In this document: one piece after another, positions 1 to 58,678 of the stretch
Layout: each line of letters opens with the position of its first letter
How positions within the stretch are numbered: the first letter of the stretch is position 1
Source of the DNA: Actinomycetes bacterium
GTDB lineage: Bacteria; Actinomycetota; CALGFH01
DNA: 58,678 nt
Assembly: GCA_030146615.1 (NCBI GenBank)
Contig: JASLBL010000245.1
Span: forward strand, 1-58,678
Direction: 5' to 3'
The notes under the pieces: generated by a model
What the model saw: the letters and a program-made list of their open reading frames with translations, nothing else
Databases searched by the model: none
What the model was told of the DNA's origin: nothing
Made by a program: the position numbers and the translations under genes

Positions 1-672
1 CCAGGGGTTGCTGGTCCCGGGCCGGCAGTTGTACCAGTTGTAGGCGTCGGCACCGATGTAGTCGAGGTAGGCCTCGCCGGGGTACCAGTCGATGGCCCGT
101 CGCCGGTCCTTCGCCTTGAAGCTGAAGGCGGTCATGATCCAGAGGTAGTCGGCGTTGGTGACCCCCTGGGCGCGGAAGACGGTGATCACTTTGCGCCAGG
201 CGGCGATGAAGTCGGCCCCGGTGCCGCTCGAGTTGAGGGTCGTCTCGGGCTCATGGTTGAAGGTGAAGTAGACGTGGTTGCCGAGCGACTTGACCCGGCC
301 GGCCCAGCGCACGATGTCGTTGTAGAGGGCCGAGCCCGGCTGGGCGTTGGCGATGTCGCGCCACTGCACGAAGGTGTGGTTGCGCCGCTCCGACTTGACC
401 GACAGCAGCAGGGTGTAGCCGTTGGCGTTGAACCAGTTGATGTCGGTGTCGGGGAACGGCGAGTCCCAGTTGTAGTAGATCCGGATGGTGGCGAGGCGGC
501 GGCCGATCTTGCTCTCCAGGGCGGTCGTGCCCTGCTGGGTGCCCGGCTCTGGCCGGGCCCCGAACAGCACCGTCGGGTCGTTCGGTCCGGCGCCGGCGGG
601 CGTGGCCAGGCCGGCCGAGGCCACGGCCAGCGACAGGACCAGCACGGTCAGCAGCCACACTCGCTTGCGCAT
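1..672 (-). CDS. secreted glycoside hydrolase, GH26 (beta-mannanase-like) family; 3' end cut by window edge
   Basis: Absent from the ORF track because it runs off the left edge. Reverse translation from ATG 672-670 gives MRKRVWLLTVLVLSLAVASAGLATPAGA (signal peptide), then IRIYYNWDSPFP, LLLSVK, LYNDIVRWAGRVKSLGNHVYFTFNHEPE, DWYPGEAYLDYIGADAYNWY. The pattern resembles GH26/COG4124 enzymes. Family call is by eye only. Confidence 0.5.
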   Translation of the reverse strand, partial: MRKRVWLLTVLVLSLAVASAGLATPAGAGPNDPTVLFGARPEPGTQQGTTALESKIGRRLATIRIYYNWDSPFPDTDINWFNANGYTLLLSVKSERRNHTFVQWRDIANAQPGSALYNDIVRWAGRVKSLGNHVYFTFNHEPETTLNSSGTGADFIAAWRKVITVFRAQGVTNADYLWIMTAFSFKAKDRRRAIDWYPGEAYLDYIGADAYNWYNCRPGTSNPW

Positions 673-751
673 CGTTTCCCCCTGAGGATGGACGTGTGGC
701 CAACGCTGCCCGAGCGCCGGACCGCCGGCAACGTGCGTTTGCCGTAGCGCC

Positions 752-1735
752 CTACGCCGGGTCCAGGTACCGGCGCTCGATGGTCGCCAGAACCGAGTAG
801 AACGGGTCGATCATGTTGCCGACCCGCAGCCGCCCGGCCTGGCCGAGCAGCTGGTAGGCGTCGGGCCGCGACAGCCCGTTGGACCGGTGGAGCCGCTCCA
901 CCAGGTCGGTGTAGGCGGCCCGGGCGCAGCTGGTCAGGTCGGCCCCGGAGAGGCCGGCCAGCGACCCGATCGCCTCGGCGGTGTCGAGCTGGGGCAGGGC
1001 CACGAACCCGGCCTCCTCGCGGTCGCGGGCCCGCATGGTGAGCTCGACCTCGGCCTCGATCTCGACGGCCACCCCGGTGATCTCGCCGTCGCCCTGAGCG
1101 CCGTGGGCGTCGCCGAAGGCGACCAGGGCGCCCTCGGTCTGCACGGGCAGGCGCAGGGTGGCCCCGGCGCACAGGCCCGGCTGGTCGACGTCGCCCAGGT
1201 ACTCGGGCGACTGGGAGAACGACAGGCGCCGCTCCCGGCGGGGGGCGACCCCGACCGTGCCCAGGAACGGCCGCAGCGGCAGGGCGACGGTGCGGCCGTC
1301 CCTGACCGGGAGGGCGGCCACGCCGTCGCGGTAGGGGACGCGGCGCAATTCGGCGGTGAGCGGCGGCTGGAGGCCGTAGCCCTCGTGCTGGAGGGCTCCG
1401 AAGCCGCCGAAGGTGCCCGTCCAGGCCTCGCCGGCGGCCGGGACCGGGTCGACCCGGTGCAGCTCGATCTCGACCACGCCGCCGGGCCGGGCCCCGGCCA
1501 GGTGGAACGGCCCGGTCACCGGGCAGGCGCCGCCGAGCCGCTCCAGCACCTCGTCGATGTGCAGCCCGGGCGCCGTCCAGGCGGCCGCCCCGGCCTCGCC
1601 GAGGCGGGCCTTGGCCAGCCCGCACAGGGAGTCGGCGGTCTCGACCACCACCCGCTCGCCGTCGGCCACCTCGGCCACCGGCTCGGCCTCGGGGTCGAAG
1701 AACAGGGTGGTCGCGGTCCGGGGGAACCGCCGCAT
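752..1735 (-). CDS. acetamidase/formamidase family protein (FmdA/AmdA-like)
   Basis: Last 327 residues of ORF 752..2089. ATG 1735-1733 overlaps the upstream stop (ATGA). Sequence runs MRRFPRTATTLFFDPEAEPV...VTGPFHLAGARPGGVVEIE...YLGDVDQPGLCAGATLRLPV...FGDAHGAQGDGEITGVAVE. The upstream part of the ORF is Arg/Pro/Gly junk. Confidence 0.8.
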   Translation of the reverse strand: MRRFPRTATTLFFDPEAEPVAEVADGERVVVETADSLCGLAKARLGEAGAAAWTAPGLHIDEVLERLGGACPVTGPFHLAGARPGGVVEIELHRVDPVPAAGEAWTGTFGGFGALQHEGYGLQPPLTAELRRVPYRDGVAALPVRDGRTVALPLRPFLGTVGVAPRRERRLSFSQSPEYLGDVDQPGLCAGATLRLPVQTEGALVAFGDAHGAQGDGEITGVAVEIEAEVELTMRARDREEAGFVALPQLDTAEAIGSLAGLSGADLTSCARAAYTDLVERLHRSNGLSRPDAYQLLGQAGRLRVGNMIDPFYSVLATIERRYLDPA

Positions 1736-2982
1736 CAGCCGCCGTCCCGCAGCGCCGCCGCGGCGTCCAGGAAGCACTCCAGGGGGGCCTTGAGGATGCC
1801 GGCCCCGATCTGGCCGCCGTCCTTGCCGGCCAGGCCGCCGTCGATCACCGGCACGACCCCGGTGGCCACCACCTTGTGGACGTCGATGCCGGTCGGGGTC
1901 CCCCGGAAGCCGAGGTAGGGGATCTTGAACTCGGGGTGCTCGCCGTGGGCGATGTCGTACATGGCCAGGTTGTTGGCGACCATGGCCTCGGGACCGCCGC
2001 CCTGGTAGGCCTGGAGGCCGAAGGCGGCCGCCTGGGCGAAGCCGCCGAGGCCGACCGTCTCGGTGATGTGGCTCTCGCCCCCGATCCACTGGATGTCGTC
2101 GGCGGTGAAGCCCTCGAACAGCTTGGCCTCGACGGTCGGGAGCGGCCCCCGGAACCAGTGCTGGCCGAGCCCGCTGACCCTGATGGCGTACTCCCGGCAG
2201 CTGATCGTCATGGCCGTGACCAGGCTGGAGCCAGGCACCCCGGCGGCCGCGTCGGCCAGGACCTTGGCCGCGGCCATGGAGCAGCGCAGGAAGAAGTAGT
2301 CGGCTCCGCGCAGGAAGGCGAGGGCGTCGCCGATCTCGTCCGACCAGCCGTCGCCGGCCAGCTCCAGCAGGGGCCCGAACAGCTCCCGGGTGAACAGCAG
2401 GGTGGCGGCGGTGTTGCGGCTGTGGAGCTCGTCGCCCATGTGCAGGGCGCGCCGGATCACCGGCACCAGCGCGATGCCGTCGGTGCGCCGCAGGGCCGCG
2501 CTCAGCAGCGGCCCCAGCGACCCGGCAAGGTAGTCGAGACCGCGCCGGACCTCGTCGTCGTAGACGCCGTAGTTGAGGCGCTTGCGGGACTCGCCCTCGT
2601 ACAGGTTGCAGAAGCCGCGGTTGCCGTAGCGGGCGCTCTCCACCACCAGCACCGGCATGGAGGCGGTGTAGATGCCGGCCACCGACCCGACGCAGCCGTG
2701 GTCATGGCAGGCGGCCAGCCGGATGCGGCCGGCCCGGATGGCTTCCTCGGCGTCCTCCGGGGTCGCGGCCAGCTCCTCGTAGACGGCGGCGTGGAGGATG
2801 GCCCGGCGCTGGCCGCCGTGGTAGGCCTCCCAGGGCAGGGGGGCGCCCGAGGTGAGGATCGTGTCGGCGGTCATGCCCGGCACGGCCTCGCCGGCCGGGC
2901 GGACGTCGACCAGCACCGGGTCGGCCGACGTGAGCCGGGTGAACGCCTCCTGGTTGGCCGCGACGGCTCGGGTGGTGGTCAC
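1735..2982 (-). CDS. DUF1116 family protein (E. coli YlbE/AllG-like)
   Basis: GTG 2982 is preceded by GGGAGGA. Conserved blocks match my recollection of YlbE-type DUF1116 proteins: TASMPVLVVES..GNRGFCNLYEG, HMGDELHSRN, LVTAMT..YAIRVSGLGQHWF, GESHITETVGLGG, GGQIGAGILKAPLECF. The stop overlaps the formamidase start. Confidence 0.8.
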   Translation of the reverse strand: MTTTRAVAANQEAFTRLTSADPVLVDVRPAGEAVPGMTADTILTSGAPLPWEAYHGGQRRAILHAAVYEELAATPEDAEEAIRAGRIRLAACHDHGCVGSVAGIYTASMPVLVVESARYGNRGFCNLYEGESRKRLNYGVYDDEVRRGLDYLAGSLGPLLSAALRRTDGIALVPVIRRALHMGDELHSRNTAATLLFTRELFGPLLELAGDGWSDEIGDALAFLRGADYFFLRCSMAAAKVLADAAAGVPGSSLVTAMTISCREYAIRVSGLGQHWFRGPLPTVEAKLFEGFTADDIQWIGGESHITETVGLGGFAQAAAFGLQAYQGGGPEAMVANNLAMYDIAHGEHPEFKIPYLGFRGTPTGIDVHKVVATGVVPVIDGGLAGKDGGQIGAGILKAPLECFLDAAAALRDGG

Positions 2983-2993
2983 CTCGTCCTCCC

Positions 2994-4373
2994 TCACCAC
3001 AGGTGCAGGTAGCGCTCGCGCTCCCACTCGCCGACAACGGTGTTGTACTCGCGCCATTCGTCGCGCCGGACGCGGGCGTAGGTGGCGTGCAGCTCGGGCC
3101 CGAACACCTCCTTGGCCAGGGGGTCGTCCTCGAACTCGTCGACCGCCTCGCCGAGGGTGGCCGGGACCCGGCGGACCCCGGACGCCTGGAGCTCCTCGTC
3201 CCCGACGCTGTAGGTGTCGACGTTGACCGGGTCGCCGGCCTTGAGCCGCCGCGAGATCCCGTCCAGGCCGGCGGCCAGGGTGATGGCCGCCCCCAGGTAG
3301 AAGTTGCAGGCGCTGTCGGCGATGCGCAGCTCCAGGCAGCGCCGGTTCATGGGCAGCCGGCACATCAGGGTGCGGTTGTTGTGGCCGTAGGCCCGGTACA
3401 CCGGGGCCCAGGAGATCTCGTTCATCAGCCCGCGGGGCAGCATCCGCTTGTAGGAGTTGACCGTCGGGCAGACCACGGCGGTGATCGCCCCGGCGTGCTC
3501 CAGGACCCCGGCGGTGAACTGGTAGGCCAGCTCGGTGTAGCCGCGGTCGGGCCGCTCGCCGACCCCCTGGGCGCCCGGCTCGCCGCCCTCGGCCTGGAAC
3601 AGGTTGGCCCCACTGGCGGGGTCGGCCAGGCTCAGGTTGTAGTGGGCGCCCGACCCGAACGCCTCCGACCACGGCTTGGGCATGAAGGTGGCGATGCAGC
3701 CGAGGGTGCGGGCGACGTGCTTGGCCAGCAGCCGGAACACCACCATGCGGTCGGCCATGGCCAGGGCGTCGGTGTAGCCGAAGTCGAACTCGTACTGGCC
3801 GTCGCCGCCCTCGTGGTCGAAGGAGTAGACGTCCCAGCCGAGCTCGTCCAGGTAGGTGACCATGGGCCCGAGGAAGGCGTCGGCGAGCATGGTCGCCTCC
3901 AGGTCGTAGCCCCGGGTCGGCTGGTTGTCGAGGTCGGAGGCGACGAACGGGAGCCAGCGGCCGTCGACCTGGCGCAGCACGTACACCTCGGGCTCGACGC
4001 CCATCCTGGGCAGGTAGCCCATGGCGGCCGCGGCCTCCATCTGGCGGCGCAGGACCCGGCGGGAGTCGTGGCTGTAGGGCTGGCCGTGGAAGTACAGGTC
4101 GGCCGCGGCCAGGGCGTAGCGGGTGTCCCAGGGCAGCACGGTCAGGCTGTCCAGGTCGGGGATGCTGACGCACTCGTCCTCGTTGGGCCCGAGCTTGCCC
4201 ATCCCCTCGAGCGCCCCCACGGTGTAGAGCTCGGAGCCGGCGGCCATGTCCTCGAAGTGGGCCAGGGGCACGCACTTGGACTTGGGGACGCCGTTCAGGT
4301 CGGTGTAGGCCCCGAACACGTACCGCACCCCGGCCCCCTCCAGCCGCCGCCGCGCCTCCTGCACCTCGGTCAT
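2994..4373 (-). CDS. glutamine synthetase family protein (GlnA-paralog / gamma-glutamyl-amine ligase type)
   Basis: ATG 4373, 459 aa. GS catalytic-domain blocks are FDHEGGDGQYEFDF, FMPKPW..FGSGAHYNLSL, PTVNSYKR, NRTLMCRLP..RCLELRIADSACNFYL. The substrate cannot be called from sequence. Confidence 0.85.
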   Translation of the reverse strand: MTEVQEARRRLEGAGVRYVFGAYTDLNGVPKSKCVPLAHFEDMAAGSELYTVGALEGMGKLGPNEDECVSIPDLDSLTVLPWDTRYALAAADLYFHGQPYSHDSRRVLRRQMEAAAAMGYLPRMGVEPEVYVLRQVDGRWLPFVASDLDNQPTRGYDLEATMLADAFLGPMVTYLDELGWDVYSFDHEGGDGQYEFDFGYTDALAMADRMVVFRLLAKHVARTLGCIATFMPKPWSEAFGSGAHYNLSLADPASGANLFQAEGGEPGAQGVGERPDRGYTELAYQFTAGVLEHAGAITAVVCPTVNSYKRMLPRGLMNEISWAPVYRAYGHNNRTLMCRLPMNRRCLELRIADSACNFYLGAAITLAAGLDGISRRLKAGDPVNVDTYSVGDEELQASGVRRVPATLGEAVDEFEDDPLAKEVFGPELHATYARVRRDEWREYNTVVGEWERERYLHLW

Positions 4374-4396
4374 CTCCGGATCTCCTCGCTCGCCGC

Positions 4397-5404
4397 CTAG
4401 CCGGTGGTCGCCTGGTAGCGCAGGACTCTGCCGCCGCCCACGGTCATCAGCACCCCGCGCAGCACGCCCTCGCCGTACTCGGAGCCGGCGTTGACGGCCA
4501 GGGTCCGGCCCAGCCGCGCCGTCCCGCCCGACTCGTGGATGTGGCCGTGCAGGCTGACCAGCGGCTGGTGGCGCTCGATGGCCTCCCGGACGGCGGTCGA
4601 CCCGACCGGGGCGGTGACCTCGCCGCCCATCGAGGTCCGCACCTTGAGGTCCTGGCCGAGCAGGGGGGCCGTGTCCAGGCGCGAGTCGTACGGCGGGACG
4701 TGCGCGTTGAACAGGGCCCCGGCCGGGTTGGCGAGCCCGGCGGCCAGGTCGTCGAGCCGCTCGGCGATGGCCTCCTCGGGGTACTCGCGCGGGGTGTTCC
4801 ACGGGGTCTTGTTGGTCCAGCCGGTGGTCAGCAGCTCGTGACCGGGGGCGACCTCGACGATCTCCCCCTCGGCCAGCGTCACCCGCTCGCCGCCGTGCTC
4901 GCGGAGCACGTCGTCGACCAGCCAGGGGTCGTCGTTGCCGGGGGCGGTGAGGATGCGGACCGCCGAGCCGTCCAGCCGCTCGTTGGCGTGCCGCAGCCAG
5001 CGACGCAGGGTCTCGGTCATCAGCTCGGCGAACAGCGCCTCGACGGCGTCGGGGTGGTCCTGGAGGTGCTGGTGCTCGTCGGGGGTCATGCGCCTGGTGT
5101 AGCTGCCGGCCACCCGGGACCGGCGCTCCAGCTCGGCCGCGCCGGCCTCGTCCAGCAGCCGCCGCCGGCCGTGGACCCAGGCCTCCCAGCGCCCGCCCGG
5201 CCGCTCGACCAGGGGGACGACCAGCTTGCCGGTGAGGTCGCCGCCCAGCACCAGCAGGTCGGCGCCGTAGAAGCCGGCCGCGGCGACGAACTTCTTGAAG
5301 CAGGTCTCCGACCCGTGCAGGTCGGTGGCGAAGAAGATGGTGGTCGCGTCCGGGTCGGCCCCCGGCTTGCGGCTGTTCGCCCGGCGCCGCCGCAGCAGGC
5401 CCAC
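4397..5404 (-). CDS. metallophosphoesterase (calcineurin-like)
   Basis: GTG 5404 directly abuts the upstream stop (TGAGTG). Motifs: FATDLHG (DxH), VLGGDLTG (GD), TAPGNDD (GN-D/H-D/E position), LHGHIHES (GHxH). Confidence 0.8.
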   Translation of the reverse strand: MGLLRRRRANSRKPGADPDATTIFFATDLHGSETCFKKFVAAAGFYGADLLVLGGDLTGKLVVPLVERPGGRWEAWVHGRRRLLDEAGAAELERRSRVAGSYTRRMTPDEHQHLQDHPDAVEALFAELMTETLRRWLRHANERLDGSAVRILTAPGNDDPWLVDDVLREHGGERVTLAEGEIVEVAPGHELLTTGWTNKTPWNTPREYPEEAIAERLDDLAAGLANPAGALFNAHVPPYDSRLDTAPLLGQDLKVRTSMGGEVTAPVGSTAVREAIERHQPLVSLHGHIHESGGTARLGRTLAVNAGSEYGEGVLRGVLMTVGGGRVLRYQATTG

Positions 5405-6190
5405 TCAGTACACCGCCTCGCGGTCGTCGACGTCCTGCCACCACTGCATCCGCTCCCCCACCCGGGCCCGGGCCCGCCAGCGGACCGACTTGGGCGCGGC
5501 CTGGATCGCGGCCAGGAGCGCGCCGGCCCGCTCGGCGACGGTGGCGGCGCCGTTGCCGGCCACCGGCTCGCCGAGGGCGGCCAGGTTGGCGGTGGCGGTG
5601 TGGTGAAAGCCCCAGTCCCTGGCCAGGAGGCCGGCCACGTAGCCGGCGTCGATGGCCTCGCCGGCGCCCTCCTCCGGCGCCGGCCCGGGCGCGACCGGGT
5701 GGGTGGCCAGGAGCGCGGCCGCGTCCATCCGGTCGGTGACCGTCTGGCGGACGATCTGGAGCTTCTGGAGCAGGAGGTCCTCCACCGGCAGGGTCAGCTC
5801 GCGGGCCCCGAGCCGGTCGCGCAGCTCGATCGTGTGGCAGAACTCGAGGCGGTCGACGAACACGTCCAGCTCCAGGCCGCTGCCCGGGTGGCGGAAGGAG
5901 AAGCGGCGGCCCTCCATGGCCACCAGCAGGTCCCGATCGATCTCCCAGCCCCGCTCCTCCAGCAGGCGCCGCAGCCCCTTGCGGTCCTCGTGACGGCAGA
6001 CGACGTCGATGTCCTTGGCCGGGCGGCCGAGCCGGTCGAGGGCGGCCGCGGCCGGCGGGCAGTGCAGCCGGATGCCGGTGGAGCCGACCAGCCGGAGCAG
6101 GTGCCCGCGGGCCGCGGCCTCGTCGACCAGGGCGACCGCCTCCTCGTGGACCGCCGCCCAGCCGGGTCGGGGCGCCTGCCCAGCCACCAT
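5405..6190 (-). CDS. nucleotidyltransferase-fold protein, function unknown
   Basis: ATG 6190-6188 overlaps the permease stop (ATGA). LRLVGSTG ... AKDIDVV gives the G-S ... D-x-D signature of minimal nucleotidyltransferases. The rest of ORF 5405..6586 upstream is junk. Confidence 0.55.
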   Translation of the reverse strand: MVAGQAPRPGWAAVHEEAVALVDEAAARGHLLRLVGSTGIRLHCPPAAAALDRLGRPAKDIDVVCRHEDRKGLRRLLEERGWEIDRDLLVAMEGRRFSFRHPGSGLELDVFVDRLEFCHTIELRDRLGARELTLPVEDLLLQKLQIVRQTVTDRMDAAALLATHPVAPGPAPEEGAGEAIDAGYVAGLLARDWGFHHTATANLAALGEPVAGNGAATVAERAGALLAAIQAAPKSVRWRARARVGERMQWWQDVDDREAVY

Positions 6191-7818
6191 CACTCGATCG
6201 GGATCTGCCGGAAGGCGAGGTCGACGTCGATGCCCTGCCGGCGCCGGTACAGCCGGGTGCCGAGGAACCAGGCCAGGCCGGCGACGACGATGCCGAGCAC
6301 CATCCAGAATTCCCGCGACGCCGAGCCCAGGGTGAACATGGGGCCAGCGGCGATGGGGTCGTTCCAGAGCAGGAACAGCACAAGGGCGAAGAAGGCCAGC
6401 GAGATGGCCGCGGTCACGACCATCACCGGCACCCCGCCGACCTTCGAGGTTGCCGCCGGGGAGGCCTGGAACAGCTCGCGGCGGGTCCGGGGGAACAGGA
6501 TCGCCGCCACCATGGCCGCCCCCCAGACCACCACCAGGGCCTCGATCAGGCTCAGGAAGGCGATGTTGCGGTAGGCGATCAGCCACATGAACACGACCGC
6601 CCCGGCAGTCGACAGGCCGATGGCCACCACCGGGGTGTGGAACCGCTGGCTGACGTAGCCGAGCCGGTCGGGGGCCAGCCGGTCGAAGGACCAGGCGATC
6701 ATCGTGCGGGTGGTGTAGGCCAGCTCGGCCGGCACCCAGAACCAGATCCAGGCCACGAAGGTGGCCATGATCACCGTGGCCAGCAGCACGTTGCTGGTCA
6801 GGATCCCGGCCAGCACGGTGAACCAGGGCGAGGCCCCGACCGAGGCCTCGGTGGAGCCGTCGGCGATCCCGGAGATCGAGTTGAAGCCGATGGCGCCCTG
6901 GAACTCGTACCCGAACGCCTTGGCGGCCAGGCCGTCGAACAGGGCGATCAGCAGCCCGGTGGCCGCGACCGCGCCCAGCATGCCGAACAGCTGGGAGCGG
7001 CGGACCCGCTTGACCTCGCCGCCCAGCCCGATCGACTGCACGGCCCCGAGCAGCGGCAGGAGCGGGAAGACCAGGAACTGGATCGAGGTCCCCAGGTTGA
7101 AGCTGCCGGTCTGGTAGCCGTTCTCCTTGGCGGTGGCGATCACGCCGGCGTAGTCGAGCCCGGTCAGCTCCTTGAGGTTGGCCTGGAAGGTGGCCCGGCT
7201 GCCCAGCAGCAGCACCGCCACCAGCACCAGGGTCCCGGCCACGGCCAGGACGAACAGCACCTTCTGGACCGAGAAGTAGCGGCGGGTGCCGGTGGCCAGC
7301 AGCAGCCCGGCCGCCACCAGCACGGCCGTGCCGATCCAGAAGACCCCGCTCGGCTCGCTGGTGGTGGCGGCCCAGTCGAGCAGGGTGCGGTTGCCGGCCA
7401 CCACCCCGACGGTGGCCAGGAACGACGACAGCCCGACCTTGACGATCAGTGAGGCCGCGAAGGCGGCGTAGTAGAGCAGGATCACCGTCTCGACCAGCGA
7501 GCCGACGAAGGCGAAGCCGGGGCTGAGGCCGCGCGACAGCGACACGTAGACGCCGCCCGAGCGGGGGAAGATCACCGACCAGAAGTAGAAGGTGGCCGCG
7601 ACGGCCAGCATGCCCGCGGCCGCCAGCAGGGTCGACAGCCAGACGCCGGCCCCCGGGTAGAGGCTGGGGCCGTAGTACTGGTTGAGGGCGATCGCGATCC
7701 CCACCGAGACCAGCCCGACGTTGTAGATGAAGACGTCGGCCGACCCCGCCACCCGGATCAGCCCCGACGCCGGCCGGGAGAAGACCCCGCGGCCGGCCAG
7801 ATCGGCCTGTTGCGCCAC
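6190..7818 (-). CDS. APC superfamily amino acid/amine permease
   Basis: Roughly 12 hydrophobic spans with APC-like sequence throughout. The start is placed at GTG 7818, with GGAGG 7 nt upstream. The TTG at 7899 is less likely because a TTGACA -35 box lies inside that extension. Confidence 0.8.
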   Translation of the reverse strand: MAQQADLAGRGVFSRPASGLIRVAGSADVFIYNVGLVSVGIAIALNQYYGPSLYPGAGVWLSTLLAAAGMLAVAATFYFWSVIFPRSGGVYVSLSRGLSPGFAFVGSLVETVILLYYAAFAASLIVKVGLSSFLATVGVVAGNRTLLDWAATTSEPSGVFWIGTAVLVAAGLLLATGTRRYFSVQKVLFVLAVAGTLVLVAVLLLGSRATFQANLKELTGLDYAGVIATAKENGYQTGSFNLGTSIQFLVFPLLPLLGAVQSIGLGGEVKRVRRSQLFGMLGAVAATGLLIALFDGLAAKAFGYEFQGAIGFNSISGIADGSTEASVGASPWFTVLAGILTSNVLLATVIMATFVAWIWFWVPAELAYTTRTMIAWSFDRLAPDRLGYVSQRFHTPVVAIGLSTAGAVVFMWLIAYRNIAFLSLIEALVVVWGAAMVAAILFPRTRRELFQASPAATSKVGGVPVMVVTAAISLAFFALVLFLLWNDPIAAGPMFTLGSASREFWMVLGIVVAGLAWFLGTRLYRRRQGIDVDLAFRQIPIE

Positions 7819-7852
7819 CGCCCTACCTCCTCGGACAACGTTTGCCGGGGTC

Positions 7853-7881
7853 GGCTTATCAGGGGTGGGTTTGGATGTCAA
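7853..7881 (-). promoter_or_regulatory. candidate promoter of the permease operon
   Basis: Minus-sense TTGACA (7881-7876), 17-nt spacer, TAAGCC (7858-7853), about 35 nt upstream of GTG 7818. It sits in the AT-richer divergent region 7819..7973 shared with the Lrp gene. Confidence 0.35.
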
Positions 7882-7973
7882 CGCGGGTCGATCGCTCAAG
7901 GTCGAAAAGCGACCTAAAAGGCGGTTAGATGGTTGAATATCGAACCGAACCCCGAGGGCCTGGGAGGCGGCGG

Positions 7974-8438
7974 ATGCAGCGGAGCAGGGGGCCGGTGGAT
8001 GAGGTGGACCGGGAGATCATCCGGTTGCTGCAGCGGGACGGGCGGACCAGTAACACCGATATCGCCAGGGCGCTGGAGGTGACCGAGACGACGATCCGCA
8101 AGCGGATCGCCCGGCTGATCGACGAGGACCTGGTGAACGTGGTGGCGGTGCCGACGCCGCGGGCGGTGGGGATGACCCTGTCGGCGATCATCGGGATCTC
8201 GGTGCAGCTGCCCAGCCTCCAGGCGGTGTCGGAGCGGCTGGTGGCCTACCCCGAGGTGCGATACGTGGGGATCGCGACCGGGCGCTACGACATCATCGTC
8301 GAGTCGTTCTTCAACGACCACGAGCACCTGCTGGAGTTCGTCTCCCGCAAGCTGGGGGCGCTCAAGGGGGTGACCGGCGCCGAGACCAGCCTGATCCTCA
8401 AGGTGGCCAAGTTCTCCTATGAGTGGGAGATCCCCTGA
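7974..8438 (+). CDS. Lrp/AsnC family transcriptional regulator
   Basis: ATG 7974 is preceded by GGGAGG. HTH segment: DREIIRLLQRDGRTSNTDIARALEVTETTIRKRIARL. It is followed by an AsnC-type ligand domain. Divergent from the permease operon. Confidence 0.85.
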   Translation: MQRSRGPVDEVDREIIRLLQRDGRTSNTDIARALEVTETTIRKRIARLIDEDLVNVVAVPTPRAVGMTLSAIIGISVQLPSLQAVSERLVAYPEVRYVGIATGRYDIIVESFFNDHEHLLEFVSRKLGALKGVTGAETSLILKVAKFSYEWEIP

Positions 8439-8444
8439 GGGCGC

Positions 8445-9620
8445 TCAGCCGAGCTTGGTCAGGGCCCGGCGAAGGTTGCGGACGCCCTGGCCGATGCGCT
8501 GCTCGTTCTCGATCAGGGCGAAGCGCACGTGGCCGTCGCCGCCCGGGCCGAAGCCGACGCCCGGGGAGGTGGCCACCTTGGCCTCCTTGACCAGCATGGA
8601 GGCGAACTCGACCGAGCCCAGCTCCCGGTAGGGCTCGGGGATCGGCGCCCAGACGAACATGGTCCCCTTGGGCGGCTCGACCTCCCAGCCGATCCGGGCC
8701 AGCCCGTCGCAGAGGGCGTCGCGGCGCGACTGGTAGACCGCCTGGGCCCGCTCAGGGTGGTCGGGATCCTCGTTCAGGGTCACGGTGGCGGCGATCTGGA
8801 TCGGCTGGAAGGCGCCGTAGTCGAGGTAGGACTTGAGCTTGGCCAGGGCCTGCACGACCTCGGCCTTGCCGACCAGATACGCCATGCGCCAGCCGGCCAT
8901 GGAGAAGGCCTTGGTCATCGAGTACAGCTCGACCGCGCACTCCTTGGCCCCGTCGGCCTGGAGGATCGAGGGCGGACGGAAGCCGTCGAAGCCGAGCTCG
9001 GCGTAGGCGTTGTCGTGGACCAGCAGAACCTCGTTCTCGCGGGCGAAGTCGACCATCCGCTGCATGAAGGCCAGGTCGACGCAGGTGGTCGTCGGGTTGT
9101 GGGGAAACGAGAGCACGATCACCCGGGGCCGGGGCCAGGAGAAGCGGTAGGCCTGCTGGACGTTCCCGAAGAAGTCCTCGCCGGTGCCGACCGGGATCTC
9201 GCGGACCTCGGCCCCGGCGAACAGCGGCCCCCAGATGTGGATGGGGTACGACGGCGACGGCACCAGGGCGGCGTCGCCCGGCTGGAGCAGCACCCACATC
9301 AGGTGGGAGAAGCCCTCCTTGGCTCCGATGGTGGTGATCGCCTCGGTCTCGGGGTCCAGGTCCACCCCGAAGCGCCGCCGGTAGAGGTCGGCCACGGCCT
9401 GACGCAGCTTGGGGATGCCCCGGCTGGCCGAGTAGCGGTGGTTACGGGGGTTGCGGACAGCCTCACAGAGCTTGTCGACGGCCGTCGGGGGCGAGGGCAG
9501 GTCGGGGTTGCCGAAGCCGAGGTCGATCACGTCCTCGCCGGCCCGCCTGGCCGCCACCTTGAGCCCGTCGATGATGGTGAAGACGTACGGCGGCAGGTTC
9601 GTGATCCGGCGGAACTCCAC
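8445..9620 (-). CDS. class I/II pyridoxal-phosphate aminotransferase (AlaA/AspC-like)
   Basis: GTG 9620 gives VEFRRITNLPPYVFTIIDGLK. Also GFGNPD and the PLP-lysine block YSMTKAFSMAGWRMAY. The N-terminal 157 aa of ORF 8445..10091 are junk. Confidence 0.85.
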   Translation of the reverse strand: MEFRRITNLPPYVFTIIDGLKVAARRAGEDVIDLGFGNPDLPSPPTAVDKLCEAVRNPRNHRYSASRGIPKLRQAVADLYRRRFGVDLDPETEAITTIGAKEGFSHLMWVLLQPGDAALVPSPSYPIHIWGPLFAGAEVREIPVGTGEDFFGNVQQAYRFSWPRPRVIVLSFPHNPTTTCVDLAFMQRMVDFARENEVLLVHDNAYAELGFDGFRPPSILQADGAKECAVELYSMTKAFSMAGWRMAYLVGKAEVVQALAKLKSYLDYGAFQPIQIAATVTLNEDPDHPERAQAVYQSRRDALCDGLARIGWEVEPPKGTMFVWAPIPEPYRELGSVEFASMLVKEAKVATSPGVGFGPGGDGHVRFALIENEQRIGQGVRNLRRALTKLG

Positions 9621-9957
9621 GGGCAACCCCCATCTGGCAGAGCGTGAAGCTGGAAGCCTACCCGCTCGAGGGAACCAGACCGCCGGGGCCGGTGCCCGTC
9701 CTACCGGCCGGGGGTGCCGGTCCGGGAGGTGGTCGGCCAGGGGCACGTGCTCACCGGCGCCGACGGCGGCTACCGGTTCCAGAGCGACCCGCCCGAGCAC
9801 ATCCACATGCTCGTCTCGGCCGAGGGGTTCGAGCCGCTGGCCAGCAACCGCTACCACCCCGAGGGCAGGTCTGCCGGCCGCTTCGACGTCCTGCTCACGC
9901 CGGCCCGGTCCTGACGGTTGGCGGGTGGCGGCGGCCCTCGGGTAACGTCCTGCCCTT

Positions 9958-10779
9958 GTGAAGGACCCGATCTCGCCGATGGAGTGGCATCCCGGCCCCG
10001 GGGCGGAGGAGCTCATCCGCCGCAAGGCGCAGCTCCACGTGCTCTCCAAGGAGCTGCTGGACCGCGAGCGCGGCCTGGCCGCCTTCCGCAACGAGCTGCA
10101 CGCCTTCGAGACCAGCTACCGCAAGGCGCTCGGCTCCCGCTACGCCCGGCTCGACGAGCTGGCCGAGCGGCTGGACGAGACGGCCGCGCCCGGCCAGGAC
10201 CCCGGGCAGCCCGATCCCGACGGCGACGACCCGGCCGAGCGCTACCCCGGCCAGGGCGTGCCCGGCGGCCAGAACTGGGCCTGGGGGGAGCGCGAGCCGG
10301 ACAGGGAGCCGGAGCGGCGGCCGGTGATCGGCGACGAGGCCAAGCGGCTGTTCCGCCAGCTGGCCCGCCTCATCCATCCCGACCTGGCCGGCGACCCCAA
10401 GGAGCGGGAGCGGCGGACCAACCTGATGGTGGCGGCCAACGACGCCTACGAGCAGGGCGACGTGGCCGCCCTGGAGCGCATGCTGGCCGACTGGCACGCC
10501 AGCCCCGAGGCCGTGACCGGCAGCGGGGCCGCGGCCGAGCTGGAGCGGACGCTGCGCCGCATCGCCCAGGTCGAGGCGGGCATCAAGCGGATCGACGAGG
10601 AGCTGGCCGAGCTGGAGGCCTCGGCCATGGGCTGGCTGCGGCGCCGGGTCGAGAAGGCCGCCCACGAGGGCTGGGACCTGCTGGCCCACATGGTCAGGGA
10701 GCTGGACCGACAGATCGGCGAGGCGCAGCTGGAGCTCGAGCGCCGGGCGGCCACGGCCACCGCCGGAGCGTGGGAATAG
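9958..10779 (+). CDS. J-domain (DnaJ-like) protein with flanking coiled coils
   Basis: GTG start. AKRLFRQLARLIHPDLAGDPKERERRTNLMVAANDAYEQGD contains the HPD tripeptide. There is no G/F or zinc-finger region. Flanking segments are heptad-like and charged. Confidence 0.7.
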   Translation: MKDPISPMEWHPGPGAEELIRRKAQLHVLSKELLDRERGLAAFRNELHAFETSYRKALGSRYARLDELAERLDETAAPGQDPGQPDPDGDDPAERYPGQGVPGGQNWAWGEREPDREPERRPVIGDEAKRLFRQLARLIHPDLAGDPKERERRTNLMVAANDAYEQGDVAALERMLADWHASPEAVTGSGAAAELERTLRRIAQVEAGIKRIDEELAELEASAMGWLRRRVEKAAHEGWDLLAHMVRELDRQIGEAQLELERRAATATAGAWE

Positions 10780-10843
10780 GGCCGCCCTCGCTGGGGTACG
10801 GTTGCGGCGACGCAGCCCCTGCGGACGACGGGGTGTGGGCACC

Positions 10844-12315
10844 ATGGCCAGGGACATCCAGGGCGGGCCCGGAGAGGCTCCCGACCACGGCGCGGTCGCG
10901 ACCACGTTCCCGACGAAGCACCTGCCGCCGGTCACCTACCGCGACATGCCCGAGCCGCTGTCGCTGCGCAAGGTCCTCGGCCCGGGCGTGATCGCGGCCG
11001 GGATCGGGCTGGCCTCGGGCGAGTTCATCCTCTGGCCCTACATCACCTCCCAGGTCGGGCTCGTCTTCCTGTGGGCCGCGCTCGTCGGGGTGGTGACCCA
11101 GTTCTTCATCAACATGGAGTCGAGCGCTACACCCTGGCCACCGGCGAGACCGCCCTGACCGGGTTCAGCCGCTACTGGAAGCACTGGGGGCTGTTCTTCG
11201 CCGTGCTGACCTTCCTGGCCAACGCCTGGCCGGGGTGGATCACCAGCTCGGCCACGCTGGTCACCTTCATCTTCGGCGGCGGCAACGTGAAGCTGCTGGC
11301 CATCCTCGGGCTGGCCTCGATCGCCATCGCCCTGACCATGGCCCCGGTGGTCTACACCATGGTCGAGCGGATCGAGTTCTTCAAGGTCGGGATCATCCTG
11401 TTCTTCATCGTGGTCGCCATCGCCACCGCGATCACCGCCGAGGCCTGGGGCGCCCTGCCAGACGCGGTCACCAACTTCGGCCGCCTGCCCGCGGGCCTGC
11501 CCCTTGCCCTGGTCCTGCCGGCTCTGGCCTTCGCCGGGGCGGGGGGCGGCCAGAACCTGGTCCAGAGCAACTGGATGCGCGACAAGGGCTACGGCATGGG
11601 GGTCCACATCCCCCGGCTGGCCTCGCCGGTCACCGGCGAGCCCGAGGCCGCCCCGGGCACCGGCTACACCTTCCGCGAGGACGAGACCAACCTGGCCCGC
11701 TGGAAGGGCTGGTGGGACGTTGCCAACAAGGAGCAGCTGGTCAGCTTCGTGGCCATCACGATCGTCACCATCGCGCTGATGTCGATGCTGGCCTACTCGA
11801 CCGTGTTCGGCGCCGAGGCCGAGAACAACATCACCTTCCTGGAGGCCGAGGGCAACGTCCTCAAGGACACCGTCGGGACCTGGTTCGGCTACCTGTTCTG
11901 GATCATCGGCGCGACCTCGCTGTTCGCCGCCGCCCTCGGGATCGTCGACTACACCTGCCGGCTGGTCGCCGACGTGCTCAAGGTCAGCTACCTGCGCGAG
12001 AACGAGACCTGGACCGAGAGCCGCATCTACTTCCTGCTGGTCTGGCTGCTGGTCGTCTGGAGCGCGATCATCCTGCTGACCATCCAGTCGCAGCCGCTGA
12101 TCCTGCTGATCATCTCCGCCTCCATCGGCGGGTTCATGATGTTCGTCTACTCGGGCCTGCTGATCCTGATCAACAAGCGGTCGCTGCCGCCCTCGGTCCG
12201 GATCAACGGCTTCCGCACGGCGACCATGATCTGGTCGGTGCTGCTGTTCGGGACCGCCTCGGCGATCGCCATCAGCGACCAGTGGGACAACATCAAGGAG
12301 CTGTTCGGCCTCTAA
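10844..12315 (+). pseudogene. Nramp-family divalent metal transporter, interrupted by a 1-nt frameshift near 11119/11120
   Basis: ORF 10802..11158 carries the N-terminus (GPGVIAAGIGLASGEFILWPYITSQVGLVFLWAALVGVVTQFFINME). ORF 11071..12315 continues in the -1 frame (ERYTLATGETALTGFSRYW...). Inserting one base after ATGGAG restores FFINMEIERYTLATGE and a protein of about 490 aa. Confidence 0.7.
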
Positions 12316-12324
12316 GCCGGCCCG

Positions 12325-12411
12325 ATGTACCGGTTCCTGCTCACGGTGGCCATCGCCCTGGTGATCTGGGCGTTGCTGGCGGGGCTGGCCGCCCTGCTCG
12401 GGTTCCTGTAG
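12325..12411 (+). CDS. possible 28-aa hydrophobic micro-protein
   Basis: ATG 12325 gives MYRFLLTVAIALVIWALLAGLAALLGFL, ending at TAG. It lies 9 nt after the Nramp stop and 9 nt before the cupredoxin ATG. No clear SD. Confidence 0.25.
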   Translation: MYRFLLTVAIALVIWALLAGLAALLGFL

Positions 12412-12420
12412 AACCTGCGC

Positions 12421-12843
12421 ATGCGCCGCGCCGCCGATCGACCGCGTCCCAACCCGGTCTGGTTCCTGGTCGTGGTGGTGATGGTCGGCCTGGCGGTGGC
12501 CGGCCCGGTGATCATGGTCCGGGACCAGGCCGGCGACGACACACCAGCGGCCCCCTCGGCCGCCGAGGGGGCGCTGCCGGCGGCGGAGGCGGCGGCCGGC
12601 GGGAGCACGGTGAAGATGGCCGGGCTCGCCTTCGCCCCCGGGACCCTGACGGTGGCCAGGGGCACGACGGTCGTCTTCGACAACGACGACACCGCCCCCC
12701 ACACGGTCACGGCCCGCTCCGGCGGCGTCGACTCGGGCGTGCTCGACCCGGGCCGCCAGTTCAGCCTGGCCGTCACCGAGGGCTTCGACTACTTCTGCAG
12801 CATCCACCCGAGCATGACCGCCAACATCGCCGTGACCGGCTGA
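12421..12843 (+). CDS. membrane-anchored cupredoxin (plastocyanin/amicyanin-like type-1 copper protein)
   Basis: N-terminal TM segment VWFLVVVVMVGLAVAGPVIMV. Type-1 Cu ligand pattern: APHTV ... YFCSIHPSM (His, Cys, His, Met). Confidence 0.8.
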   Translation: MRRAADRPRPNPVWFLVVVVMVGLAVAGPVIMVRDQAGDDTPAAPSAAEGALPAAEAAAGGSTVKMAGLAFAPGTLTVARGTTVVFDNDDTAPHTVTARSGGVDSGVLDPGRQFSLAVTEGFDYFCSIHPSMTANIAVTG

Positions 12844-12855
12844 CCAGGAGGCCTG

Positions 12856-13296
12856 GTGGACGTCATCGAGCTCCTCAACGACCTGACGGGCGGCCAGCTG
12901 CTGCTCTGGAAGGTGCTGCTGACCTCCGTGATCTTCGCCTGCGCGGGCCTCCAGGTGCTGCTGGCGGCCCGCTTCTACGAGGCCAGCACGGTGCCGCCCA
13001 TCTCCACCGGAGCGGCCTCGCGAACCCACCGCCTGAACGGGAAGCTGACCGTCACCCTGGCCGTCGTGGTGGCGCTGTCGTGCCTGGCCGGCCCGGCCGG
13101 GCCGACCTCCCCGACCCGGGTCCTGCTCCACTCGGTGTTCGGGAGCCTGGTCTTCGGCCTGCTCGCGGCCAAGTACACCGCGCTCAAGCTACGGCCGGCC
13201 TGGGGCCGCTTCCTGCCGTGGATCGGCAGCGGCCTGTTCCTGACCTTCGCCGCCATCTGGGCCACCAGCGTGGCCGACTACGCCACCGCGAGGTAG
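12856..13296 (+). CDS. four-span membrane protein (DUF6529-like?)
   Basis: GTG 12856 is preceded by AGGAGG. Four hydrophobic spans. It sits between two cupredoxin genes. The family name is from memory and is uncertain. Confidence 0.6.
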   Translation: MDVIELLNDLTGGQLLLWKVLLTSVIFACAGLQVLLAARFYEASTVPPISTGAASRTHRLNGKLTVTLAVVVALSCLAGPAGPTSPTRVLLHSVFGSLVFGLLAAKYTALKLRPAWGRFLPWIGSGLFLTFAAIWATSVADYATAR

Positions 13297-13301
13297 CCGA
13301 C

Positions 13302-14429
13302 ATGCGCGCCGTCCGCCTGCTCCGCCTCCTGCCCCTGCTCGCACTGACCAGCCTGGTCCTGGTGGCCGCCCCGGTGGCCGCCGCCCAGGACGGCGGGGAG
13401 GCCGAGATCGTCGACTTCGACTTCTCCCCGCGACGCCTCACCGTCGAGGCCGGGACCAAGGTCACCTGGTCCAACAATGGCGAGCGGCCCCACACGGCCA
13501 CCGACCGGGGCGGCACCTTCGACACCAAGCCGATCGCCCCCGGGGCCAGCGCCGAGGTCACCCTGAGCACGCCGGGGACCTACTTCTACTTCTGCCGTAT
13601 CAACCCGGCCAAGATGAACGGGGTCCTGACCGTCGCGCCAGGAGCCGACGAGGCCAGGACGGCCCGGGTCCAGGCGGTCGACCCGGGACAGATCGGCGAC
13701 AAGCTCCGCTTCGACCCATCGGAGCTGACCGTGGCCGCCGGGACCACCCTGCTGGTGGCCAACGTCGGCGGCAAGCCGCACTCCCTGACCGCCGACGACG
13801 GCTCCTTCGACACCGGCATCATCGACCCGGGCGCCCAGGGGGGCCGCTTCGCCGGCAAGAACGCCAGCGTGACCCTCAACCAGGCCGGCACCTTCAAGTT
13901 CCACTGCGAGATCCACCCGGCGGCCATGAAGGGCACGGTGACGGTCACCGGCGAGGCCGCCGCCGGCGGCCCGGCCCAGGCGTCGGCCGGGCCACGGGAG
14001 GTCGACGTTGGCGCGGTCGACTTCGCCTTCGAGCCCAAGGACGCCTCGGTGGCGGCCGGCGGCAAGGTCACGGTCACCAACCGGGGCCAGGCCCCCCACA
14101 CCATGACCCTGGACGACGTCGACCTCGACACCGGCAGCATCGACCCCGGAGCCAGCGCCGAGCTGACCGCCCCCGACGCGCCAGGCAGCTACAGCTACCG
14201 CTGCGCCGTCCACCCAGGCCGAATGCGAGGCGTCCTGGTCGTCCTCGGCCGCGACACCGAGGACCCGAACGCCCAGGCCGCCGCCCCATCCGCCGCAACC
14301 CCGGCCGCAAGTGGTGGCGGCCCGAGCGGCGGCGTCACCGCCTTCGTCCTGGCCACCGCCGTGGTCGCCGCCTTCCTCGGCGGGATCGGGATCAGCGCGT
14401 TCGCCCTCCGCCGCCGCACCGCGACCTGA
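13302..14429 (+). CDS. secreted/anchored protein with three tandem cupredoxin domains
   Basis: ATG 13302, signal peptide LLPLLALTSLVLVAAPVAAAQ. Domain 1: RPHTAT...YFYFCRINPAKM. Domain 2: KPHSLT...FKFHCEIHPAAM. Domain 3: APHTMT...YSYRCAVHPGRM. C-terminal TM segment plus RRRTAT tail. Confidence 0.8.
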   Translation: MRAVRLLRLLPLLALTSLVLVAAPVAAAQDGGEAEIVDFDFSPRRLTVEAGTKVTWSNNGERPHTATDRGGTFDTKPIAPGASAEVTLSTPGTYFYFCRINPAKMNGVLTVAPGADEARTARVQAVDPGQIGDKLRFDPSELTVAAGTTLLVANVGGKPHSLTADDGSFDTGIIDPGAQGGRFAGKNASVTLNQAGTFKFHCEIHPAAMKGTVTVTGEAAAGGPAQASAGPREVDVGAVDFAFEPKDASVAAGGKVTVTNRGQAPHTMTLDDVDLDTGSIDPGASAELTAPDAPGSYSYRCAVHPGRMRGVLVVLGRDTEDPNAQAAAPSAATPAASGGGPSGGVTAFVLATAVVAAFLGGIGISAFALRRRTAT

Positions 14430-14592
14430 CAGCCGTCCGGCGCCGGGCGTCACCCACCGGAGGCACCCCTGAGCCCCTACCGGGAGGGTAGCCGACGGCG
14501 GGTCCTGGGGGCGATCGGGTGTCCACAGCCCCCAGCGCCCCTACCCCCAGCACAGCCCGAGCAGCTGTCCAGAGCCCCTCGGCTACGGCCCC

Positions 14593-15372
14593 TCAGCGTC
14601 GATCGACGAACAGGGCCTGGGCGGCGCGGCCAATTGGTCCCTGCTCGTCGTGGAGGGTGGTGTCGGCCAGGCCGATGCCGGCGGCGGTGGTGGTCGCCGC
14701 CTCCAGGGCGACCCACTCGCCGGTCGGGGGGCGTAGCAGGTAGACGGTGAGGTCGGGGTTGATGAAGCGCCATTGCTGGAAGTCGAGGCTGGCGCTGACC
14801 CCGTTGCCGGAGTCGGCCGCGATCAGCACCCGGGAGAGGGGTGAGGGGAGCTCGTCGGCGACCAGTGGGTGGCGCATTCGTGCCCACACCGTGGCCGGGC
14901 CCAGCTCCAGGAACGAGCCGGCCACGAAGCGGAACTCCATGGCCGTGTGGTAGCCGACCTCCTGGCCGGTCGGGAAGAACGGCATGACCCGCCCGGCCGC
15001 CGGTGCCGGCAGCCGCGGGCCCGGGACCAGGCCGTCGGGCAGGCCGACCTCGGCTGTCCGGATCCGTAGGGCGGTGGCCCGTATGATCTCGTCCTCCCCG
15101 GCCCGCAGGCTGGCCTCGACCAGCTCGACGCTGCGCCCGCCCCGTAGCAGCCGGGTGGCGACCGCCAGCTCGGCCATAGGCGGCGGGCGCAGGATCTCGA
15201 AGGTGACCCGGGCGACCTGGAACCCAGGCCGGTCCGAGTGGCCCTCCACCGCCCGGCCGAGCAGGGCCGCCGGCGGCCCGGCGTGCTGGAGCCCCGGGCC
15301 CCAGGGGCCCTGGGTCAGCTCGGTGGCCCGGAACCGGTCCGGGGCGAGCGGGACGAAGAAGGCCTCGGACAT
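14593..15372 (-). CDS. thioesterase-superfamily protein (TesB-like double hot-dog)
   Basis: 259-aa ORF, MSEAFFVPLAPDRFRATELTQGPWGPGLQHAGPPAALL..., typical of actinobacterial acyl-CoA thioesterase-like proteins. Confidence 0.65.
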   Translation of the reverse strand: MSEAFFVPLAPDRFRATELTQGPWGPGLQHAGPPAALLGRAVEGHSDRPGFQVARVTFEILRPPPMAELAVATRLLRGGRSVELVEASLRAGEDEIIRATALRIRTAEVGLPDGLVPGPRLPAPAAGRVMPFFPTGQEVGYHTAMEFRFVAGSFLELGPATVWARMRHPLVADELPSPLSRVLIAADSGNGVSASLDFQQWRFINPDLTVYLLRPPTGEWVALEAATTTAAGIGLADTTLHDEQGPIGRAAQALFVDRR

Positions 15373-15532
15373 GCCCGCAGTCTAGATGCGCCGATCACCG
15401 TATGGGTGCCGCCCGCGGCGAGATGGGATCTCCGAGCGGTCTCGGACCTAGCTTCAGCGGAGGGACGTATGGGTCGGCGCGTTCTGCTCATCGTCACCGT
15501 CCTGGCGCTGATGAGCTGATAGCGTCTCGCCC

Positions 15533-15772
15533 ATGTGGGAGTACGCCATCCGCGAGTACGTGCAGGAGTGGGGCGAGCAGACCGAGGACCGGTCGATGGC
15601 CGCCTTCCTGGCCGAGCTGAACCGGCTCGGGGAGGACGGCTGGGAGGCGGTCGGGATCACGCCACGGACCCACTACGACCGGGGCGGCGGGCCAGGGGGC
15701 TGGGACACCTACACCTTCGTGGTGCTCCTGAAGCGGCTGCGGCCGGCCGACGACATGCTGCCGAGGAGTTGA
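15533..15772 (+). CDS. small DUF4177-like protein
   Basis: MWEYAIREY ... FLAELNRLGEDGWEAVGI ... YTFVVLLKR pattern. Confidence 0.5.
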   Translation: MWEYAIREYVQEWGEQTEDRSMAAFLAELNRLGEDGWEAVGITPRTHYDRGGGPGGWDTYTFVVLLKRLRPADDMLPRS

Positions 15773-15776
15773 GGCC

Positions 15777-16265
15777 ATGAAGAGCGCGATCCGGGTCCTG
15801 TTCGTCGGCGCCGCCGCCGGCTATGCGGCCAGCCAGGTCATGGACAAGGCCACCACCTGGTTCTACGGGCGCCAGAGCGACGCCTCCAAGGAGCGCGAGA
15901 ACCAGCTGCTGCCCGAGGGCGCCCCGATGGCCTCGGCCAGGAAGCTGGCCGCCCTGGTCGGGGCCGAGCCGACCGACGAGCAGGCCGGGCAGATCGCCAC
16001 CGCCCTGCACCAGTGTCTGGGGCAGGGCTACGGGGTGGCCGCGGCCGCCCTCACCCGGCGCGGGAACCCGCCCCTGGCCGCCGGGCTGGCCGCCGGCATG
16101 GGCGGGTTCCTGCTGGTCGACGAGCTGGCCAACAGCCTGTTCTTCACCCCGCCGCCCCAGGCCTACCCGGCCGAGAGCCACCTGCGCGGGCTCGTCGGCC
16201 ACCTCACCTTCGGCGCCGTCCTCGGCGTCCTCCTGGCCGTGGCCAGGCGGCTGCGCCTGCTCTAG
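15777..16265 (+). CDS. membrane protein (DUF1440-like?)
   Basis: 162-aa ORF starting 4 nt after the previous stop. Gly/Ala-rich hydrophobic segments. Family uncertain. Confidence 0.5.
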   Translation: MKSAIRVLFVGAAAGYAASQVMDKATTWFYGRQSDASKERENQLLPEGAPMASARKLAALVGAEPTDEQAGQIATALHQCLGQGYGVAAAALTRRGNPPLAAGLAAGMGGFLLVDELANSLFFTPPPQAYPAESHLRGLVGHLTFGAVLGVLLAVARRLRLL

Positions 16266-16289
16266 CGGTCCAGCAGCGAGCTCGGCTGG

Positions 16290-16371
16290 GCGCCGCTGAC
16301 TACCGCCGTTCAAGGAGCGAGGCGGGGGTTGCGCCGCTGACTACCGCCGTTCAAGGAGCGAGGCGGGGGTT
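16290..16371. repeat. perfect 41-bp tandem duplication (2 copies plus 7 nt of a third)
   Basis: GCGCCGCTGACTACCGCCGTTCAAGGAGCGAGGCGGGGGTT occurs at 16290-16330 and again at 16331-16371. The unit contains the last 10 codons and the stop of glcF (minus strand). Confidence 0.95.
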
Positions 16372-17810
16372 GCGCCGCGGACGGCGGCGTCCAGGACCTC
16401 GGCGACGTGGGCCATGGCCAGGCGGCGGCCGCGGCGCTCGAGGGCGTTGCCGAGCTGGAGCAGGCAGCCGGGGTTGGAGGTGACCAGCAGGTCGGCCCCG
16501 GTGGCGAGCACGTTGGCGGCCTTGCGGTCGCCCAGTTCGGCCGCGGGCTCGGGCTCGACCAGGTTGTAGATGCCGGCCGAGCCGCAGCAGATCTCGGCCT
16601 CGGCGATCTCGCGCAGCTCCAGGCCGGGGATGGCCCGCAGGGCCGAGCGGGGCTGGGAGCGGATGCCCTGGGCGTGGCCCAGGTGGCAGGCGTCGTGCCA
16701 GGCGACCTTGATCGGCAGCGGATGCCGGGGGGCCACCGGGCCGAGCTCGACCAGCAGCTCGGACAGGTCGCGGACCCGTTCCGAGAACGCCTTGGCCCGC
16801 TCGGCGTAGGCCGCGTCGTCGCGGAGCAGGTGGCCGTACTCCTTCATGGCCGAGCCGCAGCCGGCCGCGTTGACCACCACCTGGTCGACCCCGGCGGCGT
16901 CGAAGGTGTCGATGGCCGCCCTGGCGAACGCCTGGGCCTCGGCCTCCCGGCCGGCATGCAGGCTGAGGGCGCCGCAGCAGCCCTGGCCGGCCGGGGCCAC
17001 GACCTCGCAGCCGTCGGCGGCCAGGACCCGGGCGGTGGCCGTGTTGACCTCGGGGAAGAAGACCCGCTGGACGCACCCGGTCAGCATCCCGACCCGCCGC
17101 CGTCGCGGGCCGGCCGGCGGGGTGACCTCGGGCACCGGCTCCAGGCGCCCGAGCCTCGGGGTGAGCCGCTCCATGGCCGACAGGCGCCGGGGCAGCCGGT
17201 CGAGCAGCCCGGCCCTCCTGGCCAGGGCGCCGAGGCGGGAACGCTGGTAGAGGCGCAGGGGCCCGCGGAGCAGGCGCAGCCGCCGCGGGTAGGGGAACAG
17301 CCGGAAGATCAGGGCCCGGAAGGCCCGGTCGCCGCGGGAGCGGGGGTAGCGGCGCTCGACCTGCTGGCGGGTGGCCTCGATCAGCTTGCCGTACTGGACC
17401 CCCGACGGGCAGGCGGTGACGCAGGCCATGCAGCCGAGGCACTGGTCGAAGTGGCGGACCATCTCGTCGTTCATGGCCTCGCCCTGGCGCCCGATCTCCA
17501 TCAGATAGATGCGGCCCCGGGGCGAGTCCATCTCCTCGCCCCAGAGCACGTAGGTCGGGCAGGTGGGCAGGCAGAAGCCGCAGTGGACGCAGTCGTCGAT
17601 CAGCTCCTGCTCGGGCGGGTGGTGGTCGTCGAAGGCGGGCAGCACGGCCACCCCGGCCTCGGGCCGCCCGGCCCCTTCGGTGGCCCGGTCCGCCTGGCCG
17701 GGGTCGGCCCCGACCTCGTCGGGCAGCCCCTCCGGCCCCCTGGCCCCGATCTGGGTCGCCGACGCCCGCTCGTGGGCCGGCTCGGGTCCGGTTCCGGTCT
17801 GCTCGGTCAT
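16341..17810 (-). CDS. glcF: glycolate oxidase iron-sulfur subunit
   Basis: ATG 17810 overlaps the glcE stop (ATGA). Two 4Fe-4S motifs: CVHCGFCLPTCPTY and CLGCMACVTACPSG. CCG-type Cys-rich C-terminal domains. Only the last 489 residues of ORF 16341..19679 are real. Confidence 0.85.
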   Translation of the reverse strand: MTEQTGTGPEPAHERASATQIGARGPEGLPDEVGADPGQADRATEGAGRPEAGVAVLPAFDDHHPPEQELIDDCVHCGFCLPTCPTYVLWGEEMDSPRGRIYLMEIGRQGEAMNDEMVRHFDQCLGCMACVTACPSGVQYGKLIEATRQQVERRYPRSRGDRAFRALIFRLFPYPRRLRLLRGPLRLYQRSRLGALARRAGLLDRLPRRLSAMERLTPRLGRLEPVPEVTPPAGPRRRRVGMLTGCVQRVFFPEVNTATARVLAADGCEVVAPAGQGCCGALSLHAGREAEAQAFARAAIDTFDAAGVDQVVVNAAGCGSAMKEYGHLLRDDAAYAERAKAFSERVRDLSELLVELGPVAPRHPLPIKVAWHDACHLGHAQGIRSQPRSALRAIPGLELREIAEAEICCGSAGIYNLVEPEPAAELGDRKAANVLATGADLLVTSNPGCLLQLGNALERRGRRLAMAHVAEVLDAAVRGATPASLLERR

Positions 17811-19102
17811 CAGATACCTCCCACGAACCGGCCGGGGCTCATCCGGCGGTCCGGGTCGAACCGCTCCTTGACCCGGCGCATCAGCCCGAGGGCGTCGCCG
17901 GGCGGACCCCAGACGTCGACCTGCCGCTTGAGGTGCGGCGGGGCCTTGACCACGACCAGGCTGCCTCCCCAGGGAGCCAGCCGCTCCCTGACGTCGGTGA
18001 CCGCTCGGGCCACATACGCGACCTCGGGGCCGTCGGCCAGGAGGTCTCCCTGACGGAAGCCGCTGGTCATCCAGAGGACGCCGGTCGCGGCGTGGGCGCT
18101 GCCCGACCCTATCCAGCGCCGCTCCCAGCTGCGCCGGTCGCCGCCCAGCACCTCGGTCAGGACTTCCGGCAGCTCGGCCGGCGGGAACGCGGCCTTGAGG
18201 GCGACCTCGGCCTTCTCGAACGGGCGCGCGCCGAGCTGGCTCAGGGCGGCGTCGGTCTGCCCCGGCCCGGCCACGGCCGCCTCCCCCACCTGGCCGAGCA
18301 GTTCGGCGGCGGCGGCCGCCTGGGCCTCCACGCCCGGCTGGATGCCCTCGAACACCACCGTGAGCCGGCCCGGCCAGCCCCACTCGTCCACCACCAGCTC
18401 GACGGCGCTCGGCTCCAGCGCGGAGCGTCCCAGCCGCTGCACCGCCCGGCCGGCCTGGGCGGGCTCCTCCACATCGAGGGTGACCACGGCCGCGGCCGTC
18501 GGCAACGGGTGCAGGCGGAAGATGACCTCGGCGATCATGCCCAGGGTGCCGAGCGACCCGCAGAACAGCTTGGCCAGGTCGTAGCCGGCGACGTTCTTGA
18601 CCACCTTGCCGCCGGCGTGGGCGACGGTGCCGTCGGCCAGCACCACAGTGATGCCGATGATCAGGTCGCGGACGGTGCCGTAGCGGAGCCGCCGGGGCCC
18701 GAAGGCGTTGGCCGCGACCACCCCGCCGACGGTGGCGCGGGGCTCGGGCGGGTCGAGGGCCAGCCACTGGCCGGCCGGGGCCAGGTGCTGCTGGAGGTCG
18801 GCCAGCCGGACCCCGGCCTGGGCCCGCACGACCAGGTCGCCGGCGGCGTGCTCCAGCACCTGGTCGAGCCGCTCGGTGGACACCAGCAGGTCGGCCCGCT
18901 CCGGGGGGTTGCCCAGCCCGAGCTTGCTGCCGCCGCCGGCGACGACGACGGCCAGGCCGTCGGCGGCCGCGGCCCGCAGCACCTGGCTGGCCTCCTCCAC
19001 CGACCCGGGACGGGCCACCATCGCCACCGGCACCCCGTCGACGGCCGTGCCCGGCGGGGCCGGCTGGACCAGGCCGCCGCGCTCCAGCTCCGTGGTGCCC
19101 AC
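17810..19102 (-). CDS. glcE: glycolate oxidase FAD-binding subunit
   Basis: GTG 19102 has GGAGG about 12 nt upstream and lies 2 nt after the glcD stop. FAD_binding_4-type sequence: VVVAGGGSKLGLG ... KNVAGYDLAKLFCGSLGTLG. Confidence 0.8.
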   Translation of the reverse strand: MGTTELERGGLVQPAPPGTAVDGVPVAMVARPGSVEEASQVLRAAAADGLAVVVAGGGSKLGLGNPPERADLLVSTERLDQVLEHAAGDLVVRAQAGVRLADLQQHLAPAGQWLALDPPEPRATVGGVVAANAFGPRRLRYGTVRDLIIGITVVLADGTVAHAGGKVVKNVAGYDLAKLFCGSLGTLGMIAEVIFRLHPLPTAAAVVTLDVEEPAQAGRAVQRLGRSALEPSAVELVVDEWGWPGRLTVVFEGIQPGVEAQAAAAAELLGQVGEAAVAGPGQTDAALSQLGARPFEKAEVALKAAFPPAELPEVLTEVLGGDRRSWERRWIGSGSAHAATGVLWMTSGFRQGDLLADGPEVAYVARAVTDVRERLAPWGGSLVVVKAPPHLKRQVDVWGPPGDALGLMRRVKERFDPDRRMSPGRFVGGI

Positions 19103-19104
19103 CC

Positions 19105-20562
19105 TCAGAACACCTCCGCCAGGCCGGCCTGCTCGACCGGGTGGACCCGGCGCGGGCCGGGCCGCTCGCCGCACAGCCGCGGGGTCGGGAACACCTTGCC
19201 CGGGTTGGCCCGGCCGTCGGGGTCGAAGGCGCAGCGCACCAGCTGCATGGCGTCCAGGTCGGCGGCGCTGAACTGCTTGGGCAGGTAGTGCTTCTTGTCG
19301 AAGCCGACGCCGTGCTCGCCGGTGATCGAGCCGCCCTCGTCGAGGCAGGCGTACAGGATCTCGGCCGCCAGCTCCTCGGCCCGCTGCTCCTGGCCCTCGA
19401 CGTCGCCGTCGTAGAGCACCAGCGGGTGCAGGTTGCCGTCCCCGGCGTGGAAGACGTTCGCCACCCGCAGCCCGCGCTCGTCGGCCAGCTCGCTGATCCG
19501 GCGCAGGACCCCGGGCAGGGCGGTCCGGGGGATGACCCCGTCCTGGACGTAGTAGTCGGGGCTGATCCGCCCGACGGCGGCAAAGGCCGACTTGCGGCCC
19601 TTCCAGAACAGGGCCCGCTGGTCCTCGTCCTCGGCGATCTGGATGGTGGTCGAGCCGGCCTCCTGGCAGAGTCGCTCAACCTCGTCGAACTGGTGGGCGA
19701 CCTCGGCCTCGGGCCCGTCCAGCTCCACCACCAGCACCGCCCCGGCCCCCTCGGGGTAGTTGACGTGCACGGCCGCCTCGGCCGCCTCCATGGCCAGGGC
19801 GTCCATCATCTCGATGGCCGCCGGGACGATCCCGGCCCCGATGATCTTCGACACGGCGTCGCCGGCGTGGTCGGTGCTCTCGAAGGCGGCCAGCAGAGTC
19901 CGGACCGCCTCGGGCTTGCGCAGCAGCCGCAGGGTCACCTTGGTGGCGATGCCGAGGGTGCCCTCGCTGCCCACGAAGGCGCCGAGCAGGTCGTAGCCCG
20001 GCGGGTCGGGCGCCTTGCCGCCCCCCAGGTGGACCAGCTCGCCGTCAGGCAGGACGACCTCGAGGCCGGTGACGTGGTTGGTGGTGAACCCGTACTTGAG
20101 GCAGTGGGCGCCGCCCGAGTTCTCGGCCACGTTGCCGCCGATGGAGCAGACCTGCTGGCTGGAGGGGTCGGGGGCATAGTAGAAGCCGTCGCCGGCCACC
20201 TCTTTGGTGACCTGGAGGTTCAGCACCCCCGGCTCGACCACGGCCCGCTGGTTGTCCAGGTCGACCTCGAGGATGCGGCGCATCCGGGCGAGCACGATCA
20301 GCACCCCGTCCGACACCGGCAGGGCCCCGCCGGACAGGCCGGTGCCCGACCCGCGGGCCACGAACGGCACCCCGGCCTCGAAGCAGGCCCGCACTGCCCC
20401 CTGGGCCTGCTCGGCCGTCTCCGGGAGCACGACCACGCTGGGAATGACCCGGAAGTTGGCCAGGCCGTCGCACTCGTAGGTGCGCAGCTGGTTGCGCTCG
20501 GAGATCACCCCCTGGGGGCCGGTGATCGTCTCCAGCCGGCGGATGAGGGCTTCCCGGTCCAT
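19105..20562 (-). CDS. glcD: glycolate oxidase / FAD-linked oxidase subunit
   Basis: 485 aa. Blocks: VPFVARGSGTGLSGGA, KNSGGAHCLKYG-type, GSITGEHGVGFDK. Confidence 0.85.
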   Translation of the reverse strand: MDREALIRRLETITGPQGVISERNQLRTYECDGLANFRVIPSVVVLPETAEQAQGAVRACFEAGVPFVARGSGTGLSGGALPVSDGVLIVLARMRRILEVDLDNQRAVVEPGVLNLQVTKEVAGDGFYYAPDPSSQQVCSIGGNVAENSGGAHCLKYGFTTNHVTGLEVVLPDGELVHLGGGKAPDPPGYDLLGAFVGSEGTLGIATKVTLRLLRKPEAVRTLLAAFESTDHAGDAVSKIIGAGIVPAAIEMMDALAMEAAEAAVHVNYPEGAGAVLVVELDGPEAEVAHQFDEVERLCQEAGSTTIQIAEDEDQRALFWKGRKSAFAAVGRISPDYYVQDGVIPRTALPGVLRRISELADERGLRVANVFHAGDGNLHPLVLYDGDVEGQEQRAEELAAEILYACLDEGGSITGEHGVGFDKKHYLPKQFSAADLDAMQLVRCAFDPDGRANPGKVFPTPRLCGERPGPRRVHPVEQAGLAEVF

Positions 20563-20581
20563 CTCGCCCTCCTGTGGGAGG

Positions 20582-22177
20582 TCAGTCCAGCTGCTCGTAG
20601 GCGGGGATGGTCAGGAACTCGATGAACTCGTCGGCCAGGGCGACCTGCTCGAACAGGGCCCGTGACTGGTCGGGGCGGCCCTGGGAGTAGAAGAAGTCGT
20701 CCCCGACCTGCTCGCGGATCTTCTCCAGCTCCTCGGTGGCGGTCTGGCGGACCAGGTCGGCGGTGACCGTCTGGCCCTCGGCCAGCTTGACGCTGTTGTG
20801 GACCCACTGCCAGACCTGGCTGCGGGAGATCTCGGCCGTGGCCGCGTCCTCCATGAGGTTGAAGATCGGGGCCGCGCCCTGGCCGCGCAGCCAGGAGGAG
20901 ATGTACTGGATACCGACGTTGACGTTGTTGCGCAGGCCCTCCTCGGTCGCCTCCCCGGGGGTGGAGGCGATGTCGAGCAGCTCGGCCTGGCCGACCTGGA
21001 CGTCGTCGCGCTGGCGCCCGATCTGGTTGGGCCGCTCCCCCAGCACGGCGTCGAACACCTCCATGGCCACCGGGACCAGGTCGGGGTGGGCGACCCAGGT
21101 GCCGTCGAAGCCGTCGCCGGCCTCGCGCTGCTTGTCCTCGCGGACCTTGGCCACGGCCTGCTCGTTGATCTCGGGCCGCTTGCGGCTGGGGATGAAGGCC
21201 GACATGCCGCCCATGGCGAACGCCCCCCGGCGGTGGCAGGTCTTGACCAGAAGCTGGGTGTAGGCGCGCATGAACGGCACCGTCATGGTGACCTTGTTGC
21301 GGTCGGGCAGGGTGAACTCGGGCCGGTTCCGGAACTTCTTGATGACCGAGAACATGTAGTCCCAGCGGCCGGCGTTCAGCCCGGCCGAGTGGTCGCGCAG
21401 CTCGTACAGGATCTCGTCCATCTCGAAGGCGGCGGTGATCGTCTCGATCAGCACCGTCGCCTTGATGGTGCCGCGCGGGATGCCGAGGCGGTCCGAGGCC
21501 AGCTGGAAGGCGTCGTTCCACAGCCGCGCCTCCAGGTGGCTCTCCAGCTTGGGCAGGTACAGGAAGACGCCCTCGTCCCGCTCGAGCAGCCGCCGGGCCC
21601 CGTGGAACATGAACAGCCCGAAGTCGGCCAGGCTGGCCGAGACCGGCCGCCCGTCCACGGTGATGTGCTTCTCGGGCAGGTGCCAGCCCCGCGGCCGCGG
21701 CATCAGGGTCGCGGTCTCCTCGTTCAGGCGGTACCGGCGGCCGTCGGGGCTCTCGAAGCTGATCGTGCCCTCGATGGCGTCGATCAGGTTCTGCTGGCCG
21801 CCGAACATGTTCTCCCAGGTCGGGGAGTTGGCGTCCTCGAAGTCGGCCATGAACACCCTGGCCCCGGAGTTGAGGGCGTTGATCAGCATCTTGCGGTCGG
21901 TCGGGCCGGTGATCTCGACCCGCCGGTCGGCGAGGCGCTCCACCGGCGCCACCCGCCAGTCGCCCGCGCGCACCGACGCCGTCTCGGGGAGGAAGTCGGG
22001 CAGCTCGCCGGCATCGAAGCTGGCCTGGCGGTCGCCCCGCCCTGCCAGCAGCGCCTCCCGGGGCGGGCCCAGCTCCCGCTGGAGCTCGGCCACCAGCCCG
22101 AGGGCCTCGTCGCTCAGGACGTCCGGGTACTTGTCGCGTGCCGGCCCGTGGACCTCGACGCCGCCGGGGGATGCCAT
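20582..22177 (-). CDS. aceB: malate synthase A
   Basis: 531 aa. Blocks: [80 protein letters not shown]. Confidence 0.9.
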
Positions 22178-22228
22178 CGGCCAGACCTCCGTCGCTCAAT
22201 GGGTGGTCCTGCACCTATGCCCATTGTG

Positions 22229-22849
22229 TCAGGGGGCTAGGCGCTCGATCTTCCAGCTGTCACCGGCCCGGCGGTAGCGGAGCCGGTCGTGCAGGCGGTT
22301 GGGGCGGCCCTGCCAGAACTCGACCACCTCGTGGGCCAGACGGAAGCCGCCCCAGAAGTCGGGCAGGGGCACCTGGCCGTCCTGGTGGCCGGCGGCCAGC
22401 TCGGCGACCCGCCGCTCCAGGGCGGCCCGGCCGTCGATCACCCGGCTCTGGGGCGAGGCGGCCGCGCTCAGCTGGCTGCCGGGCGGGCGGGAGTGGAAGT
22501 AGGCCTCGCTCTCCTGGCGGGTGGTGGGCCCGACCGGGCCCTCGATCCGGACCTGGCGCTCCAGCTCGCCCCACCAGAACACCAGCGCCGCCCGCGGGTT
22601 GGCGGCCAGCTCGGCCCCCTTGCGACTCTCGTAGTTGGTGTAGAAGCAGAAGCCGCGCTCGTCGAACCCGCGCAGCAGCACCATGCGGGCCGACGGCCGG
22701 CCATCCGGGGTCGCGGTGGCCAGGGTCATGGCGGTCGGCTCGAGCAGGCCGGCCTCCTCGGCCTGCTCGAACCAGCGCCGGAACTGGGCCACCGGGTCGG
22801 CGTCGACGTCGGCCTCGGTCAGCGCCTCCCTGGTGTACTCCCTTCGCAT
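22229..22849 (-). CDS. pdxH: pyridoxamine 5'-phosphate oxidase
   Basis: 206 aa. Blocks: PSARMVLLRGFDERGFCFYTNYESRKG, RIEG, FWQGRPNRLHDRLRY. Confidence 0.9.
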   Translation of the reverse strand: MRREYTREALTEADVDADPVAQFRRWFEQAEEAGLLEPTAMTLATATPDGRPSARMVLLRGFDERGFCFYTNYESRKGAELAANPRAALVFWWGELERQVRIEGPVGPTTRQESEAYFHSRPPGSQLSAAASPQSRVIDGRAALERRVAELAAGHQDGQVPLPDFWGGFRLAHEVVEFWQGRPNRLHDRLRYRRAGDSWKIERLAP

Positions 22850-22860
22850 ACCTCCGAACG

Positions 22861-25407
22861 CTACTCCGTGGTGATCGCCCGGAGCACGTCGATCCTGGCC
22901 GCCCGGCGCCCGGGCAGGACGGCGGCCAGGATGCCGGCGATGGCGGCGGCGAGCACGAACCCGACCAGCTGCCCACCCGGCACGGTGAACTCGCTGATGC
23001 CCTGGCTGGACAGGGCCCGCACGATCGTCCAGCCGAAGAACACGCCCACGGCCAGCCCGAGCACGGCCCCGAGGACGGCGATGATCACCGCCTCCCAGCG
23101 GATCATCGAGCGCAGCTGGCGGCGGGTCGCCCCGACCGCCCGGAGCAGGCCGAGCTCGCGGATGCGCTCGAAGATCGAGAGGCCGAGCGTGTTCACGATG
23201 CCGAACAGGGCGATCAGGATGGCCAGCCCGAGCAGCGAGTAGAACAGGTTGATGATCTGGTCGATCTGCCTGGCCTGCTCGTCGCGGAACTCGGCCTGGT
23301 CGCGGACGGTGACGTTCGGGAAGGCGGCCATGACCCGGTCGACCGCGGCCCGCGAGTCGGCCGGGGCGACCCCGGGGGCGGCCTTGACCAGGATCTGGCT
23401 GTCGGCCTGGTCGGCGTAGGCGCGCTCGTAGGTGGTCAGGCCGAGCAGGAAGTCGCCGTTGAGGCTGTTGTCCTTGTACAGCGCCTTGACCGGCACCTGC
23501 TCGACCCCGGCGCGGGGGAACTCCATGGCCACGTTCTCGCCCACCGTCCAGCCGTTGGCCTCGGCCACGGTGTCCTTCACGGCCAGGCCGCCCGAGGTCA
23601 GGTCGCCGAAGTTGCCCGAGGTGACCTCGGTGCGGACGACCTGCTGGTAGGCGACCGGGTCGACGCCGGCGAGGGACTTGCCGGCCCCGTTGAGCTTCCA
23701 GGGGCCGAAGCGCATCCCGGCCACCGCCGCCAGCTGCGGCTGCTCGGCCAGACGCTCGGCGGCCTCGGGGCTGAACGGCTGGAAGTTGTCGTTCATCAGG
23801 ATGTAGTCGGCCGAGACGCTGTCCTCCAGGATCGCGGTGGTCGAGGCCTTGATCGAGGCGGCGAAGATGCTGACGAAGGACACCAGGGCCAGCCCGATCA
23901 TCAGGGCGGCCGCGGTCGAGGCGGTCCGCCGCGGGTTACGCATGGCGTTCTCCCGGGCCAGGTTCCCCGGCAGCCGGAACGCCTTGGCGAACGGCCAGCC
24001 GATGACCCGGGCCAGCGGACGCGCGATCAGCGGGCTCAGGACGGCCACGCCGAAGAACACCACCACCGCACCCGAGGCGACGTTGACCAGCTGGTTGCCC
24101 TCGGAGCGGAACAGGCCAGCCAGCAGCAGGGCCACCCCGATGGCGGTGACCAGCACGCCGAGGACGATCCGGCGCATGCGGAAGCCCGTGGGGGCGAACG
24201 CCGTCTCGGGCTGGAGGGCGGCGACCGGCGGCACCCGGGTCGCCTTGCGGGCCGGCAGCACCGCCGCCAGGACGGTGACGACGATGCCGACCAGCAGCGA
24301 CACGATCACCGTGCGGAGCTGGAACTGGATGCCGGTGGCGGGGATGTCGGCGCCGAGGAAGGTGCTCAGCAGGGCGCGCAGGCCGCCGGCGATCAGCACC
24401 CCGAGGCCGAGGCCGACCAGCGAGGCGACGATCGCGACGATCAGCGACTCGACCAGCACCGAGTTCATCACCTGGCGGCGGCTGGCCCCCAGGCAGCGCA
24501 GCAGGGCCAGCTCGCGGGTGCGCTGGGCGACGATGATGGTGAAGGTGTTGAAGATCAGGAACGCGCCCACCAGCAGGGCCACGAAGGCGAAGGCCAGCAG
24601 CGCCGTGCCCAGGAACCGCCCGATGGTGTCGTTGATGGCGGCGGCCTGGTCGGCGGCCAGCTCCTCACCGGTGAGCACCTCGTAGCGGGGGTCGACGGCG
24701 GCCCGGATGCGGTCGCGCAGCTGCTCGGGGGTGACGCCGGGCTCGGCGGCGACGTCGATCTCATCGAAGCGGCCCTCGCGGTTCATCACCTCCTGGGCGG
24801 TGGCCAGGTCGAAGCCGACCAGGCGGGCCCCGCCGAGGTTGTCGGCCTCGCCGAAGCCGATGACGCCGCTGACCGTGAAGTCCCGGGCCGGGCCCTGGAA
24901 CAGCACCTTGGCCCGGTCACCGACCTGGTAGCCGGTGTCCTCAGCCGTCTTGGCGTCGATGGCCATCTCGGTCGGCCCGCTCGGCAGGCGCCCGGAGCGG
25001 ACGGTCGAGCCGGCCGTGAACTGGGTGTCCTGGTTGAACGACACGCCGAGGCTGGGCGCGCCGCCGGTGGTCACCGCCTTGCCGTCCTTGCCGACGAGCT
25101 GGGCGTAGCCGGTGACGTTGCCCTCGGCCACCCTGACCCCGTCCACGGCCTTGACCCGCTCCAGGAGGGAGGCCGGCATGGGGTCGCGGACCTCGCCGGT
25201 CTCGAAGCCGCCGAAGGTCTCCTCGGAGCGGACGGCGACGTCGATGCCCTGGGTGACCTGCTTGAACAGGGAGTCGAAGCTGGCCGTGATGGTATCGGTG
25301 AGCACGTAGGTGCCGGACACGAAGCTGACCCCGAGCACGATGGCCAGGGCGGTCGCGGCCAGCCGGAGCTTGTGGGCCATGAGGCCCTTGAGCGTTGCCT
25401 TGCCCAT
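22861..25407 (-). CDS. ABC transporter permease with duplicated FtsX/MacB-type modules
   Basis: 848 aa. Two copies of the pattern large extracytoplasmic loop followed by a 3-TM FtsX module (RTRELALLRCLGASRRQV and RIRELGLLRAVGATRRQL). Confidence 0.85.
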   Translation of the reverse strand: MGKATLKGLMAHKLRLAATALAIVLGVSFVSGTYVLTDTITASFDSLFKQVTQGIDVAVRSEETFGGFETGEVRDPMPASLLERVKAVDGVRVAEGNVTGYAQLVGKDGKAVTTGGAPSLGVSFNQDTQFTAGSTVRSGRLPSGPTEMAIDAKTAEDTGYQVGDRAKVLFQGPARDFTVSGVIGFGEADNLGGARLVGFDLATAQEVMNREGRFDEIDVAAEPGVTPEQLRDRIRAAVDPRYEVLTGEELAADQAAAINDTIGRFLGTALLAFAFVALLVGAFLIFNTFTIIVAQRTRELALLRCLGASRRQVMNSVLVESLIVAIVASLVGLGLGVLIAGGLRALLSTFLGADIPATGIQFQLRTVIVSLLVGIVVTVLAAVLPARKATRVPPVAALQPETAFAPTGFRMRRIVLGVLVTAIGVALLLAGLFRSEGNQLVNVASGAVVVFFGVAVLSPLIARPLARVIGWPFAKAFRLPGNLARENAMRNPRRTASTAAALMIGLALVSFVSIFAASIKASTTAILEDSVSADYILMNDNFQPFSPEAAERLAEQPQLAAVAGMRFGPWKLNGAGKSLAGVDPVAYQQVVRTEVTSGNFGDLTSGGLAVKDTVAEANGWTVGENVAMEFPRAGVEQVPVKALYKDNSLNGDFLLGLTTYERAYADQADSQILVKAAPGVAPADSRAAVDRVMAAFPNVTVRDQAEFRDEQARQIDQIINLFYSLLGLAILIALFGIVNTLGLSIFERIRELGLLRAVGATRRQLRSMIRWEAVIIAVLGAVLGLAVGVFFGWTIVRALSSQGISEFTVPGGQLVGFVLAAAIAGILAAVLPGRRAARIDVLRAITTE

Positions 25408-25415
25408 TGCCGCCG

Positions 25416-26174
25416 TCAGCCTCCCAGCTTCTTCATCAGGTCGAGCACCTTCTCGGCGGTCGGGTTGGCCATCTCGTCGACGATGCGGCCGTCGACCAGG
25501 AACAGCACGTGGTCGGAGAAGGCGGCCGAGTTCGGGTCGTGGGTGACCATCACGATGGTCTGGCCGTACTCGTCGACCGAGCGGCGCATGAAGCCGAGCA
25601 GCTCGGTGCCGGAGGCCGAGTCGAGGTTGCCGGTGGGCTCGTCGGCGAACACGATCGCCGGCTTGGAGGCCAGCGCCCGGGCCGCGGCCACCCGCTGCTG
25701 CTGGCCGCCGGACAGCTCGGCCGGCTTGTGGCTCAGCCGCTCACGCAACCCGACGGCGTCGATCACCCGGTCGACCCAGGCCCGGTCGGGCTTGCGGCCG
25801 GCGATGGCCAGGGGCAGCTCGACGTTCTCGGCCGCGGTCAGGGTCGGGAGCAGGTTGAAGGCCTGGAACACGAAGCCGACCTTGTCCCGGCGGAGCAGGG
25901 TCAGCTGCTTCTCGGACAGCTTGCTGAGCTCGACGTCGCCGATGAAGATCTGCCCGGAGGTGATCCGGTCCAGCCCGGCCAGACAATGCATCAAGGTCGA
26001 CTTGCCGGAACCGGACGGGCCCATGATGGCGGTGAAGCGGCCGCTCGGGAACTCGACCGAGACGTTGTCGAGCGCGCGGACCTCGGTCTGGCCCTGGCCG
26101 TAGATCTTGGTCGCCTGGACGGCCCGCGCGGCCAGCGTCTCGGTGGTGTCGCCGGGCACGGTGGCAGCTGACAT
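25416..26174 (-). CDS. ABC transporter ATP-binding protein (MacB/LolD type)
   Basis: Walker A GPSGSGKST, signature LSGGQQQRVAAARAL, Walker B IVFADEPTGNLD. Confidence 0.9.
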   Translation of the reverse strand: MSAATVPGDTTETLAARAVQATKIYGQGQTEVRALDNVSVEFPSGRFTAIMGPSGSGKSTLMHCLAGLDRITSGQIFIGDVELSKLSEKQLTLLRRDKVGFVFQAFNLLPTLTAAENVELPLAIAGRKPDRAWVDRVIDAVGLRERLSHKPAELSGGQQQRVAAARALASKPAIVFADEPTGNLDSASGTELLGFMRRSVDEYGQTIVMVTHDPNSAAFSDHVLFLVDGRIVDEMANPTAEKVLDLMKKLGG

Positions 26175-26309
26175 GGGATGGCTCCCCTTCTCTCTTCCTC
26201 GTCTTTGCTTGCTTTCGTCGCGAGCCTACGCGACCGCGCAAGCGGATTCGTCGGCCACGACGCCGATTCCGCTCTCCACCTTTCGGAGGATGCTGGCATC
26301 ATCCGGGTC

Positions 26310-27293
26310 ATGCATACGGCAGGGGTGGACCTCGGCGGGACCAAGGTCCAAGGCGTGATCGTGGCCGACGACGGCACCAGACTCGGTGAGGCCAGGGGCA
26401 AGACCCCGGTGGAGGGCGGGCCGGCGGCCGTCGTGGCCGAGATCGCCGGGGTGGTCAAGGCGGCCGCCAAGAGCGCCAAGGTGCCGGTGAGCAAGCTGGC
26501 CGGGGTCGGGATCGGCTCGCCGGGGCGGGTCGACCAGGCCACCGGCGACCTGTTCGGGGCGGCCAACCTCCCCGGCTTCGGGCAGCCGGTGCCGCTGGGG
26601 GCGATGGTCGCCAGCACCCTCGGGATCAAGCGGGTGGTGGTCGACAACGACGTGGTCGTGGCCACCCTGGCCGAGCACCGCCTCGGCGCCGGCCGCGGCT
26701 ACGACGACCTCCTGGTCGTGTTCGCCGGCTCCGGGGTCGGCGGCGCCCTGGTGCTGGGAGGCCAGCTGCGGGCCGGCGCCCACGGCGCCGCCGGCGAGAT
26801 CGGCCACGTGGTCGTGGTCGACGGCGGCGAGCTCTGCCCCTGCGGCCGCCGCGGCTGCATGGAGGCCTACGCCGGCCGGATCGCCCTGGAGCGGGCCGCC
26901 CGCGCCGCCGCCGCCGCCGGCCGCCCCACCGAGCTGCTGGCCATCCAGCAGCGCCTGCGCCGCCCCCGCATGAGCAGCGGCGTCTGGAAGGCCGCCCTCG
27001 ACGCCGGCGACCCCCTGGCCCACGAGCTGATCGACCGGGCCGTCGAGGCCCTCGGCGCCGCCATCGCCTCGGCCGTCAACCTGGTCGACGTCCAGGCCGT
27101 CCTGATCGGCGGCGGCCTCGGCGACAAGCTCGGCGAGCCGTTCGTCCGCCGCATCGAGACGGCCATGATCCCCCACCTGTTCCTGGCCCCCTCCCAGGTG
27201 GCGGTCCGCCTGGGCGAGCTCGGCGACTACGCCGGGGCCATGGGCGCGGCCCTGCTCCTGTCCGAGAACGGTCAGGCGGCGGCCAGGCGGTAG
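26310..27293 (+). CDS. ROK family sugar kinase (glucokinase-like)
   Basis: ATG 26310 gives MHTAGVDLGGTK. Also GAAGEIGH and the ROK zinc motif CPCGRRGCMEAY. There is no N-terminal HTH, so a kinase is more likely than a repressor. Confidence 0.8.
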   Translation: MHTAGVDLGGTKVQGVIVADDGTRLGEARGKTPVEGGPAAVVAEIAGVVKAAAKSAKVPVSKLAGVGIGSPGRVDQATGDLFGAANLPGFGQPVPLGAMVASTLGIKRVVVDNDVVVATLAEHRLGAGRGYDDLLVVFAGSGVGGALVLGGQLRAGAHGAAGEIGHVVVVDGGELCPCGRRGCMEAYAGRIALERAARAAAAAGRPTELLAIQQRLRRPRMSSGVWKAALDAGDPLAHELIDRAVEALGAAIASAVNLVDVQAVLIGGGLGDKLGEPFVRRIETAMIPHLFLAPSQVAVRLGELGDYAGAMGAALLLSENGQAAARR

Positions 27294-28513
27294 ACCTCGC
27301 CCCCGAGGGAGAGAGCGTAGAGCTCGCCGCTGGCGTCGACGCCGAAGGAGCTCAGGCCGGGGACGCTCAGGCCGAGGTCACGCTGCTCGGCGACCTTGCC
27401 GTCGCGGACCCGGGCCGCCCGGACCCAGCCGGCGCAGTAGTCGCCGTAGAGGTAGGCGCCGCGCAGGCCGCCGATGCGCCGGCCGCGGTAGACGAAGCCG
27501 CCGATCACGGTGCATGCCCCGCCGGCCCGGCCGTACTCGATCACCGGGTCGACGGCGCCGGGGGGCCGCTCGCCGCCGTTGTAGGCGTGGCGGCCCTCGC
27601 GGCGGTTCCAGCCGTAGTTGCGGCCACCCGACCCGGCCGGCTCGTAGTCGACCTCCTCGTAGGCGTTCTGGCCGACGTCGCCGATCCACAGGTCGCCGGT
27701 GGCGGCGTCGAACGAGAAGCGCCACGGGTTGCGCAGCCCGTAGGCCCAGATCTCGGGGCGGGCGCCCTCGCGGTCCACGAACGGGTTGTCGGACGGGACG
27801 CGGTAGGGCCGCCCCCCGCCCGGCCGCGGGTCGATCCGGAGGATCTTGCCGAGCAGGCTGCCCAGCGACTGGCCGTTGCCCTCGGGGTCGCCGCCGCCTC
27901 CGCCGTCCCCGAAGGCCAGGTACAGCCGCCGGTCGGGGCCGAAGGCGAGCTGGCCGCCGTTGTGGTTGCCGAACGGGTCGTCGATCTGGAGCACCGAGCG
28001 CTCGGAGCCCGGGTCGGCCCGCTGGCCCTGCATGGCCAGCTCGGAGACCTGGTGGTCGCCCGACCGGTCGGTGTAGTGGAGGTACAGGTAGCGGCCGTTG
28101 GGCGAGAACGCCAGACCGAGCAGCCCCTGCTCCCCGCCGGCGGTGACCTTGTCGGAGATGTCCAGGACCGGGGTCGGGTCGAGCCGGCCGCCGCGGATCG
28201 CCCGCACCCTCCCCACCTGCTCGACCACGTACAGGGTGCGCTCCCCCGGCCGGATGGCCATGGCCACCGGCTGGGCCAGCTGGGCCACCCTGACCAGCCG
28301 GACCTTGGCCGCCCGGAACTGGGCGCTGGAGGCGGCCTGGGGCGCGGCCGTGGTCGAGGGCGCCTCGGTGGTCGAGGGCAGCAGCGTGGTCGAGCTGACG
28401 CTGGTCGTCGGCGCGGCCTGCGGGTCGGGGTCGCCGCCGGAGCAGGCGGCGGCCGCCACGGCGAGCACGAGGAGCGCGGCAGGGCCGCGGAGGGTTCGGC
28501 GCATGGCCGACAT
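27272..28513 (-). CDS. PQQ-dependent sugar (glucose/sorbosone) dehydrogenase, lipoprotein
   Basis: Start at ATG 28513 or 28504. Lipobox LAVAAAAC. Blocks: [60 protein letters not shown]. The 3' end overlaps the ROK gene by 22 nt (convergent). Confidence 0.8.
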
Positions 28514-28547
28514 TCTCGTCGGCCCGGGCGAAGTTTGCTCGCCGGCG

Positions 28548-29003
28548 CTACCGGAGTCGGCCCCGCAGCCACAGCGAGGCCCGGGTGGGCTGTACGGTCT
28601 CGGCGACCACCTCGAGCAGCTCGGTGTGCAGGGGCGTCCAGGTCGACCTGGTCGCGCAGGCGGGCCACGAACGCCTCGACGGTCCGGGCGGCGTCGTAGC
28701 GACGGCGGTTGAAGCGGCGGTCGACCACCGCTTGGACCCGTCGCCGGGCCGGCTGGAACATCGCCGCGACGGCCAGGGTAGGCCCGGCCACCGCCCAGCT
28801 CGGCGGCCGGTCGCCCAGGCCACCGAAGACCAGGAACCGGTGCACCGTCCCGGCGGCCGCCCAGAGCAGGTTGGTCAGGGCGGTGCAGGCGGTGATCGCG
28901 CGCAGCTCGGGCCGGCCGAGCACGAACCGAGCCCCTCGGCGAGCTCGCGGCGCAGCCCGGCGCGGGCGGGCGCCGCCGGCGGGGAGGGTGCACGGGCGGT
29001 CAT
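28548..29003 (-). pseudogene. decayed membrane-protein gene remnant with at least two frameshifts
   Basis: Three frames must be joined. Segment 1: MTARAP...[12 protein letters not shown] 1-nt gap follows near 28924. Segment 2: [20 protein letters not shown]...[44 protein letters not shown]. An extra C follows in the C-run at 28631-28634. Segment 3: [27 protein letters not shown]. The joined product of about 150 aa looks like the C-terminal portion of a larger actinobacterial membrane protein. Confidence 0.4.
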
Positions 29004-29085
29004 CCGCCCCCAGCCTTCCCGTCGCTCGGGAGCGCCGGCAACTCCCCCGCCGGGCCGCGGGACCCGGCTGGCGCCGGGCCGGGTG

Positions 29086-29610
29086 TCAGCGGGGGCGGGT
29101 GGGGAGGGCCACGCCTATGCGGATCAGCAGGCGCTGGACGCGGCGGTCGATGGCGTCGCGGATGCAGCGGACCGCGTCGGGGCCTTTGCCCCTCGGGTCG
29201 TCGATGCACCAGTCCTCGGTCCGCCGGCCCTCGGTGAGGTTGTCCTGGCCGTAGCCCATGACGACGACCAGCTCGGCCCCGTCGAGCAGCGCCGCCGACG
29301 GCCGCTCGGAGACGAGCCGGCCCAGGTCGACGCCCAGCTCGGCCAGGGAGGCGGCGACCGCCGGGTCGGGGTCGACGGTGGCCGGGCTGGCCGAGACGGC
29401 CCGCACGCGGCCCTTGGAGCGGTGGGCGAGCAGGGCGGCGGCGATGCGGCTACGGCCGTCGTCGGCGACCCCGAGGAAGACCACCACCCGGGCCGGGCGC
29501 GCTCCCGGCCGCCCGTTCCCGCCGCCTGGGACGGCGACCAGCCGTGGCGGGATCCCCGCTCGATCACTGGCCGCCGCGGCCCCCGACCCCGTTCCGCTCA
29601 TTTCCACCAC
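29086..29610 (-). CDS. low-molecular-weight phosphotyrosine phosphatase/ArsC-fold protein with a degenerate P-loop
   Basis: ARVVVFLGVADDGRSRIAAALL aligns to the (V/I)LFVCTGNSCRS P-loop, with Gly at the catalytic Cys position. The downstream WCIDDPRG matches the DP(x)G acid loop. The exact start is uncertain. Confidence 0.6.
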   Translation of the reverse strand: MVEMSGTGSGAAAASDRAGIPPRLVAVPGGGNGRPGARPARVVVFLGVADDGRSRIAAALLAHRSKGRVRAVSASPATVDPDPAVAASLAELGVDLGRLVSERPSAALLDGAELVVVMGYGQDNLTEGRRTEDWCIDDPRGKGPDAVRCIRDAIDRRVQRLLIRIGVALPTRPR

Positions 29611-29755
29611 CGCCCAGCGACGTAGGCATGTACCTAAGAAGACGCCACAGCAGGGGTCCAGGTTCCATGCTGATCTACGCAGATGCTGTCATTTCGGTGA
29701 CACCGGACCCGTCGCAAGGTTGTCGGCTGCCGGGGGCGGCTGCTGTAGTACCCGG

Positions 29756-30931
29756 ATGCGAAGGTTCGGGGTCGAGGAGCGCCGGGCCCGGCTCGGCCTG
29801 CGCCACCACCTGGCCGACACGGCCAAGGCGGGCGTGGTCGAGGCCGCCCGCGACCTGGTCGGCCTGCACGCCACCGACCCGGCGACCGTCTACCTGGCCG
29901 CCCGGGCCCGGATGCGCGACCCCCAGGTCGCGGCCGTCGAGCAGGCCCTGTACGAGGACCGGGTGCTGGTGCGGCTCCTTGGCATGCGCCGGACCATGTT
30001 TGTCGAGCCAGTCGAGCTGATGGGGGTGGTGCAGGCCGCCTGCACCGACGCCATCGCGGTGCAGCAGCGGCGCCTGCTGGTCGACCTGGTCGCCCGGGCC
30101 GGGCTGGCCGAGGACCCGCCCACCTGGGTCGAGGAGGTGGAGAAGGTCGCGGTCAAGGCGCTGGAGGCCCGGGGCGGTGGGGCCACCGCCGCCGAGCTCG
30201 CCAGGGACGACCTGCGCCTCGCTCAGCAGATCGTGCTCGCCGAGGGCAAGTCGTACGAGGGCCGCCAGAGCGTGGTCTCGCGCATCCTGCTGCTGCTGGC
30301 CGCCGAGGGCCGGATCGTCCGCGGCCGCCCCCGCGGTTCCTGGGTCAGCGGCCAGTACCGCTGGTCGCTGGTGGAGGCCTGGCTGCCCGACGGCGTTCCC
30401 GCCTGGTCGCTCCAGGAGGCCCAGGTCGAGCTGGTCGGCCGCTGGCTCCGGGGGTTCGGGCCGGCCACGATCGCCGACGTGAAGTGGTGGACCGGGCTGC
30501 CCATGGGCCAGGTCCGCCGGGCCGTCGCCGAGGCCGGCGCGGTCGAGGTCGACCTGGACGGCACCCCCGGGCTGGCCCTGGCCGACGACCTCGACCCGGT
30601 GCCGGCGCCCCAGCCGTGGGTGGCCCTGCTGCCCTCGCTCGACCCGACGACCATGGGCTGGGCCGGCCGCGACTTCTACCTCGGCCCGCACCGCCAGGTG
30701 CTGTTCGACCGCAACGGCAACGCCGGTCCGGCCATCTGGTGGGACGGCCGCGTCGTCGGCGGCTGGGCCCAGCGGGCGAGCGGGGAGATCGTCCTGCGCC
30801 TGCTCGAGGACGTCGGCGCCGACGCGGCCGCGGCCGTCGAGGCCGAGGCGGCCCGCCTGGCCGACTGGCTCGGCCCGATCCGGATCACCCCACGCTTCCG
30901 CACCCCGCTGGAGCGCGAGCTGTCCGCCTGA
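29756..30931 (+). CDS. winged-helix HTH_42 / DUF1006 protein (YcaQ/AlkZ-type DNA glycosylase family)
   Basis: ATG 29756, 391 aa. MRRFGVEERRARLGLRHHL ... LVGLHATDPATVYLAARAR ... WWTGLP ... LLPSLDPTTMGW ... GNAGPAIWWDGRVVGGW, which is typical of this family. Confidence 0.7.
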   Translation: MRRFGVEERRARLGLRHHLADTAKAGVVEAARDLVGLHATDPATVYLAARARMRDPQVAAVEQALYEDRVLVRLLGMRRTMFVEPVELMGVVQAACTDAIAVQQRRLLVDLVARAGLAEDPPTWVEEVEKVAVKALEARGGGATAAELARDDLRLAQQIVLAEGKSYEGRQSVVSRILLLLAAEGRIVRGRPRGSWVSGQYRWSLVEAWLPDGVPAWSLQEAQVELVGRWLRGFGPATIADVKWWTGLPMGQVRRAVAEAGAVEVDLDGTPGLALADDLDPVPAPQPWVALLPSLDPTTMGWAGRDFYLGPHRQVLFDRNGNAGPAIWWDGRVVGGWAQRASGEIVLRLLEDVGADAAAAVEAEAARLADWLGPIRITPRFRTPLERELSA

Positions 30932-30952
30932 CCTCGCCGAGGAGACCAGACC

Positions 30953-31765
30953 GTGAGCGAACGCGACGGGTTCCAGGCCGGCGTCCCCTGCTGGGTCGCG
31001 GCCGTCCTTCCCGACCCCGAGGCCGGGGTCGCCTTCTACACCGAGGTGTTCGGCTGGGAGGCGGCCGACATCATGCCGCCCGACGGGCCCGGCCGGTACT
31101 ACGTCTGCACCCTCGGCGGCCGCGCCGTCGCCGCCGTCGGCTCCGGCCGCGGCGGCCAGGCCCCGGACGTCCCCGCCTGGGGCACCTACATCTGGGTCGA
31201 CAGCGCCGACGCCACCGCCACCCAGGCCGCCGAGGCCGGCGGGAGCGTGCTCGCGGCCCCGTTCGACCTGCCCGACGCCGGCCGCCTGGCCGTCCTGGCC
31301 GACCCGGCCGGGGCCGTGTTCTGCGCCTTCGAACCGGGCCGGCTGCGGGGCGCCCAGGTCGTCAACCAGCCGGGAGCGTGGGCCATGAGCACCCTCGCCA
31401 CCCCCGACCCCGACAGCGCCGCGGCGTTCTACGGCTCCCTGTTCGGCTGGCAGGCCGACGCCATGGACTTCGGCGGGTTCACCGCCACCATGTGGCGCCT
31501 CCCCGGCTTCAAGGGCGGCGAACCCGGCCAGCCGGTCCCCGCCGACGTCGTCGGCGTGATGCTCCCCGAGGACCCCGGCGACCCCCCACCCCACTGGAGC
31601 ATCGACTTCTGGGTCACCCACGCCGACACCACCACCACCAAGGCCACCAACCTCGGCGCCAAGATCCTGGTCCCGCCCTTCGACGCCCCCACCGGCCGCA
31701 CCGGCATCCTCGCCGATCCCCAGGGCGCCACCTTCTCCCTGAGCACCGCACCAACCGGGCCCTAG
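30953..31765 (+). CDS. two-domain VOC (glyoxalase/bleomycin-resistance/dioxygenase) family protein
   Basis: GTG start. Two repeats of the pattern FY..(V/L)FGW(E/Q)A ... A..(L/I)(L/A)DP.GA.F. Confidence 0.75.
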   Translation: MSERDGFQAGVPCWVAAVLPDPEAGVAFYTEVFGWEAADIMPPDGPGRYYVCTLGGRAVAAVGSGRGGQAPDVPAWGTYIWVDSADATATQAAEAGGSVLAAPFDLPDAGRLAVLADPAGAVFCAFEPGRLRGAQVVNQPGAWAMSTLATPDPDSAAAFYGSLFGWQADAMDFGGFTATMWRLPGFKGGEPGQPVPADVVGVMLPEDPGDPPPHWSIDFWVTHADTTTTKATNLGAKILVPPFDAPTGRTGILADPQGATFSLSTAPTGP

Positions 31766-31789
31766 CGCCTCCGCGCGCAGCGGGTGCGC

Positions 31790-31963
31790 TCAGCCGCCGG
31801 TCGCGCCGCCCTCGTCGCTCCGCTCGGCCTCGGAGGACTTCACCTCCCGCTCCCGCTCGCGGGCCTTCTCCCCCTGCGCGACCTCCTGCTCTTCCTCACT
31901 CTCGACCCCACCAGCCGGCCGCTGCTCCTGCTCACCCCCGGCATGTGATTCCTGGTCGCTCAT
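31790..31963 (-). CDS. 57-aa highly acidic hydrophilic protein
   Basis: Below the ORF-track size cut-off. ATG 31963 is preceded by GGGAGGTGGAG. Product: MSDQESHAGGEQEQRPAGGVESEEEQEVAQGEKAREREREVKSSEAERSDEGGATGG. Confidence 0.45.
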   Translation of the reverse strand: MSDQESHAGGEQEQRPAGGVESEEEQEVAQGEKAREREREVKSSEAERSDEGGATGG

Positions 31964-32337
31964 CTCCACCTCCCGTGGTCGTGGCTCTTCGAGTTACCTG
32001 GTCGTGGCTCCCCAACCGTCCTGGCTGTGGCCTGTGGACAACGACCAGCACCATATCCGCCCGTGGCCTACGCTCCCCCTCCGGCGCCGGGCGTTCCCAT
32101 GCCCGGGCGTTCCGTCCTTCGGCGTTACAGCAGCACCTCGACCCCGGGCCAGCGGTCGGCGATGCGCCTGTCCCGGACACGCTGACGGTAGTGATCGACG
32201 GTGACCCGGCGGGGGTGCGGCGGCAGACGAGGTGGAGGTCAGGGCGACCTCGGCGTCGCGGGCCGGGTCGAGGCGGGCGGGGTCGAAGGAGGCCAGGTCG
32301 AGGTCGTCGCCTGGAACTGGGCCGGCGCTCGGCAAGG

Positions 32338-34047
32338 CTACGGGCAGCTCGTCCCGGCGCACTGTCTGGCCGCTCGCAGAGCTTGGGACAGGGGCGCGGT
32401 GTCGGGGTCGTTCGCGGGGACGCCATCGGCCAGGAGGTTGACCAGCTGGTAGGGGTCGGCCTGGAGGTTGTAGTACTCACGGAAGGTGACGGTGGCCGGG
32501 TTGGCGATGTCGTAGTACTCGCTGTACTGGTAGGCCGCCGTACGGATCGAGGCCCAGGTCGGGATGGTGCGGCTGTTGTTGGCGTCGTGCCAGTACTCGA
32601 TCAGGGCACGCTGGCGGGTGTGGCCGGAGAGGAGGTCGCGGCCGTCCAGGGTGGCGTGGGTCTGGGTGACGCCGGTCGCGGCCAGGATCGTCGGCAGGAC
32701 GTCGACGTGGGTGACCAGGCGGTCGTCGACGGCGCCGGCCGGGACCCGGCCCGGCCAGCGGAGCAGGAGCGGCACCTCCACGGCCTTGCGGTAGGGCAGG
32801 AACTTCTCGGTGGCCTTGTGCTCGCCCAGCAGGAAGCCGTTGTCGCTGGTGAAGATGACCAGGGTGTTGGCCAGCTCCCCGGTCGCCTGGAGGTGCCGCA
32901 TCAGCCGGTCGACCTGGTCGTCGACGGTGTACAGGGTCCGGACCATGGCCGTCCGGGTGGCCAGGGCCGCCGCCGGGGTCTGGTTCTGGCTGCGGACGAA
33001 CGGGGGCTTGTCGGCCCGGTCGGCCTCCATGTACGAGGGGTCCGGCTGATGGGCCGGGACCGTGACGCTGGCGTACCTGGGCTCGGCGATCGACGGGGCG
33101 TGCGGCGCCACCGGCGCCAGGTGGAGGTAGAACGGCCGGGCGTCGTCCCGGCGCTCGAAGTCGTCGACGTACTCGACGGCGCGGTCGAAGACGATCGTGG
33201 TCGAGTAGCCCTGGGACCGGCGCACGGTGCCGTCGAAGTTCATGTAGGCGTTCTCGTAGCCGCCCTTGAAGTAGGTCCAGCGGTCGAAGTGCGGCGCCTC
33301 GACGCTCAGGTCCAGCCAGTGCAGGAACTTGCCGGCGTGGCCGGTGAGGTAGCCGGCGTCGTGCAGGTACCGCTGGACGGTCAGATTCAGGTTGAACCCG
33401 AGCGTCTGCTGCTGGAACTGCCCGTTGTTGTGGACATACCGGCCACTCATCAGGCTGGCCCGGGACGGGCAGCAGCTCGGGGTCGACACGTACCCGTTGC
33501 GGAAGGTGGTGCCGCCGTCGACCAGCCACTGACGGACCTTGGGCAGGTACGGGGTCAAGTCGGCCCGCATGTCGTCGAGGTTGATCACCACCACGTTCGG
33601 GCGCCCGGACGAGGGCGGTCTGGTCGTGGTGGTCGGGGCCGTGCCCTGGACCAGCACGTAGGTGTAGCTGCCAGCCCCGCTGGCCGCCCAGACGCCCGAG
33701 TGGTAGGACACGCCGGCCTGGAGGCTGAGGGTGACGGACTTGGGGTTGGCGGCGGTCAGGTTCTCGCCCAGCTTCTGGCCGGTGGAGCTGTTGAAGACCG
33801 TGAAGCGCAGGTCGGCCGTGCCGGTCCAGGACAGCCGGAGCGTGCTCGGCCCGGTCTGCGGCACCGTGAAGTCGACCCGTCGCCACCTGGGTCCCTGCGT
33901 CCCCGAGGCGTCGGCGACCCCGGAGGAGAGCACCGTCTCCTCGGCCACCGCCCGGTCGGAGGAGACGAGCAGCACCGAGCCGATCATCGCCGCCACGATC
34001 AGGAGCGGCGCGACCGGGCCCCACCGTTTCCGCTGCTTGTCGGCCAT
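32338..34047 (-). CDS. sulfatase (formylglycine-dependent) with N-terminal anchor and extra beta-sandwich-like domain
   Basis: NLDDMRAD and TPSCCPSRASLMSGRY (C-x-P-S-R motif). N-terminal TM/signal segment APLLIVAAMIGSVLLV, then an extra segment of about 110 aa before the catalytic domain. Confidence 0.85.
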   Translation of the reverse strand: MADKQRKRWGPVAPLLIVAAMIGSVLLVSSDRAVAEETVLSSGVADASGTQGPRWRRVDFTVPQTGPSTLRLSWTGTADLRFTVFNSSTGQKLGENLTAANPKSVTLSLQAGVSYHSGVWAASGAGSYTYVLVQGTAPTTTTRPPSSGRPNVVVINLDDMRADLTPYLPKVRQWLVDGGTTFRNGYVSTPSCCPSRASLMSGRYVHNNGQFQQQTLGFNLNLTVQRYLHDAGYLTGHAGKFLHWLDLSVEAPHFDRWTYFKGGYENAYMNFDGTVRRSQGYSTTIVFDRAVEYVDDFERRDDARPFYLHLAPVAPHAPSIAEPRYASVTVPAHQPDPSYMEADRADKPPFVRSQNQTPAAALATRTAMVRTLYTVDDQVDRLMRHLQATGELANTLVIFTSDNGFLLGEHKATEKFLPYRKAVEVPLLLRWPGRVPAGAVDDRLVTHVDVLPTILAATGVTQTHATLDGRDLLSGHTRQRALIEYWHDANNSRTIPTWASIRTAAYQYSEYYDIANPATVTFREYYNLQADPYQLVNLLADGVPANDPDTAPLSQALRAARQCAGTSCP

Positions 34048-34052
34048 GCGAC

Positions 34053-34076
34053 CACTCCGGTGTCCAGCCCGGAGTG
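34053..34076 (-). promoter_or_regulatory. hairpin enclosing the sulfatase Shine-Dalgarno sequence
   Basis: CACTCCGG (34053-60) and CCGGAGTG (34069-76) form an 8-bp stem with an 8-nt loop. In the mRNA sense, the GGAG located 7 nt before ATG 34047 is part of the 3' arm. Confidence 0.4.
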
Positions 34077-34081
34077 TGGCG

Positions 34082-34123
34082 GCCCAGCAGCAGGCAGGTC
34101 AAGCTTTGCCTGGGCTGCTGGGC
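34082..34123 (-). terminator. long GC hairpin downstream of pspC-like gene
   Basis: GCCCAGCAGC (34082-91) pairs with GCTGCTGGGC (34114-23), plus an inner AGGC/GCCT stem. It lies 17 nt after the PspC stop. No U-tract follows. Confidence 0.4.
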
Positions 34124-34139
34124 CGCTGATGCCGGCCGG

Positions 34140-34337
34140 TCACTCGGACGGCATCAGGATCCACAGGAGCGGGTAGACGATGATCTGGCTGCCGGGGATC
34201 ACGATCAGCGTGACGATGAACAGGATCCTCATCATCGTCGCGCCCATGCCGAACCGGCGGGCCAGCCCGGCGCAGACTCCGCCCAGGATCCTGCCCTGGC
34301 GCGGGCGTACGAGCCCCTGACGACGAAACGCTTCCAT
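34140..34337 (-). CDS. PspC domain-containing small membrane protein
   Basis: LVRPRQGRILGGVCAGLARRFGM ... followed by one TM segment. Confidence 0.8.
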   Translation of the reverse strand: MEAFRRQGLVRPRQGRILGGVCAGLARRFGMGATMMRILFIVTLIVIPGSQIIVYPLLWILMPSE

Positions 34338-34516
34338 CTCTGCGGTCCTCCATGACCTCGACGTTCAGCTCCCAGCCTAGGACGATGCCCCGGCAACGGC
34401 ATCGGGTATCGGCCCGCGATTCGCCGCGGCCGGGTCAGGGTCGCCTCAGGGACATCCCCGATACGCGGCTCGCGGAGCATGTTCCCTTGGCGGCCGCTTG
34501 GTATGCTCCGGCCGCG

Positions 34517-35542
34517 ATGCAGCCGAACCCGACGCTGGCCGACCAGGTCAGCCGGCTCTATGACCTGATCGCCGGCTACCACGCCACCCACCTGCTCGAG
34601 ATCGCGCGCGAGCTGGGTGTCTGGGAGGAACTGACCCGGAGCCCGGGTCTGGCTTCGGGCGCGCTCGCCGACCGGCTGGGCACGGACCCGTTCTACACCG
34701 ACGTGCTCTGCCGCACCGCGTTCTCCTTCGGCCTGCTGGAGCGCCAGGGCGCCGGCTGGCGCATGGCCCCGCACTTCGACCAGATCCTGGGGAACCCCGA
34801 GTCGAGCTTCTACCTGGCCTGCGCCCCGCGGGTCCACATGGTGCTCGGGGAGGACTACCGCGACTACCCCCGCCACTTCCGGGCCGGGACGACCAGGTCC
34901 TACCAGGAGCACGACGAGCAGTTCATGCGCGAGGTCGCCGAGGCGCTGAAGGCGCTCCCGCGTATCTTCGTCGACCTGGTGCTGCCGCGCCTGCCCGGCC
35001 TGAGCGCGCGGCTGGAGGGCGGCGGCCGGCTGCTGGACGTCGGCTGCGGCGGCGGCTGGGCGGTGGTGCAGCTGGCCGAGCGGTTCCCCGAGATCTCCTG
35101 TGTCGGGATCGACCTGGAGCCCTACTCGGTCGAGCTGGCTCGGCGGCTGATCGACGAGCGCGGCCTGGCCGGCCGCTGCCAGGCCCGCCTCCAGAGCGCT
35201 GACCAGCTCGGCGAGGACGGGACCTACGACGTGGCCACCAGCTTCCTGGTCGTGCACGAGATCGCCCCGGCGGCCAAGGCGGGGGCGTTCGCGGCGGTGG
35301 CCAGGGCGCTGAAGCCCGGCGGCTACTTCCTGATCTTCGACGAGACCTACCCGGAGACCGACGAGGCGCTCCAGACGATGCCGTCCCGCTTCGCCGCCCT
35401 GGCCCAGTGGTACGAGCTCACCTGGGGCAACATCGTCGGCACGCGGTCCGAGCTGCACGCCCTCTGCCAGGAGGCCGGCCTCCGGGTCGCCGAGGAGACC
35501 AGCTTCTCGCGCTTCAGCATCCTCGTCGCGGCCAAGCCGTAG
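34517..35542 (+). CDS. class I SAM-dependent methyltransferase with N-terminal winged-helix/dimerisation domain
   Basis: ATG 34517. SAM motif I LLDVGCGGGW, and acidic motif II region FLVVHE. Confidence 0.75.
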   Translation: MQPNPTLADQVSRLYDLIAGYHATHLLEIARELGVWEELTRSPGLASGALADRLGTDPFYTDVLCRTAFSFGLLERQGAGWRMAPHFDQILGNPESSFYLACAPRVHMVLGEDYRDYPRHFRAGTTRSYQEHDEQFMREVAEALKALPRIFVDLVLPRLPGLSARLEGGGRLLDVGCGGGWAVVQLAERFPEISCVGIDLEPYSVELARRLIDERGLAGRCQARLQSADQLGEDGTYDVATSFLVVHEIAPAAKAGAFAAVARALKPGGYFLIFDETYPETDEALQTMPSRFAALAQWYELTWGNIVGTRSELHALCQEAGLRVAEETSFSRFSILVAAKP

Positions 35543-35550
35543 CCGCGGCG

Positions 35551-36132
35551 TCAGGGGGTGGTCGGGGTCTCCGGCTGGCTGTCGAGGACCCGCTTGGCGA
35601 TCTCGGCCAGGGGGAGCTGGCGGTCCATGGCCGCCCGGCGCATGCGGGTGTAGGCCTGGTCCTCGGTGAGGCCGAACTGCTCCATGAGCCGGCCCTTGGC
35701 CTTCTCGATCACCTTGCGGGCGGCCAGCTTGGACTCCAGGTCGTCGACCGTGCCCTGGAGCTCGCGGCGGTCGGCCGCCCTGGCCAGGGCGACGTTCACC
35801 CCGGCCAGCAGCTGGGCCGGCTGGAACGGCTTGACCAGGTAGCCGATGGTGCCGGCGTCGGCCGCCTCCTCGACCAGCTCCTTGTCGGAGAAGGCGGTGA
35901 GAACGAGCACGGCCGGGCCCTCGGCGGTGATCTGGCGGGCCGCGGTCAGGCCGTCGACCTTGGGCATCTTCACGTCCATGACCACCAGGTCGGGACCGAG
36001 CTCGCGGGCCAGGCGCATCGCCTGCTCGCCGTCGCCGGCCTCGCCAACCACGGTGTGGCCGCCCTCCTCGAGGGTCTCGACGATGTCCACCCGGATCAGG
36101 ACCTCGTCCTCGGCGACGAGCACACGCGCCAT
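35551..36132 (-). CDS. pdtaR: ANTAR-domain response regulator (PdtaR-like)
   Basis: ATG 36132 is preceded by AAGGAG. Receiver: MARVLVAEDE, LVVMDVKMP, LVKPF. ANTAR helices: LESKLAARKVIEKAKGRLMEQFGLTEDQAYTRMRRAAMD. It lies 59 nt downstream of gltB on the same strand. Confidence 0.85.
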   Translation of the reverse strand: MARVLVAEDEVLIRVDIVETLEEGGHTVVGEAGDGEQAMRLARELGPDLVVMDVKMPKVDGLTAARQITAEGPAVLVLTAFSDKELVEEAADAGTIGYLVKPFQPAQLLAGVNVALARAADRRELQGTVDDLESKLAARKVIEKAKGRLMEQFGLTEDQAYTRMRRAAMDRQLPLAEIAKRVLDSQPETPTTP

Positions 36133-36191
36133 CCTGCTCCTTCCACCACGAACGTCGGGTAGGCATCGTAGCCCGGAAGCTGGCTGGCGGG

Positions 36192-39100
36192 TCATGCGGT
36201 TCCCTCGTGGGCGCGCTCGATGGCCGCGACCTCAGCCCGGGGCGCGACCCGCCAGAACGCGGCGTAGGAGCGGTCCCAGCTGTCCAGGATCTCCCCAGCC
36301 ACCGCCGAGCCGGTCAGCTCGTGGTGGGCGACGATCAGCTCGCGCAGGAACACCAGCTCGAACTCGTCCGGCCGCACCGGCTGCACCAGCTCGTCGTTCA
36401 GCTGGTCGAGGGCCCGGCCATCGGGGTCGTAGAGGAACAGCTCGCCGCCGGTCATGCCGGCTCCCAGGTTGCGGCCGACCGGCCCGAGCACGATCACCGA
36501 CCCGCCGGTCATGTACTCGCCGGCGTGGTCGCCGACGCCCTCGACCACCGCCGTGGCCCCCGAGTTGCGCACCGCGAACCGCTCCCCGGCCCGCCCGGCG
36601 CAGAACAGCTCGCCCCGGGTCGCCCCGTACAGGGCGGTGTTGCCGATCAGGACGGGCGTGCCGGCGTCGTCGGCCGGGGGGCGGACGACGATGCGGCCGC
36701 CGCCCATGCCCTTGCCGACGTAGTCGTTGCAGACGCCGGTGAGCCGTAGGTCGATCCCGGGGGCCAGGAACGCGCCGAAGCTCTGCCCGGCCGTCCCCTC
36801 GAGCTCGATCCGGGCCCGCCCGGCCGGCGGCCGCGAGCCGAAGGCGGCCCCGACGGCCACCCCGAGGCGGGCCCCGACCGCCCGGTCGGTGTTGCTGATC
36901 GGGTACTGGAGGTGGACCAGGCCGCCGTCGCGCAGCCCCGGCCAGGCCTCGTCGTGGACCCGGTCGCCGAGCTCGGAGCGGGGGCGCTGGATCGGGTCGG
37001 AGGCCACGAACCGCGTCGCCGGGACCTCGCCGTCGTCGCCTTCGGCCCCGATGGCCAGCAGCGGCGACAGGTCGAGACTGTCGGCCCGGGCGTCGCCGGT
37101 GCGGCGCTGGGCCAGCAGGTCGACCCGGCCGACGGCCTCGTCCAGGCTGCGCAGCCCCAGGGAGGCCAGCAGCTCCCTGGTCTCCTGGGCCACGTACTCG
37201 AGGTAGTGGACGACCATGTCCGGGGTGCCGGTGTACTTGGCCCGGAGATCGGGCCGCTGGGTGGCGATCCCGACCGGGCAGTTGTCCTGGTGACAGGTCC
37301 GGACCATCAGGCAGCCCTCGGCCAGCAGGGCGGCGGTGCCGAAGCCGAACTCGTCCGCCCCCAGCAGGGCCGCCACCAGCACGTCCCGGCCGGTCTTGAA
37401 GCCGCCGTCGACCCGGACCTTGCAGCGCGAGCGCAGGTTGTTGGCCACCAGGGCCTGCTGGGTCTCGGCCAGGCCCAGCTCCCAGGGGGCACCGCCGTGC
37501 TTGATCGAGGACAGCGGGCTGGCCCCGGTGCCGCCGTCGGCGCCGGAGATCATGACCACGTCGGCCAGCGACTTGACCACCCCGGCGGCGATCGTGCCCA
37601 CCCCGGCCTCGGCGACCAGCTTCACCGACACCTCGGCCTCGGGGTTGGCCTGCTTCAGGTCGAACACCAGCTGGGCCAGGTCCTCGATGGAGTAGATGTC
37701 GTGATGCGGCGGAGGCGAGATCAGCGCCACCCCGGGCTGGGTGTGCCGCAGGCGGGCGATCTCGGCCGACACCTTGTGACCGGGCAGCTGGCCCCCCTCG
37801 CCCGGCTTGGAGCCCTGGGCGATCTTGATCTGGAGCTCGACGGCGTTGGCCAGGTATGCCGGGGTGACCCCGAAGCGGCCGGAGGCGACCTGCTTGATGG
37901 CCGAGCTGCGCTCGGTGCCGAAGCGGGCCGGGTCCTCGCCGCCCTCGCCACAGTTGGACCGGCCCCCGACCCGGTTGAGGGCGATGGCCAGGGTCTCGTG
38001 GGCCTCCGGGGACAGCGACCCGAGGCTCATGGCCGCGGTCGAGAACCGGGCCATGATGTCGGCCGCCGGCTCGACCTCGTCCACCGGCACCGGCGGGCCG
38101 GCCGGACAGGTCGCCAGCAGGTCGCGCAGGGCGGCCGGGGGCCGCTCGTTGACCAGGCTGGCGAAGTGCTTGTAGCGCTCGAACCCGCCCCCCTTGACCG
38201 CCTGCTGGAGCAGGTGGGCGCCGCGCTTGGAGCCCTTCATCTCGGCCCCCTCGCGCACCGTGAAGTGCAGGGCCTGCATGACCTCGGGGTTGGTGGCGTG
38301 ATACTCGCCCCCGGGGCGGTGCTTGAACCAGCCGGGGTTCTCCAGCCGGGCCACCTCGGCCTGGCCGGCCCGGTGGCGCTCCAGGGCGTCGGCGGCCAGC
38401 TCGTCGAGGCCGATCCCGCCGAGGGGGGACGGGGTGCCGGCGAAGCAGAGGTCGACGACCTCCTCGTCCAGGCCGACGGCCTCGAAGATCTGCGCCCCCC
38501 GGTAGGCGTCGAGCACCGAGATGCCCATCTTGCTCATGACCTTGAACACGCCCTCGGTGAGGGCGCCCCGGTAGCGGTCCTGGGCGGCCGCCGGGTCCTG
38601 GTCGAGGGTGGCCGCCGCGGCCAGGGTGAGCCGGGGGCAGACGGCGTCGGCCCCGTAGCCGAGCAGGGCGGCCGCGTGGTGGGAGTCGACCGGCTCCCCG
38701 GTGTCGGCGACCACGCCGGTCCTGGTGGCCAGGCCCTCCCGGAGCAGCCGCTGCTGCACCGCCCCGACGGCCAGCAGCGACGGCACCGGCACAGCCCCGT
38801 TCAGCTCGTCGGCGGCGGCGTCGGAGACGACCAGCAGGCAGGCGCCGTCGCGCACGGCCGCCACCGCCTCGTCGCCGAGGCGCAGGCAGGCCGTCCGCAG
38901 CCCGCCCGGGCCCTCGTCCGCCGGCCAGGTGGCGTCCAGCACCCGCGGGCACAGCCCGAGGTCCGGGTCCTGGAGGGCCTCCAGCCCGTCGGGGGTGAGG
39001 ACGAAGCCGTCCAGCTCCAGCATCCGGGCCGCCTCCGGCTCCTCGCTGAGCAGCGGGTGGCGGCAGCCGAGCAGGGTCCGGCTGGACAGCACGTGGCGCT

Positions 39101-40676
39101 CGCGCAGGTGGTCGATGGGCGGGTTGGTGACCTGGGCGAAGCGCTGGCGCAGGAAGTGGCCGACCGGGCGGGTGGTGGCCCCGAGCACGGCCGGGGGCGT
39201 GTCGTCGCCCATGGAGGCGGTCGGCTCCTTGCCGGCGGTGGCCATCGGCCGCAGCACGGTGGTGACCAGCTCCCGGGTGAACCCGAAGATGGCCTGGGTG
39301 GCGACGGCGCGGCGCTCGTCGGCGGGCGGATCGACCGGCCGGCCGGCGTCGATGGTCGACAGATTTTCGGCCACCCAGGCGCTCCAGGGCCGGCTGGCGG
39401 CCAGCTCCTCCTTGATCTGCTCGTCGGTGAGCAGGCCCCGCTCGGGGTCGACGCAGAGCATCTGCCCCGGCCCGAGCCGGCCCCGCCGCACCCGGCCGCG
39501 GCCGGCGGTGTCGACCGCGCCGGCCTCCGAGGCGCAGACGACCAGGCCGTCCTCGGTCGCCTCCCAGCGCATCGGCCGCAGCCCGTTGCGGTCCAGGGCG
39601 GCCCCGACCAGGCGGCCGTCGGTGAACACCAGCCCGGCCGGGCCGTCCCAGGGCTCGGTCAGGCAGGCGTGGTAGCGGTAGAAGTCGCGCAGGTCCTGGC
39701 GGTCGTCGCCGGCCAGCGGCTCGACCGCCGGGACCAGCATGGCCAGGGCGTGGCGGAGGTCCCGGCCGCCCCTGACCAGCAGCTCCACCGCGTTGTCGAG
39801 CTTGGCCGAGTCGGAGCCGTCGGGGTCGAGCACCGGCCGCAGCAGCTCCTCGTCCAGCTCGCCGGCGCCTAGACGCCCCTCCCTCGCCCGCATCCAGGCC
39901 ACGTTGCCGTCGAGGGTGTTGATCTCGCCGTTGTGGCAGAGGAAGCGGAACGGCTGGGCCCGCTCCCAGGAGGGTGCGGTGTTGGTCGAGTAGCGCTGGT
40001 GGAACACGGCGAAGGCGACCTCGAAGGCGGGGTCGGCCAGGTCGGGGTAGAAGGCGGCGAGCTGGTCGGCCGCGCACAGCGCCTTGTAGGTCACGGTCCG
40101 GGTCGAGCAGGAGGCCAGGTACAGGCCGACCTCGGCCTGCCGGGCGGCCAGGGCGGCCCGCCGCCCGGCCCGGAAGCAGCGCCGCTCGGCCTCCTCGGAG
40201 TCGGTGTCGACCTGGAAGATGGCCTGCTCGATGGCGGGCGCGTTCGAGCGGGCCACGTCGCCAAGGGCCGCCAGGTCGACTGGGACCGGCCGCCAGCGGA
40301 GCAGCTCCAGCCCCTCGGCGACCAGGGCCTGCTCGACCAGCCGGCGGGACTCCTTGGCCTCCTCGGGGTCGCGGGGCAGGAAGGCCATGGCCACCCCGAG
40401 CCGGCCGCGGCGGCCTTCGGCCTGGGGACCGGCGAAGAACGCCTCGGGCAGCGGGAGCAGGACGCCGGCGCCGTCGCCGGTGCGGGCGTCGGCGGCGACC
40501 GCGCCTCGGTGCCGGAGCCGCTCCAGCCCGGCGACGGCCGCGTCCAGGACGGCCCGGCCGGGGCGGCCGTGCACGTCGGCCACGAAGCCGATGCCGCAGG
40601 CGTCGCGCTCGTCGCGCCGCCGGTCGTACAGGGCCCGGCCGTTGCGGCCGGTGCCTTGCAGGAGGTGGTCCGTCAT
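36192..40676 (-). CDS. gltB: glutamate synthase large subunit
   Basis: ATG 40676 is preceded by GGAGG. Ntn-amidotransferase Cys in RDERDACGIGFVA, FMN/Fe-S central domain, C-terminal GXGXG beta-helix (AVVEGVGDHAGEYMTGG). 1,494 aa. No gltD is adjacent. Confidence 0.9.
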   Translation of the reverse strand: MTDHLLQGTGRNGRALYDRRRDERDACGIGFVADVHGRPGRAVLDAAVAGLERLRHRGAVAADARTGDGAGVLLPLPEAFFAGPQAEGRRGRLGVAMAFLPRDPEEAKESRRLVEQALVAEGLELLRWRPVPVDLAALGDVARSNAPAIEQAIFQVDTDSEEAERRCFRAGRRAALAARQAEVGLYLASCSTRTVTYKALCAADQLAAFYPDLADPAFEVAFAVFHQRYSTNTAPSWERAQPFRFLCHNGEINTLDGNVAWMRAREGRLGAGELDEELLRPVLDPDGSDSAKLDNAVELLVRGGRDLRHALAMLVPAVEPLAGDDRQDLRDFYRYHACLTEPWDGPAGLVFTDGRLVGAALDRNGLRPMRWEATEDGLVVCASEAGAVDTAGRGRVRRGRLGPGQMLCVDPERGLLTDEQIKEELAASRPWSAWVAENLSTIDAGRPVDPPADERRAVATQAIFGFTRELVTTVLRPMATAGKEPTASMGDDTPPAVLGATTRPVGHFLRQRFAQVTNPPIDHLRERHVLSSRTLLGCRHPLLSEEPEAARMLELDGFVLTPDGLEALQDPDLGLCPRVLDATWPADEGPGGLRTACLRLGDEAVAAVRDGACLLVVSDAAADELNGAVPVPSLLAVGAVQQRLLREGLATRTGVVADTGEPVDSHHAAALLGYGADAVCPRLTLAAAATLDQDPAAAQDRYRGALTEGVFKVMSKMGISVLDAYRGAQIFEAVGLDEEVVDLCFAGTPSPLGGIGLDELAADALERHRAGQAEVARLENPGWFKHRPGGEYHATNPEVMQALHFTVREGAEMKGSKRGAHLLQQAVKGGGFERYKHFASLVNERPPAALRDLLATCPAGPPVPVDEVEPAADIMARFSTAAMSLGSLSPEAHETLAIALNRVGGRSNCGEGGEDPARFGTERSSAIKQVASGRFGVTPAYLANAVELQIKIAQGSKPGEGGQLPGHKVSAEIARLRHTQPGVALISPPPHHDIYSIEDLAQLVFDLKQANPEAEVSVKLVAEAGVGTIAAGVVKSLADVVMISGADGGTGASPLSSIKHGGAPWELGLAETQQALVANNLRSRCKVRVDGGFKTGRDVLVAALLGADEFGFGTAALLAEGCLMVRTCHQDNCPVGIATQRPDLRAKYTGTPDMVVHYLEYVAQETRELLASLGLRSLDEAVGRVDLLAQRRTGDARADSLDLSPLLAIGAEGDDGEVPATRFVASDPIQRPRSELGDRVHDEAWPGLRDGGLVHLQYPISNTDRAVGARLGVAVGAAFGSRPPAGRARIELEGTAGQSFGAFLAPGIDLRLTGVCNDYVGKGMGGGRIVVRPPADDAGTPVLIGNTALYGATRGELFCAGRAGERFAVRNSGATAVVEGVGDHAGEYMTGGSVIVLGPVGRNLGAGMTGGELFLYDPDGRALDQLNDELVQPVRPDEFELVFLRELIVAHHELTGSAVAGEILDSWDRSYAAFWRVAPRAEVAAIERAHEGTA

Positions 40677-40746
40677 CTCGCCTCCGAAAGCACTGCTGGA
40701 GCGGCGGACGCCAGGACCCGGGTGGACAACGATGTCCAGGGACACG

Positions 40747-40776
40747 AAAACGGCGCCGCCTGGGGCGAGCGCCGTT
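40747..40776 (-). terminator. intrinsic-terminator-like hairpin plus U4 between the giant gene and gltB
   Basis: mRNA sense AACGGCGC-U-CGCC-CCA-GGCG-GCGCCGUU followed by UU(CG). This is a 12-bp GC-rich stem with one bulge. It is either the terminator of the upstream operon or an attenuator in the gltB leader. Confidence 0.5.
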
Positions 40777-40791
40777 GCTCTTCGAACACTG

Positions 40792-40820
40792 AGCGTACGG
40801 AGGCTGGTCCGGCGCGTCAA
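40792..40820 (-). promoter_or_regulatory. candidate gltB promoter
   Basis: Minus-sense TTGACG (40820-40815), exactly 17 nt, then TACGCT (40797-40792; TAnnnT). It lies upstream of the hairpin at 40747..40776. Confidence 0.45.
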
Positions 40821-40859
40821 CAGCCGGTCGGCCTGGCCGGCGGGCGGCCGGGAAGGACC

Positions 40860-43800
40860 CTACCCGTCGCGGGCCGTCCTCTGCCGCCAGGCGACCACGG
40901 CGCCGGCCCCGGCGGCCAGGAGCAGCAGCGCCAGCGCCCCGCCGACCAGCCGCAGGAGCGGGGCCGGGTCGAGCCGGATCTCGGCCGGCCCGGCGGGCAG
41001 TCCGGGCACCGGCTCCGGCCGCATGGCCTGCCTCGGGACCAGGCCGAGGCGCACGGCCAGCTGGCCGAGGGCGGCCGGTCGGACGGGGCCGCCGTCGGCC
41101 GGCAGCTCCAGCACCGCCCGCTCGAACGGCTGGCGCATGGCCCCGTCCGGCATGATCTGGGGCAGGCCGAGCGGGCGCCCGAACCGGTCGCGGGCCCGCG
41201 CGAAGTCCTCGGCCGTCGCCGTCGCCGGGTCGGTGCCCAGGTAGGCGCGGGCGATCAGCTCCTCACGGAGCAGGGCCCGGGTCTGCCGGTTGGTGACCGG
41301 CGGGGCGGTCGACGGCAGCGGGATGTCGGCGTCGGCCACCGCCTCGACGTCCAGCTTGGCGAGCAGGGGCGGCAGCTCGATCGGCCGCACGGCCGGCGGG
41401 CCGCCGGCGGTCGGGACCGCCCCCAGGACCATGGTGTCGAACGCCTGGAGGGCCGGGCCGTCGCTGGTCCAGACCGACCCCAGCGGGCGGCCGAGGACGG
41501 CCTTGCCGCCGACCGACCGGTAGGCGCTGTGGAACGTGCCGGCCTGGCTGTCCACCACCCGGTAGCCGCCGCAGGCCGAGCCGGTGGTGTTGGAGAACAC
41601 CCCGTCGGGCAGCGGCAGGAGGTCGGCCACGGGGTCGAGCGGGGCGGCGTCGACGCGCCACAGCTCCACCCCGGACAGGCTGCGGGACGGGTGCGCGGCC
41701 AGCCTGGTCCCGTGCTGGCGGACCCAGGCGGCCAGCGACGGGGTCAGGGGGCCCTGGGCGGTCCCGCCGGTCAGCACGAAGTAGCGGACGCCGGCGGCGT
41801 GGGCGGCCGGCCCGCTGGAGAACTCGGTCACGGTGACGCCGGCGGCCAGCAGCCGGGCCCGGTCGTCGGGGCCGCTGGCGTTGACCGCCGAGCACTCCGG
41901 AACCTCGGCGCCGACCGTCGCCACCAGGCGCCCGAGGCCGTCGTCGGCCTGCCCTCCGTACCGGCCGGCCCAGTTGACCGCCTGGGCGGCGAGCAGCCCC
42001 ACGAGCACGACCCCGGCCCCGGCGAGGGCAGCCCGCCGGGCCTGCTGGGTGGCGCCGGCCGCGACCAGCGTCACCGCCGCCACGGCCACGGAAACGGCCG
42101 CGGCGGGCACGGCGAACGGGAGGGCCTGCTCGGCCGGGTACCCGAGGGCGATCGCGGCCAGCGCCCCGGCCGCCGAGGTCGCCGACCAGGCGAGCAGCCG
42201 GGCCGCCCCTGGGCCGGCATCCGACCTGGCGCCGGACCGGTGGCGCCAGGTCAGGATGGCGGCGGCCAGGCCGGCGGCGACCAGCAGCCAGGTCAGGGGA
42301 GCGCCGGCCAGCGACGCGGCCACCGACCCGCGCCCCTGGGGCCGGCCGAGCAGCCACCCGGCCTGCCCGGCCCCCAGGTCCTGGCCCGCCACCCAGACCG
42401 GCAGGAGCAGCCAGAGGCCGATGGCCAGCCCGAGCGCGGCCATGTCCTTCCAGGCCTCCTGGTAGCGCCCATGGAGCAGCTCGGCGACCACGGGCACGGC
42501 CAGCACCGGCAGGGCCAGCGGGCTCACCAGCAGGGCGAGCCCACCCCCGGCGGCCACCAGCGGCAGCCAGCGCAGAACCGGCCGCGCCGGCACCCCCCAG
42601 GCCAGAGCGACCGTGCCCACCGCGAGGAGCACGGCCAGCACGGTCCCGGTCGCCGCCCGTCCGCTCTGCACCACCAGCGGGTCCAGCGCCACCAGCGCCC
42701 CTGCCAGCGCCGCTCCTCCCAGCCGCCACAGCCGGCCCGGCCGTCCTCCTTGCGGCGGGGCCGGACCCGGCCCGGCCGCCGCACCGGAACCGGGCCCGAC
42801 CCGCATAAGCAGCAGGAAGAGCGCCACCGTCAGACCAACCACACCCGCCAGCAGGAACCGGCTCGGCACCCTCGCCTCCCGGACCACCGCCTCCAGCGAC
42901 CCCCCAGCCTCGGTCGCCCGCAGCCAGATCCCAGCCCCCAGCGCATACACCGGCTCGATCGGCCCAACCCTGGGGTCCTGCACCACCAGCCCGCCCCCAC
43001 TCCCCCCGGCAGCCCTCACCACCGCCACCTCACCCGCCCGGGTGTCAGCCCCGCCAGCTCCAACCCACCCGGCGGCCCCCACGGCCAGCACCGCCATGAG
43101 CAAAGCAACCACGGCGGGTCGAGCCACCCGCCCACCGGCATCCGCAGTCGGCGTCGCACCCGCCGCCGCGTCCGCCGCAACCTTCGCCCGCCGCGCTTCG
43201 TCCCGTGCCGTCCTCCGGGCCGCCCGCTCCCGAGCCGCCTCCGCCCGGGCTAGTTCCCGAGCCTCGGCCTTCGCCGCCTTGTCCTGCCGGGACTGCTCCC
43301 GCTTCACCCGGTTCTCGACAGCCTTCGCCTGAGCGGCGGCGGCCCGCTCCGCCGTACGCGCCTCGGCTTGAGCCGCCTTCACCCGCTCGGCCTCCATCTG
43401 CGCCGACTTGCGGGCCTCGGCCCTCGCCTGCGCGGCAGCGGCCCGGGCCGCCCGCCGCTCCTCCGCCTTTGCCGCTCGCACCTGCCCGGCCTCCGCACGG
43501 GCGATCCGCCGTGCCTCGGCCTCGATGGCCTTCGCCTTGGCTGCCTCCGCCTGCTCCGCCTTCCGAGCCTCGGCCTCCGCGGCCCGTGCCTGCTCGGCCT
43601 CACGACGGGCGGCCGCCTTCGCCTCCTCCTGCGCCGCCTTGGCCTGGGCGGCGGCGGCGCGGGCCGTCCGCCGCTCCTCCGCTCGGGCCGCCTTCGCCTG
43701 GCTGGCCTCCGCGCGCGCGGCCGCCTGGGCCTCGGCCTTGGCCGCCTTCGCCTGCTGGGCCTGCTGGCGGCGAACCTCGGCCTCTGCCGCCCGCTTCGCC

Positions 43801-45785
43801 TTCTCCTCTGCCCGCGCCGCCTGGCGAGCCTCGGCCTGCGCCGACCTCGCCTGCGCGGCGGCGGCCCGGTCCGTACGGCGCTCCTCGGCGCGGGCTGCCC
43901 TGGCCCGCCGGGACTCGGCACGCGCCGCCTTTCGGGCCTCGGCACGGGCCGTGCGCCGCTGGCGGGCCTCGGCGCGAGCCGCTTCCCGGACCTCGGCCCT
44001 TGCCGCCGTCGCCTGGAGCGCCTGCTCGCGCCGGACCTTGGACCCGGCCGCCCGCTTCTCCCGTGCCTGGGCCCGAGCGGCCCGCCGCTCCTCCGCCCGT
44101 GCCGATCGGGCCTGTCGCGATGCGTCCTTCCGGGCGGCCCTGGCCCGGACCGCCTCCTCGTGGGCCGCTCGACGCTCCGCGGCCCGCGCGATCTTCGCCT
44201 GACGGGATTCCTCGCGCGCGACCCGCCGCGCCTCCGCCTGCTCGGCCTTGCGCGCCTCCGCCGCGGCTGCCTCCACCCGGCGTGCCTCGTCACGAACCGC
44301 GCGACGCGCCTCCGCCTCAGCCGCCTCCGCCTGACGTGCCTCCGCGCGGGCGGCCCGTCGCGCCTCAGCCTCAGCCGCCCGGGCCTGGCGCTCCTGGTCA
44401 CGGGCGGCCCGACGGGCCTCGGTCTCAGCCGCCTGGACCCGGCGGGACTCAGCTCGGGCGGTGCGGCGCTCCTCAGCTCTGGCGGCCCTGGCCTGGCGGG
44501 ACTCGGCGCGGGCGGCCTGTCGTTCCTGTTTCCGGGCCGCCTTGGCCTGGCGGGCCTCCTCGGCGCGGGCCTGACGTTCCTCGCGGGCGATCCGGCGGGC
44601 CTCGGCCTGGGCAGCCTGGGCTTGGAGCTGCTCCTCGCGGGCGGCGGTTCGCGCGTCGGCGCGGGCCATGCGCTGGCGGCCGGCTTCCGCGCGGGCCGCC
44701 TTCCGGCTCTCAGCGCGAGCCGTCTTCTTCTGGCGGGCCAGCTCGCGGCGGGCTTCGGCCTCGGCGGCCCTGACCTGCCGGGCCGCCTGGCTCTCCGCTT
44801 CCGCGCGACGCTTCGCGGACGCCGGACTCTTCCTGCCGGCGGGCTGGCGAGCCCCCGGACCGGTCTTCCACCCGCGGAGCCGCTCGAACGTGGCCTCGTC
44901 CATCCCGGGCGCGACCTGACCCGGGCCGATCACCGGGTCCAGCTCCTGACCGCTCAGGCCGATGAGCCGTCCCGACTCGGAGACCGGCAGGCCCGGGCCC
45001 TCCACCTCGACCGCCGCGGCCGCCCCGTCCGCCTCCTCCACCGACCCGGCCGGCGGCTGGTCAGTGGCGGCCACCTCCGGGTCTGGCCGGACCTCCGGTC
45101 CAGGGGGCGGGTCCGGCTGCAACTCCGGCCCGGGGGGCGGGTCCTGATCCGGCTCGAGCTCCGGCTCGGGACTGGTCTCCACGTCGGGCTCGAGCTCCGG
45201 CGGGGTGGACTCGCCGGCCTCCTCCAGCGCCGCCTCCTGCTCCGGTGCCACCTCGTCGGTGACCCGGGTCTCGGTGGCACCGGTAACCGCCGACCAGAGC
45301 TCGCCGATCTGGAGGGGGCGGTAGAGGACGGTCCGGGGCGGGCTGGGCGGGAGGGCTTGGACGTGCTCCCCTTCCTGGAGGAGGACGACGGTGCGGCCCA
45401 GGAAGCGGCCGTCGAGGACGGCGAAGGTCCGCTCGTGGAGGGTTGGGGGCATGTCGACGATGACCACGTCGGCGTGACGGATGACGGTGTCGAGCTCCTC
45501 GCTGTACCAGTCGAGCATGCGGACCCCGCCGGGGGTCTCGATCAGGGAGCGGAGGGCGCTGGCGAGCATCTTGTCGCGGGAGACCAGGATCACCCGGAGG
45601 GCGGGGCCCTCGGGACCGGGGGCGGGCTGGCCGGCCCGTGGGCCGGAGCTCGGCAGCGAGGTGCGCTCGGGACCGTTGGAGCGGACCGGCTTGCCGGGCC
45701 CCGGCTCGGGGCGGGGTGGGGACTGCTGGGAGGTCGAGGTGGCGCGGCCACCGGCGCGCCCGGACCCACCGGGACGGTCGCTCAC
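40860..45785 (-). CDS. 1,641-aa multidomain membrane protein: pseudo-receiver, acidic Pro linker, Ala/Arg/Glu repeat helix, polytopic GT-C-like core, LGFP-like ectodomain, C-terminal anchor
   Basis: Single uninterrupted frame. GTG 45785 overlaps the sortase stop (GTGA). Recognisable protein-like segments at both ends are in the same frame as the low-complexity middle. See findings. Confidence 0.75.
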   Translation of the reverse strand: MSDRPGGSGRAGGRATSTSQQSPPRPEPGPGKPVRSNGPERTSLPSSGPRAGQPAPGPEGPALRVILVSRDKMLASALRSLIETPGGVRMLDWYSEELDTVIRHADVVIVDMPPTLHERTFAVLDGRFLGRTVVLLQEGEHVQALPPSPPRTVLYRPLQIGELWSAVTGATETRVTDEVAPEQEAALEEAGESTPPELEPDVETSPEPELEPDQDPPPGPELQPDPPPGPEVRPDPEVAATDQPPAGSVEEADGAAAAVEVEGPGLPVSESGRLIGLSGQELDPVIGPGQVAPGMDEATFERLRGWKTGPGARQPAGRKSPASAKRRAEAESQAARQVRAAEAEARRELARQKKTARAESRKAARAEAGRQRMARADARTAAREEQLQAQAAQAEARRIAREERQARAEEARQAKAARKQERQAARAESRQARAARAEERRTARAESRRVQAAETEARRAARDQERQARAAEAEARRAARAEARQAEAAEAEARRAVRDEARRVEAAAAEARKAEQAEARRVAREESRQAKIARAAERRAAHEEAVRARAARKDASRQARSARAEERRAARAQAREKRAAGSKVRREQALQATAARAEVREAARAEARQRRTARAEARKAARAESRRARAARAEERRTDRAAAAQARSAQAEARQAARAEEKAKRAAEAEVRRQQAQQAKAAKAEAQAAARAEASQAKAARAEERRTARAAAAQAKAAQEEAKAAARREAEQARAAEAEARKAEQAEAAKAKAIEAEARRIARAEAGQVRAAKAEERRAARAAAAQARAEARKSAQMEAERVKAAQAEARTAERAAAAQAKAVENRVKREQSRQDKAAKAEARELARAEAARERAARRTARDEARRAKVAADAAAGATPTADAGGRVARPAVVALLMAVLAVGAAGWVGAGGADTRAGEVAVVRAAGGSGGGLVVQDPRVGPIEPVYALGAGIWLRATEAGGSLEAVVREARVPSRFLLAGVVGLTVALFLLLMRVGPGSGAAAGPGPAPPQGGRPGRLWRLGGAALAGALVALDPLVVQSGRAATGTVLAVLLAVGTVALAWGVPARPVLRWLPLVAAGGGLALLVSPLALPVLAVPVVAELLHGRYQEAWKDMAALGLAIGLWLLLPVWVAGQDLGAGQAGWLLGRPQGRGSVAASLAGAPLTWLLVAAGLAAAILTWRHRSGARSDAGPGAARLLAWSATSAAGALAAIALGYPAEQALPFAVPAAAVSVAVAAVTLVAAGATQQARRAALAGAGVVLVGLLAAQAVNWAGRYGGQADDGLGRLVATVGAEVPECSAVNASGPDDRARLLAAGVTVTEFSSGPAAHAAGVRYFVLTGGTAQGPLTPSLAAWVRQHGTRLAAHPSRSLSGVELWRVDAAPLDPVADLLPLPDGVFSNTTGSACGGYRVVDSQAGTFHSAYRSVGGKAVLGRPLGSVWTSDGPALQAFDTMVLGAVPTAGGPPAVRPIELPPLLAKLDVEAVADADIPLPSTAPPVTNRQTRALLREELIARAYLGTDPATATAEDFARARDRFGRPLGLPQIMPDGAMRQPFERAVLELPADGGPVRPAALGQLAVRLGLVPRQAMRPEPVPGLPAGPAEIRLDPAPLLRLVGGALALLLLAAGAGAVVAWRQRTARDG
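43170..44819 (-). repeat. coding low-complexity region (aa ~323-872 of the giant protein) with units of about 70 aa (about 210 bp)
   Basis: Composition is almost only A, R, E, K, Q. AEERR recurs at aa 437, 564, 633, 702 and 774. The last three are each followed by (T/A)(D/A)RAAAAQA(R/K). Several other frames on both strands are also stop-free here. Confidence 0.85.
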
Positions 45786-46474
45786 CGGGCCACCCCCTCG
45801 CCGTCGGGGACTCTGGTCGCCGAGACGACCAGGTTGTCGCGGTAGCTGCGGCTAGCCCGGTCGAAGGTGCCGGCGCAGGTGATCAGGCGCAGCACCGGGG
45901 CGGTTGTTGCGCCGTAGACAGCCTCGGACGGCAGCGACTGCTTGGGGTAGCTGGCCAGCGCGTCGACCTTGAACCTGACCACCCGGCGGTCGGCCCGGAC
46001 CACCTGGATCTGGTCGCCGGGGCGCAGCTCGCGCAGCCGGTAGAACACGGCCGGTCCGGTCCGGGAGTCGACATGGCCGGCGATCACCGCCGGGCCCAGC
46101 TGGCCGGGCTGGGGAGCGCCGGTGAACCAGCCGGCGGCCTGGAAGTCGCCGGGGACCTCCATGCTCCGGTCGGGGTCGAGCCCGAGCCGGACCAGGGGCG
46201 AGGACACGCCGATGGCGGGGATCTCGACCCGCACCGGGGGCGAGGGCGGCAGGCGCCGCCAGGACCCGACCGGGAAGTCGATGACCTCGGTGGAGCGGGT
46301 CGGGCTGGCCGCCGGCTGGGTGCTGGCGGCCCCGGCGACCGCGGAACGGCTGGCCGGGGGCGCGGCGTGCGACACCCGCTCCCCCGCTGGCCGGGCGCCG
46401 GCGCAGCCGGCCGCGCCAGTGACCACCAGACTCAGCACGACCACCCCCCGGCGGATCCTGTCTTCCCTGGTCAT
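45782..46474 (-). CDS. sortase family protein (class F-like), lipoprotein-type signal
   Basis: LSLVVTGAAGCAG lipobox. Catalytic His in VIAGHVD, Cys in LRLITCAG, Arg in RDNLVVSA. Confidence 0.8.
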   Translation of the reverse strand: MTREDRIRRGVVVLSLVVTGAAGCAGARPAGERVSHAAPPASRSAVAGAASTQPAASPTRSTEVIDFPVGSWRRLPPSPPVRVEIPAIGVSSPLVRLGLDPDRSMEVPGDFQAAGWFTGAPQPGQLGPAVIAGHVDSRTGPAVFYRLRELRPGDQIQVVRADRRVVRFKVDALASYPKQSLPSEAVYGATTAPVLRLITCAGTFDRASRSYRDNLVVSATRVPDGEGVAR

Positions 46475-46490
46475 GACATCCCGGCGGTCC

Positions 46491-47336
46491 CTAGCCGCTC
46501 GACCGCCGCTGCTGGACGACGAACCCGGTGGTGGCGGCCAGGCCGAGGCCGATCAGCAGGAGCAGCGCGAACCTGCGCCCGCCGCGGCTGGGGCTGGGAG
46601 CGGTCCCGCCCGCCCCGGTGGCCACCCCGCCGGCGGCGGACACCGCGGCGGCCGCGTCGCTGATGTCGAGCAGCTGGAGCTTCTCGCCGATGCCGCCCAC
46701 CGCGACCAGCGACGAGATGGAGCCGCTGGCCAGCTTGACGTTGTCGGACTTGGCCAGGACCTCGCCGGTGCCGGTCTTGCGGACCTCGACGTCGACCGAG
46801 CCCGCCTCGACCTCCTGGTAGTCGCTGGCCGACGGGAACTTGGCGTTGGCGATGAGCACGTCGCCGCCCGTGACCAGGTCCACCGCGCTCTCGCCGGGGA
46901 TGGCCTGGATCAGCCTGACCTTGCTCTTGCTGCCGGCGGGTCGGGACATGTCGTCGGTCAGCAGCGCCGCCTCGACGGAGGTGAGCTGCCCGAACACCGC
47001 GACCGTGTAGGCCTTGCCGGCCGCCAACTCGACGGTGGCCGCGATCACCGGGGGCGAGTTCGCCGGCTCGCCGGCCTCGCGCACCTCGACCTTGAACTTC
47101 CCCGGCTTGACCTTGAGGTAGTCCGAGACGGTCTTGAACGGCACGCCCTTGAGCTGGAGCCGGCCGTTGACGTAGACGACGTAGACGTCGCCCTTGAGCA
47201 ACCCTGGGGCGAAGTGGGCCACCCGGACCAGCGATTCCTCCCCAGCTTGGGCACCGGCGGCGGCCGTCCCGGGCATGGCCAGCATGGCCGCTGTCATTGC
47301 GGCCAGGACCACGGCGGCCAGTCGTCGGCGTTGCAT
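46491..47336 (-). CDS. DUF4397 domain protein, secreted, with C-terminal hydrophobic anchor
   Basis: ATG 47336 is preceded by GAGGAGGGG. Signal peptide AAVVLAAMTAAMLAMPGTAAAGA. Two DUF4397-like repeats (LVRVAHFAPG..DVYV.V.G.. and VRLIQAIPG..VDLV). Tail: GGRRFALLLLIGLGLAATTGFVVQQRRSSG. Confidence 0.75.
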   Translation of the reverse strand: MQRRRLAAVVLAAMTAAMLAMPGTAAAGAQAGEESLVRVAHFAPGLLKGDVYVVYVNGRLQLKGVPFKTVSDYLKVKPGKFKVEVREAGEPANSPPVIAATVELAAGKAYTVAVFGQLTSVEAALLTDDMSRPAGSKSKVRLIQAIPGESAVDLVTGGDVLIANAKFPSASDYQEVEAGSVDVEVRKTGTGEVLAKSDNVKLASGSISSLVAVGGIGEKLQLLDISDAAAAVSAAGGVATGAGGTAPSPSRGGRRFALLLLIGLGLAATTGFVVQQRRSSG

Positions 47337-47344
47337 TGCCCCTC

Positions 47345-47385
47345 CTCGTTCGTCGTTCGTCCGGGGGGACGCGAACGACGACGAG
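47345..47385 (-). promoter_or_regulatory. long leader hairpin abutting the DUF4397 Shine-Dalgarno sequence
   Basis: mRNA sense CUCG-UCGUCGUUCG-CG-UCC-CCCC-GGA-CGAACGACGA-A-CGAG, immediately followed by GAGGGGCA-AUG. An upstream CGGGGGGCG (plus strand 47391-47400) can alternatively pair with the C-run. Confidence 0.45.
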
Positions 47386-47638
47386 TTGGTACGCCCCCCG
47401 CGATCCCGACCACGCATGCCGTCACGAGCCGTTTCGATGGTCATTATCTGCGCTGACCGTTCCTGCGAGCGCCCCCAATTCTGCGTAGTTCGCATCAGAC
47501 GAGCAGGTGAACGCGGTAGTATCTGGCCGCCGAATAGCGCCGGACATTGACGAATCCGGGGTCAACGAGTTACTTGAGGCTTTTGCGAACCTCATCGTCG
47601 GACGGACCACCGGGCTCCGGGACGGCTAGGCTGACGCC

Positions 47639-49081
47639 ATGACTGACGTTGCCCCACCGGTGCGGCGCCGGCTCTCCGACGACGCGATCGAGCACCTCCA
47701 CAGCCTGATGGCGGGCTGGCAGCTGATCGCCGACCTCGCCTTCGCCGACCTGCTGCTGTTCCTGGCCGTGGAGGGCAGCGAGAGCTTCCGCATCGTCGGC
47801 CAGCTGCGCCCCTACACGGCCCGTACCCTGTACCCGGCCGACCTGGTCGGCGAGGTGGTCGAGCCGACCTGGCACCCGTATGTGGAGCGGGCCTGGCGGG
47901 AGGGGCGGCGCCAGCGCTCGCTGGAGCCGATCCTGATCGACGCCGAGCCGGTCCGGGTCGAGACCGTGCCCGTCCGGCACCAGGGCGAGATCGTGGCCGT
48001 GCTCAGCGTCGAGGCGCCCGAGACCCCCGCCCGCCCCACCGGACGGCTGGAGGCGGCCTACCTGGGCGCGGCCGAGGCCCTGCTGGAGATGGTGGCCACC
48101 GGCGCCTTCCCGTTCGTCGAGGCCACCGACCCGACGGCCTCCCCCCGGGTCGGCGACGGCCTGGTCGTGCTCGACGCCAGCGGCCGGGTCGAGTTCGCCA
48201 GCCCCAATGCCACCTCGGCCTTCCGGCGCATGGGCACCAACGCCCTGCCGCTCGGCCAGCCGCTCCCCCACCGGGCGGCCATCCTGGTCGCCGAGGCGAT
48301 GGCCGGCGGCCGCCCGGTCGAGTCCGAGATCGACGCCGCCGGGGCGGTCACCGACGTCCGGGTGGTCCCGCTGCTGCGGGGCGCCGACCGCCGCGGGGCC
48401 CTGGTGCTGGTCCGGGAGGCGACCGAGCTACGCCGACGCGACCGGGTCATCTCCCGGCGCGAGGCGACCATCCGCGAGGTCCACCACCGGGTCAAGAACA
48501 ACCTCCAGACGGTCGCCTCCCTGCTCCGGCTCCAGGCCCGCCGGCTCGGCGACCACCCGCAGGCGGTGGCCGCCCTGGAGGACTCGGTGCGCCGGATCAC
48601 CTCGATCGCGCTGGTCCACGAGACCCTGACCGAGGAGTTCGAGGGCGCGGTGGACATGGCCGACGTCGCCCGGCGGATCGTCAAGATGCTGGCCGGCTCG
48701 CTCGGCCGCGAGGACGCTCACATCGAGCTGCACACGGCCTCGGTGCCGGTGGACGCGGCCGTGGCCACCCCGCTGGCGGTGGTGCTGAACGAGCTGGTCC
48801 AGAACGCGATCGAGCACGGCCTGGGTGACGGGCGCGGGACGGTCACGGTCGAGCTGCGCGGCGGCGGGAACGAGCCGGTGGTGCTCCAGGTCCACGACGA
48901 CACCGGCTCCGGTAAGGATGCGGAGCAACCGGCCATCCACAGCCCCGAGGGCGGGCTTGGCCTGCGCCTGGTCAGGGCGCTGGTCCAGGAGGAGCTGAAC
49001 GGCCAGTTCACGCTGTCCCACCCGGCCGGGCGGGGAAGCATCGCCACCGCCATTGTCCCGCCGGTCGAACGAAAGGCCTGA
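47639..49081 (+). CDS. pdtaS: cytoplasmic GAF/PAS sensor histidine kinase (PdtaS-like)
   Basis: No TM segment. H-box IREVHHRVKNNLQTVASLLRLQ (HisKA_2 type), N-box LNELVQNAIEHG, G-box GGLGLRLV. Confidence 0.85.
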   Translation: MTDVAPPVRRRLSDDAIEHLHSLMAGWQLIADLAFADLLLFLAVEGSESFRIVGQLRPYTARTLYPADLVGEVVEPTWHPYVERAWREGRRQRSLEPILIDAEPVRVETVPVRHQGEIVAVLSVEAPETPARPTGRLEAAYLGAAEALLEMVATGAFPFVEATDPTASPRVGDGLVVLDASGRVEFASPNATSAFRRMGTNALPLGQPLPHRAAILVAEAMAGGRPVESEIDAAGAVTDVRVVPLLRGADRRGALVLVREATELRRRDRVISRREATIREVHHRVKNNLQTVASLLRLQARRLGDHPQAVAALEDSVRRITSIALVHETLTEEFEGAVDMADVARRIVKMLAGSLGREDAHIELHTASVPVDAAVATPLAVVLNELVQNAIEHGLGDGRGTVTVELRGGGNEPVVLQVHDDTGSGKDAEQPAIHSPEGGLGLRLVRALVQEELNGQFTLSHPAGRGSIATAIVPPVERKA

Positions 49082-49087
49082 GCCGCC

Positions 49088-50140
49088 GTGACCCGCACCC
49101 AGGTGCTGATCGCCTCACCGCTGGAGGCCGAGCTGGCGGCCCGGATCCAGGCCGCCGACCCGCGGGCCGAGGTGCTGTTCGAGCCCGAGCTGCTCCCGCC
49201 GGCCCGCTACCCGGCCGACCACCGCGGCGACCCGGCCTTCGAACGCGACGCCGAGGGCGAGGCTCGCTGGCGGGCCCTGCTGGACCGGGCCGAGGTCCTG
49301 TTCGGGGTCCCCGGCGACTCCGCAGAGGGCCTGGCCGAGGTGGTCAACGGCCTGCCTCGGCTGCGCTGGGTCCACGCCACCAGCGCCGGAGCCGGCGAGC
49401 AGGTCCGCAAGGCCGAGCTGTCGCCCGAGGCCCTGGAGCGGGTCACCATCACCACCTCCAGCGGGGTCCACGCGGTTCCCCTGGCCGAGTTCGCCGTCCT
49501 CGGGCTGCTGGCCGTGGCCAAGGAGCTGCCCCAGCTGGTCGAGGACCAGCGGGCCAGGGCCTGGCCGGAGGTCCGCCAGCCGCTGCGGGAGCTGTCCGGC
49601 CAGACCCTGTTCCTGGTCGGGCTGGGCGAGATCGGCCGTGAGGTGGCCCGGCTGGGCAGGGCGCTGGGCATGCGCACGGTCGGGTTCCGGCGCACCCAGG
49701 GCCCGCCGCCCGAGTGGGTGGACGAGGTCCACGGCCCCGAGCGCCTGACCGAGCTGGCCGACCAGGCCGACGCCATGGTGGTGAGCCTGCCCATGACCGA
49801 GCAGACGGCCGGCCTGGTCGACCGGGCGACCATCGAGCGGCTGCCGGCGAGCTGCATCTTCGTCAACGTCGGCCGGGGCGGGGTGGTCGACGAGCCGGCC
49901 CTGGTCGACGCCCTCCGCGACCGGCGCATCGCCGGCGCGGTCCTCGACGTGTTCACCACCGAGCCCCTGCCCGCCGACTCGCCCCTGTGGACGCTGCCCA
50001 ACGTGCTCGTAACCCCGCACGCGGCCGCCCTCTCGGCCAGGGAGAACGAGCGCATCACCGAGCTGTTCACCGACAACCTGCGCCGCTTCCTGGACGGCCG
50101 GCCGCTGCGCAACGTTGTCGAGCCCGGGGTGTACTACTAG
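49088..50140 (+). CDS. D-isomer-specific 2-hydroxyacid dehydrogenase family protein
   Basis: Rossmann motif LVGLGEIGREVARLGRALGM. Also NVGRG..VDE and a catalytic His in VTPHAA. Confidence 0.8.
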   Translation: MTRTQVLIASPLEAELAARIQAADPRAEVLFEPELLPPARYPADHRGDPAFERDAEGEARWRALLDRAEVLFGVPGDSAEGLAEVVNGLPRLRWVHATSAGAGEQVRKAELSPEALERVTITTSSGVHAVPLAEFAVLGLLAVAKELPQLVEDQRARAWPEVRQPLRELSGQTLFLVGLGEIGREVARLGRALGMRTVGFRRTQGPPPEWVDEVHGPERLTELADQADAMVVSLPMTEQTAGLVDRATIERLPASCIFVNVGRGGVVDEPALVDALRDRRIAGAVLDVFTTEPLPADSPLWTLPNVLVTPHAAALSARENERITELFTDNLRRFLDGRPLRNVVEPGVYY

Positions 50141-50143
50141 CCG

Positions 50144-51016
50144 ATGCGCGTCCTCACTCAGAACCTCTGGGGCTACTACTACCCGCTCGATGGCCCGGGC
50201 ACCGGCAAGGCCCGTCCCGGCGCCGAGCCGGCCGCCTGGAGCGACCGGCGAGCGGTACTCGCCGACGGCCTCCGGGCCCTCGACCCGGACCTGGCCGCCT
50301 TTCAGGAGGCCATCCACCGCGACGGCTACGACCAGGTCGCCGACCTGCTCGGGCCCGGGTACCACCTGGCCCACCAGACCCGCCGGGAGGCCGACGGCTC
50401 CGGGGTCTCGCTGGCCAGCCGCTGGCCGCTGGGCGCGGTCCACGAGGTCGACCTCCAGCTGACCCCCCGGACGAAGGGCTTCCTGTCGGTCGCGCAGGTG
50501 GCCGAGATCGAGGCCCCGCCGCCCATCGGGCCGCTGCTGTTCGTCAACCACAAGCCCAACTTCGAGCTGCACCTGGAGCACGAGCGGGGCCTCCAGGCGG
50601 TGGCCACGGCGAGCTTCATCGAGCGGCTGGTCTCGGAGCGGGAACGGCACGTGGTGGTGGCCGGCGACTTCGACGCCGCCCCGGACTCGGCCAGCCTGCG
50701 GTTCTGGCGCGGCCGCCAGGGCCTGGCCGGCACCAGCGTCTGCTACCGCGACGCCTGGGAGCACACCCACGGGGACGAGCCGGGCCACACCTTCACGCCC
50801 GAGACCCCGCTGGTCGCCGAGGGCACCTGGCCGCTCGACCGGGGCCGGCGGATCGACTACGTGCTTGTCCGGTGCGCCGAGCACGGGCCGTCGCTCGACA
50901 TCACCGCCTGCGCCCGCACCTTCGACCAGCCCGTCGACGGCGTCTGGGGCAGCGACCACTTCGGCGTCGTGGCCGACCTGGCCCTGGCCCCGCCGGAGCC
51001 GCTGGTCACCGGCTGA
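50144..51016 (+). CDS. endonuclease/exonuclease/phosphatase (EEP) family protein
   Basis: MRVLTQNLWG ... DLAAFQE ... VVAGDFDA ... GSDHFGVVADL. Confidence 0.8.
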   Translation: MRVLTQNLWGYYYPLDGPGTGKARPGAEPAAWSDRRAVLADGLRALDPDLAAFQEAIHRDGYDQVADLLGPGYHLAHQTRREADGSGVSLASRWPLGAVHEVDLQLTPRTKGFLSVAQVAEIEAPPPIGPLLFVNHKPNFELHLEHERGLQAVATASFIERLVSERERHVVVAGDFDAAPDSASLRFWRGRQGLAGTSVCYRDAWEHTHGDEPGHTFTPETPLVAEGTWPLDRGRRIDYVLVRCAEHGPSLDITACARTFDQPVDGVWGSDHFGVVADLALAPPEPLVTG

Positions 51017-51031
51017 CGAAGGCGATCAGCC

Positions 51032-51092
51032 GGTCCATGGCACCGGCGCTCTTGGGGGGCCGTGGGATGAGCGAGCTCCCCCCACATGGACC
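51032..51092. terminator. bipartite hairpin between convergent genes (candidate bidirectional terminator)
   Basis: Outer stem GGTCCATG (51032-39) pairs with CATGGACC (51085-92). Inner stem TGGGGGG (51053-59) pairs with CCCCCCA (51078-84). Confidence 0.35.
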
Positions 51093-51102
51093 AGGACGGC
51101 GC

Positions 51103-52896
51103 TTAGAGCTCCGGCTCGGCGCCGTCCGGCACATGGCGTGCGCTAAACCGCAGCAGCACCTCCATCTGGCGGATCCGCTCGTTGACGACCAGGGCGCCGT
51201 GGCCGGCGTCGAAGCGGTCGAGCTCGAACGGCTTGCCCAGCTCGCGGAGGCGCTCGGTGTAGTTGAGGACCTGCTGGAGGGGGCAGCGGGTGTCGTTGTC
51301 GCCCACCATCAGCAGCACCGGGGTGGCGACCCGGTCGACGTAGGTGATGGGCGAGCGCTCGACGTACAGGTCGTGCTTGTCCTCGGGGCCGCCGCCGAAC
51401 AGGCTGCGGTCGAAGGCCTGGAGGGCCTCGGACTCGTCGGCGTAGGCGGACAGGTAGTCGGCCACCGGGACCACCGCCATAGCCGCCCGCCATCCCTCGG
51501 GGACGGTCCCGATCGCCTGCAGGGTCACGTACCCGCCCCAGGAGGCGCCGCTGATGACCACCTGGCCGGGGTCGGCCAAGCCGCGGGCGACCAGGTCGTC
51601 GCGGCCGGCGACCACGTCCTCGATCTCCGGGCGCCCGGGGTCGCCCTCGAGCACGTCCTGCCAGGCCTTGCCGTAGCCGGTGGAGCCGCGATAGTTGACC
51701 AGCCCGACCGCGTAGCCGTGGTCGACGAACGCCTGGACCTCCGGGTCCCAGCTGTCGGCGTCGTGGTGGTGGGGTCCGCCGTGGACGATCAGCACCGTGG
51801 GATGCGGCCCGGCGCCCGGGGGCACGGCCAGGAACCCGTGGACCTGGTCGCCCTGGGGGTTCGGGAAGGTCCAGCTCTCGTAGGCGACCCCGGAGGGGGC
51901 GCGGGGGCCGGGCGGGCGTAGCACGGCCTCGGAGGCCCCGACGGCCCGGACCTCGGGCGCGGCCGCCCCCGAGGACAGCCGGTACCAGACGGTGCCGTCG
52001 GGCCGCACCCCGGCCCGCTGGATCGACCCGGCCGGGTGGTCGAGCCGCTCCAGGGCGCCGCTGCTCAGGTCGAGGCGGTAGAGCTCGTCGCGGCCCATGT
52101 AGGTGTGGACGACCAGCAGAGCGGCGGCGTCGGGCCACCAGTCGGCCACGTCGACCTCGCCGGGCAGGTCGAGCTCGAGGTCGACCCGCTCGCCGGCCGC
52201 CGGGTCCCAGATGGCCGGCCGCAGCCTGCCGGTCCGGTCGGCGAGCACGACCAGACGCCCGTCCCCGGCGACCGGGGAGAACCCGGCCGAGGCCACGAAC
52301 AGGCCGAAGCCCTCGCCGTCCCACAGGTCGGCCACCGCGCGCATGCCCTCCAGCTCGAAGGCGCGCAGGGCCGGGTGCAGGTTGTCGCCGTGCTCGGCGT
52401 GGTGGACGACCAGCAGGCGGCCGTCGCGGCTCATCCCGCCGACGTCGACCATCTCGTCGTGACGGTACAGCTCCTCGCTGCCGCCGCCAATCTCGCCGAC
52501 CCGGACAGAGAAGCCGTCCCGGCTGGCCAGCCCGACCGCCACCCGCCCCTTGGGACCGAGGGCGAGCCCGGCGCTCCAGGCGGGCTCGGCGTCGGCGACC
52601 AGCCGGGTCGCCTCGCCGCCCTCGAACGGCTGCTGGAGCCAGCGGCCGACCTCGTCGCCCTTGGAGTCCTCGAACCAGACGACGCGGCTGCCGTCGGGGG
52701 TCAGGCCGGCCGCGACCACACCGGTCGGGTGGTCCGACACCTGGCGGTGCCGGTCGGCGGCCCGGTCCCAGGCGTGGACCTGCCAGGAGCCGGAGAGGTT
52801 GGAGACGTAGACAAGGCGGTCCGGGTCGTCTGGCGCCCACCTCGGGAGAGTCAGCGAGGGGGCCCGGTAGCGCTGCTTCCAGCGAGGCTCGCTCAT
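51103..52896 (-). CDS. S9 family serine peptidase (prolyl oligopeptidase / acylaminoacyl-peptidase type)
   Basis: N-terminal beta-propeller-like region. Nucleophile elbow ISGASWGGY, later GDNDTRCP and DAGHG. Confidence 0.85.
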   Translation of the reverse strand: MSEPRWKQRYRAPSLTLPRWAPDDPDRLVYVSNLSGSWQVHAWDRAADRHRQVSDHPTGVVAAGLTPDGSRVVWFEDSKGDEVGRWLQQPFEGGEATRLVADAEPAWSAGLALGPKGRVAVGLASRDGFSVRVGEIGGGSEELYRHDEMVDVGGMSRDGRLLVVHHAEHGDNLHPALRAFELEGMRAVADLWDGEGFGLFVASAGFSPVAGDGRLVVLADRTGRLRPAIWDPAAGERVDLELDLPGEVDVADWWPDAAALLVVHTYMGRDELYRLDLSSGALERLDHPAGSIQRAGVRPDGTVWYRLSSGAAAPEVRAVGASEAVLRPPGPRAPSGVAYESWTFPNPQGDQVHGFLAVPPGAGPHPTVLIVHGGPHHHDADSWDPEVQAFVDHGYAVGLVNYRGSTGYGKAWQDVLEGDPGRPEIEDVVAGRDDLVARGLADPGQVVISGASWGGYVTLQAIGTVPEGWRAAMAVVPVADYLSAYADESEALQAFDRSLFGGGPEDKHDLYVERSPITYVDRVATPVLLMVGDNDTRCPLQQVLNYTERLRELGKPFELDRFDAGHGALVVNERIRQMEVLLRFSARHVPDGAEPEL

Positions 52897-52911
52897 GGGA
52901 GCATCCTACTT

Positions 52912-53775
52912 ATGCCGCCTGGACAGAGCATCCTGATCACCGGTGCCACCTCGGGCATCGGCCGGGACGCGGCCCTGCGCCTGGCCCGGGCCGGGCACCT
53001 GGTCCTGGCCGGCGGCCGCCGGCCCGACGCCCTGGCCGCCCTGACCCGCGAGGGCGGGGGCCGGGTGGAGCCGGTGGTACTGGACGTGACCGACCCGGCC
53101 TCGGTCGAGGCAGCCCGCGAGCTGGTCGACCGCCGCACCGGCGGCCGCGGCATCGACGTGCTGGTCAACAACGCCGGCTACGCCCTCCCGGGCCCCCTTG
53201 AGACCTTGTCGGAGCGGGACCTGCGCGCGCTGTTCGACACCAACGTGTTCGGCCTGCTGGCGGTGACCCGGACGTTCGTCCCCGCCATGCGCGGGCGCGG
53301 CCAGGGCCGGGTCGTGAACGTCGGCAGCATCATGGGCCGGGTCGCCATGCCCCTCCTGGGCGCCTACAACGCCACCAAGCATGCCGTCGCCGCCATCACC
53401 GACGCCCTCCGCATGGAGCTGGCCCCCTTCGGCATCACCGTGGTCCTGGTCGAGCCGGGCGCCATCCGAACCGGGTTCGCCGCCACGGCCCTCGCCACCC
53501 TGGCCCCCGACCGCGACCCAGGCTCCCCGTACGCGACCGCCCTCGCCGCCACCGAGGAGGTCTGGGCCCGGGTCTACCGGTTCGCCCCCGGCCCGGCGGC
53601 GGCGGGTCGGGCGGTCGTTCGCGCCGCCACCTCGCCCCGCCCGGCCGCCCGCTACACGGTCCCGTTCAGCAACCGCCTGCTCGTGGCCACCCTGTCCGGG
53701 CTCCCGACCCCGGCCGCCGACGCCACCAAACGCCTGATCATGGGCCTCCCGCCGTTCAGGCGTCGAGCGCGGTGA
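52912..53775 (+). CDS. short-chain dehydrogenase/reductase (SDR)
   Basis: ATG 52912. TGATSGIGRD, NNAG, YNATK. Confidence 0.85.
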   Translation: MPPGQSILITGATSGIGRDAALRLARAGHLVLAGGRRPDALAALTREGGGRVEPVVLDVTDPASVEAARELVDRRTGGRGIDVLVNNAGYALPGPLETLSERDLRALFDTNVFGLLAVTRTFVPAMRGRGQGRVVNVGSIMGRVAMPLLGAYNATKHAVAAITDALRMELAPFGITVVLVEPGAIRTGFAATALATLAPDRDPGSPYATALAATEEVWARVYRFAPGPAAAGRAVVRAATSPRPAARYTVPFSNRLLVATLSGLPTPAADATKRLIMGLPPFRRRAR

Positions 53776-55243
53776 CCTCGATCCCGAACTCGATCGTCCA
53801 GGGGCCGTCGCCGGCGTCGGGGCCGGGCCGCTCGGGGAGGGGGGCGTCGGGGGCGGTCGGGAGCGGGGCCGGGAGGCCGGGGCGGCTGCGGTAGGCGTGG
53901 TCGCCGGTGCCCCAGTCGTCGAGGCCGAGGTAGGGCTCGCGGACCATCCCGGCCGGCGAACCGTCGCCGTCCTCGCCGGTGACGGCGACCGACAGGACCG
54001 AGCTGGGGTTGAGGACCAGGTCGAACCGCTGGTCGAGCTCGAACCGCTTGCCGTCCTGGACGTCGGCCGCCCCCTCCTCCGGCCAGCGGGCCGCCTGGTC
54101 GCCGACGTTCAGGCGCAGCACCAGCCGGCCCCCGACGGCATCGGCGTCCTCGACGGTGACGCCGGTGAAGGTCACCGTGACCCGGGAGCGGCGGTGCGGG
54201 GGGATCACGGTGACGCCGACCTCGTCCACCGCGCCCGGCTCGCCCGGGGGGATGCCCAGCCAGCAGCCCTCCTCGGAGAGGTAGCCGGCGGCGATGGCGT
54301 AGCTGCCGGGGACCGTGCCGAAGCCGTCGCTGGCCTTGAACACTGCCCGCTCCTCGCCCGGCTCCAGCGGGGTCGGGTCGCCGTCGCCGCCCAGGAAGCG
54401 GTCGAGGTTCTCGCCGGCCGGGCCGCGGACGGCCAGCCGCAGCTCCGACAGGTGGGCCCGGTAGTCGCCGTAGTTGCGGGCGGTGAACTGGGCGACGAAG
54501 TTCCCGCCGAGGGTGGGGGTCCAGGAGTTGACCCAGATCCCCTTGGCCGCCCCGAGGTCGATGTAGGGCGGGCGCTCGCGGGCGTAGTCCTGGAGGAACA
54601 GCCCCCGCCACGGCCCGTCGCCGGCGCTCGCCTCCCAGCACCGGTCGCCCGGCTCGAACCCGAGCACGACCTCGTCGTCGGGGTGGTGGCTGTCGTAGAC
54701 GAACAGCCGGATCGGCGGTCCGCCGCCCGGCCCTGGACCCTCGTCGTCGTAGCCGTAGGCGACCACCTGACGGTTGCGGCCCACCTCCTCCAGGGAGCGG
54801 GCGCCGACCAGGCCGAGGACCACCGGGCGGCCGGCGTCGATGCTGCGCCGCACCCGGGGCAGCTCGTCGGTGGTGAGCCGGGCGACCCCCGCCGAGGACC
54901 AGGTCGGGTGGTCCTCGGCCAGCGACCAGGTCAGGAACTGGCGGGCGCTCCAGGTGGCGTAGCTGTCGAACAACCGCTTGTGGATGAAGTCGGCCAGGCG
55001 GGTGCCGTCGTCGGGGACGGCCCGGTCGGGGAAGTCCTCAGGGCGGTGCGAGGGTACCGGCAGGCCCGCGAACCAGTAGTCGAGCGCCGCGAACGCCATG
55101 CCACCGGAACGACCGTCGGTGGCCACCTCGCCGTAGCCTGGAATGGTCACGACCTTGTCCACGAAGTCGTTGGCGAAGTGGAATCCGTGCGCGCGTGGAT
55201 CGAAGCCGGTTCTCGGCACAGGCCCCCCCTGAAGATCTTGCAC
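53756..55243 (-). CDS. 495-aa cytoplasmic protein of unknown function (three-domain)
   Basis: GTG 55243, no signal peptide. N-terminal domain of about 215 aa, followed by two beta-rich segments. The 3' end overlaps the SDR gene by 20 nt (convergent). Confidence 0.6.
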   Translation of the reverse strand: MQDLQGGPVPRTGFDPRAHGFHFANDFVDKVVTIPGYGEVATDGRSGGMAFAALDYWFAGLPVPSHRPEDFPDRAVPDDGTRLADFIHKRLFDSYATWSARQFLTWSLAEDHPTWSSAGVARLTTDELPRVRRSIDAGRPVVLGLVGARSLEEVGRNRQVVAYGYDDEGPGPGGGPPIRLFVYDSHHPDDEVVLGFEPGDRCWEASAGDGPWRGLFLQDYARERPPYIDLGAAKGIWVNSWTPTLGGNFVAQFTARNYGDYRAHLSELRLAVRGPAGENLDRFLGGDGDPTPLEPGEERAVFKASDGFGTVPGSYAIAAGYLSEEGCWLGIPPGEPGAVDEVGVTVIPPHRRSRVTVTFTGVTVEDADAVGGRLVLRLNVGDQAARWPEEGAADVQDGKRFELDQRFDLVLNPSSVLSVAVTGEDGDGSPAGMVREPYLGLDDWGTGDHAYRSRPGLPAPLPTAPDAPLPERPGPDAGDGPWTIEFGIEVTALDA

Positions 55244-55329
55244 CGGACGAATGTCGCGATCCTCGCTCCCGGTCCCCCTTCAAGGCAATAGTCCGAAGGC
55301 ATCTAGTCAGTCGGTGTAGGCCGGTCCGG

Positions 55330-55353
55330 CATGTCCCCCGTCCAGGGGACATG
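55330..55353. promoter_or_regulatory. perfect 9-bp inverted repeat in divergent intergenic region
   Basis: CATGTCCCC-CGTCCA-GGGGACATG, 60 nt upstream of ATG 55413. Confidence 0.4.
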
Positions 55354-55412
55354 CAAGAGTATTCATCCGGCCTATTGGTGCGGGCGTCGCGAAGCGTCAG
55401 CATGTCGCCTCC

Positions 55413-57617
55413 ATGCTTCCAACCGCACCGATCCGTGTCCTGATCGCCGACGACCTCCCGGAGCTGCGAACGCTGCTCAGGACGACCCTCCAGGGACGGG
55501 GATTCCAGCTGGTCGGGGAGGCCGGGGACGGTCGCGAGACCCTCGCCCTGGCCGTCGACCGGGAGCCCGACGTCGTCGTGCTCGACCTCGGCATGCGCGG
55601 GATCGCCGGCCCCGACCTGGTCGCCGAGCTGCGCCGTCGGGCCCCGGCGGTCCGGGTGGTGGCCCTGTCGGCCTTCGCCGACACCGAGCAGCGGCGCCGG
55701 GCCCTCGACCTGGGCGCCCATGCCTCCCTGGACAAGGACGTCGACCCCGACCAGCTGGTGGCGACCCTGCGCGAGGTCTGCGGGCGGGCCTTCGGGCCGG
55801 TGGCCCTCCCCCCGCCGGAAGGGCTGGAGGGGCTGGCCGCCGACGAGCTGGAGCGGGTCTGGAGCACCCTGGCCGCCGCCCCGGTGGCCACCGCCGTGGT
55901 CGGCCCCGACGGCCGCTTCCTCAAGGTCAACGCCGCCCTGAGCGCGCTCGTCGGCCACCCCGAGGGCGCCCTGCTGGCCGCCGGCTACCAGGCCGTCGTC
56001 CATCCCGAGGACCGGGACGCCGACCTCGAGCAGCTCCAGCGCCTGCTCGCCGGGGAGGCGACCGGCTACCAGCTCCAGCAGCGCTGCCGGCGGATCGACG
56101 GGGAGGCGATCTCGGTGCTCTGCAACACCTGGCTGGCCACCACCCAGCGCGGCGACCCGCTGCACCTCGACGGCCAGGGACGGCCCCGCTACGTGGTCCG
56201 CCAGCTGGTCGACCTGCGCGAGGGCCGCCGCCCCGAGGACCAGCTGGCCTGGCGGGCCACCCACGACGCCCTGACCGGGCTGCCCAACCGCAGCCTGTTC
56301 CTGGACCGGCTGGAGATGACCCTGGCCCGCCTTGGCCGCGACCCCGCCCTGGCCGCCGTGCTCGTGGTCGACCTGGACCGCTTCAAGGAGGTGGCCGAGC
56401 GCTTCGGCGACGACGCCGTGGACCGGCTGCTGGTCGCGGTCGCCGGCCGCCTGCGCAGCATCCTGCGGCCCAGCGACACCGTGTCGCGGTTCGGCAGCGA
56501 CGAGTTCGCCGTCCTCTGCCCGGACCTGGCCCACGAGCGGGACGCGGTCCGCCTGGCCGAGCGGATGACCGCCGGGCTGGCCACCCCGTTCGCTATCAGC
56601 TCCCGGGAGGACACGAATCCCATGCGGTTCGCTGAGTCCCCCAGGCCGAGTTCTCCCGTCGGGGGCCAGGAGATCGTGGTCTCGGCCAGCATCGGCATCG
56701 CCCTGACCGGGTCGCGGACACGCCGGGCCGAGTCGCTGCTGTCGGACGCCGACACCGCCCTCCAGCGGGCCAAGCACCGCGGCGGCGGCATCTACGAGCT
56801 GTTCGACGAGACGGTCAGGGCCCAGCTGATCGAGCGCCTGGAGCTGGAGCAGGCCCTGCGCCAGGCGGTCGACGCCGACGAGCTGCGCGCCCTCTACCAG
56901 CCGATCGTCTCCCTCAAGGAGGGGCGCCTGGTCGGGGTCGAGGCCCTGGTCCGCTGGGACCAGCCGGGCCGGGGCCAGCTGCTGCCGGCCGAGTTCGTCC
57001 CCTTCGCCGAGGAGACCGGCCTGATCGTCCCCCTCGGCGCCTGGGTCCTGGCCGAGAGCTGCCGCCAGGCGGCCCGCTGGCGGGCCAACGGCCCCCGCAC
57101 CCTGCCCCCGACCGTGCACGTCAACCTGTCGCCGCGCCAGTTCGCCGAGCCCCACCTGATCGACCTGGTCGCCGGGGCCCTGGCCGACACCGGCACCGAC
57201 CCCGACCGGCTCTGCCTCGAGGTCACCGAGCGGGCCCTGGCCGCCAACCCGGCCTCGGCCGCCACCACCCTCAAGCGCCTGTCCGCCCTCGGCGTTCACG
57301 TCTCGGTCGACGACTTCGGCACCGGCTACTCGTCCCTGGCCTCGCTCCAGTACCTGCCGCTGTCCTCGCTCAAGATCGACCGCTCGTTCGTGGCCCGCCT
57401 GGACCTCGACCCCTCCGACGACGCCATGGTCGCGGCCGTCATCGGCCTCGGCCACACCCTCGGCCTGACCGTCATCGCCGAGGGCGTCGAGACCTCCCGC
57501 CAGCTGGCCAAGCTCGACCAGCTGGGCTGCGACTACGCCCAGGGCTACCTGTTCGCCCGCCCCGAGACCGCCTCCCGGGTCGGCGAGCTCCTCGGCCACG
57601 ACCGCCGCTGGCAGTAG
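55413..57617 (+). CDS. response regulator with PAS, degenerate GGDEF and intact EAL domains
   Basis: REC: VLIADD, VVVLDLGM, SLDKD. GGDEF region with RFGSDEF. EAL blocks: YQPIV, VEALVRW, NLS, LEVTE, DDFGTGYSSL, KIDRSF, AEGVET, QGY. Confidence 0.85.
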   Translation: MLPTAPIRVLIADDLPELRTLLRTTLQGRGFQLVGEAGDGRETLALAVDREPDVVVLDLGMRGIAGPDLVAELRRRAPAVRVVALSAFADTEQRRRALDLGAHASLDKDVDPDQLVATLREVCGRAFGPVALPPPEGLEGLAADELERVWSTLAAAPVATAVVGPDGRFLKVNAALSALVGHPEGALLAAGYQAVVHPEDRDADLEQLQRLLAGEATGYQLQQRCRRIDGEAISVLCNTWLATTQRGDPLHLDGQGRPRYVVRQLVDLREGRRPEDQLAWRATHDALTGLPNRSLFLDRLEMTLARLGRDPALAAVLVVDLDRFKEVAERFGDDAVDRLLVAVAGRLRSILRPSDTVSRFGSDEFAVLCPDLAHERDAVRLAERMTAGLATPFAISSREDTNPMRFAESPRPSSPVGGQEIVVSASIGIALTGSRTRRAESLLSDADTALQRAKHRGGGIYELFDETVRAQLIERLELEQALRQAVDADELRALYQPIVSLKEGRLVGVEALVRWDQPGRGQLLPAEFVPFAEETGLIVPLGAWVLAESCRQAARWRANGPRTLPPTVHVNLSPRQFAEPHLIDLVAGALADTGTDPDRLCLEVTERALAANPASAATTLKRLSALGVHVSVDDFGTGYSSLASLQYLPLSSLKIDRSFVARLDLDPSDDAMVAAVIGLGHTLGLTVIAEGVETSRQLAKLDQLGCDYAQGYLFARPETASRVGELLGHDRRWQ

Positions 57618-57638
57618 CGGTTGGTCTAGGGTGACGCC

Positions 57639-58373
57639 ATGGAGCAGCTGCCGCCTGGCGGGTTCGTCAACGCGGTGGTCCGGGTCGGCGACACCGTCCG
57701 CCGGCCGCCGTCGCCCAACGCCGGGTTCGTCCACGACCTGCTGGCCCACCTGGAACGCCACGGCTGGACCGGCGCCCCCCGGTACCTGGGCACCGACGCC
57801 GACGGGCGCGAGATCCTGAGCTTCCTGGAGGGCCACGTCGCCTGGGAGGACCGGCAGCCGGCCGAGGTCGGGTCGGACGAGAGCCTGGCCGAGGTGGCCC
57901 GGCTCGCCCGCCAGCTCCACGACCTGACGGCGGGCACGCCCCTGGCCCGCCCCGGCGAGGTGGTCTGCCACAACGACCTGTCGCCGAAGAACACCGTCTA
58001 CCTCGACCGCGGGCACGGGCTACGCCCGGTGGCGTTCATCGACTGGGACATCGCCGGCCCAGGCGACCGGCTGCACGACGTGGCCCACGTCTGCTGGCAG
58101 TACCTCCCGCTCGGCCCGGCCTCCGGCGACCTGGACGCGGCGGCCCGGCGGCTGCGGCTGGTCTGCGACAGCTACGGCCTGGAGGACCGGACCGGCCTCG
58201 TCGACACCGTCCTGTGGTGGCAGGACCGGTGCTGGCGGGGTATCGAGGCCGGGGCGGCGGCCGGCGACCCGGCCATGCGGCGGCTTCGTCACCGGGGCAC
58301 TGTCCGAGCCGTGTGGGCCGACCATGCCTGGGTGACCGCCCACCGCAAGCGCCTGGAGGCGGCGGTCGCCTAA
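57639..58373 (+). CDS. phosphotransferase (APH/choline-kinase-like) family protein
   Basis: VVCHNDLSPKN (HxDxxxxN) and FIDWDIAGPG. Confidence 0.75.
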   Translation: MEQLPPGGFVNAVVRVGDTVRRPPSPNAGFVHDLLAHLERHGWTGAPRYLGTDADGREILSFLEGHVAWEDRQPAEVGSDESLAEVARLARQLHDLTAGTPLARPGEVVCHNDLSPKNTVYLDRGHGLRPVAFIDWDIAGPGDRLHDVAHVCWQYLPLGPASGDLDAAARRLRLVCDSYGLEDRTGLVDTVLWWQDRCWRGIEAGAAAGDPAMRRLRHRGTVRAVWADHAWVTAHRKRLEAAVA

Positions 58374-58423
58374 CGCGGAACCTGTCGGCCGGCGGTGGTG
58401 TATGAGGATGCGAGACCGAGTCC

Positions 58424-58678
58424 GTGGAGGGCCGACCACTGGACGAACAGGAGCTCGTCGAGCAGGCACGAGGGGGTGACGCGCGTGCCTACGAGGTGCT
58501 GGTCCGGCGGTACCAGGACCTCGCCTTCCGGACGGCGTGCGTGATCGCCGGAGGGTCGGCCGACGCCGAGGACGCCGCCCAGGAGGGGTTCGTGAAGGCC
58601 TGGTACGCGCTGCCGCGGTTCAGAGCCGGGTCGCCGTTCCGGCCGTGGCTGCTGGCGATCGTGGCCAACGAGGCCCGC
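58424..58678 (+). CDS. ECF-type sigma-70 family factor, N-terminal part (runs off window)
   Basis: Frame from GTG 58424: VEGRPLDEQELVEQARGGDARAYEVLVRRYQDLAFRTACVIAGGSADAEDAAQEGFVKAWYALPRFRAGSPFRPWLLAIVANEAR (sigma region 2). Confidence 0.7.
   Translation, partial: MEGRPLDEQELVEQARGGDARAYEVLVRRYQDLAFRTACVIAGGSADAEDAAQEGFVKAWYALPRFRAGSPFRPWLLAIVANEAR

What the first reader, a model, noticed from the sequence alone, without database searches (positions are those of the whole stretch)
752..7973. Compact Lrp-controlled six-gene operon combining a GS-like ligase, DUF1116, formamidase, metallophosphoesterase, nucleotidyltransferase-fold protein and APC permease
All six genes are on the minus strand with coupling junctions:
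- permease / NTase: ATGA overlap at 6190
- NTase / phosphoesterase: TGAGTG at 5405
- phosphoesterase / GS-like: 23 nt
- GS-like / DUF1116: 11 nt, with GGGAGGA
- DUF1116 / formamidase: ATGA overlap at 1735
An Lrp/AsnC regulator is divergent across an AT-richer 155-bp region containing a TTGACA box.
GS paralogs of this type usually gamma-glutamylate amines (polyamines, ethanolamine, methylamine, isopropylamine), and FmdA/AmdA enzymes hydrolyse small amides. The combination with DUF1116, a phosphoesterase and a nucleotidyltransferase does not match any catabolic pathway I can name. It looks like an uptake-plus-degradation (or salvage) route for an unidentified nitrogenous compound.
Basis: partly seen in the sequence, partly recalled or inferred. 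Interest (0 to 1): 0.6.

Follow-up and report, generated by a model that had tools for sequence, protein, structure and literature searches.

The report
Conserved GS-like/DUF1116 nitrogen-compound operon
This is a real, tightly packed six-gene operon found in many soil bacteria; its core, a glutamine-synthetase-like ligase paired with a DUF1116 protein, probably drives an undescribed ATP-dependent route for taking up and using a small nitrogen compound.

Summary
Six minus-strand genes (752-7818) are intact and coupled. GC3 is 0.98-0.99 in every frame. A divergent Lrp/AsnC gene lies across a 155-bp region of 60.6% GC.

The gene set is co-conserved. Among 82 unique loci from several phyla:
- a GS-like gene accompanies the DUF1116 gene in 68;
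- permease, NTase and phosphoesterase occur together in 40;
- the FmdA-like amidase occurs in about 25;
- Lrp occurs in 41.

The invariant core is the GS-like ligase plus DUF1116. The ligase is closest to gamma-glutamylmethylamide synthetase. It carries its own strictly conserved pocket, with Gln175->Ser and Asn188->Asp, and it lacks the ammonium-binding residues of true GS. The DUF1116 protein is a separate paralogue of AllG. It never sits beside AllF or AllH, and the same genome has a canonical AllFGH set elsewhere.

Neighbouring genes vary but share a theme: arginase-family, creatinase-like, creatininase, DUF1989, NCS1 and PucR genes. They point to guanidino, ureido or amide nitrogen.

My best model is inferred, not shown. 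The ligase gamma-glutamylates one common small H2N-C(=O/NH)-R compound, with urea or a short amide the leading candidates. DUF1116 then splits the conjugate and leaves glutamine. No paper in the searched library describes this.

The parts
752..1735 (-). FmdA/AmdA-family amidase, 327 aa. Last gene of the operon and an optional member of the cluster.
   Evidence: Pfam PF03069 scores 72 bits against a cut-off of 27. The NCBIfam formamidase equivalog scores only 32 against 500. The nearest PDB entries are uncharacterised 'acetamidases' 5UBU and 2II1. The gene is present in about 25 of 82 loci. In L021 and L041 its position is taken by a Peptidase_C26.
1735..2982 (-). DUF1116 protein, an AllG paralogue of 415 aa. 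Core component and the best-conserved gene of the cluster.
   Evidence: Pfam AllG PF06545 scores 238 bits. It is 38% identical to PDB 3CLQ, which is the only fold match. Relatives are 58-94% identical across phyla, whereas canonical AllG is 40-47% identical.
2994..4373 (-). GS-like gamma-glutamyl ligase of the GmaS/GSIII clade, 459 aa. Core component.
   Evidence: TIGR03105 scores 456.4 against a cut-off of 469.6. The best PDB hits are 9QUR glutamate-methylamine ligase (315 bits) and 7CQL GmaS. The pocket signature K33/T51/A54/Y156/Y183/S184/D186/E188/E195/D197/F198/W322/R334 is invariant in DUF1116-linked homologues.
4397..5404 (-). Divergent metallophosphoesterase, 335 aa.
   Evidence: The motifs DLHGS, GGD, PGNDD, NxHVPP and LHGHIHE are conserved in 38 homologues. 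Pfam Metallophos, Metallophos_2 and Metallophos_3 hits are weak. A profile search touches 2YVT and MPPED2 only weakly.
5405..6190 (-). Pol-beta-superfamily nucleotidyltransferase, 261 aa.
   Evidence: The residues G36-S37, D60-x-D62 and D109 are invariant. The AlphaFold model has pLDDT 90.5. The nearest Foldseek matches are 5UVD, MenT1, LnuA and ANT(2'')-Ia. Pfam NTP_transf_5 scores 24 bits, below cut-off.
6190..7818 (-). APC-superfamily-like permease, 542 aa from the GTG at 7818.
   Evidence: The Pfam AA_permease match is weak (15 bits). Homologues are 542-548 aa. The SD sequence GAGGAGG precedes the GTG at 7818. It co-occurs with the NTase and MPE in 40 of 82 loci.
7819..7973 (.). Divergent promoter/operator region of 155 bp at 60.6% GC.
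   Evidence: TTGACA lies on the minus strand at 7881-7876. A palindrome-like CCTCGGACAACGTT/AACGTTTGCCGGGG lies at 7829-7850. No function has been shown.
7974..8438 (+). Lrp/AsnC-family regulator, 154 aa from the ATG at 7974 or 169 aa from 7929.
   Evidence: HTH_AsnC-type and AsnC_trans_reg both score above cut-off. A homologue of at least 50% identity is present in 41 of 82 loci, mostly divergent from the permease or from the GS gene.

Best explanation
The region is one Lrp/AsnC-associated operon for the uptake and ATP-dependent assimilation of a single, still unidentified small nitrogen compound, X.

Shown:
- The six genes are intact, coupled and co-inherited.
- The GS-like ligase plus DUF1116 is the invariant core.
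- The ligase is neither a true glutamine synthetase nor a canonical methylamine ligase.
- All DUF1116-linked ligases share one pocket, whatever transporter or hydrolase accompanies them.

Inferred:
1. The permease imports X or a close precursor.
2. The ligase phosphorylates glutamate and joins the amino or amido nitrogen of X (H2N-Z) to the gamma-carboxyl.
3. DUF1116 cuts the N-Z bond of the conjugate by phosphorolysis or hydrolysis and leaves glutamine. This parallels its paralogue AllG in oxamate carbamoyltransferase, which splits the acyl-urea oxalurate.
4. Where present, the FmdA-like amidase (or a PuuD-like hydrolase in other loci) regenerates glutamate. Alternatively it offers a direct low-affinity route for the same amide.

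The best candidates for X are urea, a short-chain amide or a guanidine-type compound.

The NTase and phosphoesterase follow the permease. They most likely act as a nucleotidylyl on/off switch or as a step specific to this importer. Their target is unknown.
For: Operon integrity and coupling are shown.

Co-conservation:
- GS-like gene with DUF1116 in 68 of 82 loci, and directly adjacent in 52.
- Permease, NTase and MPE together in 40.
- All five genes in 39, in two gene orders with about 45% identity between them.
- Pairwise identities co-vary with r = 0.81-0.96.

The ligase is not a true GS. There is no Asp50'/Ser53' and the flap Glu is replaced by Trp (roles from PMC7948447).

The ligase is not a canonical GmaS. 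Gln175->Ser and Asn188->Asp are invariant in the DUF1116-linked clade down to 44% overall identity. This argues for one shared substrate.

DUF1116:
- It shares AllG's conserved blocks GDExHxRN and SxITETxGxGG.
- It is a separate clade: 40-47% identical to canonical AllG, against at least 58% within the clade.
- No AllF or AllH lies in any of the 84 loci.

Two-gene Lrp-GS-DUF1116 operons exist, for example L001. A ligase plus a plain hydrolase would be futile, so DUF1116 must cut a different bond.

Context points to ureido, guanidino or amide nitrogen:
- Arginase-family genes: 15 observed in 50 loci against 1.08 expected, and inside the operon in L030, L045, L050 and L065.
- Creatinase-like M24 in 16 loci, plus creatininase, DUF1989, NCS1 and PucR genes.
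- Peptidase_C26 sits in the amidase's position in L021 and L041.

In the window's family, no urease was found in 14 sampled genomes and no match reached the urea-carboxylase cut-off in 21. The window's genome itself has 4 arginase-family genes.
Against: - No substrate is shown, and what AllG does within AllFGH is itself unknown (PMC11326118).
- E. coli AllG needs AllF and AllH, which are absent here.
- Urea nitrogen is a poor nucleophile for GS chemistry.
- The acidic pocket would suit a cationic amine or guanidinium equally well.
- Carriers do not lack urease: 19 of 51 have it, against 31 of 201 in the phylum sample.
- The adjacent ABC transporters score far below the Urt equivalog cut-offs.
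- No guanidine or other riboswitch was found.
- No carbamate kinase appears in the loci.
- Neighbourhood counts are phylogenetically non-independent.
- The model gives the NTase and MPE no defined role.
- Many loci are MAG fragments.
Confidence: 0.45

Rival explanations
1. This is a classical gamma-glutamylation pathway for an alkylamine, such as methylamine, ethylamine, ethanolamine or a polyamine. The GS-like enzyme makes a gamma-glutamyl-alkylamide. DUF1116 modifies or handles the alkyl part. The FmdA-like or Peptidase_C26 hydrolase then releases glutamate, as PuuA/PuuD, IpuC/IpuF and GlnA2-4 do.
For: - The closest solved relatives are glutamate-methylamine ligases.
- Catalytic Asp177, Glu186 and Arg312 are kept.
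- A PuuD-like Peptidase_C26 follows DUF1116 in L021 and L041.
- PotD-type ABC transporters and agmatinase-like genes lie in the operon in L050.
- The acidic pocket suits a cationic amine.
Against: - Two invariant pocket changes separate it from both solved GmaS enzymes.
- TIGR03105 scores just below its cut-off.
- No oxidase, dehydrogenase or N-methylglutamate-pathway gene is among the conserved partners.
- Minimal two-gene operons would be futile cycles.
- The only known biochemistry of DUF1116 concerns an acyl-urea.
Confidence: 0.25
2. The GS-like protein is a genuine ammonia-assimilating enzyme of the GSIII/GlnT type. It captures NH3 released by the amidase and other hydrolases. DUF1116, the NTase and the MPE are regulators of it, with the NTase/MPE pair acting like GlnE or GlnD.
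For: - The TIGR03105 family is named type III glutamate-ammonia ligase.
- All ATP-, metal- and glutamate-binding residues are kept.
- A Tyr aligns with the GS adenylylation-site Tyr397; that alignment was made from memory and the residue is conserved.
- An NTase plus a phosphoesterase is formally like a nucleotidylyl-transferase plus removase pair.
Against: - Asp50', Ser53' and the flap Glu, which true GS needs for ammonium, are absent (PMC7948447).
- The Tyr is equally conserved in loci without the NTase and MPE.
- The NTase and MPE follow the permease, not the ligase.
- Foldseek's nearest matches are small-molecule and tRNA NTases, not GlnE.
- DUF1116 is the most conserved gene and has enzyme-like invariant polar residues.
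Confidence: 0.1
3. The cluster is biosynthetic. It makes a gamma-glutamyl or carbamoyl-glutamine-type metabolite, such as an osmolyte or signal, with the NTase and MPE as tailoring enzymes and the permease as an exporter.
For: - The NTase resembles small-molecule nucleotidyltransferases.
- Some carriers are Ectothiorhodospiraceae-like. N-carbamoyl-glutamine amide is listed among bacterial compatible solutes; that it comes from that group is my recollection.
Against: - The recurrent partners are importers (ABC binding proteins, APC, NCS1) and catabolic hydrolases.
- The regulators are catabolic types: Lrp, TetR, PucR and GntR.
- Most carriers are soil actinomycetes.
- There are no scaffold-building genes.
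Confidence: 0.06

Closest known systems
Gamma-glutamylmethylamide synthetase (GmaS; PDB 7CQL from Rhodovulum and 9QUR), first step of the N-methylglutamate pathway
   Same: It has the same fold and clade. TIGR03105 is the best HMM hit and 9QUR the best PDB hit at 315 bits. Catalytic Asp177, Glu186 and Arg312, the flap Trp300, Tyr147 and Lys30' are kept. The Asp50'/Ser53' ammonium site of true GS is absent.
   Different: Gln175->Ser and Asn188->Asp are invariant in the DUF1116-linked clade. The score is below the equivalog cut-off. The partner is DUF1116 rather than N-methylglutamate synthase and dehydrogenase genes.
E. coli AllF-AllG-AllH oxamate carbamoyltransferase (PMC11326118)
   Same: The DUF1116 protein is a full-length AllG homologue: PF06545 scores 238 bits and it is 38% identical to 3CLQ. 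It has the same conserved blocks. AllFGH phosphorolyses an N-acyl-urea to an amide plus carbamoyl phosphate, which is the template for the proposed step.
   Different: It forms a separate clade, 40-47% identical to canonical AllG. No AllF, AllH or carbamate kinase lies in any of the 84 loci, and it is paired with a GS-like ligase instead. The same genome keeps a canonical AllFGH trio on another contig.
Gamma-glutamylation catabolic systems: PuuA/PuuD, IpuC/IpuF, Streptomyces GlnA2-4 and the aniline/naphthylamine GS-like plus GATase-like pairs
   Same: These also use a GS-like ligase as an ATP-driven entry step for a nitrogen compound. They have a dedicated transporter and regulator. Some loci here have a PuuD-like Peptidase_C26 as the last gene.
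   Different: The obligatory partner here is DUF1116, not a class-I amidotransferase-like hydrolase. There are no oxidoreductases. An NTase and a metallophosphoesterase are added.
Methylophilus fmd and mycobacterial amd short-chain-amide systems (FmdA/AmdA)
   Same: The amidase belongs to the same Pfam family and lies in a small-amide/urea utilisation context with a dedicated transporter.
   Different: The amidase here is a short 327-aa form, far below the formamidase equivalog score. It is optional within the cluster.

Membership tests
True glutamine synthetase (GSI, glutamate-ammonia ligase) | Asp50' and Ser53' ammonium-binding loop, and the catalytic Glu of the Glu flap | tested here: not met
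   The window protein has Thr51 and Ala54 at these positions, and Trp322 in place of the flap Glu. The genome's own GlnA1-like paralogue on C83 has D, S and E. TIGR00653 scores 270 against a cut-off of 429.
True glutamine synthetase (GSI, glutamate-ammonia ligase) | Metal-, ATP- and glutamate-binding residues of the Gln-synt_C domain | tested here: met
   PF00120 scores 293 bits over its full length. E138/E140, H-E188, E195, H, the NSYKR motif and R334 all align to the GmaS and GS structures.
GmaS (TIGR03105, type III glutamate-ammonia / glutamate-methylamine ligase) | Score at or above the curated equivalog cut-off | tested here: not met
   The score is 456.4 bits against a cut-off of 469.6, a marginal miss.
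GmaS (TIGR03105, type III glutamate-ammonia / glutamate-methylamine ligase) | Catalytic Asp177, Glu186 and Arg312 (RhGmaS numbering) | tested here: met
   These correspond to D186, E195 and R334, which are conserved in all DUF1116-linked homologues.
GmaS (TIGR03105, type III glutamate-ammonia / glutamate-methylamine ligase) | Methylamine pocket residues Gln175 and Asn188 | tested here: not met
   The window protein has Ser184 and Asp197. These are invariant in the clade, whereas both solved GmaS enzymes have Gln and Asn.
GmaS (TIGR03105, type III glutamate-ammonia / glutamate-methylamine ligase) | Genomic linkage to N-methylglutamate synthase and dehydrogenase genes | tested here: not met
   None is present in the window operon. 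None is among the annotated recurrent neighbour families of the 84 loci.
AllG subunit of oxamate carbamoyltransferase (AllFGH) | PF06545 domain and full-length similarity to YlbE/3CLQ | tested here: met
   PF06545 scores 238 bits. 3CLQ matches at E = 4.6e-78 with 38% identity and TM 0.89.
AllG subunit of oxamate carbamoyltransferase (AllFGH) | Encoded together with AllF (FdrA) and AllH (DUF2877), which activity requires | tested here: not met
   A tblastn search with the genome's own FdrA and AllH found no hit in any of the 84 loci. The genome's only AllH lies on contig C168 beside a different DUF1116.
AllG subunit of oxamate carbamoyltransferase (AllFGH) | Oxalurate/oxamate carbamoyl-transfer activity | not testable with these tools
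   This needs an enzyme assay.
FmdA/AmdA formamidase-acetamidase family | Pfam PF03069 above the gathering score | tested here: met
   It scores 72 bits against a cut-off of 27.
FmdA/AmdA formamidase-acetamidase family | Equivalence to characterised formamidase (NF045496) | tested here: not met
   It scores 32 bits against a cut-off of 500. The PDB formamidase 2WKN matches only at E = 3e-4.
Calcineurin-like metallophosphoesterase | The five metal-binding motifs: DxH, GD, GN[HD], H and GHxH | tested here: met
   D28-x-H30, G54-G55-D56, G156-N157-D158-D159, N233-x-H235 and H286-G287-H288-x-H290 are invariant or nearly invariant across the aligned homologues (14, 38). The Pfam scores themselves are below cut-off.
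Pol-beta-superfamily nucleotidyltransferase | The G[SG] ... DxD ... D catalytic signature and the fold | tested here: met
   G36, S37, D60, D62 and D109 are conserved. The model has pLDDT 90.5. Foldseek gives probability 1.0 to MenT1, LnuA and ANT(2'')-Ia, although TM is only 0.4-0.6.
GlnE/GlnD-type regulatory nucleotidyltransferase | Specific similarity to GlnE or GlnD, and a target Tyr conserved only where the NTase is present | tested here: not met
   No GlnE or GlnD structure is among the top 50 fold matches. The candidate Tyr388 is conserved with or without the NTase.
Lrp/AsnC regulator | HTH_AsnC-type domain plus AsnC_trans_reg ligand domain | tested here: met
   They score 56.9 and 50.1 bits, both above cut-off. 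The effector and the operator were not tested.
APC-superfamily amino-acid/organocation permease | Pfam AA_permease-type hit above cut-off | tested here: inconclusive
   It scores 15.3 bits against a cut-off of 24.6, although the match spans residues 66-547 of the long ORF. The length and hydrophobic profile fit a 12-TM permease.

The most novel reading that the evidence does not exclude
The GS-like ligase and DUF1116 together form a third route of urea (or short-amide) utilisation. It would be roughly ATP-neutral.
1. Glutamate + ATP + urea gives gamma-glutamyl-urea, an N-acyl-urea analogous to oxalurate.
2. DUF1116 phosphorolyses this to glutamine plus carbamoyl phosphate. With formamide or acetamide the second product would be an acyl phosphate.

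Both nitrogens would be captured without free ammonia, and the energy of the amide bond would be conserved. More generally, DUF1116 would be a modular partner for enzymes that make or use acyl phosphates and weak amide nucleophiles.
Probability: 0.13. Interest if true: 0.9.

Novelty: new variant of a known kind. Interest (0 to 1): 0.62.

Why it matters
GS-like ligases are the entry points of several nitrogen-scavenging pathways. DUF1116 gained its first function only in 2024, as one of three subunits of oxamate carbamoyltransferase.

Here the two are locked together. The DUF1116 proteins are 58-94% identical to the window's across Actinomycetota, Proteobacteria, Chloroflexi, Gemmatimonadota and other phyla, and the ligase pocket is invariant and distinctive. 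About 420 stretches matched among 185,579 species genomes.

This marks a widespread soil-bacterial nitrogen pathway whose substrate is unknown. Identifying it would annotate thousands of 'glutamine synthetase' and 'hypothetical' genes. It would clarify what AllG-type proteins do chemically. It might also reveal a new, energy-conserving way of using urea, amides or guanidino-derived nitrogen.

Tried and rejected
1. I tested whether the Tyr aligned with the GS adenylylation site is conserved only where the NTase and MPE are present. It is conserved everywhere, so the test is uninformative.
2. I looked for riboswitches as substrate pointers. Rfam gave nothing in window 1-12000 or in seven proteobacterial loci.
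3. I asked whether the neighbouring HAAT-type ABC transporters are Urt urea transporters. Their scores are far below the equivalog cut-offs.
4. I asked whether carriers lack urease. They do not: 19 of 51 carriers have it, against 31 of 201 in the phylum sample. Only the window's own family lacks both urease and urea carboxylase.
5. I compared the DUF1116 fold with known enzymes. 3CLQ is the only match, so no mechanistic lead came from it.
6. I considered a universal Cys nucleophile in DUF1116. Cys125 is Thr in 3CLQ, so I rejected this.
7. Sequence-profile searches of the PDB gave no hits for the NTase and only marginal ones for the MPE.
8. Promoter and terminator consensus scans and a fold of the 3' end gave nothing beyond chance.
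10. Seven literature searches for a described GS-DUF1116 pathway or for gamma-glutamyl-urea or gamma-glutamyl-guanidine found nothing relevant.

Full report
**Observation**

The window is about 73% G+C, so raw ORF lists are noisy. Six minus-strand frames between 752 and 7818 have third-position GC of 0.98-0.99, and their lengths match those of homologues.

| Gene | Coordinates | Length |
|---|---|---|
| FmdA-like amidase | 752-1735 | 327 aa |
| DUF1116 | 1735-2982 | 415 aa |
| GS-like ligase | 2994-4373 | 459 aa |
| Metallophosphoesterase | 4397-5404 | 335 aa |
| NTase-fold protein | 5405-6190 | 261 aa |
| Permease | 6190-7818 | 542 aa |

- The junctions are TGATG, 11 nt with GGGAGGA, 23 nt with GGAG, TGAGTG and GTGATG.
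- The permease starts at a GTG seven bases after GAGGAGG. The Lrp/AsnC gene most likely starts at the ATG at 7974, after GGGAGG.
- This leaves a 155-bp region at 60.6% GC with TTGACA on the minus strand at 7881-7876.
- Consensus scans gave no promoter and no convincing internal terminator.

**Families**

- Pfam and NCBIfam confirm FmdA_AmdA (72 bits), AllG/DUF1116 (238 bits), Gln-synt_C (293 bits) and both Lrp/AsnC domains.
- The ligase's best NCBIfam model is TIGR03105, at 456.4 bits against a cut-off of 469.6.
- The phosphoesterase, NTase and permease give only sub-threshold HMM hits.
- In 38 homologues the phosphoesterase keeps all five metallophosphoesterase motifs: DLHGS, GGD, PGNDD, NxHVPP and LHGHIHE.
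- The NTase keeps G-S...D-x-D...D. Its model has pLDDT 90.5.
- Foldseek places the NTase nearest a fungal NTase-like protein, the MenT1 toxin, lincosamide adenylyltransferase LnuA and ANT(2'')-Ia, with modest TM-scores.

**Co-conservation**

- The DUF1116 protein has thousands of homologues. The top 120 are at least 66% identical.
- Context look-ups and a scan of species genomes (420 confirmed stretches, best 80 kept) gave 82 unique loci.
- Most come from Actinomycetota, chiefly soil MAGs, but also Geodermatophilus sabuli and G. ruber.
- Others come from Gamma- and Alphaproteobacteria, Gemmatimonadota, Chloroflexi, Rokubacteria, Dormibacterales and Acidobacteriota.

Counts by tblastn:

| Feature | Loci (of 82) |
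|---|---|
| GS-like gene at ≥40% identity in the locus | 68 |
| GS-like gene directly adjacent to DUF1116 | 52 |
| Permease, NTase and phosphoesterase all present | 40 |
| Any one of those three present | 44 |
| All five genes | 39 |
| Amidase | 24-26 |
| Lrp homologue | 41 |
| Full seven-gene layout | 18 |

- A second gene order exists, at about 45% identity: GS-MPE-permease-NTase-[redoxin]-PNPOx-DUF1116.
- Pairwise identities of DUF1116 co-vary with those of GS (r = 0.81), MPE (0.96), NTase (0.90) and permease (0.91).
- The core is the GS-DUF1116 pair. It also occurs alone with Lrp (L001), and with ABC, second-APC or NCS1 transporters instead of this permease.
- The NTase and phosphoesterase appear almost only where this permease does.

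**The ligase**

- Its closest solved relatives are 9QUR, a glutamate-methylamine ligase (315 bits), and 7CQL, Rhodovulum GmaS.
- I used the residue roles from the GmaS structure paper (PMC7948447).
- The window protein keeps catalytic Asp177, Glu186 and Arg312, Tyr147, Lys30' and the flap Trp.
- Like GmaS, it lacks the Asp50'/Ser53' ammonium loop and the flap Glu of true GS.
- It has Ser at Gln175 and Asp at Asn188.
- The signature K-T-A-Y-[YHF]-S-D-E-E-D-F-W-R is invariant in nearly all the DUF1116-linked ligases, down to 44% overall identity and across all context types.
- Both solved GmaS enzymes have Q and N at these two positions. The genome's five other GS paralogues have other patterns.
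- This argues for one common substrate that is neither ammonia nor, probably, methylamine.

**DUF1116**

- The only structural relative is 3CLQ, of unknown function.
- The only biochemistry known for the family is AllG in E. coli AllFGH. That enzyme phosphorolyses the acyl-urea oxalurate to oxamate plus carbamoyl phosphate and needs all three subunits.
- The window's genome has three DUF1116 genes:
  - a canonical FdrA-DUF1116-AllH trio on contig C168, 44-45% identical;
  - a copy beside an argininosuccinate-lyase-like gene on C617, 38-40% identical;
  - the copy in this window.
- No FdrA or AllH lies in any of the 84 loci. Canonical AllG is 40-47% identical to their DUF1116 proteins, which are at least 58% identical to the window's.
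- In a 201-genome sample of the phylum, the GS-linked type appeared only in the window's own genus, in 3 of the 8 genomes sampled. It is a patchy accessory module.
- The conserved blocks GDExHxRN and SxITETxGxGG are shared with AllG and 3CLQ.

**Context**

I clustered the neighbouring genes of all loci and annotated them with Pfam and NCBIfam. The recurrent families are:
- arginase/agmatinase-family genes in 14 loci, inside the operon in L030, L045, L050 and L065;
- a creatinase-like M24 hydrolase with a second APC permease and an Lrp gene, in 16 loci;
- creatininase, DUF1989, NCS1 permeases, PucR-type regulators, Rieske oxygenases, TetR regulators and ABC transporters;
- a PuuD-like Peptidase_C26 exactly where the amidase sits in this window, in L021 and L041.

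Arginase-family genes number 15 in 50 loci, against 1.08 expected from their genome-wide counts. This comparison is not phylogenetically corrected. Some proteobacterial carriers hold 13-23 such genes.

**Inference**

- A ligase plus a plain hydrolase would be a futile cycle. In the two-gene operons DUF1116 must therefore cut a bond other than the one the ligase makes.
- The AllG precedent is cleavage of the carbamoyl-N bond of an acyl-urea.
- The upstream hydrolases share urea or formamide as products. The amidase family acts on short amides.
- I therefore favour X = H2N-C(=O/NH)-R, that is urea, a short amide or a guanidine-type compound. It would be gamma-glutamylated and then split to leave glutamine.
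- This is inference, and the evidence cuts both ways:
  - the acidic pocket fits a cationic amine equally well;
  - the ABC transporters are not Urt;
  - no riboswitch was found;
  - carriers have urease more often than the phylum background, 19 of 51 against 31 of 201.
- The window's own family lacks both urease and urea carboxylase.
- The role of the NTase and phosphoesterase is open. A GlnE-like switch on the ligase is not supported. Their linkage to the permease suggests control of import or an importer-specific step.

**Novelty**

- Seven full-text searches found no description of a GS-DUF1116 pair or of the proposed intermediates.
- Earlier notes of this scan reached a similar open verdict on the same pair in other genomes. 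I treat them as leads, not as support.
  - the invariant pocket signature;
  - the modular 'feeder' picture with quantified arginase enrichment;
  - the replacement of Fmd by Peptidase_C26 in some loci;
  - the linkage of the NTase and MPE to the permease;
  - the paralogy within one genome.

Noticed in passing
own genome contig C168, about 5164-12893 (outside the window): This contig holds a canonical FdrA(AllF)-DUF1116(AllG)-DUF2877(AllH) trio. A nucleobase-type permease precedes it, and a cyclase-family hydrolase and an ornithine-cyclodeaminase-like gene follow it. The genome therefore has both the classical trio and the GS-linked paralogue.
   Followed up: partly
own genome contig C617, 2004-3794 (outside the window): A third DUF1116 paralogue, 38-40% identical, lies directly after an argininosuccinate-lyase-like gene and a D-cysteine-desulfhydrase/ACC-deaminase-like gene. 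This is yet another partner context for DUF1116.
   Followed up: no
loci L059, L061, L064, L072, L077, L082: DUF1116 proteins about 58-63% identical to the window's sit beside a different GS-like family, or with no GS-like gene. That family is 27-31% identical and has pocket K-[VM]-R-Y-E-A-H-E-E-T in two of three copies. Luciferase-like monooxygenase and SDR genes accompany them. This looks like a third 'type C' pairing of DUF1116 with a GS-like ligase.
   Followed up: partly
genomes of L012, L013, L014, L030, L080: These carriers hold 13-23 arginase-family genes each, against a median of 4 among carriers. The three gammaproteobacterial ones (L012-L014) also hold several urease copies. They look like specialists in guanidino compounds.
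   Followed up: no
L068 and L083 (Geodermatophilus sabuli DSM 46844, G. ruber DSM 45317): Each locus carries two GS-DUF1116 pairs about 9 kb apart, with Rieske oxygenase, reductase, LuxR, NCS1 and ADH genes between or around them. These are cultured strains and suitable for experiments.
   Followed up: no
L021 11202-12002 and L041: A PuuD-like Peptidase_C26 (class-I amidotransferase-like gamma-glutamyl hydrolase) is the last gene after DUF1116 or GS. It occupies the place the FmdA-like amidase holds in the window.
   Followed up: partly
window 8445-10091 (-): The alanine-transaminase-like aminotransferase ORF is open for 548 aa. Only about 411 aa (8445-9680) match the family, so the long N-terminal extension is probably a high-GC artefact. 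This gene is next to the cluster only in the closest relative, L007, so it is not part of the cluster.
   Followed up: partly
window 1-672 (-): A secreted glycoside-hydrolase-like gene with a signal peptide lies downstream of the amidase and runs off the window edge. The homologue in L003 has a weak GH26 hit. It appears unrelated to the operon.
   Followed up: no

What the first reader, a model, noticed from the sequence alone, without database searches (positions are those of the whole stretch)
40677..40820. Terminator-like hairpin and an A..G hexaloop hairpin in the gltB leader, with an ANTAR regulator encoded just downstream
Between the giant-gene stop (40860) and the gltB ATG (40676) I see a good promoter match: TTGACG-17 nt-TACGCT at 40820..40792. 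It is followed about 15 nt later by a 12-bp GC hairpin ending in UUUU (40776..40747). Next comes a small hairpin GGAC-AUCGUU-GUCC (40737..40724) whose hexaloop has A at position 1 and G at position 4.
Established knowledge: ANTAR regulators bind hexaloop hairpins with exactly these two conserved positions, normally as a tandem pair, to prevent terminator formation or to affect the RBS. The ANTAR response regulator pdtaR lies 59 nt after gltB on the same strand with no obvious terminator between them, so a feedback loop is conceivable.
Caveats: I found only one hexaloop hairpin, and it lies after the terminator-like stem rather than overlapping it. The stem may also simply terminate the upstream operon.
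Basis: partly seen in the sequence, partly recalled or inferred. Interest (0 to 1): 0.6.

Follow-up and report, generated by a model that had tools for sequence, protein, structure and literature searches.

The report
ANTAR-type attenuator before glutamate synthase
The short stretch in front of the glutamate synthase gene of this uncultured soil actinobacterium is a conserved "stop unless a protein binds" transcription switch. It is of a type already shown to work in Geobacter, and is most likely read by the PdtaR regulator encoded right after the gene. It is therefore a new example of a known mechanism, and it links the PdtaS/PdtaR signalling pair to nitrogen assimilation.

Summary
These are the promoter (40820..40792), the 12-bp GC hairpin plus UUUU (40776..40747), the hexaloop hairpin GGAC-AUCGUU-GUCC (40737..40724), and pdtaR 59 nt after gltB.

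The 14-mer GAGC-AACGGC-GCUC (40780..40767) can form a second A1/G4 hexaloop mini-hairpin that overlaps the 5' foot of the terminator.

A covariance model of this 14-mer plus terminator gave hits in 123 of 401 sampled genomes of the phylum, usually one per genome. Of the 70 best hits, 65 lie directly upstream of gltB. Most of the others precede split glutamate synthase + glnA operons.

The terminator stem covaries. The core GC-AANGGC-GC equals the experimentally shown binding site (CAGGCAANGGCGCC) of the phosphorylated REC-ANTAR regulator GnfR at premature terminators of Geobacter nitrogen genes.

A PdtaR-type REC-ANTAR gene sits next to the leader or operon in three separate families. One of these has the classical dual-hairpin ANTAR layout.

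Verdict: a GnfR/ANTAR-type antitermination attenuator of gltB-pdtaR (confidence 0.7). It is a new member of a known kind with an unusual placement of the second hairpin.

The parts
40792..40820 (-). Promoter: -35 TTGACG (40820..40815), 17-nt spacer, -10 TACGCT (40797..40792). The inferred transcription start is about 40786..40784, 4-6 nt before the conserved element.
   Evidence: Sequence. TTGACG-17/18-TANNNT is conserved in 18/19 family leaders, 7-12 nt before GAGC. In other families a TANNNT lies 7-13 nt before GAGC in 28/44 leaders. It is not flagged by the E. coli-type scan. The start site is inferred, not mapped.
40767..40780 (-). P(T): proposed antiterminator and regulator-binding mini-hairpin GAGC-AACGGC-GCUC. 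It has a 4-bp stem and a hexaloop with A1 and G4. It overlaps the 5' arm of the terminator.
   Evidence: Unique in the window's own genome.

Conservation over 69 leaders:
- GAGC is 68-69/69 conserved, although it is outside the terminator stem.
- Loop positions: A1 65/69 (G in 4), A2 69/69, N3 free, G4 69/69, G5 69/69.

Free energy is -4.0 kcal/mol alone, against -20.8 for the terminator.

Covariation:
- None phylum-wide.
- Compensatory AAGC...GCUU in two families.
- GCGAGC/GCUCGC versus GUGAGC/GCUCAC in family f57.

The core GC-AANGGC-GC is identical to the GnfR site CAGGCAANGGCGCC.
40747..40776 (-). T: intrinsic-terminator-like hairpin (12 bp, one bulged U, loop CCA) with a UUUU run. It acts as an attenuator inside the gltB leader.
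   Evidence: Folding. Covariation on 69 leaders: 93% of cells are paired, 4 pairs show double changes, and 0/500 shuffles reach the observed score. The apical part varies from a 3-nt loop to 30-nt extensions while the arms stay complementary. 50/69 leaders have a U-run of 4 or more, with a median of 6 U in 9 nt.
40723..40738 (-). Hairpin B: UGGAC-AUCGUU-GUCCA, an ANTAR-like hexaloop (A1, G4; closing pairs AC...GU). It lies 28-29 nt after P(T) and downstream of the terminator. It occurs only in the window's own family.
   Evidence: Present with A1/G4 kept in 15 of 19 family leaders. Stems vary: GGAC/GUCC, GAGAC/GUCUC, GAGAGAC/GUCUCUC, GGGGGAC/GUCCCCC. RNAalifold recovers it. 97.5% of cells are paired and 0/500 shuffles reach the covariation score. 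It is absent from leaders of other families. Its role is inferred.
40679..40710 (-). Possible helix that sequesters the Shine-Dalgarno sequence: CGUC (40710..40707) pairs with GGCG (40682..40679), which overlaps the SD GGAGG (40685..40681).
   Evidence: Predicted by RNAalifold on 18 family leaders. The pairs are invariant or change on one side only, so covariation neither supports nor refutes the helix.
36192..40676 (-). gltB, glutamate synthase large subunit (1494 aa). This is the regulated gene. It is single-copy in the assembly.
   Evidence: Pfam domains. Single copy.
35551..36132 (-). pdtaR orthologue (REC + ANTAR response regulator, 193 aa). It lies 59 nt after gltB. It is the proposed trans-acting antiterminator and is co-transcribed with its target.
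   Evidence: Pfam Response_reg + ANTAR. The best solved-structure match is M. tuberculosis Rv1626 (1s8n), E 3.6e-48 over the full length. It lies directly after gltB in all 14 family loci that show the 3' flank.
47639..49081 (+). pdtaS orthologue (GAF_PdtaS-PAS-HisKA_2-HATPase kinase). It is the probable kinase that activates PdtaR.
   Evidence: Pfam PF12282 GAF_PdtaS 1.3e-35, HisKA_2 and HATPase_c. That it partners with PdtaR is inferred from the mycobacterial pair (PMC11537054).

Best explanation
The gltB leader is a protein-dependent transcription attenuator of the ANTAR/GnfR type.

Proposed sequence of events:
1. Transcription starts a few bases before 40780 from the conserved TTGACG-17-TACGCT promoter.
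2. By default the nascent RNA folds into the strong terminator T (40776..40747), and most transcripts stop before gltB.
3. The first 14 transcribed conserved bases, GAGC-AACGGC-GCUC, can instead form a weak hexaloop mini-hairpin, P(T), which uses up the 5' foot of T.
4. When the REC-ANTAR regulator PdtaR is phosphorylated, probably by the nearby PdtaS kinase, it binds this hairpin as it emerges and holds it. T cannot form, and RNA polymerase reads into gltB and pdtaR.
5. Because pdtaR lies in the same transcript, read-through raises PdtaR itself, which gives positive feedback.

The second hexaloop hairpin, B (40738..40723), lies after the termination point. It cannot affect the termination decision kinetically. 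It may give the second subunit of the ANTAR dimer a docking site after read-through, to keep the leader open, stabilise it or help translation. It may instead serve another of the genome's many ANTAR proteins.

Status of each step:
- Shown: the anatomy, the conservation, the covariation of T and B, the link to glutamate synthase, and the gene linkage with REC-ANTAR.
- Established elsewhere: binding of a phosphorylated REC-ANTAR regulator to the same core sequence in Geobacter.
- Inferred: the transcription start, termination in vivo, PdtaR as the binder here, the signal, and the role of B.
For: (1) The element is specific to glutamate synthase across the phylum.
- Model R1 gave hits in 123/401 sampled genomes, usually one per genome.
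- 65 of the 70 best hits lie 30-250 nt upstream of gltB.
- Weaker hits also lie there.
- In families f57 and f5 it precedes split glutamate synthase (+ glnA) operons.

(2) T behaves as an RNA terminator.
- It covaries, with 0/500 shuffles reaching the observed score.
- Its apex is variable in length.
- U-runs of 4 or more occur in 50/69 leaders.

(3) GAGC and the loop A-A-N-G-G-C are nearly invariant, although GAGC is outside T.
- P(T) is supported by AAGC...GCUU double changes in two families.
- It is also supported by GCGAGC/GCUCGC versus GUGAGC/GCUCAC in f57.

(4) The core GC-AANGGC-GC and the 3' arm GGGGCGCCUU equal the Geobacter sulfurreducens module. There, GnfK-phosphorylated GnfR (REC-ANTAR) binds CAGGCAA(N)GGCGCC and relieves premature termination (PMC2995071).

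(5) A REC-ANTAR gene is linked to the element in three separate lineages.
- It lies directly after gltB in 14/14 loci of family f1.
- It lies directly upstream of the leader in 14/16 loci of f57.
- It is divergent and adjacent in one f3 genome.

(6) In f57 the layout is the classical ANTAR one. An upstream P1 hexaloop hairpin carries the same loop (AACGGC), with 6/7 pairs covarying. A linker of about 13 nt follows, then P2 overlapping the terminator.

(7) Every gltB-linked motif-positive genome has at least one ANTAR gene, except one assembly that is 63% complete. The base rate is 257/401.

(8) The adjacent regulator is the Rv1626/PdtaR orthologue, and a PdtaS-type kinase lies 7 kb away.

(9) P(T) alone (-4.0 kcal/mol) cannot compete with T (-20.8), so a bound factor is required.
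Against: - No direct evidence for the transcription start, for premature 3' ends or for binding.
- The four core pairs of P(T) are invariant, so covariation does not support them phylum-wide. The proposed outer extension pairs no better than chance.
- Four leaders of family f50 have G instead of A at loop position 1.
- Most families show only one hexaloop hairpin, whereas EutV needs two for good binding (PMC3369931).
- In the window the second hairpin lies 28-29 nt away, after the terminator. This is outside the published 2-25 nt linker range (PMC8164766). Its loop, AUCGUU, is unlike AANGGC.
- The window's U-run is short (4 U), and a subset of relatives has almost none (GUUCGUGCG).
- REC-ANTAR genes are not adjacent in most motif-positive families.
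- The genome has 16 ANTAR-domain hits, so the binder could be another paralogue.
- Glutamate synthase is absent from the published actinobacterial ANTAR-RNA catalogue.
Confidence: 0.7

Rival explanations
1. The leader is a real gltB attenuator, but another factor controls the switch. That could be an unknown RNA-binding protein, a small RNA or a metabolite (for example glutamine or 2-oxoglutarate) acting on GAGCAANGGCGCUC. On this reading the neighbouring pdtaR is only co-expressed.
For: - REC-ANTAR genes are not adjacent in most motif-positive families.
- Only one hexaloop hairpin is present in most families.
- Loop position 1 is G in family f50.
- The P(T) stem lacks phylum-wide covariation.
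- The published ANTAR-RNA searches did not find it.
Against: - The conserved core equals the experimentally bound GnfR (REC-ANTAR) site.
- Three independent gene linkages with REC-ANTAR exist.
- f57 has a classical dual-hairpin ANTAR layout with the same loop.
- Fourteen conserved nucleotides are too few for a typical metabolite aptamer.
- No Rfam family matches.
Confidence: 0.17
2. The hairpin is simply the intrinsic terminator of the upstream DUF4397-sortase-giant-gene operon. The promoter match and hairpin B are then chance features.
For: - The hairpin lies 84 nt after the giant gene's stop, on the same strand.
- A..G.. hexaloop hairpins occur at chance frequency in the window.
- The promoter is not flagged by the consensus scan.
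Against: - The element tracks glutamate synthase genes in many families with unrelated upstream genes.
- In one genome the upstream gene is divergent.
- The promoter between the stop codon and the hairpin is conserved in 18/19 family leaders.
- GAGCAA, which lies outside the stem, is invariant.
- Hairpin B covaries.

The hairpin may additionally stop read-through from upstream. That does not explain its conservation.
Confidence: 0.04
3. The inverted repeat AACGGCGC...GCGCCGTT is a DNA operator for a dimeric transcription factor (a nitrogen regulator) that blocks elongation or initiation just downstream of the promoter.
For: - The repeat starts at about +5 to +10 relative to the inferred start site, a usual repressor position.
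- The arms are nearly invariant in sequence.
Against: - The distance between the arms varies from 3 to more than 40 nt, and the intervening part stays self-complementary and covaries. This fits a hairpin, not a fixed-spacing operator.
- U-runs follow the 3' arm in 50/69 leaders.
- The same sequence is bound as RNA by GnfR.
Confidence: 0.04
4. The 5'-proximal hairpin is a constitutive structure, such as an mRNA-stabilising 5' stem-loop or a processing signal, with no regulated switching.
For: - The hairpin sits at the extreme 5' end of the inferred transcript.
- Some relatives lack a U-run.
Against: - A stabiliser would not need the invariant GAGCAANGG sequence or a U-run.
- It would not be confined to glutamate synthase leaders, nor co-localise with REC-ANTAR genes.
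Confidence: 0.05

Closest known systems
[quoted passage not shown]
   Same: - The regulator is a REC-ANTAR response regulator activated by a histidine kinase.
- The targets are nitrogen-metabolism genes.
- A premature hairpin + T-run terminator sits in the leader.
- The recognition sequence CAGGCAANGGCGCC at the 5' foot of the terminator shares the 10-mer GC-AANGGC-GC with GAGCAANGGCGCUC here.
- The 3' arm GGGGCGCCTT equals the arm in many actinobacterial leaders.
   Different: - The phylum differs: Actinomycetota against Desulfobacterota.
- The target differs: gltB is not among the Geobacter targets named in the paper.
- The stem is GAGC/GCUC rather than GGC/GCC.
- The promoter is sigma-70/SigA-like rather than RpoN-dependent.
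- The regulator is co-transcribed with its target.
- The kinase is a GAF/PAS PdtaS type, whereas GnfK has no sensor domain.
- An extra downstream hexaloop hairpin B is present.
ANTAR-target dual-hexaloop antiterminator RNAs (EutV/eutP of Enterococcus faecalis, NasR/nasF, AmiR/amiE; Ramesh et al. 2012, PMC3369931; Walshe et al. 2022, PMC8934654)
   Same: - Small hairpins with hexaloops carrying A1 and G4.
- One hairpin is mutually exclusive with an intrinsic terminator.
- Closing pairs AC...GU occur in hairpin B and in the f57 P1, as in eutP P1.
- Ramesh et al. predicted ANTAR substrates at glutamate synthase genes of Desulfotomaculum.
   Different: - In the canonical layout a free P1 precedes a terminator-overlapping P2, with a 5-12 nt linker.
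- In the window the 5' hairpin overlaps the terminator, and the second hairpin follows the terminator after 28-29 nt.
- Most actinobacterial families have no second hairpin at all.
- Family f57 does have the canonical layout.
Mycobacterial PdtaS/PdtaR (Rv3220c/Rv1626) and actinobacterial ANTAR RNAs (Mehta et al. 2020; Mehta & Ramesh 2021, PMC8164766)
   Same: - The regulator is orthologous: the best structure match is Rv1626, E 3.6e-48.
- The kinase is PdtaS-type.
- The RNA sites are hexaloops with A1/G4.
   Different: - Mycobacterial targets mostly overlap the RBS and repress translation of lipid and redox genes.
- Here the site overlaps a terminator in a nitrogen-assimilation leader.
- Glutamate synthase is not in their catalogue.
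- In mycobacteria pdtaS and pdtaR are unlinked, whereas here they bracket the locus.

Membership tests
GnfR-type (REC-ANTAR) antitermination module | A conserved recognition sequence ...GCAANGGCGC... lies at, and overlaps, the 5' foot of a premature terminator in the leader. | tested here: met
   GAGCAACGGCGCUC at 40780..40767 overlaps the 5' arm of T. The consensus over 69 leaders is GAGC-[A A N G G C]-GCUC, against CAGGCAANGGCGCC in PMC2995071.
GnfR-type (REC-ANTAR) antitermination module | The leader holds a hairpin followed by a T-rich run (a Rho-independent terminator). | tested here: met
   The window has a 12-bp stem of -20.8 kcal/mol and a UUUU run. Covariation shows 0/500 shuffles reaching the observed score. 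U-runs of 4 or more occur in 50/69 relatives. The window's own U-run is short and fails the simple scan.
GnfR-type (REC-ANTAR) antitermination module | The genome encodes a response regulator with receiver + ANTAR domains and a partner kinase. | tested here: met
   pdtaR lies at 36132..35551. pdtaS lies at 47639..49081. Linkage is conserved.
GnfR-type (REC-ANTAR) antitermination module | The regulator binds the site in a phosphorylation-dependent way and relieves termination. | not testable with these tools
   This needs EMSA and in vitro transcription.
ANTAR-target RNA (dual-hexaloop definition of Ramesh 2012 / Mehta & Ramesh 2021) | Two stem-loops, each with at least 3 bp and a hexanucleotide loop. 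| tested here: met
   P(T) has 4 bp + AACGGC. B has 4-5 bp + AUCGUU. The energy model prefers a tetraloop for B.
ANTAR-target RNA (dual-hexaloop definition of Ramesh 2012 / Mehta & Ramesh 2021) | Both loops carry A at position 1 and G at position 4. | tested here: met
   The window has AACGGC and AUCGUU. In relatives, P(T) has A1 in 65/69 and G4 in 69/69. B keeps A1/G4 in all 15 family leaders where it is found.
ANTAR-target RNA (dual-hexaloop definition of Ramesh 2012 / Mehta & Ramesh 2021) | The linker between the two hairpins is 2-25 nt (5-12 nt in eut leaders). | tested here: not met
   The linker is 28-29 nt (40766..40739) and contains the 3' arm and U-run of the terminator.
ANTAR-target RNA (dual-hexaloop definition of Ramesh 2012 / Mehta & Ramesh 2021) | The 3' hairpin (P2) is the one that competes with the terminator, and a free P1 lies upstream. 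| tested here: not met
   In the window the 5' hairpin competes with T and the other hairpin lies downstream. No upstream hairpin fits between the promoter and GAGC. The feature is met in family f57 relatives.
ANTAR-target RNA (dual-hexaloop definition of Ramesh 2012 / Mehta & Ramesh 2021) | The stems are supported by covariation. | tested here: inconclusive
   B is supported. The core of P(T) is invariant and its extension is not supported phylum-wide. Compensatory changes occur in f8, f9 and f57.
Any Rfam family (riboswitch or other curated leader) | A match to a curated covariance model. | tested here: not met
   cmscan at E up to 10 over 40400..41100 gave only a chance mir-650 match (16 bits against a gathering score of 100).

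The most novel reading that the evidence does not exclude
The 14-mer hairpin plus terminator may be the ancestral, phylum-wide target of PdtaS/PdtaR. On this reading, the conserved physiological output of this two-component system in deep-branching Actinomycetota is control of ammonium assimilation (GOGAT, and GS in some lineages).

A single hexaloop hairpin at the extreme 5' end of the transcript, overlapping the terminator's foot, would then be sufficient for ANTAR antitermination. The second hairpin would be an optional affinity module that evolution has placed in different positions:
- upstream in f57;
- at the terminator apex in one genus of f9;
- downstream of the terminator in the window's family.
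Probability: 0.35. Interest if true: 0.65.

Novelty: new member of a known kind. Interest (0 to 1): 0.5.

Why it matters
The biological role and direct RNA targets of PdtaS/PdtaR are still unsettled. A 2025 review lists the target of Rv1626 as unknown. Reported mycobacterial targets concern lipid, redox and iron genes.

This leader offers a sharply defined, sequence-conserved and easily testable candidate target: a 14-nt hairpin plus terminator in front of glutamate synthase. It occurs in many uncultured and deep-branching Actinomycetota.

The leader also ties PdtaR to the one REC-ANTAR regulator whose binding site is known, GnfR of Geobacter.

It further shows that published dual-hairpin searches miss single-hairpin or re-arranged ANTAR leaders. 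ANTAR regulons in high-GC bacteria are therefore probably under-counted.

The model built here could annotate this leader in metagenomes.

Tried and rejected
- Rfam scan of the leader: nothing found.
- E. coli-type promoter and terminator scan: flags neither feature. The scan is not suited to high-GC actinobacteria.
- Exact look-up of GltB to name the organism: not on record.
Only 7 of 120 loci were gltB leaders: Nitriliruptorales, Nitriliruptoraceae, 'Actinomycetota bacterium', and one contig labelled Lysobacterales.
- Other copies of the 14-mer in the window's own genome: the five 1-mismatch sites all lack the hairpin and gene context, so they are taken as chance.
- Extension of the P(T) stem beyond 4 bp: pairing is no better than shuffles.
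- A second hexaloop hairpin in leaders of families other than f1, f57 and one f9 genus: none found, even with 3-bp stems and R at loop position 1.
- IRE-like reading of the conserved GCAGUGC near the SD: the flanks do not pair, so it was dropped.
- DNA-operator reading: rejected because the arm spacing is variable.
- The hit in a large-genome family (G150): only an ordinary terminator, not linked to gltB.
- The hairpin with an AACGGC loop inside pdtaS (48992..49009): it lies in coding sequence and is at chance level.
Full report
**1. What is in the window**

All coordinates below are read on the minus strand.

- The 1641-aa giant ORF ends at 40860 and gltB starts at 40676.
- GltB is complete, with GATase_2, Glu_syn_central, Glu_synthase and GXGXG domains. 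It is single-copy in this 6.4-Mb, roughly 90%-complete assembly.
- The 183-nt spacer reads, in order:
  - TTGACG (40820..40815), 17 nt, TACGCT (40797..40792);
  - 11 nt;
  - GAGCAACGGCGCUC (40780..40767);
  - a 12-bp hairpin with a bulged U, AACGGCGC(U)CGCC-CCA-GGCGGCGCCGUU (40776..40749), running into UUUU (40750..40747);
  - CGUGUCCC;
  - UGGAC-AUCGUU-GUCCA (40738..40723);
  - about 40 nt;
  - the SD GGAGG (40685..40681) and the ATG.
- The big hairpin is more stable than shuffles: -23.1 kcal/mol, z = -3.06.
- The small hairpin is not more stable than shuffles (z = -1.3). The energy model closes its A:U into a tetraloop.
- pdtaR (REC + ANTAR) starts 59 nt after the gltB stop, with no terminator between them.

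A..G.. hexaloop hairpins with stems of at least 4 bp occur at the chance rate in this window: 49 and 60 per strand, against about 58 in shuffles.

**2. Relatives change the picture**

Leaders of gltB were collected from 40 related genomes.

- The whole leader is conserved in the genus and family.
- One block is conserved even in other families of the phylum. It consists of GAGCAAYGGCGCUC, a complementary 3' arm GRGCGCC(G)UU, and a U-run.

A covariance model of this core (R1) was run over 401 genomes sampled from the phylum.

- It gave hits in 123 genomes, usually one per genome.
- Of the 70 best hits, 65 lie 30-250 nt upstream of a gltB start.
- Nine of eleven weaker hits that I checked also lie there.
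- Most of the exceptions precede operons for a split, archaeal-type glutamate synthase. In family f57 these encode a CCG/Fe-S protein, GATase_2, Glu_synthase, GXGXG and glutamine synthetase.

The element is thus a glutamate-synthase-specific leader, not a by-product of the upstream operon.

- In family f1, 18 of 19 leaders keep TTGACG-17/18-TANNNT 7-12 nt before GAGC.
- In other families a TANNNT lies 7-13 nt before GAGC in 28 of 44 leaders.
- The conserved block therefore sits at the very 5' end of the inferred transcript.
- In one genome the upstream gene is divergent.

Named carriers include Nitriliruptorales and Nitriliruptoraceae MAGs and several 'Actinomycetota bacterium' MAGs. Large-genome families in the sample gave no true hit.

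**3. The hairpin is an RNA terminator**

The evidence comes from 69 leaders.

- 93% of cells in the 11 modelled pairs are paired.
- Four pairs show changes on both sides. An example is loop position 3 with its partner: CG 40, AU 3, GC 1, UA 1.
- No shuffle out of 500 reaches the observed covariation.
- The apical part ranges from a 3-nt loop to 30-nt self-complementary extensions. This rules out a fixed-spacing DNA operator.
- Fifty of the 69 leaders have a U-run of at least 4 right after the stem, and many have 6-8.
- The window's version has only UUUU. One subgroup (GUUCGUGCG) has hardly any U-run, so the efficiency of termination probably varies.

**4.

GAGC lies outside the terminator stem, yet it is 68-69/69 conserved. 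The following six bases read A(65)/G(4)-A(69)-N-G(69)-G(69)-C(68).

GAGC pairs with GCUC, which gives a 4-bp hairpin with hexaloop AANGGC (A1, G4). This hairpin consumes the 5' foot of the terminator.

Alone it is worth -4.0 kcal/mol, against -20.8 for the terminator. Forcing it costs about 10 kcal/mol in the whole leader. It can therefore win only if a factor holds it.

Its four pairs are invariant, so phylum-wide counts neither support nor refute it. The outer extension I tried pairs no better than chance. Support comes from rare variants:
- AAGC...GCUU occurs in two leaders from different families, against a single uncompensated AAGC...GCUC.
- GGGC...GCUC (G:U) occurs in three leaders.
- In family f57, GCGAGC...GCUCGC alternates with GUGAGC...GCUCAC.

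**5. Who reads it**

Four lines of evidence point to a REC-ANTAR response regulator.

(a) The binding site is known from Geobacter sulfurreducens.
- The REC-ANTAR regulator GnfR binds RNA only when phosphorylated by GnfK.
- The bound RNA carries CAGGCAAGGGCGCC.
- The consensus CAGGCAANGGCGCC sits at the 5' side of, and overlaps, premature terminators in the nifH, nifEN, glnK and amtB leaders.
- The 3' arm there is GGGGCGCCTT (PMC2995071).
- The 10-mer GC-AANGGC-GC and the 3' arm are the same as in the actinobacterial element.

(b) Gene linkage is seen in three lineages.
- pdtaR follows gltB directly in all 14 f1 loci that show the 3' flank, with 76-98% protein identity.
- In f57 the regulator gene lies directly upstream of the leader in 14 of 16 loci from several genera. 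In two further loci an AmiC-like binding protein lies between them.
- In one f3 genome the regulator gene is divergent and adjacent.
- With one to a few ANTAR genes per 2-6 Mb genome, such adjacency in three lineages is far above chance. This is my estimate, not a formal test.

(c) Family f57 has the textbook ANTAR layout.
- An upstream P1 hairpin carries the same loop: CGGCAC-AACGGC-GUGCCG, CGGCUC-AACGGC-GAGCCG, CAGCAC-GAUGAC-GUGCUG and GUGACAC-GACGAU-GUGUCAC.
- Six of its seven pairs covary, and 0/500 shuffles reach the observed score.
- A linker of about 13 nt follows, then the terminator-overlapping hairpin.

(d) Co-occurrence and orthology also fit.
- All gltB-linked motif-positive genomes have an ANTAR gene, except one assembly that is 63% complete. 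The base rate is 257/401. Phylogeny weakens this argument.
- The window's regulator is the orthologue of M. tuberculosis PdtaR (Rv1626, 1s8n, E 3.6e-48).
- A kinase with the PdtaS-specific GAF domain lies at 47639..49081.

**6. Mechanism proposed**

- By default, transcription terminates at T.
- PdtaR~P binds the nascent 5' hexaloop hairpin and blocks T.
- Read-through then expresses gltB and pdtaR, which is positive feedback.
- Basal PdtaR would need leakiness at T, or an internal promoter. A TACGAT at 36170..36165 in the gltB-pdtaR spacer is a candidate, which I did not test.
- The signal is unknown. For mycobacterial PdtaS, c-di-GMP, heme/iron and other ligands have been reported.

**7. Hairpin B**

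- It exists only in family f1.
- A1 and G4 are kept in the 15 of 19 family leaders where B is detected, in loops AUCGUU, AUCGAU, ACCGUC, AACGUC, AUCGUG and ACCGCU.
- The three closing pairs GAC/GUC are invariant and the outer pairs covary.
- It is a real structure with ANTAR-like features. The closing AC...GU is shared with eutP P1 and with the f57 P1.
- It lies after the termination point, 28-29 nt from P(T). This is beyond the 2-25 nt linker used to define ANTAR targets. Its loop differs from AANGGC.
- It cannot take part in the termination decision.
- I rate it as a possible late docking site for the second ANTAR subunit, or a site for one of the other ANTAR proteins: the genome has 16 ANTAR hits. 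This is inference.
- A conserved CGUC/GGCG helix could mask the SD, but covariation gives no evidence for or against it.

**8. Comparison and novelty**

- The mechanism is that of GnfR and the ANTAR family.
- ANTAR control of glutamate synthase was predicted for Desulfotomaculum. Earlier AI notes of this scan describe similar leaders in other phyla, including forms with one hairpin. I treat those notes as leads only.
- Several things are new here:
  - the phylum;
  - the tie to PdtaS/PdtaR;
  - the breadth of conservation, with usually one copy per genome in front of gltB;
  - the re-arranged or missing second hairpin.
- The element is absent from Rfam, from the published actinobacterial ANTAR-RNA catalogue and from a 2025 review.
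- I file it as a new member of a known kind, the GnfR-type module. It does not meet the strict dual-hairpin ANTAR definition on linker length or on hairpin order.

**9. Limits**

- E-values from the short-calibrated model are rough.
- The alignment used for the terminator counts was fitted to that structure.
- The adjacency statistics are informal.

Noticed in passing
L248 (G273:C1) 2895..11400; also L254, L255, L268-L294: In family f57 (genomes of about 2 Mb) the gene order is REC-ANTAR gene, sometimes an AmiC-like Peripla_BP_6 gene, then promoter, dual hexaloop hairpins and terminator. A CCG/Fe-S protein, GATase_2, Glu_synthase, GXGXG and glutamine synthetase follow. This is a compact GS-GOGAT operon with split, archaeal-type glutamate synthase under a classical ANTAR leader.
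   Followed up: partly
window 36133..36191 (- strand): The gltB-pdtaR spacer has no hairpin or U-run. It contains TACGAT (36170..36165), with ATGACC 18 nt upstream. This may be an internal promoter giving basal pdtaR expression independent of the leader.
   Followed up: no
G000 (whole assembly): The window's genome has 16 ANTAR-domain matches, far more than most genomes of the phylum, many of which have exactly one. The RNA targets of the others are unknown.
   Followed up: no
L074, L077, L099, L101, L307 (family f50); L299: These gltB leaders carry G instead of A at loop position 1 (GAGC-GAYGGC-GCUC, GAGC-GAAGGC-GCUC). A1 is the residue held to be critical for ANTAR binding. The same substitution is seen in some f57 P1 loops (GAUGAC, GACGAU). 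It could mark a co-evolved change in the regulator.
   Followed up: no
L083, L085, L014/L263 (family f9, one genus): The apex of the long terminator is itself a hexaloop hairpin, CCCCG-[A/G]UCGAG-CGGGG, 4 nt after the GAGC-AAUGGC-GCUC hairpin. The antiterminated form would therefore show two tandem hexaloops with a short linker.
   Followed up: partly
window 40690..40700 and family leaders: A GCAGUGC block just upstream of the SD is conserved in most leaders of the genus and in some other genera. More distant family members have a small covarying hairpin at the same place (GCAG...CUGC, CGC...GCG). Its function is unknown.
   Followed up: no
L147 (JAXHNG010000005.1, 441-kb contig): A contig of a MAG labelled Lysobacterales carries an actinobacterial-type gltB leader (GAGCAACGGCGCUC...GUUCGUGCGUCC) and a GltB whose first 300 residues are 52% identical to the window's. 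The contig may be mis-binned or the MAG mislabelled.
   Followed up: no
window 48992..49009 (+ strand): The hairpin GAGCUG-AACGGC-CAGUUC has the same loop as the leader element. It lies inside the 3' end of the pdtaS coding sequence (...EELNGQF...). About 0.6 such hairpins are expected by chance in the window, so it is probably meaningless.
   Followed up: partly
window 36192..40676 and the rest of the strand: No gltD follows gltB. The operon is gltB-pdtaR and ends against a convergent methyltransferase gene (34352..35542, + strand). In f1 this gltB-pdtaR order is conserved across genera.
   Followed up: partly

What the first reader, a model, noticed from the sequence alone, without database searches (positions are those of the whole stretch)
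40860..45785. Giant chimeric envelope protein: pseudo-receiver + charged helix of about 550 aa + GT-C-like polytopic core + LGFP-like ectodomain
This is one uninterrupted 4,926-nt frame, read N to C as follows.
(i) aa 1-60 are Pro/Gly/Ser-rich.
(ii) aa ~62-170 follow the CheY beta/alpha order: RVILVSRD, ADVVIVDMPP, TVVLLQ, LYRPLQIGEL. The phospho-acceptor Asp position is kept. The DD pair, the T/S and the K are replaced by SRD, Q and R, so it looks like a pseudo-receiver.
(iii) aa ~171-300 form an acidic Pro/Glu linker with short repeats: PELEPD twice and DPPPGPE(L/V)(Q/R)PDP twice.
(iv) aa ~323-872 contain almost only Ala/Arg/Glu/Lys/Gln.
(v) aa ~889-1270 carry about ten hydrophobic spans. 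The first loop holds acidic residues (QDPRVGPIEPVYA), an architecture like ArnT/PMT-type GT-C glycosyltransferases.
(vi) aa ~1290-1600 form a soluble domain with two copies of (L/F)GRPLG-x6-7-DG-x3-Q-x-F-(D/E). The copies are LGRPLGSVWTSDGPALQAFD and FGRPLGLPQIMPDGAMRQPFE, and they resemble LGFP cell-wall-binding repeats.
(vii) The protein ends in a terminal TM segment plus RQRTARDG.
I know of no characterised protein that tethers a receiver-like module to a membrane glycosyltransferase-like core through such a spacer.
Basis: partly seen in the sequence, partly recalled or inferred. Interest (0 to 1): 0.8.

Follow-up and report, generated by a model that had tools for sequence, protein, structure and literature searches.

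The report
Receiver-like domain tethered to degenerate glycosyltransferase
A real 1,641-residue membrane protein of uncultured soil actinobacteria joins a degenerate signalling (receiver-type) domain, through a long variable tether, to a membrane glycosyltransferase fold that has lost its hallmark catalytic residues, so it may be a cell-envelope sensor or scaffold rather than an ordinary enzyme.

Summary
There is one uninterrupted 4,926-nt ORF at 40860-45785, but it lies on the MINUS strand. GC3 is 0.79-1.0 throughout. About 45 full-length homologues in independent metagenome contigs share the architecture, so the ORF is a real single gene.

- N-terminal domain: AF2 plus Foldseek gives a CheY-like fold for aa 62-167. 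The acceptor Asp (D111) is kept. The DD pair, T/S and K are replaced by S69-R70, Q137 and R156.
- Membrane core: AF2 plus Foldseek gives an 11-TM GT-C fold. Profile searches link it transitively to Pfam PMT/PMT_2.
- New finding: all 42 receiver-bearing relatives lack the hallmark Asp of the DE motif (G918 here). The clade also lacks the VHPP His (I943) and about ten further polar residues. All 57 relatives without the receiver domain keep the DE pair.
- Spacer: the A/R/E/K/Q tract is an 18-aa repeat array. Its length ranges from 0 to about 534 aa among close relatives. Deeper relatives carry a Pro-rich tract instead.
- LGFP similarity is not significant.
- Sortase/DUF4397 linkage holds only in close relatives.

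Best reading: a probably non-catalytic, GT-C-derived envelope sensor or scaffold with a pseudo-receiver as its cytoplasmic module. An active but atypical glycosyltransferase remains possible.

The parts
40860..45785 (-). Whole gene: 1,641 codons plus stop, GTG start overlapping the sortase stop (GTGA).
   Evidence: conserved as one ORF in about 45 homologues
45603..45785 (-). aa 1-61: Pro/Gly/Ser-rich N-terminal extension, predicted disordered.
   Evidence: similar extensions in P0032 and P0050
45285..45602 (-). aa 62-167: divergent CheY-like (receiver-fold) domain. Invariant residues are R70-D71, D106, D111, F128, G130-R131, E140 and R156-P157-x-Q159. The canonical DD, T/S and K are absent.
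   Evidence: AF2 gives a (beta-alpha)5 fold with block-mean pLDDT 83-92. Foldseek hits TadZ ARD, DesR, Spo0F and FixJ. hhalign E 2.5e-4, 105 columns. Invariant residues. Pfam Response_reg is not hit.
45003..45284 (-). aa 168-261: acidic Pro/Glu-rich linker with short tandem repeats; not conserved (about 10% identity).
44862..45002 (-). aa 262-308: conserved motif GLPVSESGRLIGLSGQELDPVIGPGQVAPGMDEATFERLRGW (53-81% identity in close relatives). No known family.
43146..44819 (-). aa 323-880: A/R/E/K/Q repeat array. Period is 18 aa / 54 nt with a ~9-aa sub-period. Net charge is +61 and hydrophobic residues are 4%. It is cytoplasmic and hypervariable in length between homologues.
41958..43139 (-). 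aa 883-1276: 11-TM GT-C-fold core of the PMT/PMT_2 lineage. Predicted topology is N-in with positive-inside loops.
   Evidence: AF2 helices; Foldseek GT-C hits; PMT_2 sub-threshold in 10/38 and 13/27 relatives; relatives P0184 and P0195 pass Pfam PMT
43020..43049 (-). aa 913-922 ADTRAGEVAV: degenerate counterpart of the family motif SPDxxxDExxY. D914 and E919 are kept. The DE Asp is G918 and the Tyr is V922.
   Evidence: role of the DE Asp from PMC8698208
40965..41957 (-). aa 1277-1607: extracytoplasmic domain, conserved across the whole wider family. No Pfam or PDB sequence match.
41436..41495 (-). aa 1431-1450: repeat 1, LGRPLGSVWTSDGPALQAFD.
   Evidence: repeat-to-repeat hhalign E 8.5e-4
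41121..41183 (-). aa 1535-1555: repeat 2, FGRPLGLPQIMPDGAMRQPFE.
40863..40964 (-). aa 1608-1641: terminal TM helix plus basic cytoplasmic tail (WRQRTARDG). No LPXTG or GVxTG motif precedes it.
45782..46474 (-). Upstream class F sortase (LITC active-site motif). Its stop overlaps the start of the giant gene.
46491..47495 (-). DUF4397 surface protein with a C-terminal GVATG + TM + basic-tail sorting signal. It is the likely sortase substrate.
36192..40820 (-). Downstream gltB (glutamate synthase large subunit), 39 nt after the giant gene.

Best explanation
The gene encodes one envelope-spanning protein of a family confined to uncultured Actinomycetota.

Shown:
- A cytoplasmic N-terminal CheY-fold domain keeps the acceptor-position Asp (D111). 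It lacks the Mg-binding DD pair, the T/S and the K.
- A non-conserved tether follows. Here it is an acidic Pro/Glu linker, a conserved 47-aa motif and a 558-aa A/R/E/K/Q repeat array.
- An 11-TM GT-C fold follows, descended from a PMT/PMT_2-like family. Other members of that family are stand-alone or fused to Wzx-type flippases, and at least one sits in a glycan gene cluster.
- A conserved extracytoplasmic domain and a final TM anchor complete the protein.
- Throughout the receiver-bearing clade the hallmark Asp of the DE motif is replaced: G918 in this protein, and Gly, Ala, Arg or Ser in the 42 receiver-bearing relatives. In the wider DE-less clade to which they belong, the VHPP His is Ile/Val (I943 here) and about ten further conserved polar residues are replaced. 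D914, E919, R1043 and the Gly/Pro/Trp scaffold are kept.

Inferred: the core no longer performs canonical GT-C catalysis. It probably still binds a polyprenyl-phosphate-linked sugar or a wall glycan at the outer face. The ectodomain contacts the wall. The strongly conserved pseudo-receiver, held on a flexible tether, acts as a phosphorylation-independent protein-interaction module, as the TadZ and FleQ atypical receivers do. It would recruit or regulate a cytoplasmic partner. On this reading the protein is a sensor or scaffold derived from a glycosyltransferase, not an ordinary enzyme.
For: Single real gene.

Receiver fold:
- AF2 block-mean pLDDT is 83-92.
- Foldseek's best hit is the TadZ atypical receiver 4lda (TM 0.68 normalised to target, prob 1.0). 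BqsR, DesR, Spo0F, FixJ, FleQ-type and GlnR receivers follow.
- The hhalign register puts D111 on CheY D57, R156-P157 on K109-P110 and Q137 on T87.
- The N-domain is the most conserved module, at 65-82% identity.

GT-C fold:
- The 29 best Foldseek hits are all GT-C enzymes: STT3, AftD, ALG9/12, ArnT, DPY19, PglB, Pmt4 and Emb. E-values go down to 1.3e-5.
- The profile search reaches 388 cluster representatives. They include ~590-aa proteins that pass the Pfam PMT gathering score.
- Relative P0101 lies among three GT4 genes, a PIG-L gene and a PMT_2 gene.

Degeneration:
- In an hmmalign of 134 relatives, the 57 DE-type proteins have D 100%, E 100%, Y 98% and H 81% at positions where the 75 DE-less proteins have G 95%, E 100%, V/A and I/V. 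Further changes are E to T1048, R to P1066, R to W1144, Y to W1166, N to A1218 and D to T1342.
- 42/42 receiver-bearing proteins lack the Asp, and none of the 57 DE-type proteins carries the receiver domain.
- In S. coelicolor Pmt the equivalent D113 and H159 are essential while E114 is dispensable. The ArnT equivalents D55 and K85 are essential (PMC8698208).

Topology is coherent with the positive-inside rule. The tether is variable.
Against: - D914, E919 and R1043 are conserved, and D1035 is nearly invariant in the close family. The outer loops are well conserved within the clade, so an altered active site cannot be excluded.
- S. coelicolor Pmt D113N is active, and M. tuberculosis Pmt DE mutants keep some activity. 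The Asp is therefore not an absolute requirement.
- The equivalence of the family's DE and VHPP motifs to those of PMT rests on motif identity and the range of the Pfam match. I could not superpose structures.
- P0137, a deep receiver-bearing relative, still sits next to sugar-nucleotide genes. That fits an enzyme as well as a sensor.
- The AF2 models are of medium quality: mean pLDDT 67 and 70.
- No partner of the pseudo-receiver is identified.
- The receiver-bearing proteins may form a single clade, so the 42/42 correlation may reflect one evolutionary event.
Confidence: 0.5

Rival explanations
1. It is an active but atypical GT-C glycosyltransferase. It would glycosylate an envelope glycan or protein from a polyprenyl-phosphate sugar, using D914/E919 in place of the canonical DE Asp. 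The cytoplasmic receiver-like domain would localise or regulate it.
For: - GT-C fold.
- D914 is 91% conserved and E919 100% conserved in the clade, R1043 is invariant and D1035 is nearly invariant in the close family.
- Outer loops are strongly conserved.
- The P0137 locus carries epimerase, C-methyltransferase, NTP-transferase and PIG-L genes directly downstream.
- Pmt D113N retains activity.
Against: Twelve polar positions conserved at 80% or more in DE-type relatives are replaced by small or hydrophobic residues. They include the DE Asp and the VHPP His, whose Ala substitutions inactivate S. coelicolor Pmt. No Pfam GT-C model reaches even E 0.1 on this protein.
Confidence: 0.3
2. It works with the upstream class F sortase and DUF4397 protein as one surface-display module. 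It would glycosylate or chaperone the sortase substrate, or would itself be sorted.
For: - The gene order DUF4397 - sortase - giant is conserved in 5/5 close loci. A 4-nt stop/start overlap is present in the window, L003, L004 and L005.
- DUF4397 carries a GVATG sorting signal.
- PMT-type enzymes O-glycosylate secreted proteins in Actinobacteria (PMC8698208).
Against: - The whole ~20-kb region is syntenic in these close relatives, so the linkage may only reflect shallow divergence.
- The deeper receiver-bearing relatives P0137 and P0144 have no sortase or DUF4397 within the DNA available.
- The giant's C-terminus has no LPXTG or GVxTG motif.
- Catalytic residues are degenerate.
Confidence: 0.1
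3. The long frame is an artefact: a chance ORF in high-GC DNA or an assembly fusion of separate genes.
For: High-GC DNA gives many long shadow ORFs. Some homologues are called as split genes: P0104, P0107/P0098 and P0011.
Against: - GC3 is 0.79-1.0 along the whole frame.
- About 45 independent contigs encode the same continuous architecture.
- Conservation is domain-specific.
- The split versions have frameshifted tails typical of assembly errors in the repeat region.
Confidence: 0.02

Closest known systems
Protein O-mannosyltransferase / PMT_2-ArnT-type GT-C enzymes (Pfam PF02366, PF13231; CAZy GT39/GT83)
   Same: - An 11-TM GT-C fold with the N-terminus in the cytoplasm.
- A large first outer loop.
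- An extracytoplasmic accessory domain.
- Sub-threshold PMT_2 matches in many family members, and relatives that pass the Pfam PMT threshold.
   Different: - The DE-motif Asp (G918), the VHPP His (I943) and other conserved polar residues are lost.
- There is no Pfam hit on this protein itself.
- It carries a cytoplasmic receiver-like domain, a long tether and a terminal TM anchor, none of which PMTs have.
Mycobacterial AftD and EmbA/B/C arabinosyltransferases
   Same: They are very large actinobacterial GT-C proteins with big extracytoplasmic glycan-binding domains. They are among the Foldseek hits (AftD E 1.5e-4).
   Different: - There is no detectable sequence relationship.
- To my knowledge those enzymes keep their catalytic acidic residues and have no cytoplasmic receiver-like module.
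- The ectodomain here matches no known CBM or Pfam family.
Atypical (phosphorylation-independent) receiver domains: TadZ/CpaE ARD, FleQ/FlrA REC, GlnR, HP1043
   Same: CheY-like fold with a degenerate phosphorylation pocket. These are the top structural matches (4lda TM 0.68).
   Different: Those domains sit on ATPases or transcription factors. Here the domain is tethered to a polytopic GT-C core. It has its own invariant constellation (R70-D71, D111, E140, R156-P157-x-Q159) and a nearly absent alpha4.
Wzx-flippase-GT-C fusion relatives (P0101, P0102, P0126, P0128) and multi-component transmembrane glycosylation systems
   Same: They share a homologous TM core and the same ectodomain and terminal TM (33-37% identity). 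P0101 lies in a glycan cluster.
   Different: Those relatives keep SPDxxxDExxY and VHPP. They carry a flippase in place of the receiver-plus-tether module.

Membership tests
GT-C glycosyltransferase superfamily (fold level) | Polytopic core with the GT-C arrangement of TM helices and a long first outer loop | tested here: met
   Foldseek of the AF2 model: the top 29 PDB hits are all GT-C enzymes, prob 1.0, E down to 1.3e-5, TM (target-normalised) up to 0.60
PMT / PMT_2 (PF02366 / PF13231) | Score above the Pfam gathering threshold | tested here: not met
   No hit at E<=0.1 for this protein. PMT_2 is sub-threshold in 10/38 and 13/27 relatives. Only the distant relatives P0184 and P0195 pass PMT.
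PMT / PMT_2 (PF02366 / PF13231) | DE motif in outer loop 1 (Asp essential in S. coelicolor Pmt D113 and ArnT D55) | tested here: not met
   The aligned position is G918-E919. It is Gly in 95% of the clade and Asp in 100% of the 57 DE-type relatives. Role from PMC8698208.
PMT / PMT_2 (PF02366 / PF13231) | VHPP motif His in loop 1 (S. coelicolor H159 / ArnT K85) | tested here: not met
   The aligned residues are I943-E944-P945. His is present in 81% of DE-type relatives and Ile/Val in the clade.
Response-regulator receiver domain (PF00072) | (beta-alpha)5 CheY-like fold | tested here: met
   AF2 block-mean pLDDT 83-92. Foldseek hits receivers at TM 0.55-0.68 normalised to target. hhalign over 105 columns, E 2.5e-4, probability 43%.
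Response-regulator receiver domain (PF00072) | Pfam gathering score | tested here: not met
   No Response_reg hit at E<=0.1. The genuine receiver in the same window scores 92 bits.
Response-regulator receiver domain (PF00072) | Phospho-acceptor Asp at the end of beta3 | tested here: met
   D111 is invariant, even in 27-35% identical relatives, and aligns to CheY D57
Response-regulator receiver domain (PF00072) | Acidic pair after beta1, T/S after beta4, Lys after beta5 | tested here: not met
   S69-R70 (followed by D71), Q137 and R156-P157 occupy these positions in the hhalign register
LGFP repeat (PF08310) | Pfam profile match | tested here: not met
   There is one sub-threshold hit (E 0.026, P0101) among 65 scans of family members in two overlapping sets, and none on this protein. 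The two repeats resemble each other (hhalign E 8.5e-4). The likeness to the LGFP pattern is from memory only.
Sortase substrate (cell-wall sorting signal) | LPXTG/GVxTG-type motif followed by a TM segment and a basic tail | tested here: not met
   The TM and basic tail are present. The preceding sequence is VPGLPAGPAEIRLDPAPLLRL, with no sorting motif. The neighbouring DUF4397 protein has GVATG.
Coiled coil / single alpha-helix spacer | Heptad hydrophobic core (coiled coil) or a helix stabilised by i/i+4 E-K/R pairs (SAH) | tested here: inconclusive
   Hydrophobic residues are 4%, with no heptad signal. Periods are ~9 and 18 aa. There are 41 E-to-R/K pairs at i+3 and 18 at i+4. The structure of this segment was not predicted.

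The most novel reading that the evidence does not exclude
A catalytically dead GT-C fold and its wall-binding ectodomain serve as the extracytoplasmic sensor of a new kind of transmembrane relay. Its membrane-tethered pseudo-receiver docks the soluble histidine kinase PdtaS, which is encoded divergently next to the operon. It would decoy or scaffold PdtaS against its true partner, the REC-ANTAR regulator encoded just after gltB. Envelope glycan status would thereby be coupled to ANTAR-controlled nitrogen assimilation.
Probability: 0.06. Interest if true: 0.85.

Novelty: new variant of a known kind. Interest (0 to 1): 0.55.

Why it matters
GT-C enzymes build and decorate cell envelopes. Examples are mycobacterial arabinan synthesis, lipid A modification and protein O- and N-glycosylation. 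To my knowledge they have been described only as enzymes without cytoplasmic signalling domains, and two full-text searches turned up no counter-example.

A conserved clade pairs loss of the catalytic hallmarks with gain of a tethered pseudo-receiver. That would be a first candidate for a GT-C-derived pseudoenzyme acting in signalling or scaffolding across the membrane. It would also be a new output or partner context for atypical receiver domains.

The finding defines an uncharacterised wider family, with 388 cluster representatives at E<=1e-3 and no Pfam or NCBIfam model. It has a shared ectodomain and includes Wzx-flippase-GT-C fusions.

Its practical weight is limited. The organisms are uncultured soil Actinomycetota, and the mechanism is inferred.

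Tried and rejected
1. N-domain as a remnant of a BY-kinase or ParA-type P-loop ATPase. A shallow profile gave weak PDB hits to the BceF/Etk Walker-B region (E 0.08-0.25). A more diverse profile instead ranked response regulators first, and the fold search favoured CheY-like domains. Rejected.

2. Direct sequence assignment. Pfam, NCBIfam and PDB sequence searches with the protein and with family profiles gave nothing significant.

3. LGFP. Not supported by profiles.

4. Giant as a sortase substrate. It has no sorting motif.

5. P0262, an N-domain fused to a GerE HTH, would have shown response-regulator ancestry. It occurs on one 1.1-kb contig. No second example turned up in the metagenome scan. 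Its HTH is 82% identical to the C-terminus of a large, unrelated GerE-HTH regulator. It is probably chimeric and was not used.

6. Regulatory RNA, promoter and terminator scans around the operon found nothing.

7. An N-domain-only search for other architectures returned only fragments of the same family.

8. Literature searches for class F sortase/DUF4397, for GT-C with a receiver domain, and for pseudo-receiver with glycosyltransferase found no precedent.

9. Classical coiled coil for the spacer. Composition and periodicity do not fit.
Full report
OBSERVATION

The window is ~70-79% G+C. A single ORF runs from 45785 down to 40860 on the minus strand. It has 1,641 codons and a GTG start. The finding gave the right coordinates but not the strand. 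The plus-strand translation is full of stops in the relevant sense and is meaningless.

The regional compositions and hydropathy peaks are as described. Third-position G+C is 0.79-1.00 in every 100-codon block.

The start GTG overlaps the TGA of the upstream gene (GTGA) and is preceded by GAGGGGG. gltB starts 39 nt after the stop.

IS IT A REAL SINGLE GENE?

A search with the C-terminal half (aa 881-1641) returned 102 proteins at 33-92% identity. All come from metagenomes or MAGs labelled Actinomycetes or Actinomycetota, and none has a Pfam domain in the homologous region.

- About 45 of these carry, in one polypeptide, the N-domain, the conserved GPGQVAPGMD motif, a spacer, the TM core, the ectodomain and the terminal TM.
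- Conservation is modular: N-domain 65-82%, acidic linker about 10%, motif 53-81%, TM core 54-70%, ectodomain 64-76%.
- A few split gene calls (P0104, P0107/P0098, P0011) have frameshifted tails. They look like assembly errors in the repeat region.
- Among 185,579 species-representative genomes only 11 loci were found, all in uncultured MAGs.

THE N-TERMINAL DOMAIN

Pfam, NCBIfam and PDB sequence searches are silent.

AF2 on aa 55-326 with 34 homologues gives a confident (beta-alpha)5 unit for aa 64-168, with block-mean pLDDT of 83-92. Alpha4 is almost missing.

Foldseek against the PDB ranks the atypical CheY-like domain of TadZ first (4lda, TM 0.68 normalised to target, prob 1.0). It is followed by BqsR, DesR, Spo0F, FixJ, FleQ-type, GlnR and HP1043 receivers. 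Rossmann-type proteins match only partially.

A shallow family profile was not significantly similar to receivers and weakly touched BY-kinase Walker-B regions. I then added three 27-35% identical N-domains found later (P0137, P0144, P0186).

- hhalign against six genuine receivers now gave a 105-column alignment, E 2.5e-4, probability 43%.
- The profile's best PDB hits became response regulators.
- In that register D111 matches CheY D57, S69-R70 the DD pair, Q137 the T/S, and R156-P157 the K-P.

Across all relatives R70-D71, D106, D111, F128, G130-R131, E140 and R156-P157-x-Q159 are invariant. The domain is therefore CheY-like and lacks three of the four catalytic signatures, yet its pocket face is under strong constraint. 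That makes it a pseudo- or atypical receiver.

THE TETHER

aa 168-261 is an unconserved acidic Pro/Glu tract with short repeats. aa 262-308 is a conserved motif of unknown function.

aa 323-880 is an A/R/E/K/Q array with 18-aa / 54-nt periodicity and a ~9-aa sub-period. Its net charge is +61 and only 4% of residues are hydrophobic.

The length of this array ranges from 0 to about 534 aa among homologues, and this window has the longest. In deeper relatives the equivalent region is a Pro-rich tract of up to roughly 450 aa. What is conserved is a long tether, not a particular helix. Helicity was not tested.

THE MEMBRANE CORE

AF2 on aa 881-1641 (38 sequences; mean pLDDT 67, with many 10-residue blocks of the TM core at 70-90) gives eleven TM helices, an alpha/beta ectodomain and a final TM helix. 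Arg-rich loops fall on the cytoplasmic side. This places the N-domain and tether in the cytoplasm and the ectodomain outside.

All 29 best Foldseek hits are GT-C enzymes: STT3, AftD, ALG9/ALG12, ArnT, DPY19, PglB, Pmt4 and EmbA/B.

Sequence evidence agrees:
- PMT_2 matches are sub-threshold in 10/38 and 13/27 relatives.
- An exhaustive profile search found 388 cluster representatives.
- Among them are ~590-aa proteins that pass the Pfam PMT gathering score (P0184 and P0195, 32 bits against 22.7).

The wider family contains several classes:
- stand-alone core-plus-ectodomain proteins of ~760-800 aa;
- Wzx/Polysacc_synt flippase fusions of 1,270-1,540 aa;
- the receiver-bearing class.

P0101, a flippase fusion, lies between GT4 genes and close to PIG-L and PMT_2 genes.

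THE KEY NEW POINT

I aligned 134 relatives to a profile of the core. The 57 proteins with a canonical loop-1 motif read SPDxxxDExxY...VHPPL. The 75 proteins of this clade read PDTLAGEVA...PIEPL.

The changes are:
- the DE Asp is Gly in 95% (G918 here);
- Tyr becomes V922;
- the VHPP His becomes I943;
- E becomes T1048;
- Arg becomes P1066, G1106 and W1144;
- Tyr becomes A1162, W1166 and A1205;
- N becomes A1218;
- D becomes T1342.

D914, E919, R972, R1021, R1043 and the Gly/Pro/Trp scaffold are retained.

All 42 receiver-bearing proteins have a non-Asp residue at the DE position (39 Gly, 1 Ala, 1 Arg, 1 Ser). None of the 57 DE-type proteins has the receiver domain.

In S. coelicolor Pmt, D113 (DE) and H159 (VHPP) are essential while E114 is dispensable. 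The ArnT equivalents D55 and K85 are also essential. However, Pmt D113N remains active, and M. tuberculosis Pmt DE mutants keep residual activity (PMC8698208).

Loss of many conserved polar residues with retention of the structural scaffold is the usual signature of a pseudoenzyme or of a changed reaction. It is not proof of either.

THE ECTODOMAIN

The ectodomain is the part shared with every class of relatives. It contains two mutually similar repeats, (L/F)GRPLG-x7-DG-x3-Q-x-F (hhalign E 8.5e-4).

The only LGFP signal is one sub-threshold Pfam hit in P0101 (E 0.026), so LGFP membership is not supported.

The C-terminus is a TM helix with a basic tail and no sorting motif. The neighbouring DUF4397 protein, by contrast, ends in GVATG + TM + RRSSG.

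CONTEXT

The genes DUF4397 - class F sortase - giant - gltB - REC+ANTAR are co-directional with overlaps or short gaps. A PdtaS-type soluble histidine kinase is transcribed divergently.

The order DUF4397 - sortase - giant - gltB recurs in four other loci carrying 56-71% identical relatives. The whole region is syntenic in those genomes, so this says little about function.

The deeper receiver-bearing relatives lie after thrS-HIT. P0137 is followed by epimerase, C-methyltransferase, nucleotidyltransferase and PIG-L genes. Neither has a sortase, DUF4397 or PdtaS gene nearby.

No Rfam family and no convincing promoter or terminator was found.

INTERPRETATION

Shown:
- one product;
- a CheY-fold pseudo-receiver;
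- a variable tether;
- a GT-C fold of PMT-like ancestry with degenerate hallmarks;
- a family-specific ectodomain;
- a terminal anchor;
- restriction to an uncultured actinobacterial lineage.

Inferred as the most likely reading (about 0.5): the core has given up canonical catalysis and serves, with the ectodomain, as a binding or sensing module at the outer face. The conserved pseudo-receiver is then a phosphorylation-independent interaction module that recruits or regulates a cytoplasmic partner.

The main rival (about 0.3) is an active enzyme with a remodelled site. A dedicated role with the sortase/DUF4397 pair is possible but weakly supported (about 0.1). An artefact is essentially excluded.

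I found no description of a receiver-like domain fused to a GT-C core. The closest known pieces are PMT/ArnT-type enzymes, AftD/Emb for overall size and plan, and the atypical receivers of TadZ and FleQ.

I rate it a new variant of a known kind, of moderate-to-good interest.

Noticed in passing
window 47639-49081 (+) and 35551-36195 (-): A PdtaS-type soluble histidine kinase (GAF_PdtaS, PAS, HisKA_2, HATPase) is divergent from the operon. A REC+ANTAR (PdtaR-like) gene overlaps the gltB stop by 4 nt. No gltD lies next to gltB. The same arrangement occurs in L002 and L003.
   Followed up: partly
window 46491-47495 (-) and 45782-46474 (-): A DUF4397 protein with a C-terminal GVATG + TM + basic-tail sorting signal sits directly upstream of a class F sortase (LITC motif). 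This is a likely sortase-substrate pair and is conserved in five loci.
   Followed up: partly
window 43146-44819 (-): The spacer is an 18-aa / 54-nt repeat array whose length differs from 0 to about 534 aa between close homologues. Several MAG versions of the gene are frameshifted in or near it.
   Followed up: yes
P0262 (JGI contig of 1,126 nt); L021 1649-3193: One protein joins a giant-type N-domain to a GerE/LuxR HTH. No second example was found. Its HTH is 82% identical to the C-terminus of a large, unrelated GerE-HTH regulator. The contig is probably chimeric.
   Followed up: yes
L001 10001-13831 (P0101) and relatives P0126, P0128: An uncharacterised class of Wzx/Polysacc_synt flippase-GT-C fusion proteins has an intact SPDxxxDExxY motif and the same ectodomain. 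In L001 it is embedded among three GT4 genes, a PIG-L gene and a PMT_2+YkcB_C pair.
   Followed up: partly
L018 7287-17011: The deep receiver-bearing relative P0137 lies after thrS-HIT. It is followed by epimerase, sugar C-methyltransferase, nucleotidyltransferase and PIG-L genes.
   Followed up: no
window 55413-57617 (+): A REC-PAS-GGDEF-EAL protein. It is also present at the edge of the syntenic locus L002.
   Followed up: no
window 4397-5404 (-), 6190-7899 (-), 9958-10779 (+), 11071-12315 (+), 53756-55243 (-): ORFs with GC3 of 0.95-0.99 and no Pfam match at E<=1e-5. The ORF at 13278-14453 (-) also has no Pfam match, but it did not pass the GC3 filter.
   Followed up: no
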